Under the pieces are notes generated by a model. That model did not search any database and was not told the origin of the DNA. It saw only the letters and a program-made list of their open reading frames with translations. The position numbers and the translations under genes are program-made. Positions 1 through 64,000 of a DNA stretch of 64,000 nucleotides are shown here, in pieces. The DNA comes from a virus, in the IMG/VR virus record IMGVR_UViG_3300009149_000012, positions 32,001 to 96,000 of that record. One strand, given 5' to 3'. How positions within the stretch are numbered: the stretch's first letter is position 1; each line of letters starts with the position of its first letter.

Positions 1-138
1 GTTGCTACCGACCTGAAGCCGAGCTTCCTGGATCTGACGCAAACGGACGAGAGTGTCCTTGTCGATCGGATCCTTGATCGTGAGCCGGGGTTCAGTCGAC
101 TCTTGTGCCTCTTGGGTCGTGTTCTGGTCTTCAGGCAT
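1..138 (-). CDS. hypothetical protein, partial (runs off the left edge)
   Basis: ATG at 138 preceded by GGAG; open frame MPEDQNTTQEAQESTEPRLTIKDPIDKDTLVRLRQIQEARLQ... to the window edge. Confidence 0.65.
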   Translation of the reverse strand, partial: MPEDQNTTQEAQESTEPRLTIKDPIDKDTLVRLRQIQEARLQVGSN

Positions 139-166
139 GTTCATCTCCATTTGATCGGGGATTTTG

Positions 167-195
167 AGGGTACCGGGCTGGCACCCTCGTGTCAA
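167..195 (-). promoter_or_regulatory. sigma70-like promoter TTGACA-N17-TACCCT
   Basis: Perfect -35, 17-nt spacer, directly after the stop of 196..1158 and upstream of the edge ORF. Confidence 0.5.
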
Positions 196-1158
196 TCAGG
201 ATGCGTCGGCGAACGTCTTGTTCATCTTGGTCGTGACTTCACCGATGCTGGAGGCCCACTCTTTAAAGTCCTCCCAAGCACCGCTGATCACGTCCCAGAC
301 CTTGCGCATGAAGCCCCAAGCTTTATCGAGTGTCTCGGCGAGACCACCCTGCTTGTCGGCCGAAGCACTCTTGTACTTCGCCATTTGCTCGGCGCTGTAT
401 TGGAAGTCACCGCCCGGGATGTCCATTCCCTCGACGAAACGCTCCTCAGCCTTGCGAAGATGCTCGATGACTTTCTTGACATCACCAAGCTCACGCAGTG
501 CGAGCATCATGAGGAACTGGGCTTCCTTTTCGAACTCGACGGCCAAGATCTTCGACTTGTTGTACTTGTCGGAAGCCTCAACGAGATCTTCGAGCTTGTT
601 GCTCGCGACTTCCATCTGCTTGAGGTACGTCGCGTGCTTGCCTTGGGCGGTCTTGAGCCACCGCTGCCGGTTCTTGCCCGCTCGGTCGGAAGGCGCTGCC
701 ATCGCCGCCAAGTGCTGTTCGATCTTCTTCTGGGCGTCGTCGACCAACCGGTGAAGATGTCCGATGTCGAGTTGGACATCGTGGGTGGTTTGCTTCAGGT
801 CGTCATGGAGCCCTTCGGAGACGAGTCGTTCCTTGACCCAATCCTCAATCACCTCACCGCTCGTGACACGCCACCGACCAGCGGTGCCAGTTCCGCCGCC
901 ACCCTTCAGCATCTCGGGTGGGATCACAACGCCTTGGCGTTTGCACTTGTTGCGCCAGTGCTGAACCGCTGCCGCCCAAGACTTGCCGTTCTTGGGATCG
1001 AACCGATCCCCGGCTTTGGTGACGACGTACTTCCAGACGTTAAGTGTCTCGGGTGGAATTTCACCTTCGTCGACGCCCGCAACCATCCACTTGGGAGGTA
1101 CGAAGCGCGCATCGTAGGTATTCAGGAAGCGACCGGCAACTCTTTCAGCAAGTCCCAT
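196..1158 (-). CDS. coiled-coil putative internal head/virion protein
   Basis: ATG at 1158 with GGAG SD; N-terminal LAERVAGRF motif shared with other proteins in the window; heptad-rich. Confidence 0.7.
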   Translation of the reverse strand: MGLAERVAGRFLNTYDARFVPPKWMVAGVDEGEIPPETLNVWKYVVTKAGDRFDPKNGKSWAAAVQHWRNKCKRQGVVIPPEMLKGGGGTGTAGRWRVTSGEVIEDWVKERLVSEGLHDDLKQTTHDVQLDIGHLHRLVDDAQKKIEQHLAAMAAPSDRAGKNRQRWLKTAQGKHATYLKQMEVASNKLEDLVEASDKYNKSKILAVEFEKEAQFLMMLALRELGDVKKVIEHLRKAEERFVEGMDIPGGDFQYSAEQMAKYKSASADKQGGLAETLDKAWGFMRKVWDVISGAWEDFKEWASSIGEVTTKMNKTFADAS

Positions 1159-1168
1159 GTGACATCTC

Positions 1169-1217
1169 CATGCCCTGAACCAATGCATAAGAGCCTTATG
1201 AGATACCTTGGGGCATG
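1169..1217. promoter_or_regulatory. divergent pseudo-palindromic putative late promoter pair
   Basis: CATGCCC-N10-CATAAG-agc-CTTATG-N10-GGGCATG between two divergent genes. Confidence 0.55.
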
Positions 1218-1685
1218 AATTCGAAAGCCGTGGCCGCTCGTCTTCGGGCCCTTGCTGTAAGCTTGGACCAAGGGGCGATCGTTCCTAAACAACATGTCGT
1301 GTCTGTCCTAGCCGAGCTTCGAAATGACTTGGGGACCACCCGAACGGCGGCAAGTTCGGTCAAGCTCGACCGCTCGACTCTCCGAGACGTCAACCGGAAG
1401 CTTGACCGTGAAGGGCTGGACGGTCGAAAGCCCTTCCGTAGCTTCGGACTCGGGCTCGGTGAAATCGTCGACGTGCTGGGTCGGGAAGGCATCTTCATTG
1501 ATGACGTCATCCAAAAGCCCAGGTCGCCCGGGGGACAAAACACCTTCCCCTTGCGCCGTAAGTGGCCCTTGGAGAACTTCGGTGCTTTTGACCCAGGAGA
1601 TATCGTGGGCAACTCAATGCTCACGCTCTCATGGCACCAGTTCGAAGAGACCGGCAATTGGGAGATGATTGCCTACCTCAGCTAG
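1215..1685 (+). CDS. hypothetical phage protein
   Basis: 156-aa ORF, VAARLRALA and RTAA motifs, ends in WEMIAYLS. Confidence 0.7.
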   Translation: MNSKAVAARLRALAVSLDQGAIVPKQHVVSVLAELRNDLGTTRTAASSVKLDRSTLRDVNRKLDREGLDGRKPFRSFGLGLGEIVDVLGREGIFIDDVIQKPRSPGGQNTFPLRRKWPLENFGAFDPGDIVGNSMLTLSWHQFEETGNWEMIAYLS

Positions 1686-2310
1686 GGTCCTTGGGCGGCA
1701 ACGTCTTTCCCTCTGGAAGAGTCGGTGGCTCTTCCGACCACACAGCATTCATAGACTGACGGGGGCGCCGAACGATGTCGTCCACCGCTTTCCAATACCA
1801 GTCGTCCATTGGCTTGAGAAACGGCCACATCCACCCGTAACGACCCGTCGTGAACTGCTTGAGGAAGTGCTGCCGGTACGTCTCGGAGTACAAGATGCTC
1901 TGTCCGTGCCGGACATATGCCAAACGCATCGTCTCCGTGTACGCCTCCTTTTCGAACTTGGCCCGGTAGTAGGCGAGCCCAAGCGAGAAGAGCACGAGCA
2001 AGTACAGGACCATGTACAGGGGAAAGGTGTACTTATCGCTCTGGCGCATGTGGATCCGTTCATGCCGCAAAAGCGATTCTTTCGAATAGACCGGCCACAG
2101 GTCCCAAGCCTCAGGGGTGTAGACCGTGTAGCGGATCACCGTGGTGTAGTCCGACATGAAGGACTTTTGACTGCCGAACGTCAGGACGAGCAAGATCTTG
2201 CTGAGAAGCCACATGAAACGGCTGTCAGCCTTGCGAACGAGCTTGAACTTGGGGAACTCTTGCAAGATCTCGTCAAGCAAAAGCTGGAATTTCTCACTGT
2301 CAGTAGGCAT
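1678..2310 (-). CDS. putative HExxH zinc metallopeptidase with hydrophobic segments
   Basis: LLRHERIHMRQ motif and downstream FEKEAY third-ligand-like Glu; GAGGTG SD. Confidence 0.65.
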   Translation of the reverse strand: MPTDSEKFQLLLDEILQEFPKFKLVRKADSRFMWLLSKILLVLTFGSQKSFMSDYTTVIRYTVYTPEAWDLWPVYSKESLLRHERIHMRQSDKYTFPLYMVLYLLVLFSLGLAYYRAKFEKEAYTETMRLAYVRHGQSILYSETYRQHFLKQFTTGRYGWMWPFLKPMDDWYWKAVDDIVRRPRQSMNAVWSEEPPTLPEGKTLPPKDPS

Positions 2311-2373
2311 GATGCACCTCACTTAAGCGGTCCGAAAAGTGGATCCAAGCAAGGACATTCCAGGAAAGTCTGA

Positions 2374-2607
2374 GTGACCATGATTCACGTCGAGTTGCGC
2401 AGCTACTTCGAAGGGCCCACCATCGGAATGGCGGAAATGGAGTCGCTCCCAGTCCCCCCGATGGTGGGAGACATCATCACCTTGCCAAAAGTCCATGGGC
2501 AATTCCGTGTGGATTGTCGGTGGCTCGATATCCGACACGGGATGACCAATCTCGTCCTGGCGGTCACGGAGATCAAGCGCAAAGGAATTTCTTGGGACAT
2601 CGATTGA
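2374..2607 (+). CDS. small hypothetical protein
   Basis: 77-aa ORF, AGGA upstream, VPPMVGDIITL beta-barrel-like motif. Confidence 0.55.
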   Translation: MTMIHVELRSYFEGPTIGMAEMESLPVPPMVGDIITLPKVHGQFRVDCRWLDIRHGMTNLVLAVTEIKRKGISWDID

Positions 2608-2640
2608 TTGAGACCAAGCTCACGCCTTAGAGGGTGCATG
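2604..2640 (+). promoter_or_regulatory. putative phage early promoter, leaderless (TTGAT-N16-CCTTAGAGGGTGC-ATG)
   Basis: Same motif with the same spacing at 31546-31583 (-) and 29444-29482 (-). Confidence 0.55.
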
Positions 2641-2802
2641 CAGACCGGAACCAAAGCCCTTCGCCAGACCGACACCAAAGCATGGGTTCAGCGTCATGGA
2701 GGCGGGTCGGCCAAGCGCCGTCGGTCGGCCGCTCGCTGCGAGAAGGCAATCGAGACCGCTACTCGTCGGGCTGGTAAGGCCGCTTGCAAGGAGACCTTCT
2801 GA
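2638..2802 (+). CDS. small basic hypothetical protein
   Basis: ATG directly follows the promoter motif; 54 aa, Arg/Lys/Ala rich. Confidence 0.5.
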   Translation: MQTGTKALRQTDTKAWVQRHGGGSAKRRRSAARCEKAIETATRRAGKAACKETF

Positions 2803-2803
2803 G

Positions 2804-3088
2804 ATGGCTGCGACCCTCACCCAAGCCCAACGCAACGACATCTGGCGGCTGGCGCAGCCGGAAGCTGAGAAGAACGGCCTGTTCTTCTACGAACAAAATG
2901 GGACAGACGAGCACCTTGAGGCTCTCGAATCCCTTGGGCTGATCACGTTCCGGTCGGCCACGCACTACTTTGCCTTCTCCAATGGCGAGCTTGGCGAAGA
3001 GGACGGCTTCCTGGTCAACATCACCGAAAAGGGCCGCAAATCCTATGAGCTTGCTGCCGCCGCTGGGCTGCACTCAGCTAGCACCTGA
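2804..3088 (+). CDS. winged-helix-like small protein
   Basis: AAGGAG SD; LEALESLGLI...ITEKGR wHTH-like pattern. Confidence 0.55.
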   Translation: MAATLTQAQRNDIWRLAQPEAEKNGLFFYEQNGTDEHLEALESLGLITFRSATHYFAFSNGELGEEDGFLVNITEKGRKSYELAAAAGLHSAST

Positions 3089-3955
3089 AGCTCCAATGAA
3101 CGCCCGGGGGGTCAAAACCCCTCGACCCACGTAAGGTCCGAACGCCGACCTGATCCCGATGCCGTACTTCGGTTGCTGTACGCCTCGGATGATCTTCACG
3201 GTCTGCTTGGCCTTTTCGAGCATGTCGTTGAACTGATCGTTGGCCGAGTTGGCAGCGGCTTCGTATTTGCTGCTCCGCTCGATCGACAAGGAAATGCCGC
3301 CAATCGAGTAGTCGAATTCGTCGGCGATCCAGTTGATTTGGAGCGCTCGAAGGGCCCAGATCATGCCGCCCGTCAAAACGAGCGTGCGCCATTCGGGCCG
3401 AGACTGCATGAGGTGGTCGAGCGATCCGAACGGCGTGCGAGGGGGCGCAGCAATCGCCATGTCGAGCCCACGTTGGATGTACTCCAGAAGCTCTTCGTCC
3501 TCCCAGATGAACCCAAAGACCCTGTTGTATTGCTGGATCGTCTCTTCATGACTCGGCGGGCGGAAATGGTAGTTTCGGTCAGGGCAATTTGAGACGAGCA
3601 TCCCTGACTTATGAAGATAGAAATTGTGCCAATCCTCAGCCGTCAAGTCGTACATATACCGCCTTGGAGCCAAGGGCTTGATAGACATCACCTTTGCCCC
3701 CACGACGTCCGCACCAGAAGCCAACTTCCCAGCTTCAACCTTGGAAGTAGGGGACGTGAAAACCCGGTGACCCCATGTCAGAACGGAAGCCCCTCGGGTT
3801 GTGGTCACCTCAACAATGGTCTCTGGGCCAACTTCAACTCGATGTACATCGAGCACCCGCTTCCAATCTTCTGACCCTTCAGGAGACTTGGAACGAACCC
3901 TCAATGTACCAGCTTGAAAAGCCGCCTTGATCTTATCCTTCTGTGCCGTGTCCAA
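3074..3955 (-). CDS. C-terminal half of a fractured gene: 123-aa C-intein plus C-extein of a putative head-tail adaptor
   Basis: TTG start at 3955 with GGAGAAGGA SD; intein block B (TWGHRVF), block F (MYDLTAEDWHNF), block G (VSN/C); extein CPDRNYHFRPP... Confidence 0.8.
   Translation of the reverse strand: MDTAQKDKIKAAFQAGTLRVRSKSPEGSEDWKRVLDVHRVEVGPETIVEVTTTRGASVLTWGHRVFTSPTSKVEAGKLASGADVVGAKVMSIKPLAPRRYMYDLTAEDWHNFYLHKSGMLVSNCPDRNYHFRPPSHEETIQQYNRVFGFIWEDEELLEYIQRGLDMAIAAPPRTPFGSLDHLMQSRPEWRTLVLTGGMIWALRALQINWIADEFDYSIGGISLSIERSSKYEAAANSANDQFNDMLEKAKQTVKIIRGVQQPKYGIGIRSAFGPYVGRGVLTPRAFIGASGAS
3587..3955 (-). mobile_element. split intein C-fragment (IntC, 123 aa)
   Basis: Blocks B, F and G present but no block A; ends Ser-Asn followed by Cys+1. 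Confidence 0.85.
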
Positions 3956-4865
3956 AATCCTTCTCCGTCCAGACCAGGAAGTCCCACCCCATTGTGGATG
4001 CATAAGAGGAAGCCTCACGAAGCCTGTGTTGAACCTTGTGTGTTTCAGGCAAATCCAGCACCCAACTAGCCTTAACCTCAAGTAAAACCAAGTGATCATC
4101 CGTGTAGGTCACAACAAAGTCAGGCAGAATCCATCGCCCTGACGGAAGTTTGACCCTTGGCTCGAACACATAGGTTTTCACGTCAGGGTCTTCATCGAGA
4201 AGCGTGACCACGATACGTTCGTAACTACTACGGGTCCAGATCCTTGGCTTTGAACACTTCAGAGGTTCCACCCAAGCTCCTCGCCCCCTAGACCATTTCA
4301 CTGGGTCTTCGATCATGCGACGAGATTGAGCCTTGGACCTTCTCAGCCGCTCTTCTTCAGAACGATGGAAAGCCAGCAAATGGGCTCTTTCTTCTGGCCG
4401 CTGCCACCGACGAAGAGCCGACATGCGGCGACGCTCACGAACTTCGGGTCTTTGGTTCGCCAGCCGAAGAGTCTCTCGTTCCTCTGGAGACCGAATTTTT
4501 CCTCTATGGAAGTCGAATTTACCGTCTGCCCAATCTGCCCGAAGACTTTCCGACAACCAGGGCTTCTTCCGACCACGCCCCGCTCTACCCACACGAGCGG
4601 CATTTTCAACACGATTTGCTTGGGAAGCAGGGTTCCCGGTGGCCTGGGTGAGACGCTGGATCCCCATCAAGGAGAGACCCGTCAACCTGGACATTTCAAG
4701 CCAAGGCATACCGGCCTCATGTAGCTCGGTCACCAAGGCCCTACGTTTTTCGGCCACACCTTTGGGAGGACGACCCTTTTTCTGAAGTATCTCCCAAGAC
4801 AGTCCGTGTTTTTCAAGCAGGGGTGCCAGTTCAGGGGGTGCCGTGGATGGTTTCCCAGAGGTCAC
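3933..4865 (-). CDS. free-standing TnsA-like PD-(D/E)XK putative homing endonuclease with N-terminal HTH and basic NUMOD3-like repeats
   Basis: RSSYE...LDEDPDV...YVFEP...LPDFVV...LLEVK motif set; lies between the two intein halves. Confidence 0.8.
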   Translation of the reverse strand: MTSGKPSTAPPELAPLLEKHGLSWEILQKKGRPPKGVAEKRRALVTELHEAGMPWLEMSRLTGLSLMGIQRLTQATGNPASQANRVENAARVGRAGRGRKKPWLSESLRADWADGKFDFHRGKIRSPEERETLRLANQRPEVRERRRMSALRRWQRPEERAHLLAFHRSEEERLRRSKAQSRRMIEDPVKWSRGRGAWVEPLKCSKPRIWTRSSYERIVVTLLDEDPDVKTYVFEPRVKLPSGRWILPDFVVTYTDDHLVLLEVKASWVLDLPETHKVQHRLREASSYASTMGWDFLVWTEKDFGHGTEG

Positions 4866-5319
4866 GGATAGTGGTTACCATTTTCTCACCATCCACGTCA
4901 AGCTCGACGGTCTCTTCTCCACCCACACAGTTATCCCTCAAAAGGATCCGGAGCCGGCGAATGAAGTCCTCTTCCACGCACGACATGGCGGTCACGCATT
5001 CAATCGTGCGGTCCACCACTTCAAATTCTTGAACAACCTGTTGGATCGGGCCGTTGACGAACTCTCGGAAGCTCCACCGAATCCGGTACTCGCCGATGTT
5101 GGCGTCGAGGGGGACCACAATGCTGGAGTAGTATTCTCCCACAGCAGGATGAGCCGGGGTGCGCCGGGGAACCCCAAGCAACACCTCTTGCCCTGCCGTG
5201 AAGTCATACAGGGCGTACGTGATCTCGGCAGCGTCGATGGGATGGTTCTGTGCGCTTTCGAGGAAGATGTTGAGGTCTTCCCGGCCTAGCTGCTGTCCTC
5301 GGTAGTACGCTGTTCCCAT
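4831..5319 (-). CDS. N-terminal half of a fractured gene: Ig-like N-extein plus 32-aa N-intein
   Basis: ...RRLRILLRDN/CVGGEETVELDVDGEKMVTTIRDLWETIHGTP*; block A-like C1 and TIRDL motif. Confidence 0.8.
   Translation of the reverse strand: MGTAYYRGQQLGREDLNIFLESAQNHPIDAAEITYALYDFTAGQEVLLGVPRRTPAHPAVGEYYSSIVVPLDANIGEYRIRWSFREFVNGPIQQVVQEFEVVDRTIECVTAMSCVEEDFIRRLRILLRDNCVGGEETVELDVDGEKMVTTIRDLWETIHGTP
4834..4929 (-). mobile_element. split intein N-fragment (IntN, 32 aa)
   Basis: Starts at Cys, block A pattern, strongly acidic, ends at a stop codon. Confidence 0.8.
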
Positions 5320-5320
5320 T

Positions 5321-5965
5321 CTAGTCGTCCAACGCTTCTTCTTCTTTGCGCAGACCCTTCAGGCGATTGTCGAAGCCATTGAACGCCTTTTCGGTGGCCT
5401 TCTGCATCTTTTTGGCCTTCTCACGGGTCTTCGAGATCAGTTCCGTGTAGTCGGATGGAACGCGTCCATTGGTCTGATCCTTGTTGTCCTTCATGACCTG
5501 CTCAAGCTCGTTCAATTCCTTGAGCAGGCCACTGTAGAACGAATCAGCTTCTTTTTCCTGGTGGTTGCCAAACTCGGGCCAGCCCTGTTCATTCTGCATC
5601 TTGCCAATGTTGGGCATTTTGTCTGACAGATCACGAATGTACTTGTTGGGGAGATCCTTCAGATCCTCAACCTCGTTCGACCACAAAGCATGGTCCCCCC
5701 GGGCCTCGGACAGTTCGTCTTTGAACTCCCAATCACTGGCGCTGTGAGCGTCGTCAATTTCGCTCCGGGTGCGAGGCTTCTTTTTCTCGGCAGGCTTGTC
5801 CTCACCCTTGGGCTCGTCCCCGCCCTGTTCCTTGACATGGTGCTTGGACTTATCAGCGTCAGGATGCTCGTGAAGATACTTTTTGAGCGCTTCAGGATTC
5901 GCGTGCTCCATAGACAAACCAAGGAAGCGAGCTACAACGCGTCGCGCAATTTTCTCATCACTCAT
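5321..5965 (-). CDS. charged putative internal head protein
   Basis: KIARRVVARFL N-terminal motif; K/E/D-rich helical composition. Confidence 0.7.
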   Translation of the reverse strand: MSDEKIARRVVARFLGLSMEHANPEALKKYLHEHPDADKSKHHVKEQGGDEPKGEDKPAEKKKPRTRSEIDDAHSASDWEFKDELSEARGDHALWSNEVEDLKDLPNKYIRDLSDKMPNIGKMQNEQGWPEFGNHQEKEADSFYSGLLKELNELEQVMKDNKDQTNGRVPSDYTELISKTREKAKKMQKATEKAFNGFDNRLKGLRKEEEALDD

Positions 5966-7170
5966 AACCAACCATACTTTCGGGTTCGGGGCAAGCCGTC
6001 ACTGAGATCGGAACACAAGGTTGCATCACAGACTCGGAACGGCATCATCTTCTCAAAGGCGGGGCTACAAGAGGATTTGCGGTACTTCCATGTGATACGC
6101 CAGTTGCCAGGCTGACTCTCCCAGCCTGCAAACCCGGCGACATGGAATTCCCCGTTGCCATCCCGAACCGGGATCTGGTTGCCAGGGCCCACGCAGACCC
6201 ATCCGCCGTGGTGCTGCATGCACAAGGTGTAGGTCACCTCGTAGGGCTCGACGTTGCCATCGAACCAGATCGCCAAATCCCCACGCTGCAAAAGCTGCCC
6301 GTAGCGAAAGCCTTCCGGGATCAACGAACAGATCGGCGTCAGGTCATCCACCACCATGTGGGCCGAAACGTTCGAAGTGCCGTGGACAATGCCGGGGACC
6401 GATAGGATCGCGCTGCTGTGGCCAACCACCTGACCGGAGGCGAGAATGAACATCGAGACGTCGCCTGTGAGCATCGACGATCCGAAGATCAATCCACCCA
6501 CAGCCAATTGGTTTTCGATGACAGCCGTGCCGGTGCCGTAGAGGTGTCCACCCACGAGCAAGTCTACCCAGATGGTACCTGCTATCGAAGAGGTTCCGCT
6601 TGCGGTCCCTCCCGCTGCAAGGGTCATCCGGTCGGCCACCATAGCAACGGCATCCCCAAGCGACACGCCATGAGCCGAGATCTGGGTCGTGATTGGCGCT
6701 GACAGGGAACTGTTGCCCACCATGAAGGCGTAAACCTTGGCGGGTGACCCAAGATATGCTGCAAGGGCCGAGTTGCCTTGGAGGGGCTGTGGGAGCGACA
6801 GGAGCCATGTTCCGGCGAGGGGTGCCGAAAGCGATCCGTCCCCAGCTAGGTCTGCCCGGGCTCCGAACGTCGCTGACAGGGTTGTCTCCGTGGTGGCTTC
6901 CCCTTCGAGAGACGTGGACAGCCCTCGGAGTCTGACCCCTCCCGCTGCAACCCCTGAATTGCCCCCCAACGCAGCGCCCACAGAGTGCAGTTTTCCCAGA
7001 AAGGGCGTGAGGGTGGACCCGCCCGCCATCCCCACTGCAATTGGAGTTACCGCCGCCGCTTGGGCTACAAGTTCACTCCCCCCACTCAAATCCGCCGACG
7101 CCGCTCGCACCCCAACGATTGACCCGAGAAGGGTCGCACCGTTCACAGAGATGCCAGTTACGTCAACCAC
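5962..7170 (-). CDS. Gly/Ala/Ser repeat virion protein with a C-terminal Ig-like domain
   Basis: Repeating A/L-x-G-x-S/G beta repeats; C-terminus (FRYGQLLQRGDLAIWF...GNWRITW) resembles the N-extein at 4831..5319. Confidence 0.7.
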   Translation of the reverse strand: MVDVTGISVNGATLLGSIVGVRAASADLSGGSELVAQAAAVTPIAVGMAGGSTLTPFLGKLHSVGAALGGNSGVAAGGVRLRGLSTSLEGEATTETTLSATFGARADLAGDGSLSAPLAGTWLLSLPQPLQGNSALAAYLGSPAKVYAFMVGNSSLSAPITTQISAHGVSLGDAVAMVADRMTLAAGGTASGTSSIAGTIWVDLLVGGHLYGTGTAVIENQLAVGGLIFGSSMLTGDVSMFILASGQVVGHSSAILSVPGIVHGTSNVSAHMVVDDLTPICSLIPEGFRYGQLLQRGDLAIWFDGNVEPYEVTYTLCMQHHGGWVCVGPGNQIPVRDGNGEFHVAGFAGWESQPGNWRITWKYRKSSCSPAFEKMMPFRVCDATLCSDLSDGLPRTRKYGWL

Positions 7171-7185
7171 ACTTTACTTTCCAGA

Positions 7186-7569
7186 CTAGTCTTCCTGGAC
7201 AATTAACTGTCCTACCGGGAATTTGATCTGATCGTTGATCTGCACGTCCCGGGTTGCCGTGAGATTGCCGTAATACAACATGTTCCCCGCCGCAGCGGCA
7301 TCCATGATGGCGAAGGCAACAACGATCCCCCATGGAGCCGATGCGACAGGAAAGATCAAGTCTGCGCTGTTGGAAACGGTGCCACCACTCGGAACGGAGA
7401 AAACCACCGTCTGGCGTGTGTAGCCACCACCGGTAACTTCGGTGCCGCCGCCCGTCTCGGTTGGAGCAACCGTGAACAGGGCGATATACACCGCAGCCGG
7501 GGACGAATACGAGATGGCACGGAGGACGTGGTTGAGGAGAACCTCTTCGAGGTAGTTCGTCTTGGACAT
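7186..7569 (-). CDS. small tail/virion structural protein (paralog of 8703..9125)
   Basis: VYIALFT...EVTGGGY.RQ...FP.A...WG...DAA.AGNMLYYG.LTA pattern typical of phage tail-associated proteins. Confidence 0.75.
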   Translation of the reverse strand: MSKTNYLEEVLLNHVLRAISYSSPAAVYIALFTVAPTETGGGTEVTGGGYTRQTVVFSVPSGGTVSNSADLIFPVASAPWGIVVAFAIMDAAAAGNMLYYGNLTATRDVQINDQIKFPVGQLIVQED

Positions 7570-7570
7570 G

Positions 7571-7969
7571 TCACGTCCTCGGATGAATGAAAGTCGATCG
7601 AATACCTGGCTGACAGTTCTCGGCCTTCAGAACGATGTCGTAATCCTGAGCCACGATCTGCTTGCCAACGGGGTAGTTTATGAGCAGACGCCAAAATCCG
7701 AGAGCGTTTGGGCGAAAACGAACGCTGTAGACGCCACCGGACCCTGGAATCTCGCTCCAATAGACGTTGCCCGACGCCACTTGGCTATCAAGCAACGCCG
7801 TTCCATCGAGCAACGACCAGGGTTGCTCGGAGTTGTTGAAGAACAGTTGAGACGTCACATTGGCAGTCGTCAAGCCAGCTTGGCGCGTGTACCCGTCGGA
7901 CTGAAAGAAGTCCGCTTGGTCCACAACCGCTTGATTGATCTCGACAATCCTGCCATGTGTCGTGCTCAT
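7571..7969 (-). CDS. Ig-like virion protein
   Basis: GVYSVRFRPNALGFWRLLINY beta-sandwich motif; tightly coupled to its neighbours. Confidence 0.65.
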   Translation of the reverse strand: MSTTHGRIVEINQAVVDQADFFQSDGYTRQAGLTTANVTSQLFFNNSEQPWSLLDGTALLDSQVASGNVYWSEIPGSGGVYSVRFRPNALGFWRLLINYPVGKQIVAQDYDIVLKAENCQPGIRSTFIHPRT

Positions 7970-8694
7970 GGGAAGCGACGTCTCCTAGTCGTGGTGGACA
8001 CGGAGTTGCTTGGGGACGAGGGCGGGTTCGGGTTTGAGCGCATCCCCACCTGGACCACGATATCAGTCGTGGATCCAGATGAAGGCTGCGTTACCACCGC
8101 CTTGTGGACGATCATCGTGGCCGTCAGGATGGTTTCCCCTGAAAGATTGGCGAACAGACCTTCGATGAGGTATCCGGTGAGATCCGAATCGCCCGTCATC
8201 AAGTCTGCTGCCACGGGAACTGCCACGAGAAGGTCAGATGTCAGGTTGGAATCACCTACGAGGGTGTCTGCCGCCATGATTTCAGCGAGGGTCGCACTGA
8301 GACCCCCTTCGCCGTCCATGGTTGCAGCCGCACTGTAAGCGACTCCTGCTGCCCCAGTTAGGTCCGCATCTCCATCCATGGAGGTAGCAAACGCGTATGC
8401 AAGATCGGAAGTGAGGGTTCCATCCCCGTCGATTGCAGTTGCAGCGGATCGAATGACCGCCGCACCACTGGTGAGATCAGCATCGCCATCGAGGGTTGCC
8501 CCGATCGCAAAGGCGAAGTCACCCGAAAGGTCCCCGTCACCGTCCATAGCGGAAGCGAGGCCCCTGGTTCGACTCATCGCCGAAACCAGGTCACCGTCGC
8601 CATCCATGGACAGTCCGAACGCATATGTGGCGTTCGCGCCACCGGTTAGGGTGCCGTCGCCATCCAAAGTCGCAGCGACATTATGGATAGCCAC
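7966..8694 (-). CDS. Ala/Asp/Gly tandem-repeat virion protein
   Basis: Multiple A(T/S)(L/M)DGD(G/A)(T/D)L repeats of about 20 aa. Confidence 0.75.
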   Translation of the reverse strand: MAIHNVAATLDGDGTLTGGANATYAFGLSMDGDGDLVSAMSRTRGLASAMDGDGDLSGDFAFAIGATLDGDADLTSGAAVIRSAATAIDGDGTLTSDLAYAFATSMDGDADLTGAAGVAYSAAATMDGEGGLSATLAEIMAADTLVGDSNLTSDLLVAVPVAADLMTGDSDLTGYLIEGLFANLSGETILTATMIVHKAVVTQPSSGSTTDIVVQVGMRSNPNPPSSPSNSVSTTTRRRRFP

Positions 8695-8702
8695 TGATTA
8701 CC

Positions 8703-9125
8703 CTACTGCTCTTGCGCCGTGATCGAACTGACCGGGAAGGTGACCGTATCACCCGGGTCGACCGTCTTCGAGGCGGTGAGCGCACCGTAGTACAGCATGT
8801 TGCCGGCCGTGGCTGCGTCGAGAAGCGCCATGTGCGTGACGGTGCCCCAGGACAAGGTTGCCGTGGGGAAGGTCACTGCGCCACCCGAGTTGGTGGTCTG
8901 GCGGGGGGTACCAGCGGGGGCACCGAACAGACCTGTGGCTGCAACCCGTGCGTAGGCTGTGCCGACCGTGGTCACTTCCGCAACCTGGCTACCGGCGTTG
9001 CCGGGATCTGCCGTGAACAGGGCCACGTAGACCGCTGCCGGGCTGGTGGCGGTGAAGTTGGCGTTCTGGCAAAGCCAGAAGTCCAGGGTTCGTTCTTCAG
9101 CGTAGTACGTCTTGTTGTCGGCCAT
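8703..9125 (-). CDS. small tail/virion structural protein (paralog of 7186..7569)
   Basis: SPAAVYVALFT...DAATAGNMLYYGALTA; AAGGA SD. Confidence 0.75.
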   Translation of the reverse strand: MADNKTYYAEERTLDFWLCQNANFTATSPAAVYVALFTADPGNAGSQVAEVTTVGTAYARVAATGLFGAPAGTPRQTTNSGGAVTFPTATLSWGTVTHMALLDAATAGNMLYYGALTASKTVDPGDTVTFPVSSITAQEQ

Positions 9126-9705
9126 GAGTCAGTTCCTTGTTAGGAGGTTGGTCACCTGTAGATGCCTTATGAACAGAAAACCGATCATCCCACTCATCAA
9201 GAAACGCCGCCGCCGCCCGAAGCAGCGAAGCATCGTCTTTGGCATACCCAAGAACCAGGTTGCAATTTCGGTGGATCAACCCCCGCACACACTTGCCGCA
9301 AGACTTTTTCCCCGAACAGCACGTCCGGTCGTGATCCACACAAACGGAGAGAGGGTCCTTGCCCTCTTTGAGCATGGGCTTATGGCAAACAGCGCACAAA
9401 CCATCCTGAGCTTGCCAAAGGGCTTCGAAATCGACGTTGTACCTTCCTCGATACACGATGGCCTTGAACTGCTTGGGGTGTCGTAGCTGCCAATCCCGAG
9501 AAATCTGGGACGCACGGCCAGGATTCTTAGCTCGCCAAGCCGTTGTTCGTGCGTTGTACTTTTGAGGGTCGGCTGCTTGCCGAGCCGTGTTGTCTTTATT
9601 GGTGCAGACTTTACACTGGGCTCGGCGTTTGGTGGGATCGTTTCGTCGACACAGATGAAAGTCGTCTTCGTCTTTGTCTAGGCCACACTTGGTGCATCGC
9701 TTCAT
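9097..9705 (-). CDS. endonuclease VII-family (His-Me) homing endonuclease with N-terminal zinc ribbon
   Basis: KRCTKC...CKVC; QDGLCAVC...VDHD...VRGLIHRNCNLVLG..KDD. Confidence 0.85.
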   Translation of the reverse strand: MKRCTKCGLDKDEDDFHLCRRNDPTKRRAQCKVCTNKDNTARQAADPQKYNARTTAWRAKNPGRASQISRDWQLRHPKQFKAIVYRGRYNVDFEALWQAQDGLCAVCHKPMLKEGKDPLSVCVDHDRTCCSGKKSCGKCVRGLIHRNCNLVLGYAKDDASLLRAAAAFLDEWDDRFSVHKASTGDQPPNKELTHGRQQDVLR

Positions 9706-9711
9706 GGGATG

Positions 9712-9740
9712 AGTCTAGCACCCCGCTTCGCATATGACAA
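9712..9740 (-). promoter_or_regulatory. sigma70-like promoter TTGTCA-N17-TAGACT, leaderless
   Basis: 6 nt between the -10 and the ATG at 9705; no SD. Confidence 0.55.
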
Positions 9741-9744
9741 AGTT

Positions 9745-10008
9745 TTAGCCCATGTGGCATATCGATTTCAACGATTTAATTGCGTGGGCATATGGGAGGG
9801 CAGGCACTTTCCCGTTGTGGTTGAACCACGCTTTTTTCAACTCCGGGATGTTCGCAATGCTGTCGTCGAAGACGAACAACACCCGATTCTTGTGATCCCG
9901 TTCCGTCGTGGTCATCTGCACACCAGCCACCTGAAGGTAGGCGGCGAAGTACAAGTCGTTGGTTTTGAAACCCCCATTAGGGTCAGTGCTTACCATTTGG
10001 TTTCCCAT
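9745..10008 (-). CDS. DUF5659-like small protein
   Basis: FKTNDLYFAAYLQVAG...VLFVF motif. Confidence 0.65.
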   Translation of the reverse strand: MGNQMVSTDPNGGFKTNDLYFAAYLQVAGVQMTTTERDHKNRVLFVFDDSIANIPELKKAWFNHNGKVPALPYAHAIKSLKSICHMG

Positions 10009-10085
10009 CTTATCTCGCGCCCTCGAAAGGCGGTTTAGCTGTCACATCCCAATCCCGTTTACATCTCAGGCCAAGGGGCCTCCGG

Positions 10086-11213
10086 TCATACCAGAACGAA
10101 CGTGTTGCTCGCCAAGCTGGTGAACCGAACCTGAACAGAAGTCGTGGTTGCTGCAACGCCCGGGATGAGCGCTGCCGGAATCACGATGCTCGTTGCTGTG
10201 ATCGTGCCGCCCGCAGCGGTGATGATCTCGTGCGGAAGAACCTTGGGGCCCGAACCGGTGAACTTCACCTGGGTGGCGTAGATTTCCTCGTTGCCGAGTC
10301 CGACGCCCGTGATGGTGACGTCACCCGCTGCGGGAACGTTCACCTGGGCGTTCGTGATGTTGGGCACCGGAGCGACGAAAGCGGTAACGCCGTCGTCCTG
10401 AACCACTGAAAGGGCCGCACCACTCACCAGGGGCGGGTGACGACGGGGATCCGGGTTGTACGTTGCGCTCAAGCCTTCGGAGATCATGCCGACCTGGAAG
10501 CTCTTGGTTGCGACGTCGGTGTCAACGAACTTCGGAGCGATGGCGTTTGCAACGCCGGCCACGGTACCCCGGGTTGTCGGGATGTACAGAAGTGCGTTGG
10601 GTGCGGTGCCGGCGCCTGTGCCGCCAATCGTTGCTGGGCTCACGTCGAGGGGTCCACCAACCGGGAGACATGCCGTGATATATTCGGTCGCTGCGGGCAT
10701 CGTGCGAACCACACCGATAGCTGGCAAACCTCCCGGAGTGTTGAAGGTCGAGCCACCCGCAACGGTGTCCAACTCGAAGTAGGAGGCAACACCATACGTC
10801 GACGATTCGAGGTGCAGATGTTCCGCCGCAACGACAACGGAGCCGTAAGCGACAACGCCCGTGTTCGACAGCGCTGCGTTGACTGCGGCGACGAAGGTCG
10901 TCAGATCCGCATAGACGCCGGCTGCAACCAAAACGGTGGTGAAAGCCGCCGCCGCACTGGTCTTGAACTTGAGCGTCTGGTTACCAGCGTTGATGGTGAG
11001 AGGGAACGTGGCTGCGATGTCCACGCCCCGAAAACTGGCCCCGGCTCCCTCGGTCGAAGACGCGAGGACTGCCTCGATTTCGGCGACCGTTGGTCGGGAA
11101 ACGTAACGTTCCTGACCGGAAGGCTCGATGGCCGGATCATGTTTCGAAACGGGTTCAAGGTCGGCCAGAAAGATCGGGCCTGACAGGTCCCCACGAATGA
11201 CTCCGACGTGCAT
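10086..11213 (-). CDS. virion structural protein with a C-terminal IPT/TIG-like Ig domain
   Basis: Thr/Ala/Val/Gly rich; C-terminal PAAGDVTITG...SIVIPAALIPG shared with 11596..12198. Confidence 0.75.
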   Translation of the reverse strand: MHVGVIRGDLSGPIFLADLEPVSKHDPAIEPSGQERYVSRPTVAEIEAVLASSTEGAGASFRGVDIAATFPLTINAGNQTLKFKTSAAAAFTTVLVAAGVYADLTTFVAAVNAALSNTGVVAYGSVVVAAEHLHLESSTYGVASYFELDTVAGGSTFNTPGGLPAIGVVRTMPAATEYITACLPVGGPLDVSPATIGGTGAGTAPNALLYIPTTRGTVAGVANAIAPKFVDTDVATKSFQVGMISEGLSATYNPDPRRHPPLVSGAALSVVQDDGVTAFVAPVPNITNAQVNVPAAGDVTITGVGLGNEEIYATQVKFTGSGPKVLPHEIITAAGGTITATSIVIPAALIPGVAATTTSVQVRFTSLASNTFVLV

Positions 11214-11224
11214 GGTTTAACTCC

Positions 11225-11584
11225 CTATTCGTTGCGTGGAAGCCTGCCCCGTGCCTGGTCGATCTTGAGCAAGCGCAGAATGGCCCCATAATCCGTGTAG
11301 AATCCCGAAATCGCCTGAAGGAACGTCATGTCGTCGAACCTCCAAGCAAATTTGGCCTGGCGAACCCAGACCCGTAGGTTCCGCAAACTACGGAGATAGA
11401 ATTCCGCACGGTCGAGCGTCTTGAATTCCGATTCCGCAGCACTGATTTCTTTGTGCAGTCCTTCGATGGTCGTGAGCATTTGACGGCGATAGGGCTCCAC
11501 GAGAAGATTCGTGGGGCGCCACCGCCGATCAATTTGCTGGAATTGACCATCGGTCTTGTCCAAGAGGGAAGGAAGGACTGCCAC
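11225..11584 (-). CDS. hypothetical protein
   Basis: 119-aa helical ORF filling the gap between co-oriented genes. Confidence 0.6.
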   Translation of the reverse strand: MAVLPSLLDKTDGQFQQIDRRWRPTNLLVEPYRRQMLTTIEGLHKEISAAESEFKTLDRAEFYLRSLRNLRVWVRQAKFAWRFDDMTFLQAISGFYTDYGAILRLLKIDQARGRLPRNE

Positions 11585-11595
11585 ACGTTCAACCC

Positions 11596-12198
11596 TTAGA
11601 CCACCGCCACCGGGGTACCAGACGTTTGCGCATCGGCCTCGACCACAGCGAACGTCGTCGCCGCAGCGATACCGGGAATGAGCGCCGCAAGGATCACGAT
11701 GCTCGTGTCAGTAACCGTCCCACCGCCTGCGACGATCTGGGCTGCCGTGAGCGTCACGGCTCCTGTCCCCGTGAGAACTACCGAGGTGATCTCCGGTTGA
11801 ATGGACAGGAAGTCCGTTCCCGTGATTGTCAAGTCGCCAGCGGCCGGGGCGTTGAGCGTCGGGGCAGTGACGACCGGCGCAGTCAGGTCTCCAGGCGTAA
11901 ACGTCACGACCTGAACGAAACCAGTTTGCTGCCACTTGAAGATCTTGCCCTTGCCAGCGGACAATTCGACTCGCTGGGTCTCTCGCAAGTCGATGTACCC
12001 TGCGATGGTCGACGAGCCCGTCTTCCAGAAGGGCACGTACATGGGCTGCTTGGGGTCATTGGCGTACCCGTCGCGCTTGTAGGCCTTGGGGTCCGCAGTG
12101 CTCCCAAGGCGATGAGCCGACTTGTTGGGCATCCCATCATCGATGTCATCAATACGGATGGGACCCTGTGTGGTCTGATTGTGGATGAGACGGTACAT
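11596..12198 (-). CDS. virion structural protein (paralog of 10086..11213)
   Basis: ATG at 12198 with GAGGA SD; shared Ig-like C-terminus. Confidence 0.75.
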   Translation of the reverse strand: MYRLIHNQTTQGPIRIDDIDDGMPNKSAHRLGSTADPKAYKRDGYANDPKQPMYVPFWKTGSSTIAGYIDLRETQRVELSAGKGKIFKWQQTGFVQVVTFTPGDLTAPVVTAPTLNAPAAGDLTITGTDFLSIQPEITSVVLTGTGAVTLTAAQIVAGGGTVTDTSIVILAALIPGIAAATTFAVVEADAQTSGTPVAVV

Positions 12199-12267
12199 GT
12201 AGTCGTTCCTCGGGTCTGTAGGGATTCCCTTCGAACAGGGCAGAGCATAAAAAGAAACGTGCAAACC

Positions 12268-13128
12268 TCACAAGAGAATGGGGCTCGCAGAATCCTCGTA
12301 GCCCATTTCAATCAGTTCTTGGATCTCCTTTTGGCCGAAATCCAAGGAATTCGTCGGATATGGTCTTGAAGGCCAGACAAGGCGCACCTTCACGTGCTTG
12401 TACTTGCCGCCGAGCTTGGAAATCTGGTTCTTGAGTCCACACACCTGAAGATCGTTGCGAATGATCTCCATGGACATGAGATCCACCGCCCTCATCGCGT
12501 AGGGAAGCGTCGTTTTGCCTTTTGAGTCCCACTCGTCCGGCAGATCTGGATTTGAACAAACCACGACGTCGATTTCGTCGCAGCCTGCTTTAATGGCTTG
12601 CCCAAGAGGGGTCACGGTGCGCACGCCGCCATCGGTCCACATCTTACCATTGATCTCGATCGGCGTGAGGAAGACCGGGAAGCTGGCCGAAGCGTAAACC
12701 CAATCAACCACTTCGGGGTCATCTTCGGTCGCGACGCCAATTTCTCCGTCATCCCAGCACACGGCCAGAACACGCAAAAGCCGATCAGATTCTGCAATCA
12801 GCTTCGGGTCGATGTTTTTCTTGAGCCGGTCGTACAGGGGGGCCGAGTTGTACACGGAGGGCTTCCACAGAGCAGAGGCAAGGTACCACCCGAACCAATG
12901 CTTCCAGACGCCGTCGTTGCCAATCTCGTCCCAGAACCGGCGAAGCTCTAGGAACTTTTCTTTCAACTCGCCCCGCTTTGCTTCGGCGAGCTTGGCTGTG
13001 TCAATTGCACCGACCGAGACGCCGGCCATCAAATCGTAATCCTGGTCCTCTTCCATGATCCAGCGAAGCAAGACACCGATTTGATACGCGCCCTTCTTAC
13101 CGCCACCACTTAGAACTAAGCCTTTCAT
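12268..13128 (-). CDS. patatin-like phospholipase
   Basis: LVLSGGGKKG oxyanion loop, GVSVG nucleophile elbow, ASASFP and DGG motifs. Confidence 0.92.
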   Translation of the reverse strand: MKGLVLSGGGKKGAYQIGVLLRWIMEEDQDYDLMAGVSVGAIDTAKLAEAKRGELKEKFLELRRFWDEIGNDGVWKHWFGWYLASALWKPSVYNSAPLYDRLKKNIDPKLIAESDRLLRVLAVCWDDGEIGVATEDDPEVVDWVYASASFPVFLTPIEINGKMWTDGGVRTVTPLGQAIKAGCDEIDVVVCSNPDLPDEWDSKGKTTLPYAMRAVDLMSMEIIRNDLQVCGLKNQISKLGGKYKHVKVRLVWPSRPYPTNSLDFGQKEIQELIEMGYEDSASPILL

Positions 13129-14540
13129 CCTGCATCCTCGCTCACGCTCGTGCAGTAGAACGTGATGGTTAGACCTTCGCCCTCGGTGCAGACGTCATCC
13201 TCGGTGATGACGTGAAGCTGCATGCCCGCAGATGAATAAAGGTCCCGGGCCGTGGCGTAGTTGAACGGGATGGCCTGGACGTCGTTTTTCATACCACGGC
13301 TTTTCATCCTGAAAAGCTTGAGATCCGAGATCGCTTTTTCCTCAGCGCTCGCCCCAATTGCCTGAACAGGCGGCAGCGCTCCACGAGCTTCCGTGACGAT
13401 TTGACTCACCCGGTGGTACATATCCCGTTGCAAGTCGATTCGATCGCCGGAAGCATAAGGAGTCGGATTCCAATTCGAGTTTCGAAACGTGAAGTACATG
13501 GGCATTATCACAACCAACACGCACATCTCGTCCGAAGGCGCTGTCACATTCCAACCCGTCCCAGACCACTCGACAATTGTCCCATCCAGGCCTAGCCAAT
13601 CGCCCGTGCCCCCTGCGTTGACAAGATACCGATCTCCTGTCCCCGGAGAGGCGGGGGGATCCGAAAGCAGGTTGATGACAGGGGACACAGAGTTGGCTCC
13701 CTGCACATATTCAGGAGCAAAGGCGTCGACGAAGCCCATGACCACGTAGCCAAAGCTCGTGTTGAGCACGGCGTCCGCTGAGAAGTCGGCTTCCGCATCC
13801 TCGATCCGAAGCGTTCTGCCAGCGCTGGGCTCGATGACGAAAGAAGATCCGTTGGCATAGCTGTAGGAAGCCGTGACCGTGTGGCCTTCCTGGTTTTCGA
13901 AGAACACCACGTGACCGTTGTCATAGTCGATGTAGTAGTCACCATCTGCCGAAGTCCACTTGAAAATCGCGCACTGGGTTTTCTCGACACCATCGACCTT
14001 CACGACAATTTGATAGCCATGCTCAACGAGCGCTGCCCAATGCTCTTGGTTGTGCATCCGGCCGGAACGCAGATCGATCCAATTGATGCGGTCGGCCGGG
14101 GACTTCCACTTGAGCCCGCTCTCACCAAGGACCGCTTCCAACGACTCATCTGTGACCCGGGCCGACGACATGAACCACGTGGTCTGATCGCTGTAGTTGT
14201 GGCTTCCGATGACGATTTCACTACCGGTCCGGGGGCTCCCTGCCAAAAGAGAGGTGCCGTCGTCCTGCACCTTGTAAAGCTGAACGGTCTCACTGGGAAC
14301 GGGCTCGCCATTGTGTGCTGCGACAATGGCAGTCAGAGCCGTGATCTCCACCTCACCAAGCTCAACGTAGAATGAGATCCGAATGGTTGTGCCGTCAACC
14401 CCAACCGGAGACGTAGGAATCTGCTTGGTGGTGATGTCGACGGAGTTGTCAACCTCTGACCGAAGCCGATTACGATCCCACTTGCCGTACCGGGTCTGGG
14501 TCGCGATGTTGAAATCGTAGTCTTTCGAGGTCTTAGCCAT
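13125..14540 (-). CDS. tail-associated protein with a DUF2793-like insert
   Basis: PPASPGTGDRYLV..GGTGDW.G.DG.IVEW.G.GW motif. Confidence 0.7.
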   Translation of the reverse strand: MAKTSKDYDFNIATQTRYGKWDRNRLRSEVDNSVDITTKQIPTSPVGVDGTTIRISFYVELGEVEITALTAIVAAHNGEPVPSETVQLYKVQDDGTSLLAGSPRTGSEIVIGSHNYSDQTTWFMSSARVTDESLEAVLGESGLKWKSPADRINWIDLRSGRMHNQEHWAALVEHGYQIVVKVDGVEKTQCAIFKWTSADGDYYIDYDNGHVVFFENQEGHTVTASYSYANGSSFVIEPSAGRTLRIEDAEADFSADAVLNTSFGYVVMGFVDAFAPEYVQGANSVSPVINLLSDPPASPGTGDRYLVNAGGTGDWLGLDGTIVEWSGTGWNVTAPSDEMCVLVVIMPMYFTFRNSNWNPTPYASGDRIDLQRDMYHRVSQIVTEARGALPPVQAIGASAEEKAISDLKLFRMKSRGMKNDVQAIPFNYATARDLYSSAGMQLHVITEDDVCTEGEGLTITFYCTSVSEDAG

Positions 14541-14550
14541 CGTTCACGCC

Positions 14551-17500
14551 TCAACTAGGTGCCCAGGTCAAAGAGAAGTCTGTCATATTCGCCAGAAGAA
14601 CCACCGTGCCTGTCGTGGTCACTAGAGCTTGAATTCGGAACTTGTCCCCCACCGCAACCTGGAAGTTCTTGGTCAACTGGGTCGACGAATAGGCACCATC
14701 GGTACTGTTTCTCGTGTACATACTTCGGACGGTCTGAGTAGCGTAGACCCCAGCGTTCGGCTGGTAGTCTAGACGAATAGCTGAGGTTGAACGGCCGTTG
14801 CCCGCCGTTTGCTGTACCGTCGTGCCTGCCGAAACGCTCACATAACCCGCCTGAAGAATCGTGACTTCATCAATTCCATCCCACGAAAACGTCGCAGCAT
14901 GCGTGACGTTCGGGGTTGCGTTGAAGGTGACGTTGGTGGCTGTAGCTGTGAGCGTTTGGCTTGTCGCCTTGCTGACATCGAACATTTTGACGTCAGTGGT
15001 AGACACAGCCGCCAAAGAGACCGTTGCCTGCCCACTTCCGTCGTTCGTGACCGTGAAGTCTGGGGTCGCGAAGTTGAGAGCCGAGTGTGGGGTATCTGTG
15101 ACGTTGGTGCCGCCCGAGCGAATGATGAGGGTCGATCCCGAGCCAGTCGGACCCGTTGCCCCGTCGAGCTTGAGAACCGAGAAGGTAGCGTTGGTCGCCA
15201 TCGTCCCAGCGGTTGTCAACTGGTTCTGCACCTCAAGGTAGTCGTTGACTGCCAAAACTGTCTGAGTGCTGATCGAGATGATGTCCGACTCGTTGGTGTA
15301 TGTGATGCTTCCCTGATTTGAACCAGGAATAACCGTCGCACCATTTTTCAGAACTCGACCATCAAACTCGCCCGTGCTCGTTGGGGCGACTTCGAACTGA
15401 TACTTGACTTCGTATGTGCCAGCTTCTTTGACAGTGATCCGAGAAGGGTTGATCGACGTCTCATGTTCAACGATACCGGAATCCGTCTGGACGTCCGTGG
15501 TATCGAATGAAAGGGTCTGCCACGTCGTTGCCATCGTCAGAGTTGTCGTTCTACGAGCCTGGGTGACCGCAAGAGTTGATAGAGCGCCAGGGAGGTTGCT
15601 TACCTTGACCCGTCGCTTGGCAAAGCTCGCAGCCGAATCCTCAAGAATCAGAATGTCTTCGTTGGTGAGACTTGTTTTCTCTGTGAACGGAATCCAATCG
15701 TTGTTGCCACGCCCCAGACCTGCATGCGTGTGGTCAAGCCGGGGGGCTGAAGAGCTTGTGCCCGCAGCATTCGCCTGACCCACGGCTCCCGGGGTGCCGG
15801 TACCAATTCCGTGCTGGTGATCGCTTCGAGAGAAGCTAGAATTCGTCCCCTCTGCCGCCGTAGCGCCAACAAGAACCGCATCCGGAACCGCTGTGGACAG
15901 GGGATCACTATTGCCGGGAGCGTGCCTAGACGCATGGGCCGAGACGTTCACACCATCGACTGTGGCAACATTCCCGATGTCGTTGCCACCCATGTCGATA
16001 TCGCCTGACATGGCCCGTGTGCCATCAACCAAGAATGCCCAAGTGTGGTCGGTGGGCTTGTCAAGATTGGTCAGGGAACTATGGTCGCCGCTGCCACCAC
16101 CCCCGCCCCCGCCTGCTGTCGCCGCATTGGGGTCAGGTCGAATGTCGACAATTGTGTCGATCCCCACACCTTCCTCGACCACGATGAGTGCTGCGTAGCA
16201 CCCAGTGTCGCTCATGAACGTGGGGATGGTTGCCTTGTTTGCGGTGTCTTGAGCCAGCACTGACGTGGCAAACTCAGCGGTGCCATAAATAACCGAGAAC
16301 CGGCCATCGCTGGTCACGATGAGCGTGTCGGCTCGAAAGTACCCGCTGGTCATGTTGGTGAGTGTGCCCGAGCTATCGTACTGCGTGGTGGACAGGTCGG
16401 TTTGGCTTGTCACCTCAGTCGCACCATTCGAACCGTAAAAATAGCTGAACGTGACGTCTGTATCCCCAGTGACGTTGATTGTGTCGAGCCCTCGGTACCA
16501 AGCCCCTGTGGATACATCGAACTGGGTAGCTGTTGATCCCTCGACGACAGCCAAACCAGAGGTCCACGCGATCTTCCGGGTTTGAATCAGGTAGTTGTTG
16601 AGAAGATGTTGCTGATCGTGAACCAGGTTCCGGGTTTGATGTAGGAACCGGATGCTTGTCGCATCCGTGACCACCGTGGCTAGAAGGATCTGAAGAGTGC
16701 TTGGTGCTCCAGTCTGGGCAATGATCGCATCCGAAGCCGAGTCGTAGACGATGTAGTTGGTTGCGCTTGCTGTAAGGGCCACGTCCGTTTCAGCATCCCA
16801 CTCAACATTCCAACTGTCGTGATAAGGCGTATGCCTGGAGATCCAACCATCACCCGCTGCCACATCAACATTGAGACCTGTTGCGGCTGTAACCTCGCCA
16901 CCCCAGTTGAGCCCGGTGCTAGTTTGATCGTGGAAGAAGCTCTGAAAGTCGCAGACCTTTTGCGTAACAAATTGATAGCCAGCATTACCTGCGATGTAGG
17001 TGTAGGCTTCGCTGATGACCTGGATCAAACCAGACAAGACTGTTCCGGGTACGGCTTGGAAGCCAAGCGACCCTGATGAGGCTGACACCAGGAACACGCC
17101 TGTGGCCGAGTCGCTCTTGCCATTCAGGTAATTGCCAACCCAAACTCCTGCTTGAGCGACAATGGTCGTTCCTGTCCCGCTGGATCCGATGTAGGTGCCA
17201 ATGCCGCTATCACGCACCTCACAGGACATAACAGTGCAGCTAGAGCCACCGTCTGCGTATAGGACAGTGGCGTCATTGGTCTTGTAGGCAACGCTCGCCG
17301 TGGCCCCGACAATGGTGAAGCGGGCCGAGTCTGCCACTCGGAACACGGTCTGAACCGGGTTGGTAGCGTATGCCGGGAGAACAGCACTTGGAACTGAGAA
17401 GAATCCACCACTGATACCGAGATACGAACCAGATCCGGTGACCGTCAGACCTGTGGTCACTCCAATACCCACACCGTCGATGTTGATGGCTGGGTTGGTG

Positions 17501-18555
17501 CAGATACAAGATGCTCCATTGGAGACAACAAGTCCGTTTGAACAGCCTCTGTAGGCAACGCCGTGCAAAATCGTCAACGAAGATGCTGTGGCGCATCGAA
17601 CCAAACACTTGGTTGCGTCCGTCACCCCTTGTAGCTCAAGACCACCGAGGTAACTGCCACCTGTCATTGTGAACAGGTCTTCCGAGGCGTTGCTGGCGGT
17701 AACCAGAACAGTGTCTGTTCGGTCCGTAGAAGCAACCGCCATGATGCGGATGCCAGCGGGCACCGTCATGGGAGCTTCGGTGTAATTGCCTGGGTATACC
17801 GAGAGTACCCACGGAGTAGACGCGCTTGGAGAGCCGTTGGCTACGATCCAATCCAGGCCAGCTTTGATGCCATTGAAGTTGACATCGCCAGCCGTGCCCA
17901 CCGTTCGGTGCTGCGTGATGATCTGATCGTTGACCCCCATCGAACCCGAGTCAGATCCGTTGGCCTTGAACACATAGTTCTCAGACACACCATTCCCAAG
18001 AATCGAGGCGGTTGTCGAGAACGAAAGGTTGTGCTGGTGGTTTGCAAGAGCAACGCCGGTTCCGCTTCCAGGCTCATTGGACGTACTGACGTCAATTGGG
18101 CTGCCAGTCTCGATGTTGTGCTTGTGATCCTGCCGAGCCGCCGAGCCGCTTGTTCCGATCTGTGCTGCCGCTACCGTAACGTTGACCGGGTTGACCGTCG
18201 CCAGAGGCGTGTTCGTGGCCCCGGTCTCAACCCCTTCAATCTTCAAAGCCAACGCCGCTGGCATGTAGCCAGGGTTCGTCCCTGAAGCTGGCTTCTGAAG
18301 GTCGACCGTTGTCGCAACAGCTACCAGAAACTGAAGGCTCTCGGCCTGGTTCAAGTCGTCGATGCCGTCGTTCAGAACTACATCGCCACTCGTCACCAAA
18401 GCACGAAGTTGGACGTCGTTCTGGATCTCGAAGGTGTAACAGAAGTCCGAAAGAATCAGCGTCCCGCTTGCCGGGAGCACAGCACCAGCGCCGAGTTTGG
18501 TAAGGACGATGGGCGAAGCGGTCTGGTTGACCGCAATCATAGTTGGAGATCCCAT
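14551..18555 (-). CDS. large tail fibre/spike (beta-helix region, DHxH repeats, two C-terminal C1q/TNF-like domains)
   Basis: 1334 aa, T/S/G/A rich; VYPGNYTE beta-helix start; ARQDHKH, SRSDHQH, PRLDHTH; ITVKEAGTYEV and VTILQAGYVSV domains. Confidence 0.8.
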   Translation of the reverse strand: MGSPTMIAVNQTASPIVLTKLGAGAVLPASGTLILSDFCYTFEIQNDVQLRALVTSGDVVLNDGIDDLNQAESLQFLVAVATTVDLQKPASGTNPGYMPAALALKIEGVETGATNTPLATVNPVNVTVAAAQIGTSGSAARQDHKHNIETGSPIDVSTSNEPGSGTGVALANHQHNLSFSTTASILGNGVSENYVFKANGSDSGSMGVNDQIITQHRTVGTAGDVNFNGIKAGLDWIVANGSPSASTPWVLSVYPGNYTEAPMTVPAGIRIMAVASTDRTDTVLVTASNASEDLFTMTGGSYLGGLELQGVTDATKCLVRCATASSLTILHGVAYRGCSNGLVVSNGASCICTNPAINIDGVGIGVTTGLTVTGSGSYLGISGGFFSVPSAVLPAYATNPVQTVFRVADSARFTIVGATASVAYKTNDATVLYADGGSSCTVMSCEVRDSGIGTYIGSSGTGTTIVAQAGVWVGNYLNGKSDSATGVFLVSASSGSLGFQAVPGTVLSGLIQVISEAYTYIAGNAGYQFVTQKVCDFQSFFHDQTSTGLNWGGEVTAATGLNVDVAAGDGWISRHTPYHDSWNVEWDAETDVALTASATNYIVYDSASDAIIAQTGAPSTLQILLATVVTDATSIRFLHQTRNLVHDQQHLLNNYLIQTRKIAWTSGLAVVEGSTATQFDVSTGAWYRGLDTINVTGDTDVTFSYFYGSNGATEVTSQTDLSTTQYDSSGTLTNMTSGYFRADTLIVTSDGRFSVIYGTAEFATSVLAQDTANKATIPTFMSDTGCYAALIVVEEGVGIDTIVDIRPDPNAATAGGGGGGGSGDHSSLTNLDKPTDHTWAFLVDGTRAMSGDIDMGGNDIGNVATVDGVNVSAHASRHAPGNSDPLSTAVPDAVLVGATAAEGTNSSFSRSDHQHGIGTGTPGAVGQANAAGTSSSAPRLDHTHAGLGRGNNDWIPFTEKTSLTNEDILILEDSAASFAKRRVKVSNLPGALSTLAVTQARRTTTLTMATTWQTLSFDTTDVQTDSGIVEHETSINPSRITVKEAGTYEVKYQFEVAPTSTGEFDGRVLKNGATVIPGSNQGSITYTNESDIISISTQTVLAVNDYLEVQNQLTTAGTMATNATFSVLKLDGATGPTGSGSTLIIRSGGTNVTDTPHSALNFATPDFTVTNDGSGQATVSLAAVSTTDVKMFDVSKATSQTLTATATNVTFNATPNVTHAATFSWDGIDEVTILQAGYVSVSAGTTVQQTAGNGRSTSAIRLDYQPNAGVYATQTVRSMYTRNSTDGAYSSTQLTKNFQVAVGDKFRIQALVTTTGTVVLLANMTDFSLTWAPS

Positions 18556-19349
18556 CAGATCCTCCGTTTCAGCAAGGCTGTAATCTGAACGTCAGTGGTC
18601 GTGTTGCCGGTCGAAAGGTTTCGGAACTGTAAAAGTCCCTCATTGAAGTCTGCGTTCACAGACCAATTGTAAACCGGCCCTGCCACCCCAGAAGCCAAGG
18701 TAGCGACCACCGACCCACCAACGAGAACTTCCAAAGTGGCGGCGTCTGAATCCACCCGAGTCCAAGCGATCCCTACAAGGGTGCCCTTTGGCACGGGGTA
18801 GCCGATGTTTGTCCCGCCTGGGAGCCCATCCATGAACCGATAGTAGGACCCTGCCAAAGTCAAACCGTCTCGACCTGCATGACACGTTTGCTGAGCGATG
18901 CTGAGCCACTTGGTACGACCCCCGTCGTACTGCATCATCTCGTGCAAGACGGTGTTGAAGTACAAGTCCCCATCGGTCGGGGTTGGCGAGGATGGGTCCG
19001 TCGCTGAGGTGCCCCAAAACCGGGAGCCGTTGACGCTGATCGGATGGCTGAAAACGAAAGCGGCCTCGCTCTCATCCCACAAAACGGATGGAAGTGTCGG
19101 GTCGCCGTTGTTGAAGTACAGATACTTGTCACCCGCAGAACCATTTCCAATCGAAAACGTGTTCGAACTCGTCCCCGTGTCGGTGTTCTGAAGGTGAAGC
19201 CCCTTCGTGACGCCCTCATCCCGAAACTGAAAGCCAGTGCCGGTGATGTATCGAACCGTTCCATTTACAGTAGGCGATACCGTATCCGGATCAAGGATGA
19301 GCCCCTCATCCTCTCGCTCACCTGGGAATCGGTCGGGGGTCCGAGCCAT
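18555..19349 (-). CDS. tail-fibre-associated protein
   Basis: DPSSPTPTDGDLYFNT...YDG...W motif; overlaps its neighbours. Confidence 0.7.
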   Translation of the reverse strand: MARTPDRFPGEREDEGLILDPDTVSPTVNGTVRYITGTGFQFRDEGVTKGLHLQNTDTGTSSNTFSIGNGSAGDKYLYFNNGDPTLPSVLWDESEAAFVFSHPISVNGSRFWGTSATDPSSPTPTDGDLYFNTVLHEMMQYDGGRTKWLSIAQQTCHAGRDGLTLAGSYYRFMDGLPGGTNIGYPVPKGTLVGIAWTRVDSDAATLEVLVGGSVVATLASGVAGPVYNWSVNADFNEGLLQFRNLSTGNTTTDVQITALLKRRI

Positions 19350-19837
19350 TAGTCACCCTGGTTCTCCATGACTTCACGAATCGGGAGGGGTCGACCACCC
19401 TCATCCGTCTCGTCTCGATCGTGGTCGTTGGCTCGCCGCAGACCCTTGGCAGCTTCCTGCTTGAACAGGGTTTCACAGAGATTCGCTGAGCGCTTGATCC
19501 CCTCGATGATCCCGTCTTGCTTCGCATGTTCCGTGTTGTTGATCTGGGCAGACTCCAGGATCGAAGCACGAGCCGCCGCCAACCAATGCAGGATGGGCTT
19601 GGCGTCTTCCCCCGTAAAGTCGTTTTCCTCATCGTCGATCTTGGTCTGCACTTCTTGCATGACCTTATGCACAAGGGCAGCGGCCGACGTCATGCCGCTG
19701 ATAACTCCCTTGCGCACGAGTAGATCACGCTTCACGGGCTCCATAGCCTGTTCGATGTGCAACCCGACGCCGTTGATTGTCTTCAGACGAATTTCCATCT
19801 TCGGGTCTTGTTCGACCTTCTCATTTACATCTTCCAT
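19349..19837 (-). CDS. helical hypothetical protein (possible assembly chaperone)
   Basis: 162-aa charged helical ORF in the tail operon. Confidence 0.65.
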   Translation of the reverse strand: MEDVNEKVEQDPKMEIRLKTINGVGLHIEQAMEPVKRDLLVRKGVISGMTSAAALVHKVMQEVQTKIDDEENDFTGEDAKPILHWLAAARASILESAQINNTEHAKQDGIIEGIKRSANLCETLFKQEAAKGLRRANDHDRDETDEGGRPLPIREVMENQGD

Positions 19838-19853
19838 ATTTTACCGCCTGCTA

Positions 19854-21383
19854 TCAGCCGGACTTCCAGGACAGGGCGATGAACACGTCACCGCTCTTGA
19901 CACCCTTGGGGAAGTCGACCTTGATGTCGCCGCTTGCCGGTGTGTCACCAGCATACACGTCGTTGTTCGTGGTTCCGTTACCACCAATGAGGACCCGACC
20001 GTTGAGGATGATGATTGTATCCACACCCGTTGGGGTGTTCATGTCGATGCTGCGAGTCGACAGATCGAGCGCCGGGGACCAACCACCGGGGATGTTCGCA
20101 TCCTGAGCGTAGTTCGAACCCAATGTCTCGATGAAGATGTCCAGGTCGGCCGAAGTGATGGCCGAACGAATGGCTGCCGAGATCGAGGTGTAGGGTCCAC
20201 CCGGAAGGGCGCTGATCGCACCGGCCGTTGCATCCGTGAAGGGCAACGCTGTCGTTTCCCGAGTATCTCGGTAGGTGACTTCGCCGCTGTTCGAATGCAG
20301 GGCGACGTTGCCGGTCGTACCACGAAGGGTGATGCCGGTGGCATCAATCTGACCCGCTGTCGAACCGACGTTGATGGTCGTGCCGCCCGTGTCGAACTGA
20401 GCGCCGTCGTTGAACTCGGCATCCTGCGTAGTGTTGACGAAGAACCGATCCGTATCGAACTGAATCAGGTCGCCAAGCGTGTCGTCACGAGTGAACGTGG
20501 CGAAAGCTGCACCATTGCGCTGAACCAGGAAGTCTGTTCCGTCGTCGGACAGGTTGAAGGTCAGGTCACCTTCGGATGTCTGCACGGTGATGGTGTTTCC
20601 AGCGATGTACGCTTGATTCAACGTCGTGGTGGTTGCCGCCTGCGGATCGCTGAATGCGCCGAACAGGAAGTCCTGTTCGTTCATTGAGTTGAACGCCGCT
20701 CGACTGACGTAGGCGTAGTTGATGCCCTTACCAGCGATGTCAGCCGCTGGGCAAGCTTCCAAGTCGTCACCCGCTGCGTTCTGACGAACGAACGAGATCT
20801 GAGCCTGAGCGGTGGTGTCGTTGAAGGTAGTTCCGTCGACAACGCCGTTTTCGGCCTGAAGCAAGCCGTAGACCTCTCGACCGCTCGACAGGATGGGGTC
20901 GAACGTCGTCGAATCCCGGATGACGAGCAAGTTCTTCGGACTGATGTTGTTCAGACCTGAAACCTCATTGAGGCTGTGGCTGCCAACGTCGCCTGCCAAG
21001 GTGGCGCAAACGGCACCCAAGGCGCTGCCTGCGTCGACCGCCGCCGTCTCGCTCGGCGTCTCAGAGCTTGCCGCCACGAGCACGACCCAGTTCTGGAGGG
21101 CCGGAACGGAAACGTCAGTCAGAACCGTGTAGCGACGCAGAAGGGTCTTGAAGTAGACATCGTCCGTGAGGGTCTTCAGGTTTCGAGGATCGGTTGAGCC
21201 GTCCTGGACCGGGTCAAACCAGTTGGTCTCACCAATAATCTTGTTGAACTGAGAGAGCATACCTCCCAGGAAATCTTCGTGGTCGACCGCAGAAGCCTCA
21301 ATTCCTTGAATCTGCGCAGCGGTCAGGGTGTCGTCGAAGAGATCCGACTTTCGGATCTGGTACAATCGGATGTAGGTTGACAT
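19854..21383 (-). CDS. virion structural protein
   Basis: 509 aa, acidic and T/G rich; AAAGGT SD; preceded by the putative late promoter motif. Confidence 0.75.
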   Translation of the reverse strand: MSTYIRLYQIRKSDLFDDTLTAAQIQGIEASAVDHEDFLGGMLSQFNKIIGETNWFDPVQDGSTDPRNLKTLTDDVYFKTLLRRYTVLTDVSVPALQNWVVLVAASSETPSETAAVDAGSALGAVCATLAGDVGSHSLNEVSGLNNISPKNLLVIRDSTTFDPILSSGREVYGLLQAENGVVDGTTFNDTTAQAQISFVRQNAAGDDLEACPAADIAGKGINYAYVSRAAFNSMNEQDFLFGAFSDPQAATTTTLNQAYIAGNTITVQTSEGDLTFNLSDDGTDFLVQRNGAAFATFTRDDTLGDLIQFDTDRFFVNTTQDAEFNDGAQFDTGGTTINVGSTAGQIDATGITLRGTTGNVALHSNSGEVTYRDTRETTALPFTDATAGAISALPGGPYTSISAAIRSAITSADLDIFIETLGSNYAQDANIPGGWSPALDLSTRSIDMNTPTGVDTIIILNGRVLIGGNGTTNNDVYAGDTPASGDIKVDFPKGVKSGDVFIALSWKSG

Positions 21384-21428
21384 CGCACTACCTTTCTGGG
21401 CTCACCATGGGCTTTTTCATAAGTTCAT

Positions 21429-21752
21429 TCACGACCCAACGATGACGTAATCCGCCAATAGAGAGTCGTCTGGGTAAGGGGCTCGACTTAGCATCACCGT
21501 GTCGAACCCGGTGCCCACCCCCCCACTCTCAAAAACCAAGTAGTCTTCCAAGAATGTCTGCCGCACGCCGTTGTAAAAAACGCATACGGTCAGGTAGGGA
21601 AGCTCATGAACGAATTTCTTGCCCGCTGGGATCTGGAAAGTCGTGTTGACGGCATCCTTGACTCCAACCAACTCCTGCCCAGTTCGGAAGCGATCGGCGG
21701 CGATGAACGTCGCCAACGCCTCCTGCATACTGAACGGATTGATAGGGTACAC
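21429..21752 (-). CDS. small virion structural protein
   Basis: GVKDAVNTTF...VFYNGVRQ...DY...AP...L.ADY beta-domain typical of phage structural repeats. Confidence 0.65.
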   Translation of the reverse strand: MYPINPFSMQEALATFIAADRFRTGQELVGVKDAVNTTFQIPAGKKFVHELPYLTVCVFYNGVRQTFLEDYLVFESGGVGTGFDTVMLSRAPYPDDSLLADYVIVGS

Positions 21753-21761
21753 GTGATGCCC

Positions 21762-22394
21762 CTAGACGGCTTGTGTCATGATGGCCGAGAACGCACAAGC
21801 CGCACCACCCCCACGAACCCAAATCGAAGGTGCGCCCGCAACAACCGGCAGATTCAGTTCCTGTGCGGTTGGAAGCTCGTACTCTGGACCGTTCGCATCT
21901 GTCGCAATGAACAGACTTACGATATCGTTGTTGCGGAGCGTGATGGCGAACATGGCGGCGGGCAGATCGATCTGTTGTGAGCCCGTGATGGTCAAAGCGC
22001 TGGGAGCCGACCCGGCGATCGTGATGGGCATGTTGCCCATCATGGTAGCGAATGGGAGCACGAGAGCGGGCGCTGAGGGAACTTGCTCAACGCCACCAAT
22101 CACTGGCACCCCGATCATCCAAAACGCCGTTGTGTCTGGGATCGTGAAGGATGCTGGGTCGAATACGATCCGACAGTAGCGCTCCCCAATATTCAAAACC
22201 CCCAACTTGCGGTAGTCGACGTTCGGGTCCTTCCAGCCACCCGGGAGCGCCGTCGTGATCGTCACAAAAGCTGCCGGGAGGATATCGAAGTTGGTTCCCC
22301 ACTTGAGACGGTACTGAGTAGCCCCCGTCCGATACATCAAAACATCGAGGATGTTGGGGACTCTACGGTTTACAGTGAACGTTCGTGCAGCCAT
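21762..22394 (-). CDS. putative structural protein
   Basis: 210-aa beta-rich ORF, GGAG SD. Confidence 0.65.
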   Translation of the reverse strand: MAARTFTVNRRVPNILDVLMYRTGATQYRLKWGTNFDILPAAFVTITTALPGGWKDPNVDYRKLGVLNIGERYCRIVFDPASFTIPDTTAFWMIGVPVIGGVEQVPSAPALVLPFATMMGNMPITIAGSAPSALTITGSQQIDLPAAMFAITLRNNDIVSLFIATDANGPEYELPTAQELNLPVVAGAPSIWVRGGGAACAFSAIMTQAV

Positions 22395-22397
22395 TGA

Positions 22398-22796
22398 TCA
22401 CTCCTGAACGACCTTCTCGATGTACGTCGTAGCAGCGGACTCACCAAGGTCTGCCCGAGCCGCTTCCTGGGCTTCCTTCCAGGTGCCTGCCTCTTGCCCT
22501 TTGTAGTTCGGGACAAGTTGGGGCTTGAACACATGGTCCCGCTCCCGCCGTTTCATTTCCTCGGTGCGGGCTTTGCGGTACTGGTGTTCCTTGCCAGCCT
22601 TGGAGACCCAGCCACCTGAAGGGCCGTCCTTGAGGGAGAACTGAACGTCACCCGGACGGAAGTCGAGCGACATGGGGGTCTCGCAGATGCATGGAACGAT
22701 CTTAGCGGCGGCTTTCACCTCTCGGTACTCCGAGAAGGTCATCCGAAGCTCACACATCGTCCCACACTCATCACATCGGAAGCTGTATGTAGGCAC
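22398..22796 (-). CDS. FmdB-like zinc-ribbon protein
   Basis: MPTYSFRCDECG...C.C motif. Confidence 0.75.
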   Translation of the reverse strand: MPTYSFRCDECGTMCELRMTFSEYREVKAAAKIVPCICETPMSLDFRPGDVQFSLKDGPSGGWVSKAGKEHQYRKARTEEMKRRERDHVFKPQLVPNYKGQEAGTWKEAQEAARADLGESAATTYIEKVVQE

Positions 22797-23647
22797 TACT
22801 CATCTCCATTTTCATCTGACGCCTGCTTGACCGGGATGCGCCACTTGCGCACCAAGCTCATGGCAGACGCTACGTGTTTGCAGACGCGATTGACTCGATT
22901 GGGATCCCGCACGGTCGGCATTGTAGCAGTCCCCTTGGGTCGTCCGTCGAGATATCCATCGCGTTTGGCGTAGTATTCGGGCCCCTGCCAACGCCAGGCC
23001 GGGCAAGAGCACGCAAAGAACACGTTCATCTTGGACAGATCGACCATCCCCTTCGAGGGGCGCTCGGCCTTCATTCGAACAACCTTGGCTCCGTTGCCAC
23101 AGTTGACCGTGAGGATCCACCGAAGATTCTTGACATCCGCCCGCTTGAGCGACGCCGTGCACTTGCGACTGTTGGTTTCGATCTCTCGATTGAGCCCTCG
23201 ACCCACCTCTGAAAGGGTAACCGCCACCCTCGGTGGGGCCCCCAAGTCCACTTGGACGTCAGGGAGATCTCTCAGAAGCCACATTCCCGCCACATACTCG
23301 CCCATGGACGCGTTGTGGGTATTCGGGTAGCCATCCCGGTAGGGGTACTTGGTCTTGGGCGTCACATCCTTGCCCCCGGGCTCCCAGCGGGGCTTGAACT
23401 TGCTGTGGTCCCGCTCGTCTTGAGGGGTTGTATTCTGATCCTTCGTCAGATCGTTAGGTCCGTCCACCTTGTGGATCGACTCATCGTTGTTCTCAGGCTC
23501 TCGGATGTCGTCGACCGGCTTGGCGTAGGTTTTCTCCCCTGGAATGCTCTCATCCAAGGGCAAACCCTTCCGTGCAGGATCCCCTTGAGGGAGTCCCGAT
23601 TCCGAATGAACCCCATAAGGGGGACGAAGGACCAGGGGTTGCGTCAT
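22796..23647 (-). CDS. SWIM-type zinc-finger protein
   Basis: ACSCPAW...VCKHV; likely ATG at 23647 overlapping the upstream stop (ATGA). Confidence 0.75.
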   Translation of the reverse strand: MTQPLVLRPPYGVHSESGLPQGDPARKGLPLDESIPGEKTYAKPVDDIREPENNDESIHKVDGPNDLTKDQNTTPQDERDHSKFKPRWEPGGKDVTPKTKYPYRDGYPNTHNASMGEYVAGMWLLRDLPDVQVDLGAPPRVAVTLSEVGRGLNREIETNSRKCTASLKRADVKNLRWILTVNCGNGAKVVRMKAERPSKGMVDLSKMNVFFACSCPAWRWQGPEYYAKRDGYLDGRPKGTATMPTVRDPNRVNRVCKHVASAMSLVRKWRIPVKQASDENGDE

Positions 23648-24507
23648 ACCTTCCAAGCTGACTTGAACTTGTCCCTGTTCTTGTCGTTTTCGGACTTCCA
23701 CTTGGCCGCATCCTCCGGGGACATGTCCTTGGTGGGGTCGACGGACTTGCCCTTTTCGTGGCGGGACTCTTTGTCCTCTTCCGCCGTCTCTGACGCAGTG
23801 CGCCATTCCTTTGCCAACATATCGTCGACTTGCTTTGAAGCCGTGCGCATGAGGGCGATGGAATCGAGAACCTTGCCAATCGTGTTGAGTTGGAGCTTGT
23901 AAAGCTCTGGGCTCTCGGTTCGACGAACCTTGTTGAAGGCGTTGTGAGCCTTGCCAGCGACATCTTCGAGGCGCTTGGCGACGACATGGATGGTCCGCTG
24001 CAACGCCTGGTATTCGCCTTGAGTCGATACGGCGACCTTCGGAGAAGGGGCCAACGAACTCATGATCTCGGTGACCTGGGCGACGACTTCATTCGGCGAA
24101 ACCGGCGTGTCTGATTCCAGATTGGCAGCGATAGCGTGAAGCTTGGCAGCGGTGTCTTTGGTCGTGGGCATTGGGTTTCCTCGACGACGGAGCAAGCGTA
24201 GTCGAGCTTCCTCCATGACTTGTTCCAAGTCCTCGACCTTCTCAGGCTTGAGAACCAGTTTCAACTCTTCGTAGTCCATCTTCGACGCAGCCAAGGCTGT
24301 GGCTTGGAGAGACTTTTCAAGCAAAAATAGAGTTTTGGGGATTCCCTCAATGAGATGGCCTGCCACCTCAATAAAGTGATCCCGTGCGGGAGACTTGGCG
24401 ATGAGCTTGGTTGCCTGATCAACGTATCGTTTCAGTTAATCGCAACGCAAACGGGCATCCGACAACTCTTCCATGAGGTAGAGGGTCAACCCGGCATCCT
24501 TGTCCAC
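23644..24507 (-). pseudogene. putative head protein gene with an in-frame TAA at 24436-24438 (nonsense change, read-through or sequence error)
   Basis: AAGGAG plus GTG at 24507 gives MDKDAGLTLYLMEELSDARLRCD*LKRYVDQATK..., in frame with ORF 23644..24366. Confidence 0.55.
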
Positions 24508-24586
24508 GGCGAAGTCTCCTTTGCAAGAGCACGCCGAACAAGTAGAAAACGAACCGGGAGCTAGTCGGGGTGCGTCAGGGGTCGAT

Positions 24587-25699
24587 CTAGAATACTTCGG
24601 GGAAGTCGCGCTTGATCGCAGCCTTCATGTCGTCAGACTCGGCTGCGAATGCTGCACGAATGACTTGGGGCTGATCTTCGAAGTCGAGCGACAACCGAGC
24701 GAGGCGCTTACGAGGGGGGGCATTGAAATCGTAGGCGGGCGGGAAATCCGGGCAAACCATCTTGGCGACCATGACCTTGTGGTCCATGGCTGCGCCTGTG
24801 GGAAGGGCCGATGCGGGCGCCGGCTGAACCGCCTGTGCGGCATCACGCTTTGGGCCGTTCGTCTGTTGGAACGTGATTCCCTCGGATGACACAACCTGGG
24901 TTGGCGCCACACCACCGGTTCCGCCCAAGTCGGTAATGGCGGTTCCACCACCAACGGACGGGGTCAGGGCAATGCCTTCCCTCGACACTGGGGCGGCTTT
25001 CTTGACGGTGCCCACGACCACAGGCTCCTGTGCGTCAACAACCGTCGGCTCCACGTACTGGGAACGCAGTGCGGCTTTCTTGGCGAGGTACTCATCCCGC
25101 TGCTCAGCGGGCATGGCAGCGAGCATCTCGGCTTCCGAGCGTCCTTGGCCAGGGTCGATCGTGACCTTGGTCTGACGCATGGCAGCGCTCAAGGTGTTGT
25201 CCGTCACCTCGATGTTTTGAACGGCAGAAGTCTTGATTGTTCGAACCGGGATTCCATCTTGAGCTTCAACCTCGACAGGCATGCCCTGCGAGTTGATGAA
25301 ACTGCCACCACGGCGTGCCGCTGCCGTCTCCCCAACCTTCTGGACATGCCCGCTCCGGGTGCCGACGATCCGCTCGTCCTCTTCCACCGTATCAATCCCC
25401 ATCTTCGTCGGGGGCTGGTTGGGGTTGCCGTGGATAGTCGGATGCCGAACCTGAATCCCGGCTGACTGAGGCTGGACAGGGGGCAAGCCGGAAGCATACT
25501 CCTCGAAGGGAACGATCCAACCAGTCCTCGCAGCGCCTCGAAGTCCAACACACGGCATCGACTGGCCGTTGATGGTGGCGTTCGTACCGTCGAACTCTAG
25601 CTCCATCCCCTCAACAAGCTGCATACCGGTCGTGCCCAAAGTGAAGGAACGACGTGCGACGAACTTGACCGGCGACCCGAATACGAATTTGATCTCCAT
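24587..25699 (-). CDS. hypothetical protein (late gene)
   Basis: 370 aa, AAGGAG SD, late-motif upstream. Confidence 0.75.
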   Translation of the reverse strand: MEIKFVFGSPVKFVARRSFTLGTTGMQLVEGMELEFDGTNATINGQSMPCVGLRGAARTGWIVPFEEYASGLPPVQPQSAGIQVRHPTIHGNPNQPPTKMGIDTVEEDERIVGTRSGHVQKVGETAAARRGGSFINSQGMPVEVEAQDGIPVRTIKTSAVQNIEVTDNTLSAAMRQTKVTIDPGQGRSEAEMLAAMPAEQRDEYLAKKAALRSQYVEPTVVDAQEPVVVGTVKKAAPVSREGIALTPSVGGGTAITDLGGTGGVAPTQVVSSEGITFQQTNGPKRDAAQAVQPAPASALPTGAAMDHKVMVAKMVCPDFPPAYDFNAPPRKRLARLSLDFEDQPQVIRAAFAAESDDMKAAIKRDFPEVF

Positions 25700-25755
25700 C
25701 CGATTATCTCCTTTTTGGGAACAAGATCCCCATAAGACAAAAGGACATCAATAGA

Positions 25756-26361
25756 TTATTCGTTTTCGGGAGGACTTTCTACAGCGGCTTCCCGTCCCGC
25801 TTCGTATGCTTCCATCTCTGCGGGGCTCATTTGCTTAAGTTGCTCCATTTCATCGGCCGCAATTTGCTCAAGGTCGACTGGGGCTTGGAATTGAGCCAAG
25901 AGTTGTTCTCGATCGGCCTCGAATTGAGCACGCTGTTCCGGGCTCATTTGAGCCAAAACCTCAGCGTCGGCCACTTCCTCATCATAAGTCGGGGTCATGA
26001 CTTCGTTCATGTCGACTTTTTGAGCGAGAAGTTCAGAAGCAAAGTCGAGCCCCCCGATCTGACCTTTCAAGACCTGACTTCGCCCAAGTAAAAAGGCACG
26101 GACACTTTTGCCCAACTCATCGTACGTGTCGTCGAACGATGCGAGCACGCACCACTCATGTTCCTCGACGATGGTGGGTTCACCGTCAATGCCGATGTCA
26201 CCAAACCCCTGGAACACGACCTTGGACGCCCACGAAGATGGGTCCGGGAGATCAGAGATCTGAGGTTCGATTTCGAATTTGACTTTGATAACGGCAACGC
26301 CGGGAAGGCACTTGCCGTAGGCGGTCAACGCATCCGTGATGCCTTGGATCGTGTGGCTCAT
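25756..26361 (-). CDS. acidic hypothetical protein
   Basis: ATG at 26361 lies 6 nt after TTGACG-N18-TACGCT; QMSPEQ/QMSPAE repeats. Confidence 0.7.
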   Translation of the reverse strand: MSHTIQGITDALTAYGKCLPGVAVIKVKFEIEPQISDLPDPSSWASKVVFQGFGDIGIDGEPTIVEEHEWCVLASFDDTYDELGKSVRAFLLGRSQVLKGQIGGLDFASELLAQKVDMNEVMTPTYDEEVADAEVLAQMSPEQRAQFEADREQLLAQFQAPVDLEQIAADEMEQLKQMSPAEMEAYEAGREAAVESPPENE

Positions 26362-26419
26362 GGTCCGAGCGTACACGCACGCCAGGTATGGCGTCAACCA
26401 CCTGTAGGGGGGAGGATCT

Positions 26420-28732
26420 TCAGATCTCGATCTTCTTTTCCTTCATCTCGACCGTGCCGACGACGTCCTTGCCTCCGAGGTTGAGGGTCAAAGTGTTCTC
26501 GTCCATGCTGGAGAACTCGGTGAACCAGATCTGGCCGACCACAATGGCGTACTTGATCTGCGCCATGTCGAACATGAGCTTGCGGGCCTTCGTGGTCGCC
26601 GCTTTGCCCTGCCCCTTGAGCCACGCCTTGAACACTTCATTCTGGTCGGCGGCGTTCTTGTAGATGTCGCTGGCAAGGAAGCCCTCGATCTCGGTGACCG
26701 TGGGAGCCATCATCGCCGACGTTGCCGTGTGCTTTTTGCTCGCCATGCGTTTCTTGACGTCGGCAAGGCTCGGGAGGGTCGACATGCCCTTGAGGCTGCA
26801 CTTCAGTTCCTTCGCCATGTAATAGTCGGTCGACTCGTCCTGCACGGTGTGAGGGGGCGCAAACCCGCTGTAGTCCGTGAGCCCTTGTTCTTTGAGCCAG
26901 TCAGCCGCATCCTTGCCGTACATCGCCGTGTACGCCTCGGAGCCACGGGGGAAGTGTTCCTTCTGGTACGAGTTGTAGACCTTCTGCGCCGCCTTGGTCT
27001 CAAGGGTCTCGTACAGCAGCGTGAACAGATCCTTGGCGCTTGCCGCCTTGACCATCGCCCGGTTGACCACGGGGATCTTGGTCAAGTCGATGAGCATGTC
27101 GACCATCTTGCACTGCGTCGAAGGCGTCCGACCGTTGGCGTCCTTGACCCCGTGCTTGACGAGCTTGGCATACGTCTCGGGCGTCACCTGGACCGGGAGC
27201 TTGTCGACGTTGATGATTCCGTCCCGGATGATGGCGTAGTTGCGGTAGACGAAGCTCGGGAACGCCGTCGGAACCCCCTTCGGAATGTCACGGCCCGCCA
27301 GGTTGACGTGTCCGTGCTTTTTGATCCGGATGCTCACGTTCGGGCGGTTCTCGTTGTAGGTCAGAGCGTCCAAGGCGTAACCATCCGCCGACTTGCTTGC
27401 CACGAACTTGAGCGATTCAGACTTGCCTGCCGTGATGGCAGAGATCTTGTCGGCCAGTTCCTTGATCTTGGCCGGGCTCGCCTTCGCCATCTGCTTGGTC
27501 AAGTCATCGACTTGCTTGCGCTCATCGTCCGTGAGCGCGCCGCCAGCATCCGAACGCCCCCGCCCGATCTTCTGGTACTTGAATTCATCGGAATCGAGCA
27601 TGAGCCGGTTTCCATCGTCGTCGGACAGGAGACGAAGCAAATCGAGCACGGTGAACGCGTTCTCGGGCGGGACCTTGTTGACGTCGAAGCCTGCCGTGAG
27701 CCGCTTGGTTGCATCCATGGCAGCGTCCTTGGTCGCATCCATGAAGTCTGCATAGCGCTGCTTGCCGAAGCACCCGCCGAACTGTTCGATGAACTTGACG
27801 TCGCCGCTCACCTTGAGAAGCGGGTAGACCACGTCGGGCTTCATGCGGACCGAGAACAGGCTGATCGCAGCGTACAGAGCCGCTTGTGCATCCCAATGCG
27901 CCTTGTCGTTGCTTTCCATCTGGATCGTGCTCAGACGGGCACGATCGCCGGCCGTCGGGTTGACGTACCAAAGGGTACCGATGTCCTCCGGAACGGCGAC
28001 CTTGCCACCCTCGACAGCGAACGTGAGAAGCTCACCATCACCCATGGCGTAAACGAAGCCGCCAATGGGGTCGTCGGAAATCGGAACTTCGATGCGAGGG
28101 GAACCGCTGATTCCCTTGGTAACGGCTTGCTCGAAAAGCGGGGCGTACTGGCCGAAGTCCTTGGAGAACACCAAGCTGCCGCCTGCCTTCTCGGCCATTG
28201 CCGTGAGCATCGGACGGTCGGCGTAGTGGCCGTACTCGACGAAGGTCACGCTCGACAGGGTGTTGATCCCTTCGACGGCCTTGAGGATATCCCCACGGCT
28301 CCACTGGTTGTCGCAGCCATCGCTCATGAAGAACATGCTCGTGACGAAGCCCTTGTGGCGGGCAACGAGGCGGGCAACTTCCTCGATCGGCTCTTTGAAC
28401 CCCGTGAGACCCACCACCTTGAGCCAGCGGTCGATCGCCTGGTTGACGGTCTGCAAGTCCGTGAGCGTCGAAACGGGCTCGGCCTCCAAGAGGGTACCGA
28501 ACTGACCACGGCTGGAGAACCAAACGATGCTCAGGACGTCCTTTTCAGACAGAAGCTTCGGGATTCGACGCTTGAGTTGGTCTCGAATCTTGGGCAGATC
28601 ATAGTACATGCTGCCAGAGCAATCGATGACCGCCACATGATGGACGGGTTGACTGGCAGGCTTGGCTTTTTGGCCTTTGCCAACCTTCTGATTGACGAGG
28701 AAAAGCCCGTCATTGATCTTGTATGTGGACAT
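26420..28732 (-). CDS. von Willebrand factor A domain protein
   Basis: VIDCSGSM MIDAS motif, T in GLTG, FFMSDG; 770 aa with strong GC3 bias. Confidence 0.85.
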   Translation of the reverse strand: MSTYKINDGLFLVNQKVGKGQKAKPASQPVHHVAVIDCSGSMYYDLPKIRDQLKRRIPKLLSEKDVLSIVWFSSRGQFGTLLEAEPVSTLTDLQTVNQAIDRWLKVVGLTGFKEPIEEVARLVARHKGFVTSMFFMSDGCDNQWSRGDILKAVEGINTLSSVTFVEYGHYADRPMLTAMAEKAGGSLVFSKDFGQYAPLFEQAVTKGISGSPRIEVPISDDPIGGFVYAMGDGELLTFAVEGGKVAVPEDIGTLWYVNPTAGDRARLSTIQMESNDKAHWDAQAALYAAISLFSVRMKPDVVYPLLKVSGDVKFIEQFGGCFGKQRYADFMDATKDAAMDATKRLTAGFDVNKVPPENAFTVLDLLRLLSDDDGNRLMLDSDEFKYQKIGRGRSDAGGALTDDERKQVDDLTKQMAKASPAKIKELADKISAITAGKSESLKFVASKSADGYALDALTYNENRPNVSIRIKKHGHVNLAGRDIPKGVPTAFPSFVYRNYAIIRDGIINVDKLPVQVTPETYAKLVKHGVKDANGRTPSTQCKMVDMLIDLTKIPVVNRAMVKAASAKDLFTLLYETLETKAAQKVYNSYQKEHFPRGSEAYTAMYGKDAADWLKEQGLTDYSGFAPPHTVQDESTDYYMAKELKCSLKGMSTLPSLADVKKRMASKKHTATSAMMAPTVTEIEGFLASDIYKNAADQNEVFKAWLKGQGKAATTKARKLMFDMAQIKYAIVVGQIWFTEFSSMDENTLTLNLGGKDVVGTVEMKEKKIEI

Positions 28733-28775
28733 GGAGTTATCTACACCGGGAGGGGTAGGGTACCAGGGGAAAATG

Positions 28776-36052: not shown

Positions 36053-38833
36053 TCACGATCCAAGGGCATACAAGCGACCCTTGAAAACGAGAATTTGGAC
36101 TTCCTCCGCTTTGAGTTCACGTCCGATTACCTGACTACAACGAGCCAAGTATTCCTTTTGATTCCCATGGGTTAGACCGCCCACAGCAACGATGGCTTTA
36201 TACAAGCGACCTTCACCGGCCAGCGACGCACGTTTGGTCATGGCGTCGACAGTCCGAGAAATCGCCAAAATGTCCCGACCCGTGAAATTGCCGGTCTTTG
36301 CGACCGCATTCCACCCACCGGACTTGTACAAGATCAGTCCAGCAAGGATCTTCCGGGACGCCTGGGCAGTGGGGGAAGCGCTCAACACGTAGTCAGCGAT
36401 CCCTTTCCACTGTTTTGACTTTTTGATTGCCGACTTGATCAGCGTGTCATTCTGGTTCTCACGAACGTCATGTACACGGTCGGCATCCTCTGAATTCATC
36501 TCTTCTCGGACTTCACGGACCGCCCGCTCACGAAGCGTATCCTTCAATTCCTTGACCACGGAATCCATCGGAGATTCAGGTTTGGCTTCCTGAGTTTCCG
36601 GATCGGCAGCGTCGTCAAAGTCAAAAGAATTGACCGGTGAGAATGTCCTCGGAATGACCACCGACGCTTGCTCGCCTGCAAGCTGATTCAACAGGTAGTC
36701 AATGTGATGTTGTCCCACCATCGAAGCGGCCTTACGCAGTGCGTTCGGGTCGATGCTTCGGTTGGTGTTGAACGCGATCTGAACCTTGTCTCCCACATTG
36801 GGGACCTGGGCTGGGGACAGAACGTTCCTGAGAACGGCACCGAGGAACGCCGGGTTCGCAACCCAGGACGCCTCAATGAACTTCACGCTCTTGGGGTCGC
36901 TCTTGTGCCCACAAAGCTCGGCGATCTTGCGCTGGATACCATTGGCATCCACGAAGGGCATCCCCTTGAAGTATCGGATATGCGGGCAGAGGGCCGATTC
37001 GTCGGCCGCAACGTTGCCGCACTTCGTACACTGCGTGTACTCCACAGTGCAGTTGGATACAGCCAATCCGTGAACCGTGTACGAATGGTCTTCCTCAACC
37101 TCTAGGTCATGAACCCACCCTTCATACTCGAACGGCTCGATCCCCTTAATCGGGAAGATCACCATGTCGTCGAGATTTCGAAGATTCTGGTTCTTGCGAC
37201 GTGTTCCTAGTACGGGGGCCTTGTCACAAACTGTTGTGAGACAGTCTGACGAGGACTGCGGAAAACACAAATTGAAGTGAGCCAGCTTGCCAGTCACTTC
37301 ATGACGACGAACTTCACCTCCAACCACAGCCTCCGAAATGGTTGCGGTCTTACCTCCAAACCGACATTCCATTCTAACGGGAATACCACACCGGATGGCA
37401 AGCATCTGAAGCTGACACACCAGGTCATAGGATGTCGTCGTACCCGTTGCATGCCCGGCTTGATGCTGGTTGCCATCCCCATTGATCCAGGCACCAAGAA
37501 TGTGACGCTGCACCTCAACGGGCCACCACATAGCCTCTGGGCTCAAGCGCTTGCGATGGGAATACTCCCCTCCATGCTGCAAAAACCATTGAACCATGTC
37601 ATGGCCCGTGGCATGAACTGTGGCCGTCGAACGTTCTGGTCGGTCCTGAATCCACGCTGGATTGGCTTCTGGAAATTCAGCAGCAAGAAGGTCTACCACT
37701 TCTTGAACGAACGTGTCGCGTTCGTCAGAGGAGAAGTTGAACTGTACCTCTGTGGGCTTGCCCTTATGCTTGAGGAAAGAGCCTTCTGCTAAGAAGTACC
37801 CCAAGAGACGGGCTCGCCCTTCAGACTCCCGTTCAATAGGGGCTTCGACGAGCTTGGGGAGACAGACATAGTCCCCAACCTGAAGCTCATCCGCACGCAC
37901 CTTCTCAACTTGAAGAGCCTTCAAGTCTTCCATCTTCTGTCGGCGGCGACGTGCTTCCCCCAATGAGTAGGTTCCATTCGGATTGAAGATTCGCTTGTCA
38001 TGACCAACTTTGAACCGTTTGGTCATGCGTCGAACAGAATCACGATCTGTCGAAGATAGTTTTTCCCCGCAACCACAGCCACAAGTCTTGGCCGCACGCA
38101 AAACATAGAATTCGTGAGTGTCCGTCACGCCGATAGAATCGGGCAACCCCACAACACTGATCCGGCGCATCCCCCAATGACCCTGTCGAATCTGCTTGTT
38201 GACAACCTCACGTGCTCGGCCCTTGTGCGTGAGAACCATCTCACCCGGCTGCACATCCTCAATGGGAATCCGCCGCCCATCTGACAAGGTAACAGGTGTT
38301 CCAGGCAGGAAACAACCCATCGAGAGGGTCTGAAGCTGGCCCGACGTGATCGCCTGAATGAGCGGGTGGAATCGCTTCTCAGTTGCAACCAGGATGTCGA
38401 CGTAGACAGACTCACCAATGTCCCTGGCGGCGGCATCGATGATCTTGCCCTTGGACAATTCAGGAATCTGAATGTGCTCGACATAGTTCTCGCCACCAAT
38501 GAAGGTGGGGAACGTCTGGAGCAACAGATCCCGCTCCCAGCAATCCTGGTTGTTGTTGATGTACTTCTCGGTCTCTGCCGAGATCAAGTAGTTCGAAAAC
38601 TTGCGGTTCACCTGGAACCCATCGACCATATGAATGCCGAGAGGCTCCGGGGACTCCTGCGTGTCCACCGACGCGATGATCGTGCAATGCGTCAACAAGT
38701 ATTGGTCAGGGTCATACCGAGGAAGCACGACATTGGATGCCGTTCGTGTCCCCCCCTTTGCCCTCTCCGTCCACTCACTGACTGAGGTGGAGGGGTTGAT
38801 CGTTTTTGCGTGAGCAAACCGTAGATGGGCCAT
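36053..38833 (-). CDS. prohead maturation protease precursor containing an intein
   Basis: N.N.D...NYVEH...GKIIDA...LSMG/C...CTKCGN...CPHI...FIEASWVANPAF..A pattern of HK97/herpes-fold phage proteases; upstream of the scaffold. Confidence 0.8.
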   Translation of the reverse strand: MAHLRFAHAKTINPSTSVSEWTERAKGGTRTASNVVLPRYDPDQYLLTHCTIIASVDTQESPEPLGIHMVDGFQVNRKFSNYLISAETEKYINNNQDCWERDLLLQTFPTFIGGENYVEHIQIPELSKGKIIDAAARDIGESVYVDILVATEKRFHPLIQAITSGQLQTLSMGCFLPGTPVTLSDGRRIPIEDVQPGEMVLTHKGRAREVVNKQIRQGHWGMRRISVVGLPDSIGVTDTHEFYVLRAAKTCGCGCGEKLSSTDRDSVRRMTKRFKVGHDKRIFNPNGTYSLGEARRRRQKMEDLKALQVEKVRADELQVGDYVCLPKLVEAPIERESEGRARLLGYFLAEGSFLKHKGKPTEVQFNFSSDERDTFVQEVVDLLAAEFPEANPAWIQDRPERSTATVHATGHDMVQWFLQHGGEYSHRKRLSPEAMWWPVEVQRHILGAWINGDGNQHQAGHATGTTTSYDLVCQLQMLAIRCGIPVRMECRFGGKTATISEAVVGGEVRRHEVTGKLAHFNLCFPQSSSDCLTTVCDKAPVLGTRRKNQNLRNLDDMVIFPIKGIEPFEYEGWVHDLEVEEDHSYTVHGLAVSNCTVEYTQCTKCGNVAADESALCPHIRYFKGMPFVDANGIQRKIAELCGHKSDPKSVKFIEASWVANPAFLGAVLRNVLSPAQVPNVGDKVQIAFNTNRSIDPNALRKAASMVGQHHIDYLLNQLAGEQASVVIPRTFSPVNSFDFDDAADPETQEAKPESPMDSVVKELKDTLRERAVREVREEMNSEDADRVHDVRENQNDTLIKSAIKKSKQWKGIADYVLSASPTAQASRKILAGLILYKSGGWNAVAKTGNFTGRDILAISRTVDAMTKRASLAGEGRLYKAIVAVGGLTHGNQKEYLARCSQVIGRELKAEEVQILVFKGRLYALGS
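37052..38314 (-). mobile_element. LAGLIDADG-containing intein (421 aa) in the prohead protease
   Basis: CFLPGTPV start, TDTHEF block B, LLGYFLAEG and ILGAWINGDG, VHDLEVEEDHSY...VSN/C. Confidence 0.93.
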
Positions 38834-38837
38834 CCGA

Positions 38838-39632
38838 CTAGCTCCTGTATCGACGTGCGATCCGGAAGCTGAGTCGATCGAGGCGGGGCTTGTTCAGAGC
38901 CGCCTCGAACATCCGGTAGCCCAGCCAAGGATTCGTTTTGATTTGCTCGGAGGCTTGCTTGAGCTTCGCCAAAACGATCTGATCGAAGGGAACCTCTTCC
39001 ACGGCGCCACCGGCCGGAACGGATTCCAAGATCGTTTGCTCGATGTCCTGAATGAATCGGCGCATCTCTCGACGGGCCTTGTCGAACACCGGGGGGCTCA
39101 TCTTGAGACCACGAGACACCTGGTACAGGTTGTCCATGATCAATTCGAGGCTGATCCCAAGGATAGCAACGTCTTGGGGCTCCATCGCTTCCACCATCTT
39201 GAGGTGCTGCATGCTGTCGATGACCGCTGCGGCGCCCTCACGCATCCCTTTGAGCCCCAAGGTCACATGACTGTTTGGACTTGGGATCTTCGCCCGGGGG
39301 CCCTGAGCGAATTCCTTGTAGGCCGAGACAGCCGAAGTGACGGCGTTGAGGGAGACGATGTCCATCCCCAACCCCAACCTCGCCATGTCGTAGATGTAAC
39401 CTACGGATTCCTCGAATTGATTCAGAAACGCCATGAACGACGGCGCATCCTTTTGGCGCTTGAACACGCCATACGCCGCCGAAGTGTCGTAGGCGCTCTT
39501 TTTCAGAAGGATGGCAGCCCTCACGAGCCGCTCCGTCGATTTCAAGTCGAATTCAGGCAGCGCACTCGCCATCCGATACGCAGCGTTATGGTCGACAGAG
39601 GCGACTCGAAGGGCTTCCTGCAACATTACCAC
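38838..39632 (-). CDS. putative internal head protein
   Basis: Helical; RVAS and RMAS motifs; C-terminal FRIARRY. Confidence 0.7.
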   Translation of the reverse strand: MVMLQEALRVASVDHNAAYRMASALPEFDLKSTERLVRAAILLKKSAYDTSAAYGVFKRQKDAPSFMAFLNQFEESVGYIYDMARLGLGMDIVSLNAVTSAVSAYKEFAQGPRAKIPSPNSHVTLGLKGMREGAAAVIDSMQHLKMVEAMEPQDVAILGISLELIMDNLYQVSRGLKMSPPVFDKARREMRRFIQDIEQTILESVPAGGAVEEVPFDQIVLAKLKQASEQIKTNPWLGYRMFEAALNKPRLDRLSFRIARRYRS

Positions 39633-40357
39633 TCCACGGCTTGCCCGTCAGGGCCCACAAAATTGGTCTGCTTGACCAGGTGCATGTCCTTGGGACACGC
39701 AAACAAACGAGCGCGTCGACCCTCATCCATCTTGTAGATGGTCTTGCGCATGGGGGTTCCACACTTGGGACAGTTGGGACGGCGAGACTTCAGTTCCGTT
39801 TTTGTGCAGCGGTACTGTCGTCCTTCCGAAACCCAATAAGCTGCGGTCTTAGCAGTTCGGGTGCTTTCCCGAACCGCTTGCTGGATCATGACGTCCACCG
39901 TGTTCGTAGCGAACAGATAAAACTTGGCAACCTCATCACGAAGCGCCTCATCTCCCCAGTTTTGACCCGCATAGCGGTGCCACATCTCATCGTACGCTGC
40001 GATCTCGGTCTGTTGCTTCGCCCACATCCCAGACAGTTCCTTGTAGAACTCAGGGGGAACCGCCTGCGTGTTCCACACAGAAGTGGACGCTTTGTGCGTT
40101 GCATCCCACCCGGGGTAGTACGAGAAGTCGGTTGCCGGGGGCAGATACAACGAGAACTGAGGATTGACCTTGACGAGATCTTCCGGCGACTCACGCGAAT
40201 TGCCGTAGGGCCACTGCACATCGACGAAGCCGATGCCCGGAAGAACTGCTGTTACACGGCCCACAAAAGGCGAAAGCGCGCAGTACGTTGGAGCGTACTT
40301 TTGCACGATGTCGCCGAGACCGAAGCTTTTCGCCAAGTCCCAGTAATCGATTGCCAC
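39626..40357 (-). CDS. head-cluster protein with an SH3-like N-terminus and C-terminal zinc ribbon
   Basis: GDIVQK...GRVTAV..GIGFVDVQWP; CPKCG...CPKD. Confidence 0.7.
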   Translation of the reverse strand: MAIDYWDLAKSFGLGDIVQKYAPTYCALSPFVGRVTAVLPGIGFVDVQWPYGNSRESPEDLVKVNPQFSLYLPPATDFSYYPGWDATHKASTSVWNTQAVPPEFYKELSGMWAKQQTEIAAYDEMWHRYAGQNWGDEALRDEVAKFYLFATNTVDVMIQQAVRESTRTAKTAAYWVSEGRQYRCTKTELKSRRPNCPKCGTPMRKTIYKMDEGRRARLFACPKDMHLVKQTNFVGPDGQAVEW

Positions 40358-40376
40358 CGGGAACCTCCTTAGCCGA

Positions 40377-43300
40377 CTATTTGTGGCCGGGAGCGAGCGG
40401 ACGACCAGTCGTCGATTCGCCGTGGATCACACCAGAGGTGTCGTCGTCGGCGTATGCACGCATGTACGGCTCGTCGGCATCGGTCTGCTTGGGGTCGGAC
40501 GGGCCGTTGAACGTGTCCATGTACGGCTCGTCGCCTTCACGCTTGATCACTTCGGCTTGACGAAGCTCGAAGGATTCCTTGCCGTAGGTCGTGATCTCGA
40601 TATCGTCGAGGGAACGATCGAGGGCGTTGACGATGGCCTTGGCATCCTCGAAGGGGATACCCCACTCTTCCTGCTTTGCTTGGATCGTCTTCGCAACCCG
40701 ATCAATTCGGTTCAGGATGAGATCCGTGGCTTGCTTTGTCTCTGCGGAAACCTTGGGGGTCGACATGTCTTCACTCCGTATTGTGGCGGGCTGCCGTCCT
40801 ACATGCCCATCATCATCAAAAGATTGTTGCTGACTTGACTCTCGAATGGTCACCAAGGTCTCCCCTTCTGGGAAACCGGCAAGCTGAGCCAACAATGAAT
40901 TGTAAAGCGACGGGTGTACAGCACGGGCATACGCACCGCCATTTGTCGTGGCGATAGCGAAATCTAGAACGGCTCGAAGCTGAGCATCACGCACGGTGCC
41001 CTCTGTCGCCTTCATGGTGGGCTCTTTGAGCCACTCCTGAGACGCAGACAAGATTGTCTCTTGGTCAGCGAGCGTGAGATCATGCTGACTGACTTGACGC
41101 CAGTCAGGATATGGCTCGACGGCCTCGGGCTCGACGCCATGATACAGTGCGCGTTTCATCTCCAAACCCATGGAATAAGTAAAAGATGATTTTGAACGAG
41201 GCGGTTTTGGAGCCTCTGGCTTGGGTGGCGGTTCTTTGAGCTTGGGCTTCGGAGGCTTCTTTCCCCCTGTTTCCCGATAACCACCCTCTTGGGCCTTGAG
41301 CTTGTCCTGGTACTCTTTCTTGGTGACTTCATTTTCCTTGCGGACCTTCGCCACCTCGACTTCGTACTTTTTCAGCGCCTTCTCATACTGCTTTTTGGCC
41401 TTCTCGTACTGCTTCGTCTTTTTGGGTAAAACAGTGGACTCATGCTTGTCGAGCCGAGCCTTCACCTTTTCGTACTTTTCCGGAGTCAGGGTCTTGAGGC
41501 GGTCGAGCACCCGTTGTTGAAAAAGTCGCGCGACGTTACGTCCACGGGAATCCTCTGGATACTGATCGGCCCGCTCTTCCAACCACTCGCCCGCTCGAAC
41601 GAGCCCTGTGGAGATTGTCTCTGGGCTGTCGTGTTCCGAGACGCCCTGAGGCCCAAGGAACTTCTGCTTGGCCGATTGGTAGTCCCGGGCCTGAAGCGCC
41701 GCTGCCGCCAGCGACTGGGCAGCAGGGTCCCCTTCTAGGTGGTCGAGGATCCCATTGACGGCTTTGTTCGTCAGGGGGGTTTTGGTGGGGCCCTGTGAGA
41801 TCACCTCGGTGAACAGGCGGTCCCCTTCCTTCGCCGCCTCTTGCGCACGCTGTTCATCGCTCTGTCCCTGGTTCTTTTTCAGATGGAACGTAGCGATGGT
41901 GCGGGCGACATCGTCATTGCCAACATCCGAGAACCTCTGTGACACGAGCATCTGAGCAACCAAGCTCTTCATGGCGGTCTGCTGTTGATGCACGCGCCAA
42001 GCCTCAGCTTGCTCTTGCGGGGGGAGCTTCTCGTAAGGGACTTCTTTCCCACCCTTGAGGACTGTCTTCGGGGGGCTGATCTTGCCGGGATTCGTCTGGT
42101 ATTCCTCCCCAGCCTTTTCAAGGAATGTGTCCTGCTCCAAGTCCGACCACTCAGACGACTCTTTTTTCAACTGTTCGTACTGTTCAATGACCGCCTTGGC
42201 CTCTTCCGGATGCATGTCCTGGTCGAAGAACCCCCGCAGCATGTGCGCCGGGAGGTTGTCGGTGAGCATCTGGGTCGTCTTAGCCTGTTCTTGCTCTGAA
42301 GGGGGCTTGCGCTTGACTGGGGCCTTGAACATCCCGGTGGCGACAGACAGTAGATCCCCCATGCTGTGCAAGTCTTTGGGAAGCTTGCCCTTCAACTCCG
42401 GGATGAGCTTGGCTGGGTCCGCAAGCTCGATGTCCTTCTCCTCTAGAAGTCGCTTCGAAAGCTCGCTTTCAGGATCGGCAAGATCCTCCAAAACTTTCCG
42501 AACTTCAGGATCCTTTTTCCCTAGGTCCCGAAGCACCTTGGAGTGACCCGTCGAGCGGGACTGTTGTTCGAACTTCTTACGCCACTCGGTTTGCATCTCA
42601 GGCGAAAGCTCAGCGAACGGCACCTTTTCTTTCGACTCATTCACAAACAGAAGGCTGCCATCGGGATCCGTTGAAACGGTACGATCCGAATCGGCGAATT
42701 CAGCAAACTCTTTGCTCTCGACCGCTCCACCATCCACCCACGCCTTCGTCTGAACATGCTCTTTCTTGGCTTGTTCAGGCTTAGCCTTGGGCTTCGGTTC
42801 GGGCTGCGGTTCAGGCTGCGGTTCGGGCTTTGCCTCTTCCGGTGCCTTCTCGGGCTCGGGCTCTTTGGCAGGCGCTTCCTTCTCGGGTTCCGGTGCCTTT
42901 TCCTCAGGCTTCGGTTTGGGCTCGGTGGATTGCTCGGGTTCGGGCTCCTTAGAAGGAACATCAAACCGATCCACCTCTTCCTTTGGCGCTTCTGCCTCAG
43001 GCGTCTCTTGTTCGGGCTTCTCGGGCTTGGCCGGTTGTTCTTCCGGTTGCTCGGGCTCGGGCTTCTCGGCCTTCTCAGGCTTAGCCGGTTGCTCGGGCTT
43101 CGCCTCAGGGGTTGGCTCGGGTTTGGGCTCGGGCTTTGGTTCTAGGGTTGGCTTGGGCTCCGGGGTTGGCTCCGGAGCGGGCTTGGGCTTGGGCCGATTG
43201 AGAACCGCTTCCTGAAGATCACCTAGCGTCTCGACTCCGGGAGGAAACGCCGTGCCAGGATACACGTTCTCCAACTTGAGTTCCGGACGCGCCTTGGCTT

Positions 43301-43769
43301 TCGAACCGTCGCTGAAAGGATTGGTCGTGTCCGAGATACCCTCAAGAATCCCCTTCAGAGAGGGGTCCTTTGCCTCCAACTCGTCAAGTGCCTTGGAATG
43401 GTCAGGCTTCTCTGTGTCGCCGCCCTCATCCCCACCTTGATCCTTGTAGGGTTCATAGATGTCGGACTTGCTCCTGAGCGTCTCAGGGCTGACAAGAACG
43501 CGTTCCTTGTCTTTCTTGTTCCACGCTGGAACACGCTTGTCCAGACTCTTACCCTCCAACCAACGGCGGGCTACATTACCCCCGATGGTCTTGTAATTGA
43601 GGGAGAGATCAGGATCCCCATTCAGGTCAGGATCCTTCTCATCGTCAGGATTATCCATACGCTCACGCCGCCGATCGCGACGTGGGGGCTTTTTCTTAGG
43701 AGCCGGCCGTACAAGTCGGTCGGATTCCTCCTGTTCCCGCTCGTACGGATCTTTGGTAGCAACACGCAT
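40377..43769 (-). CDS. large Pro/Glu/Lys-rich putative internal head protein
   Basis: 1130 aa immediately downstream of the portal; PEPK low-complexity linker; possible internal starts. Confidence 0.75.
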   Translation of the reverse strand: MRVATKDPYEREQEESDRLVRPAPKKKPPRRDRRRERMDNPDDEKDPDLNGDPDLSLNYKTIGGNVARRWLEGKSLDKRVPAWNKKDKERVLVSPETLRSKSDIYEPYKDQGGDEGGDTEKPDHSKALDELEAKDPSLKGILEGISDTTNPFSDGSKAKARPELKLENVYPGTAFPPGVETLGDLQEAVLNRPKPKPAPEPTPEPKPTLEPKPEPKPEPTPEAKPEQPAKPEKAEKPEPEQPEEQPAKPEKPEQETPEAEAPKEEVDRFDVPSKEPEPEQSTEPKPKPEEKAPEPEKEAPAKEPEPEKAPEEAKPEPQPEPQPEPKPKAKPEQAKKEHVQTKAWVDGGAVESKEFAEFADSDRTVSTDPDGSLLFVNESKEKVPFAELSPEMQTEWRKKFEQQSRSTGHSKVLRDLGKKDPEVRKVLEDLADPESELSKRLLEEKDIELADPAKLIPELKGKLPKDLHSMGDLLSVATGMFKAPVKRKPPSEQEQAKTTQMLTDNLPAHMLRGFFDQDMHPEEAKAVIEQYEQLKKESSEWSDLEQDTFLEKAGEEYQTNPGKISPPKTVLKGGKEVPYEKLPPQEQAEAWRVHQQQTAMKSLVAQMLVSQRFSDVGNDDVARTIATFHLKKNQGQSDEQRAQEAAKEGDRLFTEVISQGPTKTPLTNKAVNGILDHLEGDPAAQSLAAAALQARDYQSAKQKFLGPQGVSEHDSPETISTGLVRAGEWLEERADQYPEDSRGRNVARLFQQRVLDRLKTLTPEKYEKVKARLDKHESTVLPKKTKQYEKAKKQYEKALKKYEVEVAKVRKENEVTKKEYQDKLKAQEGGYRETGGKKPPKPKLKEPPPKPEAPKPPRSKSSFTYSMGLEMKRALYHGVEPEAVEPYPDWRQVSQHDLTLADQETILSASQEWLKEPTMKATEGTVRDAQLRAVLDFAIATTNGGAYARAVHPSLYNSLLAQLAGFPEGETLVTIRESSQQQSFDDDGHVGRQPATIRSEDMSTPKVSAETKQATDLILNRIDRVAKTIQAKQEEWGIPFEDAKAIVNALDRSLDDIEITTYGKESFELRQAEVIKREGDEPYMDTFNGPSDPKQTDADEPYMRAYADDDTSGVIHGESTTGRPLAPGHK
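42770..43195 (-). repeat. coding low-complexity PEPK/PEK repeats
   Basis: Repeated CCCGAGCC/AAGCCCGAG units. Confidence 0.75.
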
Positions 43770-43789
43770 CGTCTCTAGTCAGGATATAA

Positions 43790-45613
43790 CTAGAATCGGC
43801 CACCGCCGCCTTCGTCGCCACCAGGCTTCGTTCGAAGCTTGAGGTACTGGCCGATGCGTTCTGTGACATCCGTGCTCGTGACGATCTCGCGCCCAACCTC
43901 GCTGTAAATGCTGCGCATGCACTCGTTGAAGGTCGCGTCGTTGATCGTGAACATGTCGTTCTGAAGCTTTTCTGTCGTGTCGGCCGGGTCGATGTTGAAC
44001 ATCTCCAAGATGACGTCGATCGAAACGCTGCCCTTCTGGTACAGGTTGAACAACGCATCGTAGGTGTCCTGGCTGTCACGAAGGGGCAGGCGGGTGAAGC
44101 TGAGGCGGGGGTACAACACAACCTCTTGGCCCCACTCATCCTCTTCCACGAAGCCCTTGCGGCGAGCAACAGGAATGAAGAGAGCTTCCTCGACCATCTC
44201 TTGCAAGACTTCTCGCAGGAACAGGTACCGGGTGTTGATGACTTCCAGCTTGAGCCGGTCACCACTGAACAGAGCTTCGCCGCTCATGAGGCTTTCGGTC
44301 GTGCCAAGCCCAGCGAGCATCTGACGCTCGGTCATCTCGTATTCGCTCGACAGGTCAAGCAAACGATCCCGGGCGCCCATCTCTTCCCACCGCACCTCAT
44401 AGTTGGTGACGATGGAATAGTCAGGATCCACCAAGGCAAGGTCGACTTGCTCTCGAAGGGCTTCAACGTCATCTTCGGCCAGCCCCTCACCCGAAACGAG
44501 CCGCTTGGGGGTCATGGCCCGGCTGGCGATCTGTGTCTGTGCCTGGCGCAGCTTGTCTCGGTAGTACAGGGTCCTCAAAAGGCGATCTAGGATGCTGATT
44601 CCGTAGTCCTCGTTGACGTCCCGATGCGCTGCCAGATGGTAGACGAACGAGCCTTCGTCAGGATCCGTCCCAAGCGGGACCATCTGACCGGCTTCGATGT
44701 ACTCACGCACCTCATCTGGAATCATCGCTGCCATCTCGGCGGCGGCTGGGTCTCCCTGCTTGGCCCGCTCGATGATCTCACGATCGCGTGACGACGGAAT
44801 CAACTCGACCCGGACCTTGTCCGAGAAGCTCATCCCAGTCACACGGACCTGGTCAATCGGCAGAATGACGAGACGGTCGAGACCTTGGTAGTGCTTCTGG
44901 TAATAGGAAAGCTCTTGGCTCTCTCTGTCGGACCGTTCTTCCCACTGCACAGCGGCTTGCTCGACTGGGACCCCCTCATCCGTCAGGTAGGAGTGCACGA
45001 CACGCTTGGCGTCGTAGCCAATCTCCGGGGGCACTTCGACGTCAGAGTCCTCTGCGAACACGAACACGCTGCCATCGAGCCAGTAGTGGTGGGTCGATTG
45101 GATGAGGCGCCGGAACAGCTTGACCCTTTTGCACATCCGCTCGAACCACGACAGGATGTACTTGCCGTAATCGTCAGGGCTCTTGAAGCCCTCTGGGCAT
45201 GTGCGGGGCCGGGGGGCTGCCAAACGCACCTTCGAAAGCGGCAACTCCGTGTGAAGGTCGATGGCCTGCCCAACGAGCGGGTCGTAGCGGTAGAAGTGGC
45301 GGTAGATCTCACGCTTCTCGCGCAAGGTCTGCGGCAATTCGAGGAAGTCCGTCGAAAGCTGGACGCTGAAGAAGTTTTGGTGTTGCGACTGCATCGTGTT
45401 GCCGCCGAACCCACCACCAAATCCGCCACCACCGGACGCATAGCCGCTGCTACCGGAGAAGCTTCCCGGCAAACAACCTGAAGCCGTCCGAGCCTCTCGG
45501 CGAGCACGGCGTTCTTTTTCAGTGAGATTCCCGCTTTTTGAGTTCGAAATGTACGGGGTAGAACGTGTCGTTCCCCACGCATAGGGGTTTCGAACATTGG
45601 TGAAGTCAGGCAT
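43790..45613 (-). CDS. portal protein
   Basis: RHFYRYDPLVGQAIDLH, YWLDGSVF, YGISIL.R, GLG..ESL.SGE motifs; between terminase and head genes. Confidence 0.85.
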   Translation of the reverse strand: MPDFTNVRNPYAWGTTRSTPYISNSKSGNLTEKERRARREARTASGCLPGSFSGSSGYASGGGGFGGGFGGNTMQSQHQNFFSVQLSTDFLELPQTLREKREIYRHFYRYDPLVGQAIDLHTELPLSKVRLAAPRPRTCPEGFKSPDDYGKYILSWFERMCKRVKLFRRLIQSTHHYWLDGSVFVFAEDSDVEVPPEIGYDAKRVVHSYLTDEGVPVEQAAVQWEERSDRESQELSYYQKHYQGLDRLVILPIDQVRVTGMSFSDKVRVELIPSSRDREIIERAKQGDPAAAEMAAMIPDEVREYIEAGQMVPLGTDPDEGSFVYHLAAHRDVNEDYGISILDRLLRTLYYRDKLRQAQTQIASRAMTPKRLVSGEGLAEDDVEALREQVDLALVDPDYSIVTNYEVRWEEMGARDRLLDLSSEYEMTERQMLAGLGTTESLMSGEALFSGDRLKLEVINTRYLFLREVLQEMVEEALFIPVARRKGFVEEDEWGQEVVLYPRLSFTRLPLRDSQDTYDALFNLYQKGSVSIDVILEMFNIDPADTTEKLQNDMFTINDATFNECMRSIYSEVGREIVTSTDVTERIGQYLKLRTKPGGDEGGGGRF

Positions 45614-46016
45614 CGATCACCTCTCCATAGACCGCCTGGAAGTCCTCTGTAGCATTCGCAACAGTAGTTCCTCCATACTGAAGGCTCGGGCGGCGGGATC
45701 GGATCTCTTGAGCCTCTTGGTCTCGTTGCTCTTGTGCCGCTCGCTCCCGCTCCACACGCTCCTGAGCCTCACGCTCTTGCCGCTGGCGAACCAAGATCCG
45801 ATCGCTCGATGCCGCCCTCACCATCCCACGCTGAATGGCCCCACTGAAGCGGAGCCACGCATTTGCATAGGCGATGTCGAGGCGACCACCCTCCCGGTTC
45901 CGCCGAGCTTGACGTGCCAAAATTGTCGTCAACTCGAAGAGCCGTTGGACGTGTGCGGTGATCTGTTGGCGGGTCGAGAGAATCTCCGCATGGAGTTCCT
46001 CTGACGACATGCTCAT
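45606..46016 (-). CDS. coiled-coil hypothetical protein
   Basis: Start near MSMSSEELHAEIL; stop overlaps the portal start. Confidence 0.6.
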   Translation of the reverse strand: MSMSSEELHAEILSTRQQITAHVQRLFELTTILARQARRNREGGRLDIAYANAWLRFSGAIQRGMVRAASSDRILVRQRQEREAQERVERERAAQEQRDQEAQEIRSRRPSLQYGGTTVANATEDFQAVYGEVIDA

Positions 46017-46030
46017 AGGATTGCGTGTAC

Positions 46031-46545
46031 TCACAGAATTGCCTGTACTCCCAAGTATTGACTGTTGTTCGGCTTGGGAAGCTGGGCAACCCACCCGCAG
46101 TGCTCGGCGGGATCTGGCAAGCCAGCAAGAGTCCGCTCGTTTTCGATCGTCCACAGCCCTCGAAGAGACTGGTACATTGGGGCGTTCGGGAAGTAGTTGA
46201 TGGGGATGAGAGGCCCACCGCCCGTCCGAGACGCCCACGTAAATTGCTCGTAGGAAGATGTCGAGATGATGTTGCCGCCGATGAACATGACAGCGAACTG
46301 GTAAACCAGTTGGTTGCGAGTCATCGCCGTGAACTGGTCTGCCGACTCATCGGACCCCCACAGAAGGAAGCCGCCGAAGTGACCGTTTCCGTAATCCACC
46401 ACGAGATCATCGGTACCAGTGTCGACCCAACGCACGCCTTGACCACCCGCCCAGCCGCCATTGAGCATTGCCTGGAAACCGTCACGGTGATCGAATCCCC
46501 TTTTTGGAAGAGGATGCAGTCTCGGCTTCGAAGAATTTCAGGCAT
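46031..46545 (-). pseudogene. decoration-like protein paralog split by a -1 frameshift near 46473-46478
   Basis: MPEILRSRDCILFQKGDSITVTVS joined to QAMLNGGWAGGQGV aligns without gaps to 46554..47084. Confidence 0.65.
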
Positions 46546-46553
46546 TGGCTACC

Positions 46554-47084
46554 TCAGACGGACATCTGAACGGTCATGAATTCGTCGGTCATCGGCGAGG
46601 GTGGTTGGATGATGTGGCCGCACCACAGGATGTTAGGGGCCCGTGGGTCACCTGACAAGGTCCACTCGTCCTCGATCGTGAGATAACCCCGGTTGCTCAT
46701 GAACAGGATGTCGTTGGCCTGGTAGACGATCGGCACCAAGGGACCAGCAATCCGAGAGGCGTAGGTGTATTTCTCGTAGGTGGTGGTGAGCATCACCCAT
46801 GAACCGAAGCAAAACACGCTGATTCGGTACGTAGGCTGAAGCCGGGTCATCGCCGTGAAGCGGTCTGGCACCTCATCTGAGCCCCACAACAGGAAGCCAG
46901 CCGGGCGACCATCTGACCGCTGGACCAAGAATTCGTCCTTCGTCGAGCCGGCCCACGTCACTCCCTGGGCTCCGGGCCAACCTTGGGTCGCCAAGTCCTC
47001 CGTCACGTTGACCCCCATCGTGTCGCCCTTGACGAGCACGATGCAATCCCGTGTCCTGATCTGAGCAAGCATAGGGTCAAACAT
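46554..47084 (-). CDS. decoration/cement-like protein
   Basis: GGAGGA SD; GFLLWGSDE...YQANDILFMSNRGYLT resembles 33982..34611. Confidence 0.7.
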   Translation of the reverse strand: MFDPMLAQIRTRDCIVLVKGDTMGVNVTEDLATQGWPGAQGVTWAGSTKDEFLVQRSDGRPAGFLLWGSDEVPDRFTAMTRLQPTYRISVFCFGSWVMLTTTYEKYTYASRIAGPLVPIVYQANDILFMSNRGYLTIEDEWTLSGDPRAPNILWCGHIIQPPSPMTDEFMTVQMSV

Positions 47085-47322
47085 CGCCGTCCTCCCTATC
47101 GTAGATCCGGCCCGGCATATCACCCCAAGCTTGAACGACTTGCTTCAGCACATTGACAGCGTTGCCGTCTCCTCGAAGAATCGTTTCCCAGGTGCCGCCC
47201 AACTGACGGTACACCAAGCGGATTGACATGTAGTCAGCCTTACCTATGACCACATCCTCCGACAAGAGATTGTCGGCGATGGTTCGGATCACTTTGTTCG
47301 CAAGCTGAATCGGGGAAGCCAC
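47077..47322 (-). CDS. small hypothetical protein
   Basis: GGAGGT SD plus GTG directly after the terminase stop. Confidence 0.6.
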   Translation of the reverse strand: MASPIQLANKVIRTIADNLLSEDVVIGKADYMSIRLVYRQLGGTWETILRGDGNAVNVLKQVVQAWGDMPGRIYDREDGDV

Positions 47323-47323
47323 C

Positions 47324-50300
47324 TTACCTCCGTCCCACGCTGCGCTCCGAGAACTGACCATGTCGGCGACTACGAGAGCGCTGGTAACGCGTAACACTCA
47401 TAGCTGACGCCGCATAAGGGGCTCCTGCAAACCTTCCGCCCTGAGCGATGAACTTCTTGTCTCCACGCCGGGCTTCACTCAAATGGACCGCTCGAACGAA
47501 GGCGTCGCTGAGATCGTCATGGGCGTCGACCACTTTCGGGGCCTCGACCACCACGAGGTTCTTGCTCACCTGGCGGGCCTGCAAGCTCAAAAGCTCTTGG
47601 ATGAGTTGGGAGTGCTTCTTTCCGACCAAGGGGTAGTCATACAGGCGCAAACGCTTGTCGTACATCAAGAGCTTGGCTTGCTGGAAGATCTTCGAAGACT
47701 GGTCACGGGTGAAGTATTGGCTGTTAAACTGCTTGAGCCCCATCTTGTGGAGCCGTTGCTCCAATGGGATGCCGTTCCACCGGTCGAACAGTCCGTCCGT
47801 GATGTAGAAGTGCTTGCAAAGAAGAGCGATCCAATCGGCGATTTCGTCGAAATCTAGCCGCTCGACATTCGAAAGCGTCTTGGCGTAGTTGGAGAGAGGT
47901 TCAACCAGGTGCGGGTTTGACTCACGCCAGTCGACCCCAGCCTGCCAGGTCTCATGGTAGTCGAGAACGACGTCCTCACCCTCAGGGTGGGTGATCACGA
48001 TGCCGGTGCCGTCGCCGACCAAACCAATGTCGATCCCCATCTGGTGAGGCGAGCGGGGCAGACCCCGGGTATGAGGCCGAAGATCTGGATCGATGCAGTC
48101 AAGCAAATCGGATTCACGCTCGATCCAACCCCGCATCTGATCGGAGAACATGGCGCCGTGCTCGACCATGAACACGGTCGGGTCGGCGTGGTACTTCTGC
48201 TTGTAGTAGGAAGACTCGACCGTGGGATTGATCTCCCACGTGGGGGCCTGGACAGCCAACAGGTTCTCGGAACCCTCTCCACCCCGCATCGCCTGGTCAA
48301 ATTTCTCCCAAAACAGACCGCTCTTGCCCAAGGGGCTGGAGATGAGGATGGTGCGAGCCTCGACAGGGCCGATTGCCACCTGGTTGTCTTCGGGGTCCTT
48401 CGGTGAGAAAGAAGCCGTCGACGGGGTGATGGCCTCGTAGATCTCTTTTGCAGAGGACGTTCCGTTATCCTGGAAGTGGGCGACTTCGTCCAAGATGATG
48501 ATGACGTTGCCGGCGCCACGAAGACCACGAGCGATGCAAGACTTGAACGTGACCCGGAGACTCGACTTGCCTTGGAAGCTCTGGAATGAGCCATCCTTGA
48601 CCCTGTTGATGGATCCGAACCGGTCGATCTCGTAGGGGGTACGGAAGTGGACGTGCGTCTGCGTGTTGTTGGCGATGTAGGGCGTGAAGTATTGGCACTT
48701 GGCAAGATGGCTCGCCACGTCGTTGTACAGAAGCCCCGCCTGATCCTTGTCGGTCGCCACCGAGATGATCTGCACCCGGTTGCCGTTGGGCAGACCGTAG
48801 TATTCCTGCGGATTGTACAGGTTCAGAAGCCGGTACACCTCGTAGCTCGCAAAGATGGCACTGAGGGTCGTGTTGTGGTTGGTCAAGCCGTTGGCTACGA
48901 AAGACGCCCCATCAGGCACGTTCAGATCGTAGACATGATCTTCACCCTCCTCGACAGACACGACAGGGTCGAAGAAATAGTCTTGGTGCAGCAAGTCCTC
49001 GAAGTGCTGCATTTCATCTTTCCCAGCGCCTAGTTCCCGAGCCACTTTCAGGGCCTCGACCATCCTGGTGTAAGTCAGATCCTCTTTTGAGCCAGGTTTG
49101 CACACGTTGCCCAAGGCTTTTCGGAGATGGGAACGGCCCCACCCCAGTTCCCCTCTCGCAGAATTACGCTTCGGAACGGACTTCAACAAGTTCCGCACCC
49201 TAGTGTACTGGTGGGGTACGCTCTCCGTGTTCGATTTACCTTCCTGGGCACGTTCAAGAGCTTCAAGCAAAGGTCCTTGCTTCTTCTCCGAGTCGAACCC
49301 CACAAGCTGGGCAAACCGACGTCGGGATCTCACACCCTTGATGCTCAGGTTAGCGTAGTGCCTTTTGGTTTTTCGGTTCCACTTGCGACCGATGTTCGAG
49401 ACGATCCCCAGGTTCAGGAGAAGTACCTGAACCTCATGGGCCAACCGAAAACTGGCCGAAGAGAACGTGATGTGGCGGCCCCCGCATTCGGCAGATCCGT
49501 CCGTCTCGAAAAGCCCCCGTAGAAACGCACACACCACATGGCGGGGCGACCGAAGGACCACCCACGGCACCATCTTGTCATAACGCCCACAGTCCGTCAC
49601 CCATCCGAGGTTAGCCAAGAACCGGCGCATCCCCACACTAGGAAATTCCAGTCGACCTGTCCCTTCTGTTCGCTGGTCCATCTGGACTCGATGTGACCCC
49701 AACAAGCTGTTGAACAGTTCTTTGAGCCGATCCCACGTCTCAGGGTGTTCCACTGTCATGGCGACACCCTGCGTGTGCGCCCAGCTACCGTCTCCGACAA
49801 GGTAGCCAAGAAGCAAGCCCCACTTTTCACTGAAAGTGTCAGGAAAAGACAGGTCCTTGTACCCGTCCGTGTTGTGGAACGGCTTAAGATCCACAAGGTC
49901 CTGAGACCATAGGTCAGTGGTCCGATTGACTGCCAGGTAGTCGCCGGGCCGGATGTTGTCCAGATACTTCCATTCCACGCAGCCTGACTCAGCCATCACC
50001 CTGACCCGGTGATTGCCCGTCCCCCGAACAGAGTAACCAGACCAACTCTTCACCGAGAAGGTTGGCTTCACACCACCGTCATAGAAAAAGGCGGATCTCG
50101 CTTGTCGCCCACCCTCTTGAGCCACCCCCACATTGAAGGATGTGGTGTCTTCCTCCGAAGCGCACGCCAAGTCCTTGATAGGGAACAAACCCAAGTCTGT
50201 CAAAACCAGGGTGTCGCCTGAAACACACTTGCCGGCCCGACGGCCGATCGGCAGGATAAGCTCACGCCGCTCGTGATCTTGTTCCCCGATGTTGCAGCGC

Positions 50301-50629
50301 CCCTCTTCGAACAGGTACTTCAGGAACTCTTTTTCGGTGAACCGATAGAGCACCTTGGTGTTGAACATATCCGTGACAGGAACGTTCTGTTCGGTGTCGT
50401 CTAGCTCCAAATGGTAGTAGAGCTTGACAAGAAAACGCTGGCCTGGGTACAGCCGCATCGACAGCCCCCACGGCTGTTCGATGTAGTCGATGATACTGAA
50501 GATGCGAGGGCCCTTTTGGCCTCCATCTTGAATTGTGCTTGAGGTGGTGATCGCATCACGCCGTGCGACCTGACCGGCTTTACGGATGAGGGAGCTTACG
50601 CCCGCCCCTTTGGTTTTGCGAGGCGGCAT
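47324..50629 (-). CDS. terL: terminase large subunit with an intein
   Basis: Walker A GRRAGK/T, Walker B IIILDE, LISSP coupling motif, RNase H-like GIDIG...HDDLSDA. Confidence 0.93.
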   Translation of the reverse strand: MPPRKTKGAGVSSLIRKAGQVARRDAITTSSTIQDGGQKGPRIFSIIDYIEQPWGLSMRLYPGQRFLVKLYYHLELDDTEQNVPVTDMFNTKVLYRFTEKEFLKYLFEEGRCNIGEQDHERRELILPIGRRAGKCVSGDTLVLTDLGLFPIKDLACASEEDTTSFNVGVAQEGGRQARSAFFYDGGVKPTFSVKSWSGYSVRGTGNHRVRVMAESGCVEWKYLDNIRPGDYLAVNRTTDLWSQDLVDLKPFHNTDGYKDLSFPDTFSEKWGLLLGYLVGDGSWAHTQGVAMTVEHPETWDRLKELFNSLLGSHRVQMDQRTEGTGRLEFPSVGMRRFLANLGWVTDCGRYDKMVPWVVLRSPRHVVCAFLRGLFETDGSAECGGRHITFSSASFRLAHEVQVLLLNLGIVSNIGRKWNRKTKRHYANLSIKGVRSRRRFAQLVGFDSEKKQGPLLEALERAQEGKSNTESVPHQYTRVRNLLKSVPKRNSARGELGWGRSHLRKALGNVCKPGSKEDLTYTRMVEALKVARELGAGKDEMQHFEDLLHQDYFFDPVVSVEEGEDHVYDLNVPDGASFVANGLTNHNTTLSAIFASYEVYRLLNLYNPQEYYGLPNGNRVQIISVATDKDQAGLLYNDVASHLAKCQYFTPYIANNTQTHVHFRTPYEIDRFGSINRVKDGSFQSFQGKSSLRVTFKSCIARGLRGAGNVIIILDEVAHFQDNGTSSAKEIYEAITPSTASFSPKDPEDNQVAIGPVEARTILISSPLGKSGLFWEKFDQAMRGGEGSENLLAVQAPTWEINPTVESSYYKQKYHADPTVFMVEHGAMFSDQMRGWIERESDLLDCIDPDLRPHTRGLPRSPHQMGIDIGLVGDGTGIVITHPEGEDVVLDYHETWQAGVDWRESNPHLVEPLSNYAKTLSNVERLDFDEIADWIALLCKHFYITDGLFDRWNGIPLEQRLHKMGLKQFNSQYFTRDQSSKIFQQAKLLMYDKRLRLYDYPLVGKKHSQLIQELLSLQARQVSKNLVVVEAPKVVDAHDDLSDAFVRAVHLSEARRGDKKFIAQGGRFAGAPYAASAMSVTRYQRSRSRRHGQFSERSVGRR
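48872..50227 (-). mobile_element. LAGLIDADG-containing intein (452 aa) in the terminase Walker A motif
   Basis: CVSGDTLV start, TGNHRV, LLGYLVGDG and FLRGLFETDG, VYDLNV...NHN/T. Confidence 0.95.
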
Positions 50630-50632
50630 TCA

Positions 50633-51301
50633 TTAGCCTTTCTCTGCCATGGCTTCTGAAGCTCGATCCTCCCACCCCTCCATCGCCGTCTCCAAGCGGT
50701 TGAAGAAAAGCTCGACCTGTTCTGGGTCCAAGACTTCTTGTGCAACGAGACGGATCATGTCGATCCAGAGAGCGAACACCCGCTGGAAACGCTCGCCCTG
50801 AAGGTCGACCATCTCCACGCCGAGCTTTTTGATCTCCAACTCGATGTGGGCGATCTTGTTGAGCGCGTCGATCCGGCGTGTCGAGAGTTGGCCTGTGTCC
50901 TTGCCGAACTTCTCCAACTCGAAACGCGTGGCTTGGATTGCGGCGCCTTCCTTGGCAATCTCCAACTTGAGCAAGTGGAGCACCGAAATAGCGTCGAGAT
51001 GATTCTCGGCCGCTCGAACGACAGGGTCCTGTTCAACGATGAGAGCCTTCTGCTCTGAAACCTGTTGGTTGTACAGAAGGGCTTCAGCGGCTGGAGTTGT
51101 CTCGATCTTGCGAGGACGTCCCCGGCTCCCGGTCGAATTCGTCCGGTGGAAAGGTACCAGGTTCCGCAAAACTTCGGCGGGCTTGATTTCCTGAACCGGC
51201 TCCGTTGGGGGTGCTCCCTTCGGAAGTTGACCAACCAACGCATCCGAGGGGTCGTCGATGAACAGGTCGTCGGTTGTATCTGTCTTTGCTGCTTCCGCCA
51301 T
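50633..51301 (-). CDS. putative terminase small subunit
   Basis: Directly upstream of terL; RGRPRK basic motif and helical oligomerisation-like region. Confidence 0.5.
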   Translation of the reverse strand: MAEAAKTDTTDDLFIDDPSDALVGQLPKGAPPTEPVQEIKPAEVLRNLVPFHRTNSTGSRGRPRKIETTPAAEALLYNQQVSEQKALIVEQDPVVRAAENHLDAISVLHLLKLEIAKEGAAIQATRFELEKFGKDTGQLSTRRIDALNKIAHIELEIKKLGVEMVDLQGERFQRVFALWIDMIRLVAQEVLDPEQVELFFNRLETAMEGWEDRASEAMAEKG

Positions 51302-51334
51302 GGGAGTACCTCTACTTACAAAGTAGCAAGGATT

Positions 51335-51724
51335 TCAGTCGCCGCCAACAGGTTCCGCTCCTCCACCCCCCTCAGTCTTGATGAGATACTGGGAAAGGTT
51401 GCGGACCGCATCGTAGCCCTTGTTCTCCGGAACTTCGTCATCGATCGCTTTTTGAAGGTCTTTTCCGGTTTCAACAAGGTTCAGAACCCCTGTGTCATTA
51501 GGACCCGGGGAAAAGACATCCTTGGGCTGAATATCTCTGTGATTTATGGGCGCTTGGTCAGGATTCCCATCCTTTTGGACCTTGCCGCTGTCCTGAATGA
51601 TCTCCTTGGAGATGCCGTCTGGCTTGTTGATGGGTTGCGTGTTCTCCCGAGCCTTCTCCCGGCCATCGGGGGCCTGAGCGGCATACCGATTCGCAACTCG
51701 TTCGGCCATGTCCTGATCACGCAT
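51335..51724 (-). CDS. putative small head protein
   Basis: MAERVANRY motif; late-motif and GGAG upstream. Confidence 0.65.
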   Translation of the reverse strand: MRDQDMAERVANRYAAQAPDGREKARENTQPINKPDGISKEIIQDSGKVQKDGNPDQAPINHRDIQPKDVFSPGPNDTGVLNLVETGKDLQKAIDDEVPENKGYDAVRNLSQYLIKTEGGGGAEPVGGD

Positions 51725-52026
51725 CACCAACTCCCGTGGGCCTCGCCCATCCAATCAAACGAGTACACCAAGCTCTTGCTGAGCTTTTCAATGCCTCGAA
51801 GCACTTGCCCCTCGTTTGCCATGTCGTCTTTGGCAAGAGCCTCAAGACGCCGAATCTCTTCCCGAGCATCTTCCAGGTGGGAGAGCGCCTGACCTTGCAA
51901 CTCGGACTTGGAAAGTTGACTTTCCCCATCTGCCCGAGCGCGCCGGTAGCGGTCCTGAAGCATCGCTGCCGGGGTTGAACCCCGACTTGACGCCTTCCAC
52001 CTGGGAGAGTCGAGGGGGATGCTCAC
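51724..52026 (-). CDS. small hypothetical protein
   Basis: 100-aa ORF overlapping both neighbours. Confidence 0.55.
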   Translation of the reverse strand: MSIPLDSPRWKASSRGSTPAAMLQDRYRRARADGESQLSKSELQGQALSHLEDAREEIRRLEALAKDDMANEGQVLRGIEKLSKSLVYSFDWMGEAHGSW

Positions 52027-54245
52027 AGCTTGATTTCCCCCGTCCCGAATTGAATCGAGGTGGTCTCACCTGTGGGGGCGTCATTCACCTCGACCTTCAG
52101 GGGCTGTCCCTGCATCTCGAACTCGGCAACCATGGTCGTGCCGTTGTTGACCAACTGTTCGAACGGAACTTCCGTCGACTTCTCGGCCAAAACCACACGC
52201 TGCATCGCTACCTTGTCTTCGTAGGGGGGCTCTTTGACGAGGGCTTTGTTGAGCTTGGAACAATGCCCTGGGCTACGTTGTAGTACGCAGGTCGCGCAAG
52301 CCGGGCCAACCTTCGCAAACTTGACCACACGAGATCGGTGAAGGCGTGCCGCTTCATCACAGCCCTTTCCGTAGTCCGAGTGGACGGTGGGATCGACATA
52401 GTAGATTCCCTGGAGCCCTTGCTCCGCAAGGATGGGGCGAAGCTCTTCCTGGGCGTTGGCGATGTCCCGGGCTTCGAACCGGCGTGTGAGGGCCTCACGA
52501 AGCTGCGTGCCGTACAGACCCTCGTTCATGTACTTCCGGGTCGCCTCAACAAGGTTGCGCTTCGTCAGGTCCGTCGTCACCATCTGGGGCGCATTCCCAT
52601 GGAACGCTTGCTGAACGGTCTGGCGCTCGACGTGAGCTTGAGGACGCTTCGTTGCTGTGGCATGAAGGGCTCGAAGGGCTTGCGCCGGGTCCGAACCCCA
52701 ATCCTGCCGTGCGTCAACCGCAGAGATCCGACTTGCCATCCGATGCTCGTCGAGAACTTGGGTGACGGTCTCGAAGTTGACGACGTCTCCCAAGGTCGGC
52801 GCGAGCTTGCGACCGTACAGAAGGCATCGACTGAGCTTGTTGAAGAAACACCCTTCGCACTTTTTGCCGGCGATGATGGCACGGACAGACGAAGAATGAC
52901 GTGCCAGGAAGTCAGCACCCTCGTGGCAGTTTGAGAAGGACTCCTGAGTCGAGAAGATGACGCCGTACAGACCCGCCTGCTTGAACAGGGGGCCCCACTG
53001 GGCTTGGGTGGCCTGAAGGTCACGCTCGTCGAATGCGAGCCGAAGGGCTTGGGTCAACTCTTGCTCGCTGCGTCCCTTGAGCATCTCCCGCCGCAAGAGC
53101 GCGATGATGGGGGCCGCATTGTGGGCTGCCACCGCTTCCATGTCGCTTGCCTGGCGCTCGACCATGAGCCCCGAAGCATGCTGGATGAATTCGTCCTGGG
53201 CAGCCTTGGAGATCTCAGGCATCGGGGGCTGCTGTCCAACCCCAGTGTAAACCGGGAGCTTGCGGGGAGCGACAGCGCCGATCGATTCCTTGACCGTGGT
53301 GAGATCCGCAGCGCTGCGTGCCGAAGCAACCGCCTTGTAGGCTGTCTGGGCTTCGACCACCGTGATGCGTCCACCACCGAAAGCTTCGTCGACCGCCTCG
53401 TTGGCTTTCTTCCGCTGGACTGTCAGATCCGCTTGAATCTGAATTGGCACCGGAGCCTTGGCCGGTCGAAGATCCCGTGCCGGGTCGGGCACCGGGTGGG
53501 GGGCCTGAGCGGCGACCGCCACCGGGATGTCGGAAGCCTGGTAGGCCGCACGGATCCGCTCACGGGCGTCGAGGTTCTCGGATGCCGGGACCGACTTGCC
53601 CTTGGCCCGCTGGATCTTCTCGACGGTGTCGGCGAGAGCCGGGGTGTAGGGTACCTGAAGCACGATCTGCTTGTGGAACACAGAGCAGTTGTCGTTCTTC
53701 GCATGCACACACGAACTGCATTCCGGCTTGGCCTTGATGAAAGGCGTGTCCGAGGCGTACTGCTTGACGAACGTCTGAAGTTGCTTCGGGGAGTTGTGGC
53801 AACCCGGCAAGTCCGACGCGTTGATGTAGTAGTTGCCCAAAAGCCCGATCTCATTCGTCAATGCGATCAGTTCTGACCGGACCGCTTCCAACGACTGGCG
53901 ATCGAACTTGTGAGCCAAGAACGACCCAATCTTGCGGCCGTCAGATGTACGCGTGAACAGCAACCGTGCGTACTTCATGATGTCCGCTGGCGCCGTCCGA
54001 AGCGGACCATGCACCTCCGACATGTCCCCCATCGTACGGGGGGCGCCCGCCTGATTGGGCACGAAGTAAGCCGATGGGGGCTGCCCCTCATGCGACCAAG
54101 CCGCTTCCAGGTCCGGCAGGACGTCGAGGTTCTGCCTTGGAAGCGTTTCAAGCTTCTCGTAATCCTCTTCGCTGACTTCCAGCCAATCGAGGTTCGGAAC
54201 GCTGCCGTCCTTCATGAAGTTTCCGAGATCTCCTAGATCACCCAT
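52023..54245 (-). CDS. protein with three Cys-rich repeats (C...CxxC...C)
   Basis: Three GL.G.(Y/I)...C...CxxC....C...K units. Confidence 0.75.
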   Translation of the reverse strand: MGDLGDLGNFMKDGSVPNLDWLEVSEEDYEKLETLPRQNLDVLPDLEAAWSHEGQPPSAYFVPNQAGAPRTMGDMSEVHGPLRTAPADIMKYARLLFTRTSDGRKIGSFLAHKFDRQSLEAVRSELIALTNEIGLLGNYYINASDLPGCHNSPKQLQTFVKQYASDTPFIKAKPECSSCVHAKNDNCSVFHKQIVLQVPYTPALADTVEKIQRAKGKSVPASENLDARERIRAAYQASDIPVAVAAQAPHPVPDPARDLRPAKAPVPIQIQADLTVQRKKANEAVDEAFGGGRITVVEAQTAYKAVASARSAADLTTVKESIGAVAPRKLPVYTGVGQQPPMPEISKAAQDEFIQHASGLMVERQASDMEAVAAHNAAPIIALLRREMLKGRSEQELTQALRLAFDERDLQATQAQWGPLFKQAGLYGVIFSTQESFSNCHEGADFLARHSSSVRAIIAGKKCEGCFFNKLSRCLLYGRKLAPTLGDVVNFETVTQVLDEHRMASRISAVDARQDWGSDPAQALRALHATATKRPQAHVERQTVQQAFHGNAPQMVTTDLTKRNLVEATRKYMNEGLYGTQLREALTRRFEARDIANAQEELRPILAEQGLQGIYYVDPTVHSDYGKGCDEAARLHRSRVVKFAKVGPACATCVLQRSPGHCSKLNKALVKEPPYEDKVAMQRVVLAEKSTEVPFEQLVNNGTTMVAEFEMQGQPLKVEVNDAPTGETTSIQFGTGEIKL

Positions 54246-54254
54246 TTGTCAACC

Positions 54255-55337
54255 TCACTTCGGACGTTCCATGCCTGGTGTTGTGATGCGCTCATAGCTG
54301 TACTCGACGCCAGGCGTCGTGATGTCTCGTTGCGGACCCGACGTGTAGTCAGTGGGTAGCCCACTTTCAGGGCCGGGTCCATCATAGTCGAGAGCTTCGC
54401 CTTCGCCCTGGCCAAGACCGAAAGAATCACCCTCTGTGGGGGTTCCTGGGTCATTGGGAAGCGCTGACTCCCCATGGTGGCCTGGCGACGGTTGCTCTTT
54501 GAGATTGTTGTCCCAATCCGAGGGATAGTCGTACTCGTTCCAACCACCACCGTCGCTCTCGGACCAATCGTCCCGAACCGGGGGCTCGTCACGGTTGTAG
54601 GATCCGAAAGGACCGTCGCCTTCGGCGGGGCCACGATGGTCGACCCGGGGGCCACCAAGCGCATCGGGATTGTTGGTCGCGTCCGCAACCTTCCACGATT
54701 TCACGTCGAGGATCATTGCGACACGAGTTTTGCCACGGGGGGAACGGAGCCGGCGAGCCTGCTTTTCCGTCGACACAGGCTCGGCTTCCGACTGGTACTT
54801 GTCCGAGGTGGGGAGCTTCGAACCGGGTTCTTCCGTGCTGGTACCACCAGGTCCGTCGTTCTCTTTCTCGATCTCGGTCATCTCTTTCTCAGCGTCCTCG
54901 GTAGGATCGTCGAGATTCTCACGAGATTCCTCGATGAAACGCTCGACATCTTCGGCCTCGTTGTCGTCGAGAAGGGCGAGCTTGGGCTGCCAGTGGGGGC
55001 CCCGGACTTCGTCGAAGATGGTATCGCTGATCTGCGAAAGGATCTCGCAGGCGTCGTGGAGCTTTCCACGCATGGCGGTCACTTCCATGACGTAGCCCCG
55101 CCCGCCAAGCATCCCATCTGGGCTCACCGTGGCGCTCTTGACCCGGGAAAGCTGTCGGTAGGCTGTCAAGGCATGACCCAAGCTCACGCTCGTGGCCCAC
55201 AGCGCCTTAGCCATTGGCTTGAGCGCACGGGGATCAAAGGCATGGTCTTTGGGGATGTTACGTTGGCCCGGGCCCGGAGGTTCTTGAGGATCCTCCATCG
55301 GGGGGAACGCCGCCGTTTTGACCTTCCACTTGTCCAT
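54255..55337 (-). CDS. acidic, partly disordered putative head protein
   Basis: ATG just after the upstream stop; KTA, KQA, RVA and KVA motifs. Confidence 0.7.
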   Translation of the reverse strand: MDKWKVKTAAFPPMEDPQEPPGPGQRNIPKDHAFDPRALKPMAKALWATSVSLGHALTAYRQLSRVKSATVSPDGMLGGRGYVMEVTAMRGKLHDACEILSQISDTIFDEVRGPHWQPKLALLDDNEAEDVERFIEESRENLDDPTEDAEKEMTEIEKENDGPGGTSTEEPGSKLPTSDKYQSEAEPVSTEKQARRLRSPRGKTRVAMILDVKSWKVADATNNPDALGGPRVDHRGPAEGDGPFGSYNRDEPPVRDDWSESDGGGWNEYDYPSDWDNNLKEQPSPGHHGESALPNDPGTPTEGDSFGLGQGEGEALDYDGPGPESGLPTDYTSGPQRDITTPGVEYSYERITTPGMERPK

Positions 55338-55339
55338 GA

Positions 55340-55600
55340 TCAACCTTTGACCGGGCCGGAACCTGAATCGAAGAGACGCTCGATTACGAATGCTTCGCCG
55401 TCTCGCCGCATAGACCACAGATCCTGTTCGCTCTTGTGGACCAACGTATCTTCGCTCACACGGACGAAACCCGCAAGCTCTTGCAAAGACGCGATCCGTC
55501 GTCGGGCAATCGGGCGAATCAGTTCAGGTGAGGTTTCGAAAAGCGCGTCCATCCCGCATGCGCCTTGCGTTTGAATACTTCCAAGATCGAACTTGCTCAT
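55340..55600 (-). CDS. small hypothetical protein
   Basis: GAGGA SD; DTLVHKSEQDLW...IERLFD. Confidence 0.7.
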   Translation of the reverse strand: MSKFDLGSIQTQGACGMDALFETSPELIRPIARRRIASLQELAGFVRVSEDTLVHKSEQDLWSMRRDGEAFVIERLFDSGSGPVKG

Positions 55601-55607
55601 TGATTCC

Positions 55608-56510
55608 TCACGAGACGATGAGAATGATCGTGACGTCTACATGTCCGTTGCTGCTGTAACCACTGACACGAAGGATTGTCTCATAGGTGCCGGGGGTCAA
55701 GTCGTCGGGAGGCTGAACCGAAACCGTAACAAGGTCGTCAAAGCCACCGAGAACCGTGCCGGAAACCGGGGACCATCCTGAGAGCCACGATTCGATACAC
55801 GTTAATGCTTGCACCTGGTAGTCGAGGACCGACGCTGCCGGTCCTGTGTTCCGTACCAAGAAAGTCTGTGTTGGGAGAGTCGGGAAGGGACCACCAGCGG
55901 GCTTGGTCACCGTAAACAGCAAAGTCGCTGGGACCACCTCGAACACGGCCTTGGGCCGAACGTTGATGGTCACCGGGAAAACCTGTGGACTGTTGGTCGC
56001 GTCCGTGTCCTGAACGGTGATGGTCTCGGAGTACGGAGTAAGAACCGAATTCAGGTTTGTCGAGTCAACGAGAGCGCTGAAAGTTCCGCCCTCATTGGAA
56101 GCAAGATTACCCACGAGGGTCGGGGTAACCCGAAGATACGAAGCGGACGAGATCAGCGACGCGCTAAGCATCGAGCCGAAAACGCCTGAGTTTGTAATCA
56201 GAACTTCCTGTGGAAGCGTCAAGCCTCGACCCTCATCCACATCGAAAACCAATGAGGGAGGGGGGCCCATCAAGATGGTGGGCTTGAAGTTGGCCTTGAG
56301 TTGCACGATCGAGTCATGCATCGCCGTGACGATGTCACCCGGAATCGGGATGCTGTCTCGATACAGACCCCACGGAGTCTGGAGATCCAAGACCTGAAAA
56401 ATCACGCAGGCGCTTGAAACGTCCATGCGCGTAGTCCACCGCCAAACCCCAGCAGGCACGCGCTGCTCGAATTGATAGTCCTGGTGACGTAGATTGATCG
56501 CTTGGGTCAT
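55608..56510 (-). CDS. tandem Ig-like (BACON-like) domain protein
   Basis: Two beta-sandwich repeats (ITNSG...; VRNTG...SWL...SPVSG...LTPGTYETILRV). Confidence 0.7.
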   Translation of the reverse strand: MTQAINLRHQDYQFEQRVPAGVWRWTTRMDVSSACVIFQVLDLQTPWGLYRDSIPIPGDIVTAMHDSIVQLKANFKPTILMGPPPSLVFDVDEGRGLTLPQEVLITNSGVFGSMLSASLISSASYLRVTPTLVGNLASNEGGTFSALVDSTNLNSVLTPYSETITVQDTDATNSPQVFPVTINVRPKAVFEVVPATLLFTVTKPAGGPFPTLPTQTFLVRNTGPAASVLDYQVQALTCIESWLSGWSPVSGTVLGGFDDLVTVSVQPPDDLTPGTYETILRVSGYSSNGHVDVTIILIVS

Positions 56511-56561
56511 GGACGCTCCGGTTCTGTCAGAGCGCTTGTATCAAAAGAACATGACCAAACG

Positions 56562-56888
56562 CTAGCGAGGGGCCAACAGACGATGGACCCAGTCGTGCCA
56601 TTCATCCAACAAAAGGCGCTCAACGTAGGCACCAAGCGGCTTGGTACGCTTATCCTGAACAGCTACCGAAAGCAGCCCGCCCGTGGCTGAAGCCTCAACG
56701 ATTGCCTCGAAGATCATGGCCGGCATGACCACCGGAACCTTTAGTTCCAAGGACACGCTGATCTCGAAAACCTCGACTTTCGAAAAGTCGTCCTCACGAG
56801 TTTTGAGGTGTTTCATCCGAAGGAACGTCACCACCGTCTCGATGCGGTCCTTGATCTTCGTGCTGGCCGTTCGATCGTAGCTGTACAT
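56562..56888 (-). CDS. hypothetical protein
   Basis: MYSYDRTAS start; 108 aa. Confidence 0.6.
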   Translation of the reverse strand: MYSYDRTASTKIKDRIETVVTFLRMKHLKTREDDFSKVEVFEISVSLELKVPVVMPAMIFEAIVEASATGGLLSVAVQDKRTKPLGAYVERLLLDEWHDWVHRLLAPR

Positions 56889-56912
56889 GGTGACTTTGAT
56901 TACACCAGTGCT

Positions 56913-57548
56913 TTAACAACACTCATCGCCGCCCCGCCCCGCCCACTGCGGGAGCTTCACCTCTCGCAAGATGTTGAACTTCTTTCCAGCAATTGCCGAA
57001 AAGATTTCGAGGTAGGGTTGTAGGGATTCGTTGGTGGGGGCCTTCTCACGAAGGGCAGCGACGGCACGGAAGAAACGATGGCGCACGCGACCTTGGGTCA
57101 GGCCAAGGGCTTCGGCGACTTCGCTCTGACACGTCGTTTCCCACATGCCGACCAGGATGTTGACGTCGATGCTGTCTTTGAAGAGTGTTGGAAGATCTCG
57201 GCGAAGTTCTTCCTCGGAGACGGAGGGGATGCTCAAGAGGAACTTGATCCGTTTGATCCCCCGGTCGAGACGGTAACTGACGGCTGCCTGCGTGATGCCA
57301 AAGATGATGGCGATGTCGGCCTGCCGCTTGTGGGAAATGAAGTACAGTTCGATGAGATCCGCTTCACGGGCTGGGATCCGGGGTAGGAGCGGGGCGACCT
57401 GTTCCTCGAAGGTTGGAACGTCGTCCGTTAGCTGTTCTGGCAGCGACTCCCCGTCCCACTCCTCGAAGAATTGGAGCAGTGTGTCGGGAGCAGCGAAGCG
57501 TGTTGCGATTTGTGCGGGGTCGAGAGGGATCACATAGCCACTGCTCAC
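56913..57548 (-). CDS. tandem sigma70 region-4-like HTH protein
   Basis: IPAREADLIELYF...QADIAIIFGITQAAVSYRLDRG and QSEVAEALGLTQGRVRHRFFRA. Confidence 0.75.
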   Translation of the reverse strand: MSSGYVIPLDPAQIATRFAAPDTLLQFFEEWDGESLPEQLTDDVPTFEEQVAPLLPRIPAREADLIELYFISHKRQADIAIIFGITQAAVSYRLDRGIKRIKFLLSIPSVSEEELRRDLPTLFKDSIDVNILVGMWETTCQSEVAEALGLTQGRVRHRFFRAVAALREKAPTNESLQPYLEIFSAIAGKKFNILREVKLPQWAGRGGDECC

Positions 57549-57557
57549 GAGGGCCTC

Positions 57558-59342
57558 CTACTTGGCCCGGTTTCCACTCTTGAGGAACCCGGCAGACGGT
57601 CGAAAGAACGTTTCGAGAAAATCTTCGGGGTTCACATCTACATCTTGGAGGTGCTGCGTAGCAGCGGCCTCATCTTCACTCGGATCGACGGTCTCGAACG
57701 GAATGTCTGTCCGAATGGACATGAGATCTGCATTCAGCTTGACCCTGATCTCGGCATCACGCAATCGTTGGTACTGAGATTTGGTCACCCCGGCGAGTCC
57801 AGAAGCGAAGATTCCGTCGACAGTATCATGAGAACGTACCAGTGATGCAAGAATTTTCTTAGGAACACGGCCCACTCCGGGGAGATTGTCCGACGTATCC
57901 CCCGCAAGTGCCCGAAGAGAAACCATTTTCTCTGGGGGAACGTTGTACTCGAATTCGACCAAGTCAGGATCGAATAGGATCTCTTTTCGACCACCGACGG
58001 ACGGGACGAGAAGCACATCCGTGCGCGTCACAAGTTGAAGGAAGTCTCGGTCCGTCGAGATGATCACGTTCCGGTCGCCCTTGAGAGGGCCTCGAACCAA
58101 CGTTCCGATGACGTCGTCGGCCTCTTCCTCAGGGTGAAACGCCTGTGCAATGCCCAGGTTGGGGAGCAAGTTGTCTCGCAGGTAGGTAATCTGATCGAAA
58201 AGCGGCACCCCATGGGGCTTTCGATTGGCCTTGTACTCGGGATTCAAAGCCTTTCGCCGTTGACTCGACCCATCCCAGCACACGAAGAACATCGCGTCGT
58301 GATAGCGCTTGCGCAGTGCGCCAAGGCTTCGCAAAAACGCGTAGATCACACCGGTCGGCCGACCTTTTGAATCCGCTAGATCTTGCATGCCCGGTGCGTA
58401 CAACGCACGGAACGCCATGTTATGCCCGTCTACGATGATGTTGCTGATCATGTCGTCACCCTCGAATTCCTGACACCGTTGGTTTACACCGTCGATCCAG
58501 GACCACTTTCGGAAAGCGTCTCGAAGCGGAACCAAATCGAGACTGGGGATGGGCTTGTTCAAGATTTGAGTTTGTTCAAGCCACTGAGTCAGCATATGCC
58601 AGCGCTGTAGAAGGGCTGCCGCCTGAGACATGTCGAGCATGTCGACATCCTCTGCGATCTTCGAAGGCTGAAGCTGTTGGTAGAAGGACAATACCCGGGA
58701 GTATTCTTGAAAACCGTCCCGGATGGGCACGATCTGACCCGCCCACCCGGCTACGACCTGAGCCTCTTGTGCCCAAGCCTTCAACTCCTGCACTCGTTTC
58801 AAAAACGTCATAGGGCGAGCTTTACGAACCAGTTGCAAGAACGAACGGGGAAGGGTGAGCAGTGACTGCTTGGACCGAAGCTGCACGAAGACCTGGACGG
58901 ACTGTTTCTCTGGGATTTCCTCGACCACCGTCGCCTGAATGTTTCGGTAGGGGCCCGAAAGAATCAGAACTGTGTCGTCGACGCCGATCCCTTGATCTAC
59001 CTCAGCATTGGCCTGTTTTTTGAACTTGTTGATCTCCCGATCCGATATGGTCGCCAGGCAACGACACCGCCCCGTGCCTTGGGTTAAGATCGCCGCAACG
59101 TAACGATTCGAATTGGGGAGACGAAGGTAGTCGGAGTCGGGGCGCGTTCGCTGAGCAAACGCGTAGCCATCCACCAAGTAGTGCACCATGCGGTCGTCGC
59201 CGATCTGCGTGACGACGGCTGGGATGTACACCTCGGTGCCTCTCAACGCCTTGGAGATTGACCGTTGGAGAATCTCTGGATCCTCCCCATCACTTTTTGA
59301 GTTGAGGGCCAGCACGACCCAATCAGTCGTCATCAAGGCCAC
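57558..59342 (-). CDS. NusG-like (NGN + KOW) domain fused to a PolI-type 5'-3' exonuclease
   Basis: WVVL...EVYIP...GYAF...DTVLILSGPYRNIQATV; then IVDGHN..FR, YKANR, EADDVI, STDRDFLQL, LAGDTSDNLPGV. Confidence 0.85.
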   Translation of the reverse strand: MALMTTDWVVLALNSKSDGEDPEILQRSISKALRGTEVYIPAVVTQIGDDRMVHYLVDGYAFAQRTRPDSDYLRLPNSNRYVAAILTQGTGRCRCLATISDREINKFKKQANAEVDQGIGVDDTVLILSGPYRNIQATVVEEIPEKQSVQVFVQLRSKQSLLTLPRSFLQLVRKARPMTFLKRVQELKAWAQEAQVVAGWAGQIVPIRDGFQEYSRVLSFYQQLQPSKIAEDVDMLDMSQAAALLQRWHMLTQWLEQTQILNKPIPSLDLVPLRDAFRKWSWIDGVNQRCQEFEGDDMISNIIVDGHNMAFRALYAPGMQDLADSKGRPTGVIYAFLRSLGALRKRYHDAMFFVCWDGSSQRRKALNPEYKANRKPHGVPLFDQITYLRDNLLPNLGIAQAFHPEEEADDVIGTLVRGPLKGDRNVIISTDRDFLQLVTRTDVLLVPSVGGRKEILFDPDLVEFEYNVPPEKMVSLRALAGDTSDNLPGVGRVPKKILASLVRSHDTVDGIFASGLAGVTKSQYQRLRDAEIRVKLNADLMSIRTDIPFETVDPSEDEAAATQHLQDVDVNPEDFLETFFRPSAGFLKSGNRAK

Positions 59343-60682
59343 GTCCGATCAAAGAGGGCCGTCCACTCGGCTGGCGACATGGTGGTGTTGAAGCCAACCG
59401 AGTCAAAGCGGGGTGGTGCGATAGCCTTCGCAGGCCGTGAGCCCCGGGGATGGTCCGCTGGAATCCCGTACGTGTCGACTTCCGTATGTGCGTACGGGTC
59501 GTCGCCCAGATTCCCAATGGTCTGGGGAAGCTTGGGTGCCGGTGTCGGGGTTGGTGCAGGGGTGGGCTGTGGTGCCACCTCGGAAGCCGCTTGTGGGGCA
59601 ACCGGTTGGGGAGCGGCAGGGACCATGAGCGGCGCGCTGAGAACCGGCTGCGCTACCGGAGCGGTCACAACCAAGATCGCCTCACACACGAGCGACGTTC
59701 GGGTAACAGATCGCAAGTTGGCGAACCTCGAAGCCAACCTGATCACTGAATCGCCGTACTTCTTGTGAACCTCTTCCGCCAAGGTTTTGTCCAGGGCAGA
59801 ATGGTCGACGAACATGTTGTTCGCCCACCGATACGAGTTCATGGCGGCTTCAGCGATTCCAGCGGCGACGTCACCGGGTTGCACCTGTTCACAAGCTGAC
59901 TCGATGAATGCCGCTGCTTGAGCCGGCGTGTCGAGCTTGAGCAAGATCTCGAAGTAAGTCTTGGTGAGGGACAGGCGCAGATAGCCCCGAACCGATTCGA
60001 GGGTGACGGGGCCCATCTGGGAGATCATCTCCAAACGGTTCATGACGTCCCGGACGTGACCCTGACAGTAGTCGATGACCGTGAGCACACCCTCATCCTC
60101 AAACTCGACGCCTTCAGCCTTGAGGATGAAAGCCATCCGCTCGAAGATGTCTTCCGGTGTGATGCGCCGAATCGAATGTTCTTCACAGCGAGAACGGATC
60201 GTCCCCCGGATCTTCTCGGGCTCGGTCGTGCAAAAGATGCCCACCATTCGCTTGTCTTCGATGGGCTTGAGCAAGACATCCTGCGAATCCCGACTCATTC
60301 GGTGCATTTCGTCGAACAGGAAGATCCGTTTGATGGCGTCAAGTACCGCAAAGGGCAGGTTGTCCACGATCGCCCGGATGTGCTCGATCGTTCCTTTGCT
60401 CGCTGCATCCAACTCGCTGAACGCCTGGCTGTTTTCCTCCAGGATGCTTATGCAGTTGTCGCATTCGTTGCAGGGCTCCTGATCCTCCGTCAAAGCCTGG
60501 CAGAGCAGTGCTCTCGCCAGAATTCGGCTAAGAGTTGTCTTGCCCTGTCCATGCCCCCCGCTGAAGATGTAGCTCGTGTTCAGGGCAGAACCGGACTTAA
60601 GGCGCGCTTTGAGGATTTGGATCGCACCTTCCTGCCCCAACACATCCGAGAACCTCAGCGGTCGGTACTTGACGTCCCACAT
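59333..60682 (-). CDS. dnaX: DNA polymerase III gamma/tau-like clamp loader subunit
   Basis: KYRP..FSDVLGQ, G..GQGKTT, C..PCNECDNC, ELDAAS, DEMH, TIRSRC, G.VRD. Confidence 0.92.
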   Translation of the reverse strand: MWDVKYRPLRFSDVLGQEGAIQILKARLKSGSALNTSYIFSGGHGQGKTTLSRILARALLCQALTEDQEPCNECDNCISILEENSQAFSELDAASKGTIEHIRAIVDNLPFAVLDAIKRIFLFDEMHRMSRDSQDVLLKPIEDKRMVGIFCTTEPEKIRGTIRSRCEEHSIRRITPEDIFERMAFILKAEGVEFEDEGVLTVIDYCQGHVRDVMNRLEMISQMGPVTLESVRGYLRLSLTKTYFEILLKLDTPAQAAAFIESACEQVQPGDVAAGIAEAAMNSYRWANNMFVDHSALDKTLAEEVHKKYGDSVIRLASRFANLRSVTRTSLVCEAILVVTAPVAQPVLSAPLMVPAAPQPVAPQAASEVAPQPTPAPTPTPAPKLPQTIGNLGDDPYAHTEVDTYGIPADHPRGSRPAKAIAPPRFDSVGFNTTMSPAEWTALFDRTWP

Positions 60683-60694
60683 GGGATAGACCCC

Positions 60695-61192
60695 CTAGCC
60701 GTGAGATTCCTGGCGTTCTTGCGTTGCCTCCGTTTGCTCGGGCTCGTCGAAATCGGCGATGTCGATCTGGGAGGCGATTTCGGTGAAGCCCTGCAAGTCC
60801 TCGTTCCATGCGCCGTGCCGACGAAGAATGGACGAGAATTCCTGCACGTCGTGGCTGCGCATGGACCACTTCATGGTGGCGCCCGGATCTTCCGGATCTT
60901 CCTCGCCGAAGCAATGCTCCAACTCGTGGTCGACAAGCGCCGTCCGTTGCTCGGCCGTCATGGGGTTCCACTGGTCCAGCGCGACCATGACCACGAAGTC
61001 CAGGTCCAACAGGAACTGGTTGACGCCCGTGATCTTTGTTGCGCTGGCTGCCGTGATCTTGCCGCCCTTCGTCGACGCCTTGTCAACGAACACGTACCGG
61101 ATCCTTGCCGTTGCCAGGTGGGGGTGATGGGTTGGGATGAGCACGTTCGCCAATGCCTCAACCGCTTCTGCATTCTCGTAAGTCTTAGCCAT
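60695..61192 (-). CDS. putative phage metallopeptidase
   Basis: ALVDHELEHC...HDVQEF..I.RRHG. Confidence 0.8.
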   Translation of the reverse strand: MAKTYENAEAVEALANVLIPTHHPHLATARIRYVFVDKASTKGGKITAASATKITGVNQFLLDLDFVVMVALDQWNPMTAEQRTALVDHELEHCFGEEDPEDPGATMKWSMRSHDVQEFSSILRRHGAWNEDLQGFTEIASQIDIADFDEPEQTEATQERQESHG

Positions 61193-61874
61193 CTGTCATT
61201 TTCTCCTGAAGAAACGCCTGAAGCTTGTCATCTCCCCAGGCGAGCCACAAATCAGCGGGATCCTTCGCCAGCTTCCCATCTACAAGGAACGCCTCAGGAT
61301 ACCGCAAGCTCTCGATATGGAAAAGGTCTCCATGTGCACTTTTCGCCTCATCGAAACCTTTCCTCCCAGCACTGTCCCTGTCGTACAAGAACCACGCCTT
61401 GCCCACGAGTCGGTGAAGCAAGCGAGCGAATGAATTGGTCAAAGTCGCCGTCTGCGTCGCAACCGTGGCGGGTTCAGCACGTTGGCATGGAAACAAGTCA
61501 AAGGCACCCTCAACGAGCAAGACCTTCTCGCTCTCCCAGATATGAGGGGCGGCTTGTCCAAGCCCAAAGAAGGTGGGTTCCGGGAAGTCGGGGGCATGCC
61601 ACGTCATGTAGCCCTTGATCTTCTCGTGAATACTCCGGAATTGGATCCCCGTGAGGTTTCCGAGAATGTTGGTCAGGGGTAGGACGTGGGACTGCTTGAT
61701 GTCGTACCGGCGAATGAAACGACCAAGGGACGGCGGGGTATTGTCGGGAGCCCCTTCCATGTACCCAAGTCGAAATAGCTCGATTTGGTCATCCGACACC
61801 CCTCGACTCCAAAGGGCATCGAGTGCTTCCGACGTCAGGGCGTCATGCGCGCAATCGACAAACGAGTCCAACAT
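61185..61874 (-). CDS. DnaG-like primase core (Toprim), no zinc-binding domain in this ORF
   Basis: LWSRGVS...F.LGY, G.QFR, VLLVEGAFD, YDRDSAG.KG, KDPADL. Confidence 0.8.
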   Translation of the reverse strand: MLDSFVDCAHDALTSEALDALWSRGVSDDQIELFRLGYMEGAPDNTPPSLGRFIRRYDIKQSHVLPLTNILGNLTGIQFRSIHEKIKGYMTWHAPDFPEPTFFGLGQAAPHIWESEKVLLVEGAFDLFPCQRAEPATVATQTATLTNSFARLLHRLVGKAWFLYDRDSAGRKGFDEAKSAHGDLFHIESLRYPEAFLVDGKLAKDPADLWLAWGDDKLQAFLQEKMTDG

Positions 61875-61885
61875 GTCCCCATGTC

Positions 61886-62404
61886 CTACACCTTGTCGCC
61901 GGACGAAAGCAATTTTCCGATGTCCACAGGGTCTTTTTTCGCTCGGCCCGTGACCCAGTGCCAGATTCGGCGCCACCACGGTACCTGAAGCTCGATTTGC
62001 CCGATGACCCACAGAAGGTTGTAGGCATGAGGCATGTGCTCCTGCACCCACTCGATCGACGTGATGTCCTGCTTGAACTGCGAGACAATCTGTTCCTGTG
62101 AGACAATCGGCGTGAAATATGGGCAACGCTCTGCGTCAATCTGATCCTCGCAGATGGTGCCACCCCACACTTCTGGATCTTCGGAGCCGTAGAGGCATAG
62201 CCCAATCGTCTTGGTGGTGCCCTCAATCCGGTTATACATGGGGTTCGAACCACCATCGACCCCCTGCTTTTGGACGTCGAGGGGTTGGCGATGGTTGTAT
62301 TTGCAGCGCTCCGGGAAACGGGCAGCCGCATCCTGGAAGCGACGGTTCAACTCCTCTTGGAACACTTCCCTGATTCGGTCCCGAACTTCATTCTCGCTTC
62401 GCAT
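61886..62404 (-). CDS. Cys-containing hypothetical protein
   Basis: RCKYNH...GLCLY...ICED...CPYF. Confidence 0.6.
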   Translation of the reverse strand: MRSENEVRDRIREVFQEELNRRFQDAAARFPERCKYNHRQPLDVQKQGVDGGSNPMYNRIEGTTKTIGLCLYGSEDPEVWGGTICEDQIDAERCPYFTPIVSQEQIVSQFKQDITSIEWVQEHMPHAYNLLWVIGQIELQVPWWRRIWHWVTGRAKKDPVDIGKLLSSGDKV

Positions 62405-63089
62405 CTGACCCCCTTGCCAGCCGAATGGAGAGGTGTCTGGCGCCGTCCTCGACCACCTGAGAGCAATGGTAGGCTCTCTTGGCATAGGTGGCGTAGGAGC
62501 GTTGCTGCGTCACGAGAAGCACATCCAAAGCGCTGCGGTCGGCTAGCTTTCGCAAAAACTCAGCGGCGCCCTCGATATATTCCGGGGAGATGGCACCAAG
62601 CGTCTCGTCAAGAAACAGCATTGGAGCCCGACGAAGCCGTAGCAAAGTGAGGATTCGAAGAATCAGGGAGGCCACGCTTGAGGGACCACCCCCGAACGCT
62701 TCCAAGGGGTTGTCTCGGATCTCGACCCGATCCCCCTGTTGAACGACGAAAAACTCGATCGAAACCTTGTTGTACTTCGTCGAGACTTCTGCCTCGAAGC
62801 GTAGGTTCTGATCTGGGAAGATTGCCTGAAGCCCCTCAGTGACGATCGACTCGATGCTGCGCATGTGATCGACCACCAACTGATCCATGAGCGCACGGAA
62901 AAGCTCACCGACCTTGAGGAGGCGTGTCTGACGCTCTTCAAGGTCCGTGATCTCCTGCCTTTTGGCACCTAATTCCGTCGCTACGTGATCCCGAAGCGTG
63001 ATGAGACGAGTCCGGTTGGCTGACAAACGCTCGACACGCCCGGATAGATCACTCAGAGGTAGGACGGCATGTACCGAGTCAGCACACAC
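62388..63089 (-). CDS. Rad50/SbcC-like ABC ATPase C-terminal half (start uncertain)
   Basis: Coiled coil followed by signature-like FGGG, Walker B LFLDE, LLVTQ; no Walker A. Confidence 0.75.
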   Translation of the reverse strand: MCADSVHAVLPLSDLSGRVERLSANRTRLITLRDHVATELGAKRQEITDLEERQTRLLKVGELFRALMDQLVVDHMRSIESIVTEGLQAIFPDQNLRFEAEVSTKYNKVSIEFFVVQQGDRVEIRDNPLEAFGGGPSSVASLILRILTLLRLRRAPMLFLDETLGAISPEYIEGAAEFLRKLADRSALDVLLVTQQRSYATYAKRAYHCSQVVEDGARHLSIRLARGSDAKRE

Positions 63090-64000
63090 TTGTGTACACC
63101 GTCCTTCGTGCTGTCGGCTTCGACCTTGCCTGCGTCGTCCAAGAGGTACTCATCGATGGTCCGGAACAGGGCGGTCTCGCGCCCATCCTTCGTCACCAAA
63201 TACACCCGAAGCTCAACTTGGTGGCTGCGCATGCTGTCGACGAGCTTCATGAAGTGCTCGAAATGCACATTTGCAGCGAAACCACCCACATGACCCCCGC
63301 CTTCGCCGACGTCGGTGTTGTGGTGAGTCAGTTCAACCGGAAGGTGGCTGGTACCCTTGCTGGAGCTTGCCGCCGCATGGAACACGAGCGTCGATTTATC
63401 GAGATCGAACGTCACACGCATCTTGGTGGACTTGCCCAGGTACGGACGAACCAGGTTTAGACAGCCGAGAAGCGCTGCCCGGTCGACCATCAAAACGTAC
63501 TGGTCGTACTTGCGGTGATAGTAGGTGAACTTCGGGAAAACCTCTGCCAGATGCGTCCAGCCAAGGAAGGCGCCCGTCTCGTCCTCCAAGAACGAATAGC
63601 CCTTCCCGATCCGGAGCTTGACAGTCTTGCCGCACTTACCGAGGAACGAGATGATGCTGGGCAAGTGCTCCGAAAACAGAGCCATGTGCTTGCCCTTGAA
63701 GATATCCGTCTTGAAGTAGAAGCTGCGGGTGCCGTCCGACGTCTGAAGGAAGCCGTCGCCCTTGGCGAAATCCTTCACGTTCTTGTCGAACATCTGAGCC
63801 GTGTTCCAGGTCGACACCTCACCCGTGTACTTGGCAAGGTACGGACGCGACCCCGACAGCGCCTCGACCAGGATGGCCGTGGGGAACTCCTGCACATCGG
63901 TCGCCGCAGCGTAGTCCTTGTCCCGGGTTGAGACCATCCGAGGATCGATCGTGGATGTCTCGGCGCTGCCATGGTCGCTGCTATGGGAGACCGTGTGGCC
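63053..64000 (-). CDS. beta sliding clamp-like protein, partial (frame open to the right edge)
   Basis: TSDGTR, FPKF...VDRAALL..LN.V, ANVHFEHFMKLV..M patterns of DnaN-like domains; near dnaX. Confidence 0.55.
   Translation of the reverse strand, partial: GHTVSHSSDHGSAETSTIDPRMVSTRDKDYAAATDVQEFPTAILVEALSGSRPYLAKYTGEVSTWNTAQMFDKNVKDFAKGDGFLQTSDGTRSFYFKTDIFKGKHMALFSEHLPSIISFLGKCGKTVKLRIGKGYSFLEDETGAFLGWTHLAEVFPKFTYYHRKYDQYVLMVDRAALLGCLNLVRPYLGKSTKMRVTFDLDKSTLVFHAAASSSKGTSHLPVELTHHNTDVGEGGGHVGGFAANVHFEHFMKLVDSMRSHQVELRVYLVTKDGRETALFRTIDEYLLDDAGKVEADSTKDGVHKCVLTRYMPSYL

Follow-up and report, generated by a model that had tools for sequence, protein, structure and literature searches.

The fractured gene described here lies in a 64,000-nt stretch of DNA, hereafter the window (positions 32,001 to 96,000 of IMG/VR record IMGVR_UViG_3300009149_000012), that derives from a huge uncultured phage. 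It consists of three overlapping ORFs, each in its own frame and all on the minus strand, as are the features within them; coordinates are those of the window. ORF1 (4831-5319) encodes 162 aa. Its first 130 aa form the N-extein (4930-5319), which comprises the beta-sandwich domain and first helix of an adaptor-like protein and ends in LRILLRDN. The remaining 32 aa constitute IntN (4834-4929; stop codon at 4831-4833), an acidic segment (pI 4.1) that starts with Cys1, begins CVGGEETV (CVGGEETVELDV...) and contains intein block A only. ORF2 (3933-4865) is a free-standing endonuclease gene of 310 codons plus stop with a GTG start. Its product has an N-terminal HTH (about residues 34-66, 4668-4766), followed by a helical linker, and its C-terminal part is a TnsA-like PD-(D/E)XK nuclease domain (residues 190-310, 3936-4298). 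The third open frame spans 3074-4099 and, from a conserved TTG start codon (3953-3955), encodes a 293-aa product composed of IntC and the C-extein. IntC (3587-3955; 123 aa) is basic (pI 9.5) and contains block B (TWGH), block F (YMYDLTAEDWHNF) and block G (MLVSN). The C-extein (3077-3586; 170 aa; stop codon at 3074-3076) begins with Cys+1 in CPDRNYHFRPP and comprises the helical domain of the adaptor-like protein, followed by an extended C-terminal arm. The coordinates and residue counts of the preliminary description, which was made from the sequence alone, were all reproduced when the ORFs were re-checked.

From its GTG codon at 4865, the endonuclease gene shares 35 nt with the end of ORF1, and a similar overlap was found in two relatives (L068 and L069). 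At its 3' end, the endonuclease gene overlaps the start of IntC by 23 nt (mostly 4-35 nt in relatives). A Shine-Dalgarno-like sequence, GGAGAAGGA (3958-3966), which may act as a ribosome-binding site, lies 2 nt upstream of the IntC TTG start, within the endonuclease codons for a conserved C-terminal W-T-E-K-D motif. Most alleles have a purine-rich GGAG or AAGGA tract within 16 nt before the inferred IntC start. A scan of 2800-6200 returned no sigma-70 promoter site, and the two weak terminator-like sites found in this interval were below shuffle expectation. The mobile cassette comprises 1343 bp (3587-4929) and is inserted inside the invariant motif RDN|xPDRNYHFRPP. GC3 was 0.52-0.55 in the nuclease and IntC genes compared to 0.72-0.74 in the exteins, a contrast that we read as the signature of a mobile element.

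The proposal of an intein insert whose split follows block A was borne out by profile matches to solved inteins and by conserved catalytic residues. When the IntC profile (alignment A4) was searched against the PDB, it matched the Mja KlbA intein (2jmz, E = 9.1e-11) and the Pho RadA intein (4e2u, E = 3.4e-9), and further matches were obtained to the CDC21, DnaX, Npu DnaE and TFIIB inteins (E values of up to 1e-5). The window IntC matched Pfam Intein_splicing (PF14890) with E = 2.6e-5 and 24.5 bits, under the cut-off of 35.8 bits. Cys1 corresponds to Cys131 of ORF1, immediately after the last residue shared with uninterrupted homologs, and is Cys in 16 of 16 alleles. Among the 12 alleles of alignment A4, T60 and H63 of the TWGH block and N123 of IntC were invariant. 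The window reads MLVSN|C at block G and the +1 position; the +1 residue is Ser or Cys in all intein alleles and K or N in intein-less homologs. In each of the 16 alleles, a conserved IntN of 29-37 aa starts with Cys1; uninterrupted homologs have no IntN. The IntN/IntC sizes of 32/123 aa in the window and 29-37/123-134 aa in relatives define a short-IntN atypical split. With IntC as the query, phmmer matched, among 1.84 billion representatives, only alleles of the same host gene and a few repeat proteins; no terminase-borne intein was among the matches, which suggests that any sequence kinship to the TerL or PolB inteins would be remote. These results make it highly probable that the insert represents a 155-aa class-1 mini-intein, broken after block A by a free-standing nuclease gene within an adaptor-like host gene.

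The preliminary description had predicted that splicing would join LRILLRDN to CPDRNYHFRPP and had called for a search for contiguous homologs across this junction. Such homologs were found, and they read ...LRILLRD[NG]-[KN]PDRNYHFRPP. Uninterrupted homologs of ~296 aa span the junction to the codon in 60 of 65 IMG/VR loci, with one codon (K or N) in place of the Cys+1 codon of the window, and most of the 1327 C-extein homologs are likewise ~296 aa and uninterrupted. The N-extein aligned end to end with residues 1-130 of the uninterrupted homologs (92% identity to P0002). Contiguous (cis) mini-intein alleles were identified at the same site in P0218 (453 aa), P0242 (454 aa), P0215, P0228 and P0234. 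IntN aligned with the N-terminus of the contiguous mini-inteins of P0234, P0215, P0218 and P0242, and the break in the window mapped to their ...LWEAVQD-EAVDNK... loop. The same three-ORF layout was found in at least 15 other phage records with 38-75% protein identity, and therefore it is not due to chance. The nearest intein-bearing alleles have 61-68% protein identity to the window, and the family as a whole has 89 clusters of nucleases, while its IntN/IntC pairs number in the dozens, with identities of 34-75%.

Truncated or deleted nucleases were observed in some relatives (L079 and L082-L084). Such clear decay is expected late in a homing cycle, yet it could also be taken to mean that the gene is dead, having been inactivated by a mobile nuclease cassette and left as decaying fragments. 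We regard this as very improbable, given that the exteins and intein halves are intact, conserved and free of stop codons in every allele examined, that the window exteins share 89-92% identity with their counterparts in an uninterrupted relative, and that the arrangement persists over alleles down to 38% nuclease identity. In addition, no intact second copy of the adaptor-like gene is present in the 148.9-kb record; the record is only ~31% complete, so such a copy may lie elsewhere in the genome.

Three overlapping ORFs in three frames suggest frameshifting at first sight, and the insert might be removed at the level of RNA or translation, by an intron, ribosomal bypass or programmed frameshifts, to give a single polypeptide. 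However, an Rfam search of 2500-6000 at E <= 0.1 identified no intron (group I and group II included) and no other RNA family, and the insert encodes its own conserved 310-aa protein and is flanked by in-frame intein halves. Moreover, in G001 and G002, two independent assemblies of one phage made from different samples, the N-half is separated by ~67 kb from the module formed by the nuclease, IntC and the C-extein, and is encoded on the opposite strand. This makes repair at the RNA level implausible for those alleles, which are best explained by protein trans-splicing; for the locus in general, the chance that the insert is removed before or during translation appears negligible.

The penultimate residue of block G in the window is Ser (VSN) rather than the usual His, which is kept in L077, L080, L082 and P0081. 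The penultimate His is common in block G but is not universal, and many active inteins lack it. Its replacement in the window would be compatible with intein halves that serve only as a non-covalent dimerisation handle, with no peptide ligation, and a precedent is provided by a fractured phage gene, nrdA of phage Aeh1, whose fragmented product is reported to be assembled via interaction domains and to work without splicing (PMC3045599). Pure docking would not need the catalytic positions, yet Cys1, T-x-x-H, the terminal Asn and the +1 Cys or Ser are kept across 16 alleles with just 34-64% IntC identity. Contiguous cis alleles of the same intein must also splice to free the conserved motif. We therefore consider docking without ligation to be improbable, and favour an intein that splices in trans.

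The middle gene had been described as encoding a TnsA-like PD-(D/E)XK endonuclease, an assignment that was upheld by family-wide Pfam matches, the catalytic motif and the fold. The window nuclease matched PF08722 (TnsA-like_N) with E = 1.7e-5 and 25.7 bits (cut-off 26.5), and 25 of 27 members of the nuclease family matched it at E <= 0.01, the best at 1.2e-8. The invariant residues E216, P248-D249 and E263-x-K265 correspond to the E...(P)D...(E)xK motif on a restriction-endonuclease-like fold. The AF2 model of the nuclease (pLDDT 88) matched TnsA (1t0f_A) with a VIA Z of 12.5 and an rmsd of 2.1 Å over 114 residues, the next match having Z 7.6, and Foldseek matched the same structure with E = 6.7e-6. 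A GIY-YIG or Vsr-like nuclease was rejected, since the Z for TnsA compares with 7.1 for Vsr (1cw0) and 6.6 for I-Bth0305I (3r3p), and the Pfam match is to PF08722. The nuclease also matched PHROG 218, labelled 'head closure'; because this match falls on the nuclease domain and the fold is that of TnsA, the label was set aside and the family read as mislabelled. Part of a Tn7-type transposon was likewise rejected, as the match covers only TnsA residues 39-175 and all 17 of the 17 IMG/VR loci with this nuclease family have it between the same intein halves of the same phage gene. This constant position between intein halves leads to a predicted role as a homing endonuclease. No report of such a role for the TnsA-like family was found in a literature search. 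The TnsA-type nuclease is thus a candidate homing endonuclease, predicted to represent a new nuclease family for fractured genes, and it would add its fold to those of the candidate homing endonucleases.

The host protein, previously called a probable head-tail adaptor, was supported as adaptor-like by its fold and by a weak match to PHROG 17327, 'head-tail connector' (E = 1e-4 to 9e-3). The AF2 model of the protein was of medium confidence (pLDDT 64.6). The best VIA matches of model residues 114-280, the helical domain, were to Pa223 (Z 11.1), cyanophage A4 (10.8), KHP30 (10.1) and GP4 (8jov_2; Z 10.0, rmsd 3.0 Å over 103 residues), with further matches to the VP1 and SU10 adaptors, T4 gp13/14 and the neck of phage 812. 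The adaptors matched by fold are podophage head-to-tail adaptors at Z 10-11, a range in which helical bundles can match by arrangement alone and which is under the level that is safe for helical domains. Of the 12 best helical-domain matches, 11 were chains that belong to portal-tail or neck complexes of unrelated phages. A Foldseek search of the PDB ranked the R4C portal-adaptor complex first, the rest being mostly Ig-like matches to the N-domain. A BFVD search with the model returned only unnamed phage proteins. No match was obtained for ORF1 in Pfam or the PHROGs, or for the host protein in Pfam, and the adaptor sequence profile found no solved relative in the PDB, only a chance match (E = 0.92).

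In favour of the adaptor reading, a homolog of the Gp80 head-fibre protein is encoded 1.9 kb upstream of the locus. The genes adjoining the host gene are mostly unannotated, and the extra N-terminal Ig/macroglobulin-like domain is atypical of the matched adaptors. Together with the confidence of the model, the ambiguity of the helical-domain scores and the outcome of the Pfam and PHROG searches, these last two features would suit another virion or neck component, such as a head-completion or decoration protein, an alternative that would not affect the split-intein reading. We consider it unlikely, in view of the predominance of portal-tail and neck chains among the structural matches and of a host gene that occurs in one copy and is found very widely, with high conservation, across this phage group. 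The evidence is good, but not decisive, that the host is a conserved virion neck protein of ~300 aa, most likely a head-to-tail adaptor.

The locus is a new form of the fractured genes described by Dassa, London, Stoddard, Schueler-Furman and Pietrokovski in 2009, in which the host protein and the nuclease family are new; the principle is known. In those fractured genes, the N-part with IntN, a free-standing endonuclease ORF and IntC with the C-part lie on one strand, and the 3' end of the endonuclease gene overlaps the start of IntC by 6-69 bp at 15 loci (PMC2677866). The window shares the one-strand layout, the phage origin and the complementary charges of the intein halves, and its 23-nt overlap falls within the published range. 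The GOS 'Terminase' locus of the same study is broken after motif N1 and has an IntC of 122 residues (PMC2677866), compared to 123 residues and the same unusual early split point in the window. In contrast, the published endonucleases are GIY-YIG or Vsr-like and are preceded by a non-coding spacer of 27-51 nt after the IntN stop codon (PMC2677866), whereas the window endonuclease is TnsA-like with an HTH and its start overlaps the end of IntN. The window also differs in that its host is a virion neck/adaptor-like protein rather than a DNA-metabolism or packaging enzyme, which extends inteins and fractured genes beyond replication and packaging enzymes, and in that its host gene can also be interrupted at a second insertion site and occurs as three-piece alleles and as alleles whose halves are unlinked.

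Like TnsA, the endonuclease subunit of the Tn7 transposase (PDB 1t0f, 1f1z; PF08722), the nuclease has the catalytic domain fold and the E...PD...ExK motif. It differs from TnsA in that an HTH and a long helical linker precede the catalytic domain, the TnsA C-terminal domain is missing, and neither TnsB/C/D partners nor Tn7 ends are present. The G001 and G002 alleles resemble the cyanobacterial split DnaE intein in that the halves occupy distant loci on opposite strands, so that the gene can be completed only by trans-splicing. In the window, unlike split DnaE, the two halves remain neighbours, the C-half retains the nuclease gene, and the split is near the N-terminus, not at the canonical endonuclease-insertion site.

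Protein trans-splicing of a split-intein cassette in a neck/adaptor gene is, with strong probability, the best explanation for these observations. One late operon with overlapping frames would yield the N-extein-IntN protein, the nuclease and the IntC-C-extein protein, the last by translational coupling from a ribosome-binding site within the final nuclease codons. The acidic 32-aa IntN would dock into the basic, near-complete IntC. In the rebuilt HINT fold, an N-S shift at Cys1, trans-thioesterification to Cys+1, cyclisation of the terminal Asn and an S-N shift would then release a seamless 300-residue adaptor that reads across the junction as predicted. During co-infection, the nuclease may cut nuclease-less alleles, either contiguous mini-inteins or empty sites, and its gene may then spread via recombinational repair. 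If so, synthesis in pieces is tolerable even for a virion component that is required in fixed stoichiometry.

We lean slightly towards a broader reading, in which the adaptor serves as a natural hot spot for atypically split inteins in a widespread group of huge phages. Two sites, RDN|xPDRNYH and ADEF|xYSIGG, would each have cis, split and three-piece alleles, so that many such phages would need one or two orthogonal trans-splicing reactions to assemble their necks. The protein with HTH and TnsA-like domains would represent a hitherto unrecognised homing endonuclease family specific for this intein, and its cuts could seed large rearrangements, of which the 68.7-kb inversion behind the unlinked halves of G001 and G002 would be an example.

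Split inteins with a short IntN are in demand for protein semisynthesis and labelling (PMC11766414, PMC10189870). Few natural examples exist whose short IntN can be synthesised, and those published are the atypically split AceL-TerL (25/104 aa), GOS-TerL (37/115 aa) and PolB16 OarG (15/168 aa) (PMC11766414, PMC10189870). The window intein is similar to these in its very short, block-A-only IntN, its long, near-complete IntC and its metagenomic phage source, and it shares the Cys1/Cys+1 nucleophiles with AceL-TerL; it differs from all three in its extein. It is a member of a large natural family, and the cis alleles are ready-made controls for protein engineering. The same host protein offers a second, apparently orthogonal intein that has Ser1.

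The minus-strand locus at 3074-5319 is a genuine atypically split intein, with good support, that interrupts a probable adaptor gene and is accompanied by a free-standing TnsA-like endonuclease; splicing and homing are predicted. It comprises three overlapping ORFs, each in a different frame. ORF1 (4831-5319, minus strand) encodes 162 aa, the last 32 of which form an acidic tail (IntN; pI 4.1) with Cys as its first residue (CVGGEETV...). ORF2 (3933-4865, minus strand; 310 aa) starts 35 nt ahead of the end of ORF1 and overlaps the start of ORF3. The third minus-strand frame, ORF3, is open from 4099, and its conserved start, TTG 3955, is preceded by GGAGAAGGA, a probable ribosome-binding site, and agrees with the N-termini of relatives (MLD.TQ.DKI..AF). 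ORF3 encodes a basic 123-aa segment (IntC) that contains TWGH and YMYDLTAEDWHNF and terminates in ...MLVSN; after it come CPDRNYHFRPP and another 160 residues. All of the figures given for the ORFs, IntN and IntC in the preliminary description were correct. A scan of 2800-6200 found no sigma-70-like promoter for IntC. GC3 was lower in the nuclease (0.52) and IntC (0.55) than in the exteins (0.72-0.74); the composition of the cassette is foreign.

The C-extein (the C-terminal 170 residues) had 1327 homologs of 187-597 aa, mostly about 296 aa. Contiguous homologs across the junction were found: in the alignment of host-protein homologs, sequences start like ORF1 and pass uninterrupted through the junction as ...LRILLRD[NG]-[KN]PDRNYHFRPP.... 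The junction was also assessed by tblastn in 65 IMG/VR loci. The N- and C-parts were joined in 60 loci, where precisely one codon separated their matches; three (L001, L002 and L039) carried the insert at the window's site, and L065 had a related one at a second site. Among relatives with an uninterrupted gene, P0002 was the closest, at 92% and 89% identity to the window's two pieces, and no second copy of the host gene was present elsewhere in the 148.9-kb record. These comparisons indicate that the cassette is an insertion into a single gene. At L065:3626-6005, the second insertion site reads ...NWIADEF/S... in a gene that is otherwise uninterrupted, and a single 519-aa open frame spans a Vsr-like nuclease, IntC and the final 75 residues of the extein.

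Pfam Intein_splicing matched ORF3 residues 128-171 (E 2.6e-5, below cut-off). A profile of 12 IntC-C-extein proteins matched the solved inteins Mja KlbA (2jmz, E 9.1e-11) and Pho RadA (4e2u, E 3.4e-9), with further matches to the CDC21, Spl DnaX, Npu DnaE and TFIIB inteins. These matches begin about 40-50 residues inside the solved inteins. All 12 aligned proteins keep the block B Thr and His as well as the terminal Asn, and position +1 holds either Ser or Cys. The assignment of the 32-aa and 123-aa segments as intein halves was thereby borne out, in both the matches to solved inteins and the retained catalytic residues. Among 16 alleles, IntN was 29-37 aa, with Cys first in all, and IntC was 123-134 aa. 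Contiguous alleles read ...LWEAVQD-EAVDNKLRLAF..., and the window break falls in exactly that loop, which indicates that the split point is after block A and before block B. The GOS terminase locus has the same 'atypical' split position, with a 122-residue IntC (PMC2677866), and AceL-TerL (25/104 aa) and GOS-TerL (37/115 aa) also have the 'atypical' split position (PMC11766414).

Rfam families, introns included, gave no match in 2500-6000. In two records of one phage, the halves of the fractured gene were unlinked, about 67 kb apart and on opposite strands. The first, G001 (134.7 kb), carries the nuclease-IntC-C-extein module at ~129067-130816 (minus strand), where the upstream genes are unrelated and on the opposite strand, and the N-extein-IntN gene at 61,653-62,132 (plus strand, 163 aa). 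This N-half reads ...LRMLLRDH/CVAGEEVV... and stops after 31 intein residues. The second, G002 (202.8 kb), was independently assembled from another sample; an identical N-half lies at 68,500-68,988 (minus strand), and the module lies within the first 1.5 kb of the record, at 14-1514 (plus strand). One inversion of ~68.7 kb, with a breakpoint after the stop of IntN and before the start of the nuclease, would fit this geometry. Because the halves are so separated, only trans-splicing or non-covalent assembly would complete the protein. Of the two, splicing is favoured, since every catalytic residue is strictly conserved.

The middle gene had been described as a PD-(D/E)XK TnsA-like nuclease, and both profile and structure comparisons agreed. 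ORF2 had 89 homolog clusters; Pfam PF08722 (TnsA-like N) matched 25 of 27 aligned family members (best E 1.2e-8), and the window protein itself fell 0.8 bit below cut-off. E216, P248-D249 and E263-x-K265 were invariant in the family alignment. Residues 190-310 of the AF2 model (pLDDT 88.2) matched TnsA 39-175 with VIA Z 12.5 and rmsd 2.1 Å over 114 residues (Foldseek E 6.7e-6); VIA scores were much lower for the next match (Z 7.6), Vsr (7.1) and I-Bth0305I (6.6). Residues about 10-77 form an HTH similar to DnaA domain IV (VIA Z 6.0, with HMM matches). A family-alignment scan of IMG/VR found the nuclease at 17 loci, in every case between IntN and IntC of the same host gene. It was truncated or internally deleted in L079 and L082-L084, where the intein halves and exteins were intact. 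The cassette composition and the nuclease decay are as expected for a homing element that undergoes a cycle of decay. A literature search found no report tying TnsA-like nucleases to inteins. PHROG 218, labelled 'head closure', also matched the nuclease domain (E 2e-7), a label that may derive from such nucleases embedded in neck genes.

The AF2 model of P0002 (pLDDT 64.6) has an N-terminal macroglobulin/Ig-like beta-sandwich (residues 1-105) and a helical domain (114-268) whose extended C-terminal arm is poorly modelled. By VIA, the helical domain best matched chains from the portal-tail and neck complexes of phages: Pa223 (9nwi_A, Z 11.1), Cyanophage A4 (9k09_d, 10.8), KHP30 (10.1) and GP4 (8jov_2, 10.0), with VP1, SU10, Carin-1, T4 gp13/14 and phage 812 later in the list. 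The best Foldseek PDB match was the R4C portal-adaptor complex (E 6.4e-4). PHROG 17327 ('head-tail connector') matched weakly. The proposed head-to-tail adaptor identity is probable. The intein lies immediately after the first helix, within the family's most conserved motif, a typical intein site; P132, D133, Y136, F138, R139, P140 and P141 are invariant. A Gp80-type head-fibre gene is located at 7186-7569. Upstream of it, 5962-7170 (minus strand) encodes a 402-aa protein whose C-terminal ~100 residues are a paralog of the N-extein beta-sandwich (27-31% identity), as in most related loci.

The locus resembles published fractured genes (Dassa et al. 2009, PMC2677866) in gene order, charge complementarity and phage origin, and its 23-nt overlap between nuclease end and IntC start compares with 6-69 bp (PMC2677866). 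In contrast, its host is a putative virion protein, not an enzyme of DNA metabolism or packaging, its nuclease is TnsA-like rather than GIY-YIG or Vsr-like (PMC2677866), and the end of IntN overlaps the nuclease, whereas a spacer of 27-51 nt lies there in the published loci (PMC2677866). Characterised natural atypically split inteins have TerL and PolB as hosts (PMC11766414), and a literature search turned up none reported from a head-tail protein.

Allele richness among relatives also sets the locus apart. A phmmer search with IntC gave only 38 matches among 1.84 billion representatives, which were sorted by BLAST. They included contiguous mini-inteins at the window's site (P0218, 453 aa; P0242, 454 aa; P0215, P0228 and P0234), a second intein at ADEF/xYSIGG, site b (P0211, P0216, P0217 and P0233), middle fragments of the form IntC(a)-extein-IntN(b), with a denoting the window's site (P0220-P0222, P0225, P0226 and P0232), and site-b C-pieces (P0236 and P0238). 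At L069:2047-5695 (IMGVR_UViG_3300035150_000015), the same host gene is in three pieces across five ORFs: N-extein-IntN(a), a TnsA-like nuclease, IntC(a)-middle extein-IntN(b), a Vsr/DUF559-like nuclease and IntC(b)-C-extein. The two nucleases differ, as do the two atypically split inteins (Cys1 at site a, Ser1 at site b), both of which would be required to rebuild one protein.

Two further minus-strand ORFs in the window contain contiguous canonical inteins with LAGLIDADG endonuclease domains, at 47324-50629 (1101 aa; Intein_splicing E 1.2e-12, LAGLIDADG_3 E 1e-17) and at 36053-38833 (926 aa; weaker Pfam matches). No Pfam family was identified for either host protein. Together with the split intein, these indicate at least three inteins in this phage. 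Also on the minus strand are a 447-aa TnpB/Cas12f-like protein at 29745-31088 (Pfam Cas12f1-like TNB E 1e-15, PHROG transposase) and, within the structural gene block, a patatin-like phospholipase at 12268-13128 (E 4e-28) and an endonuclease VII homolog at 9097-9705 (E 1e-11).
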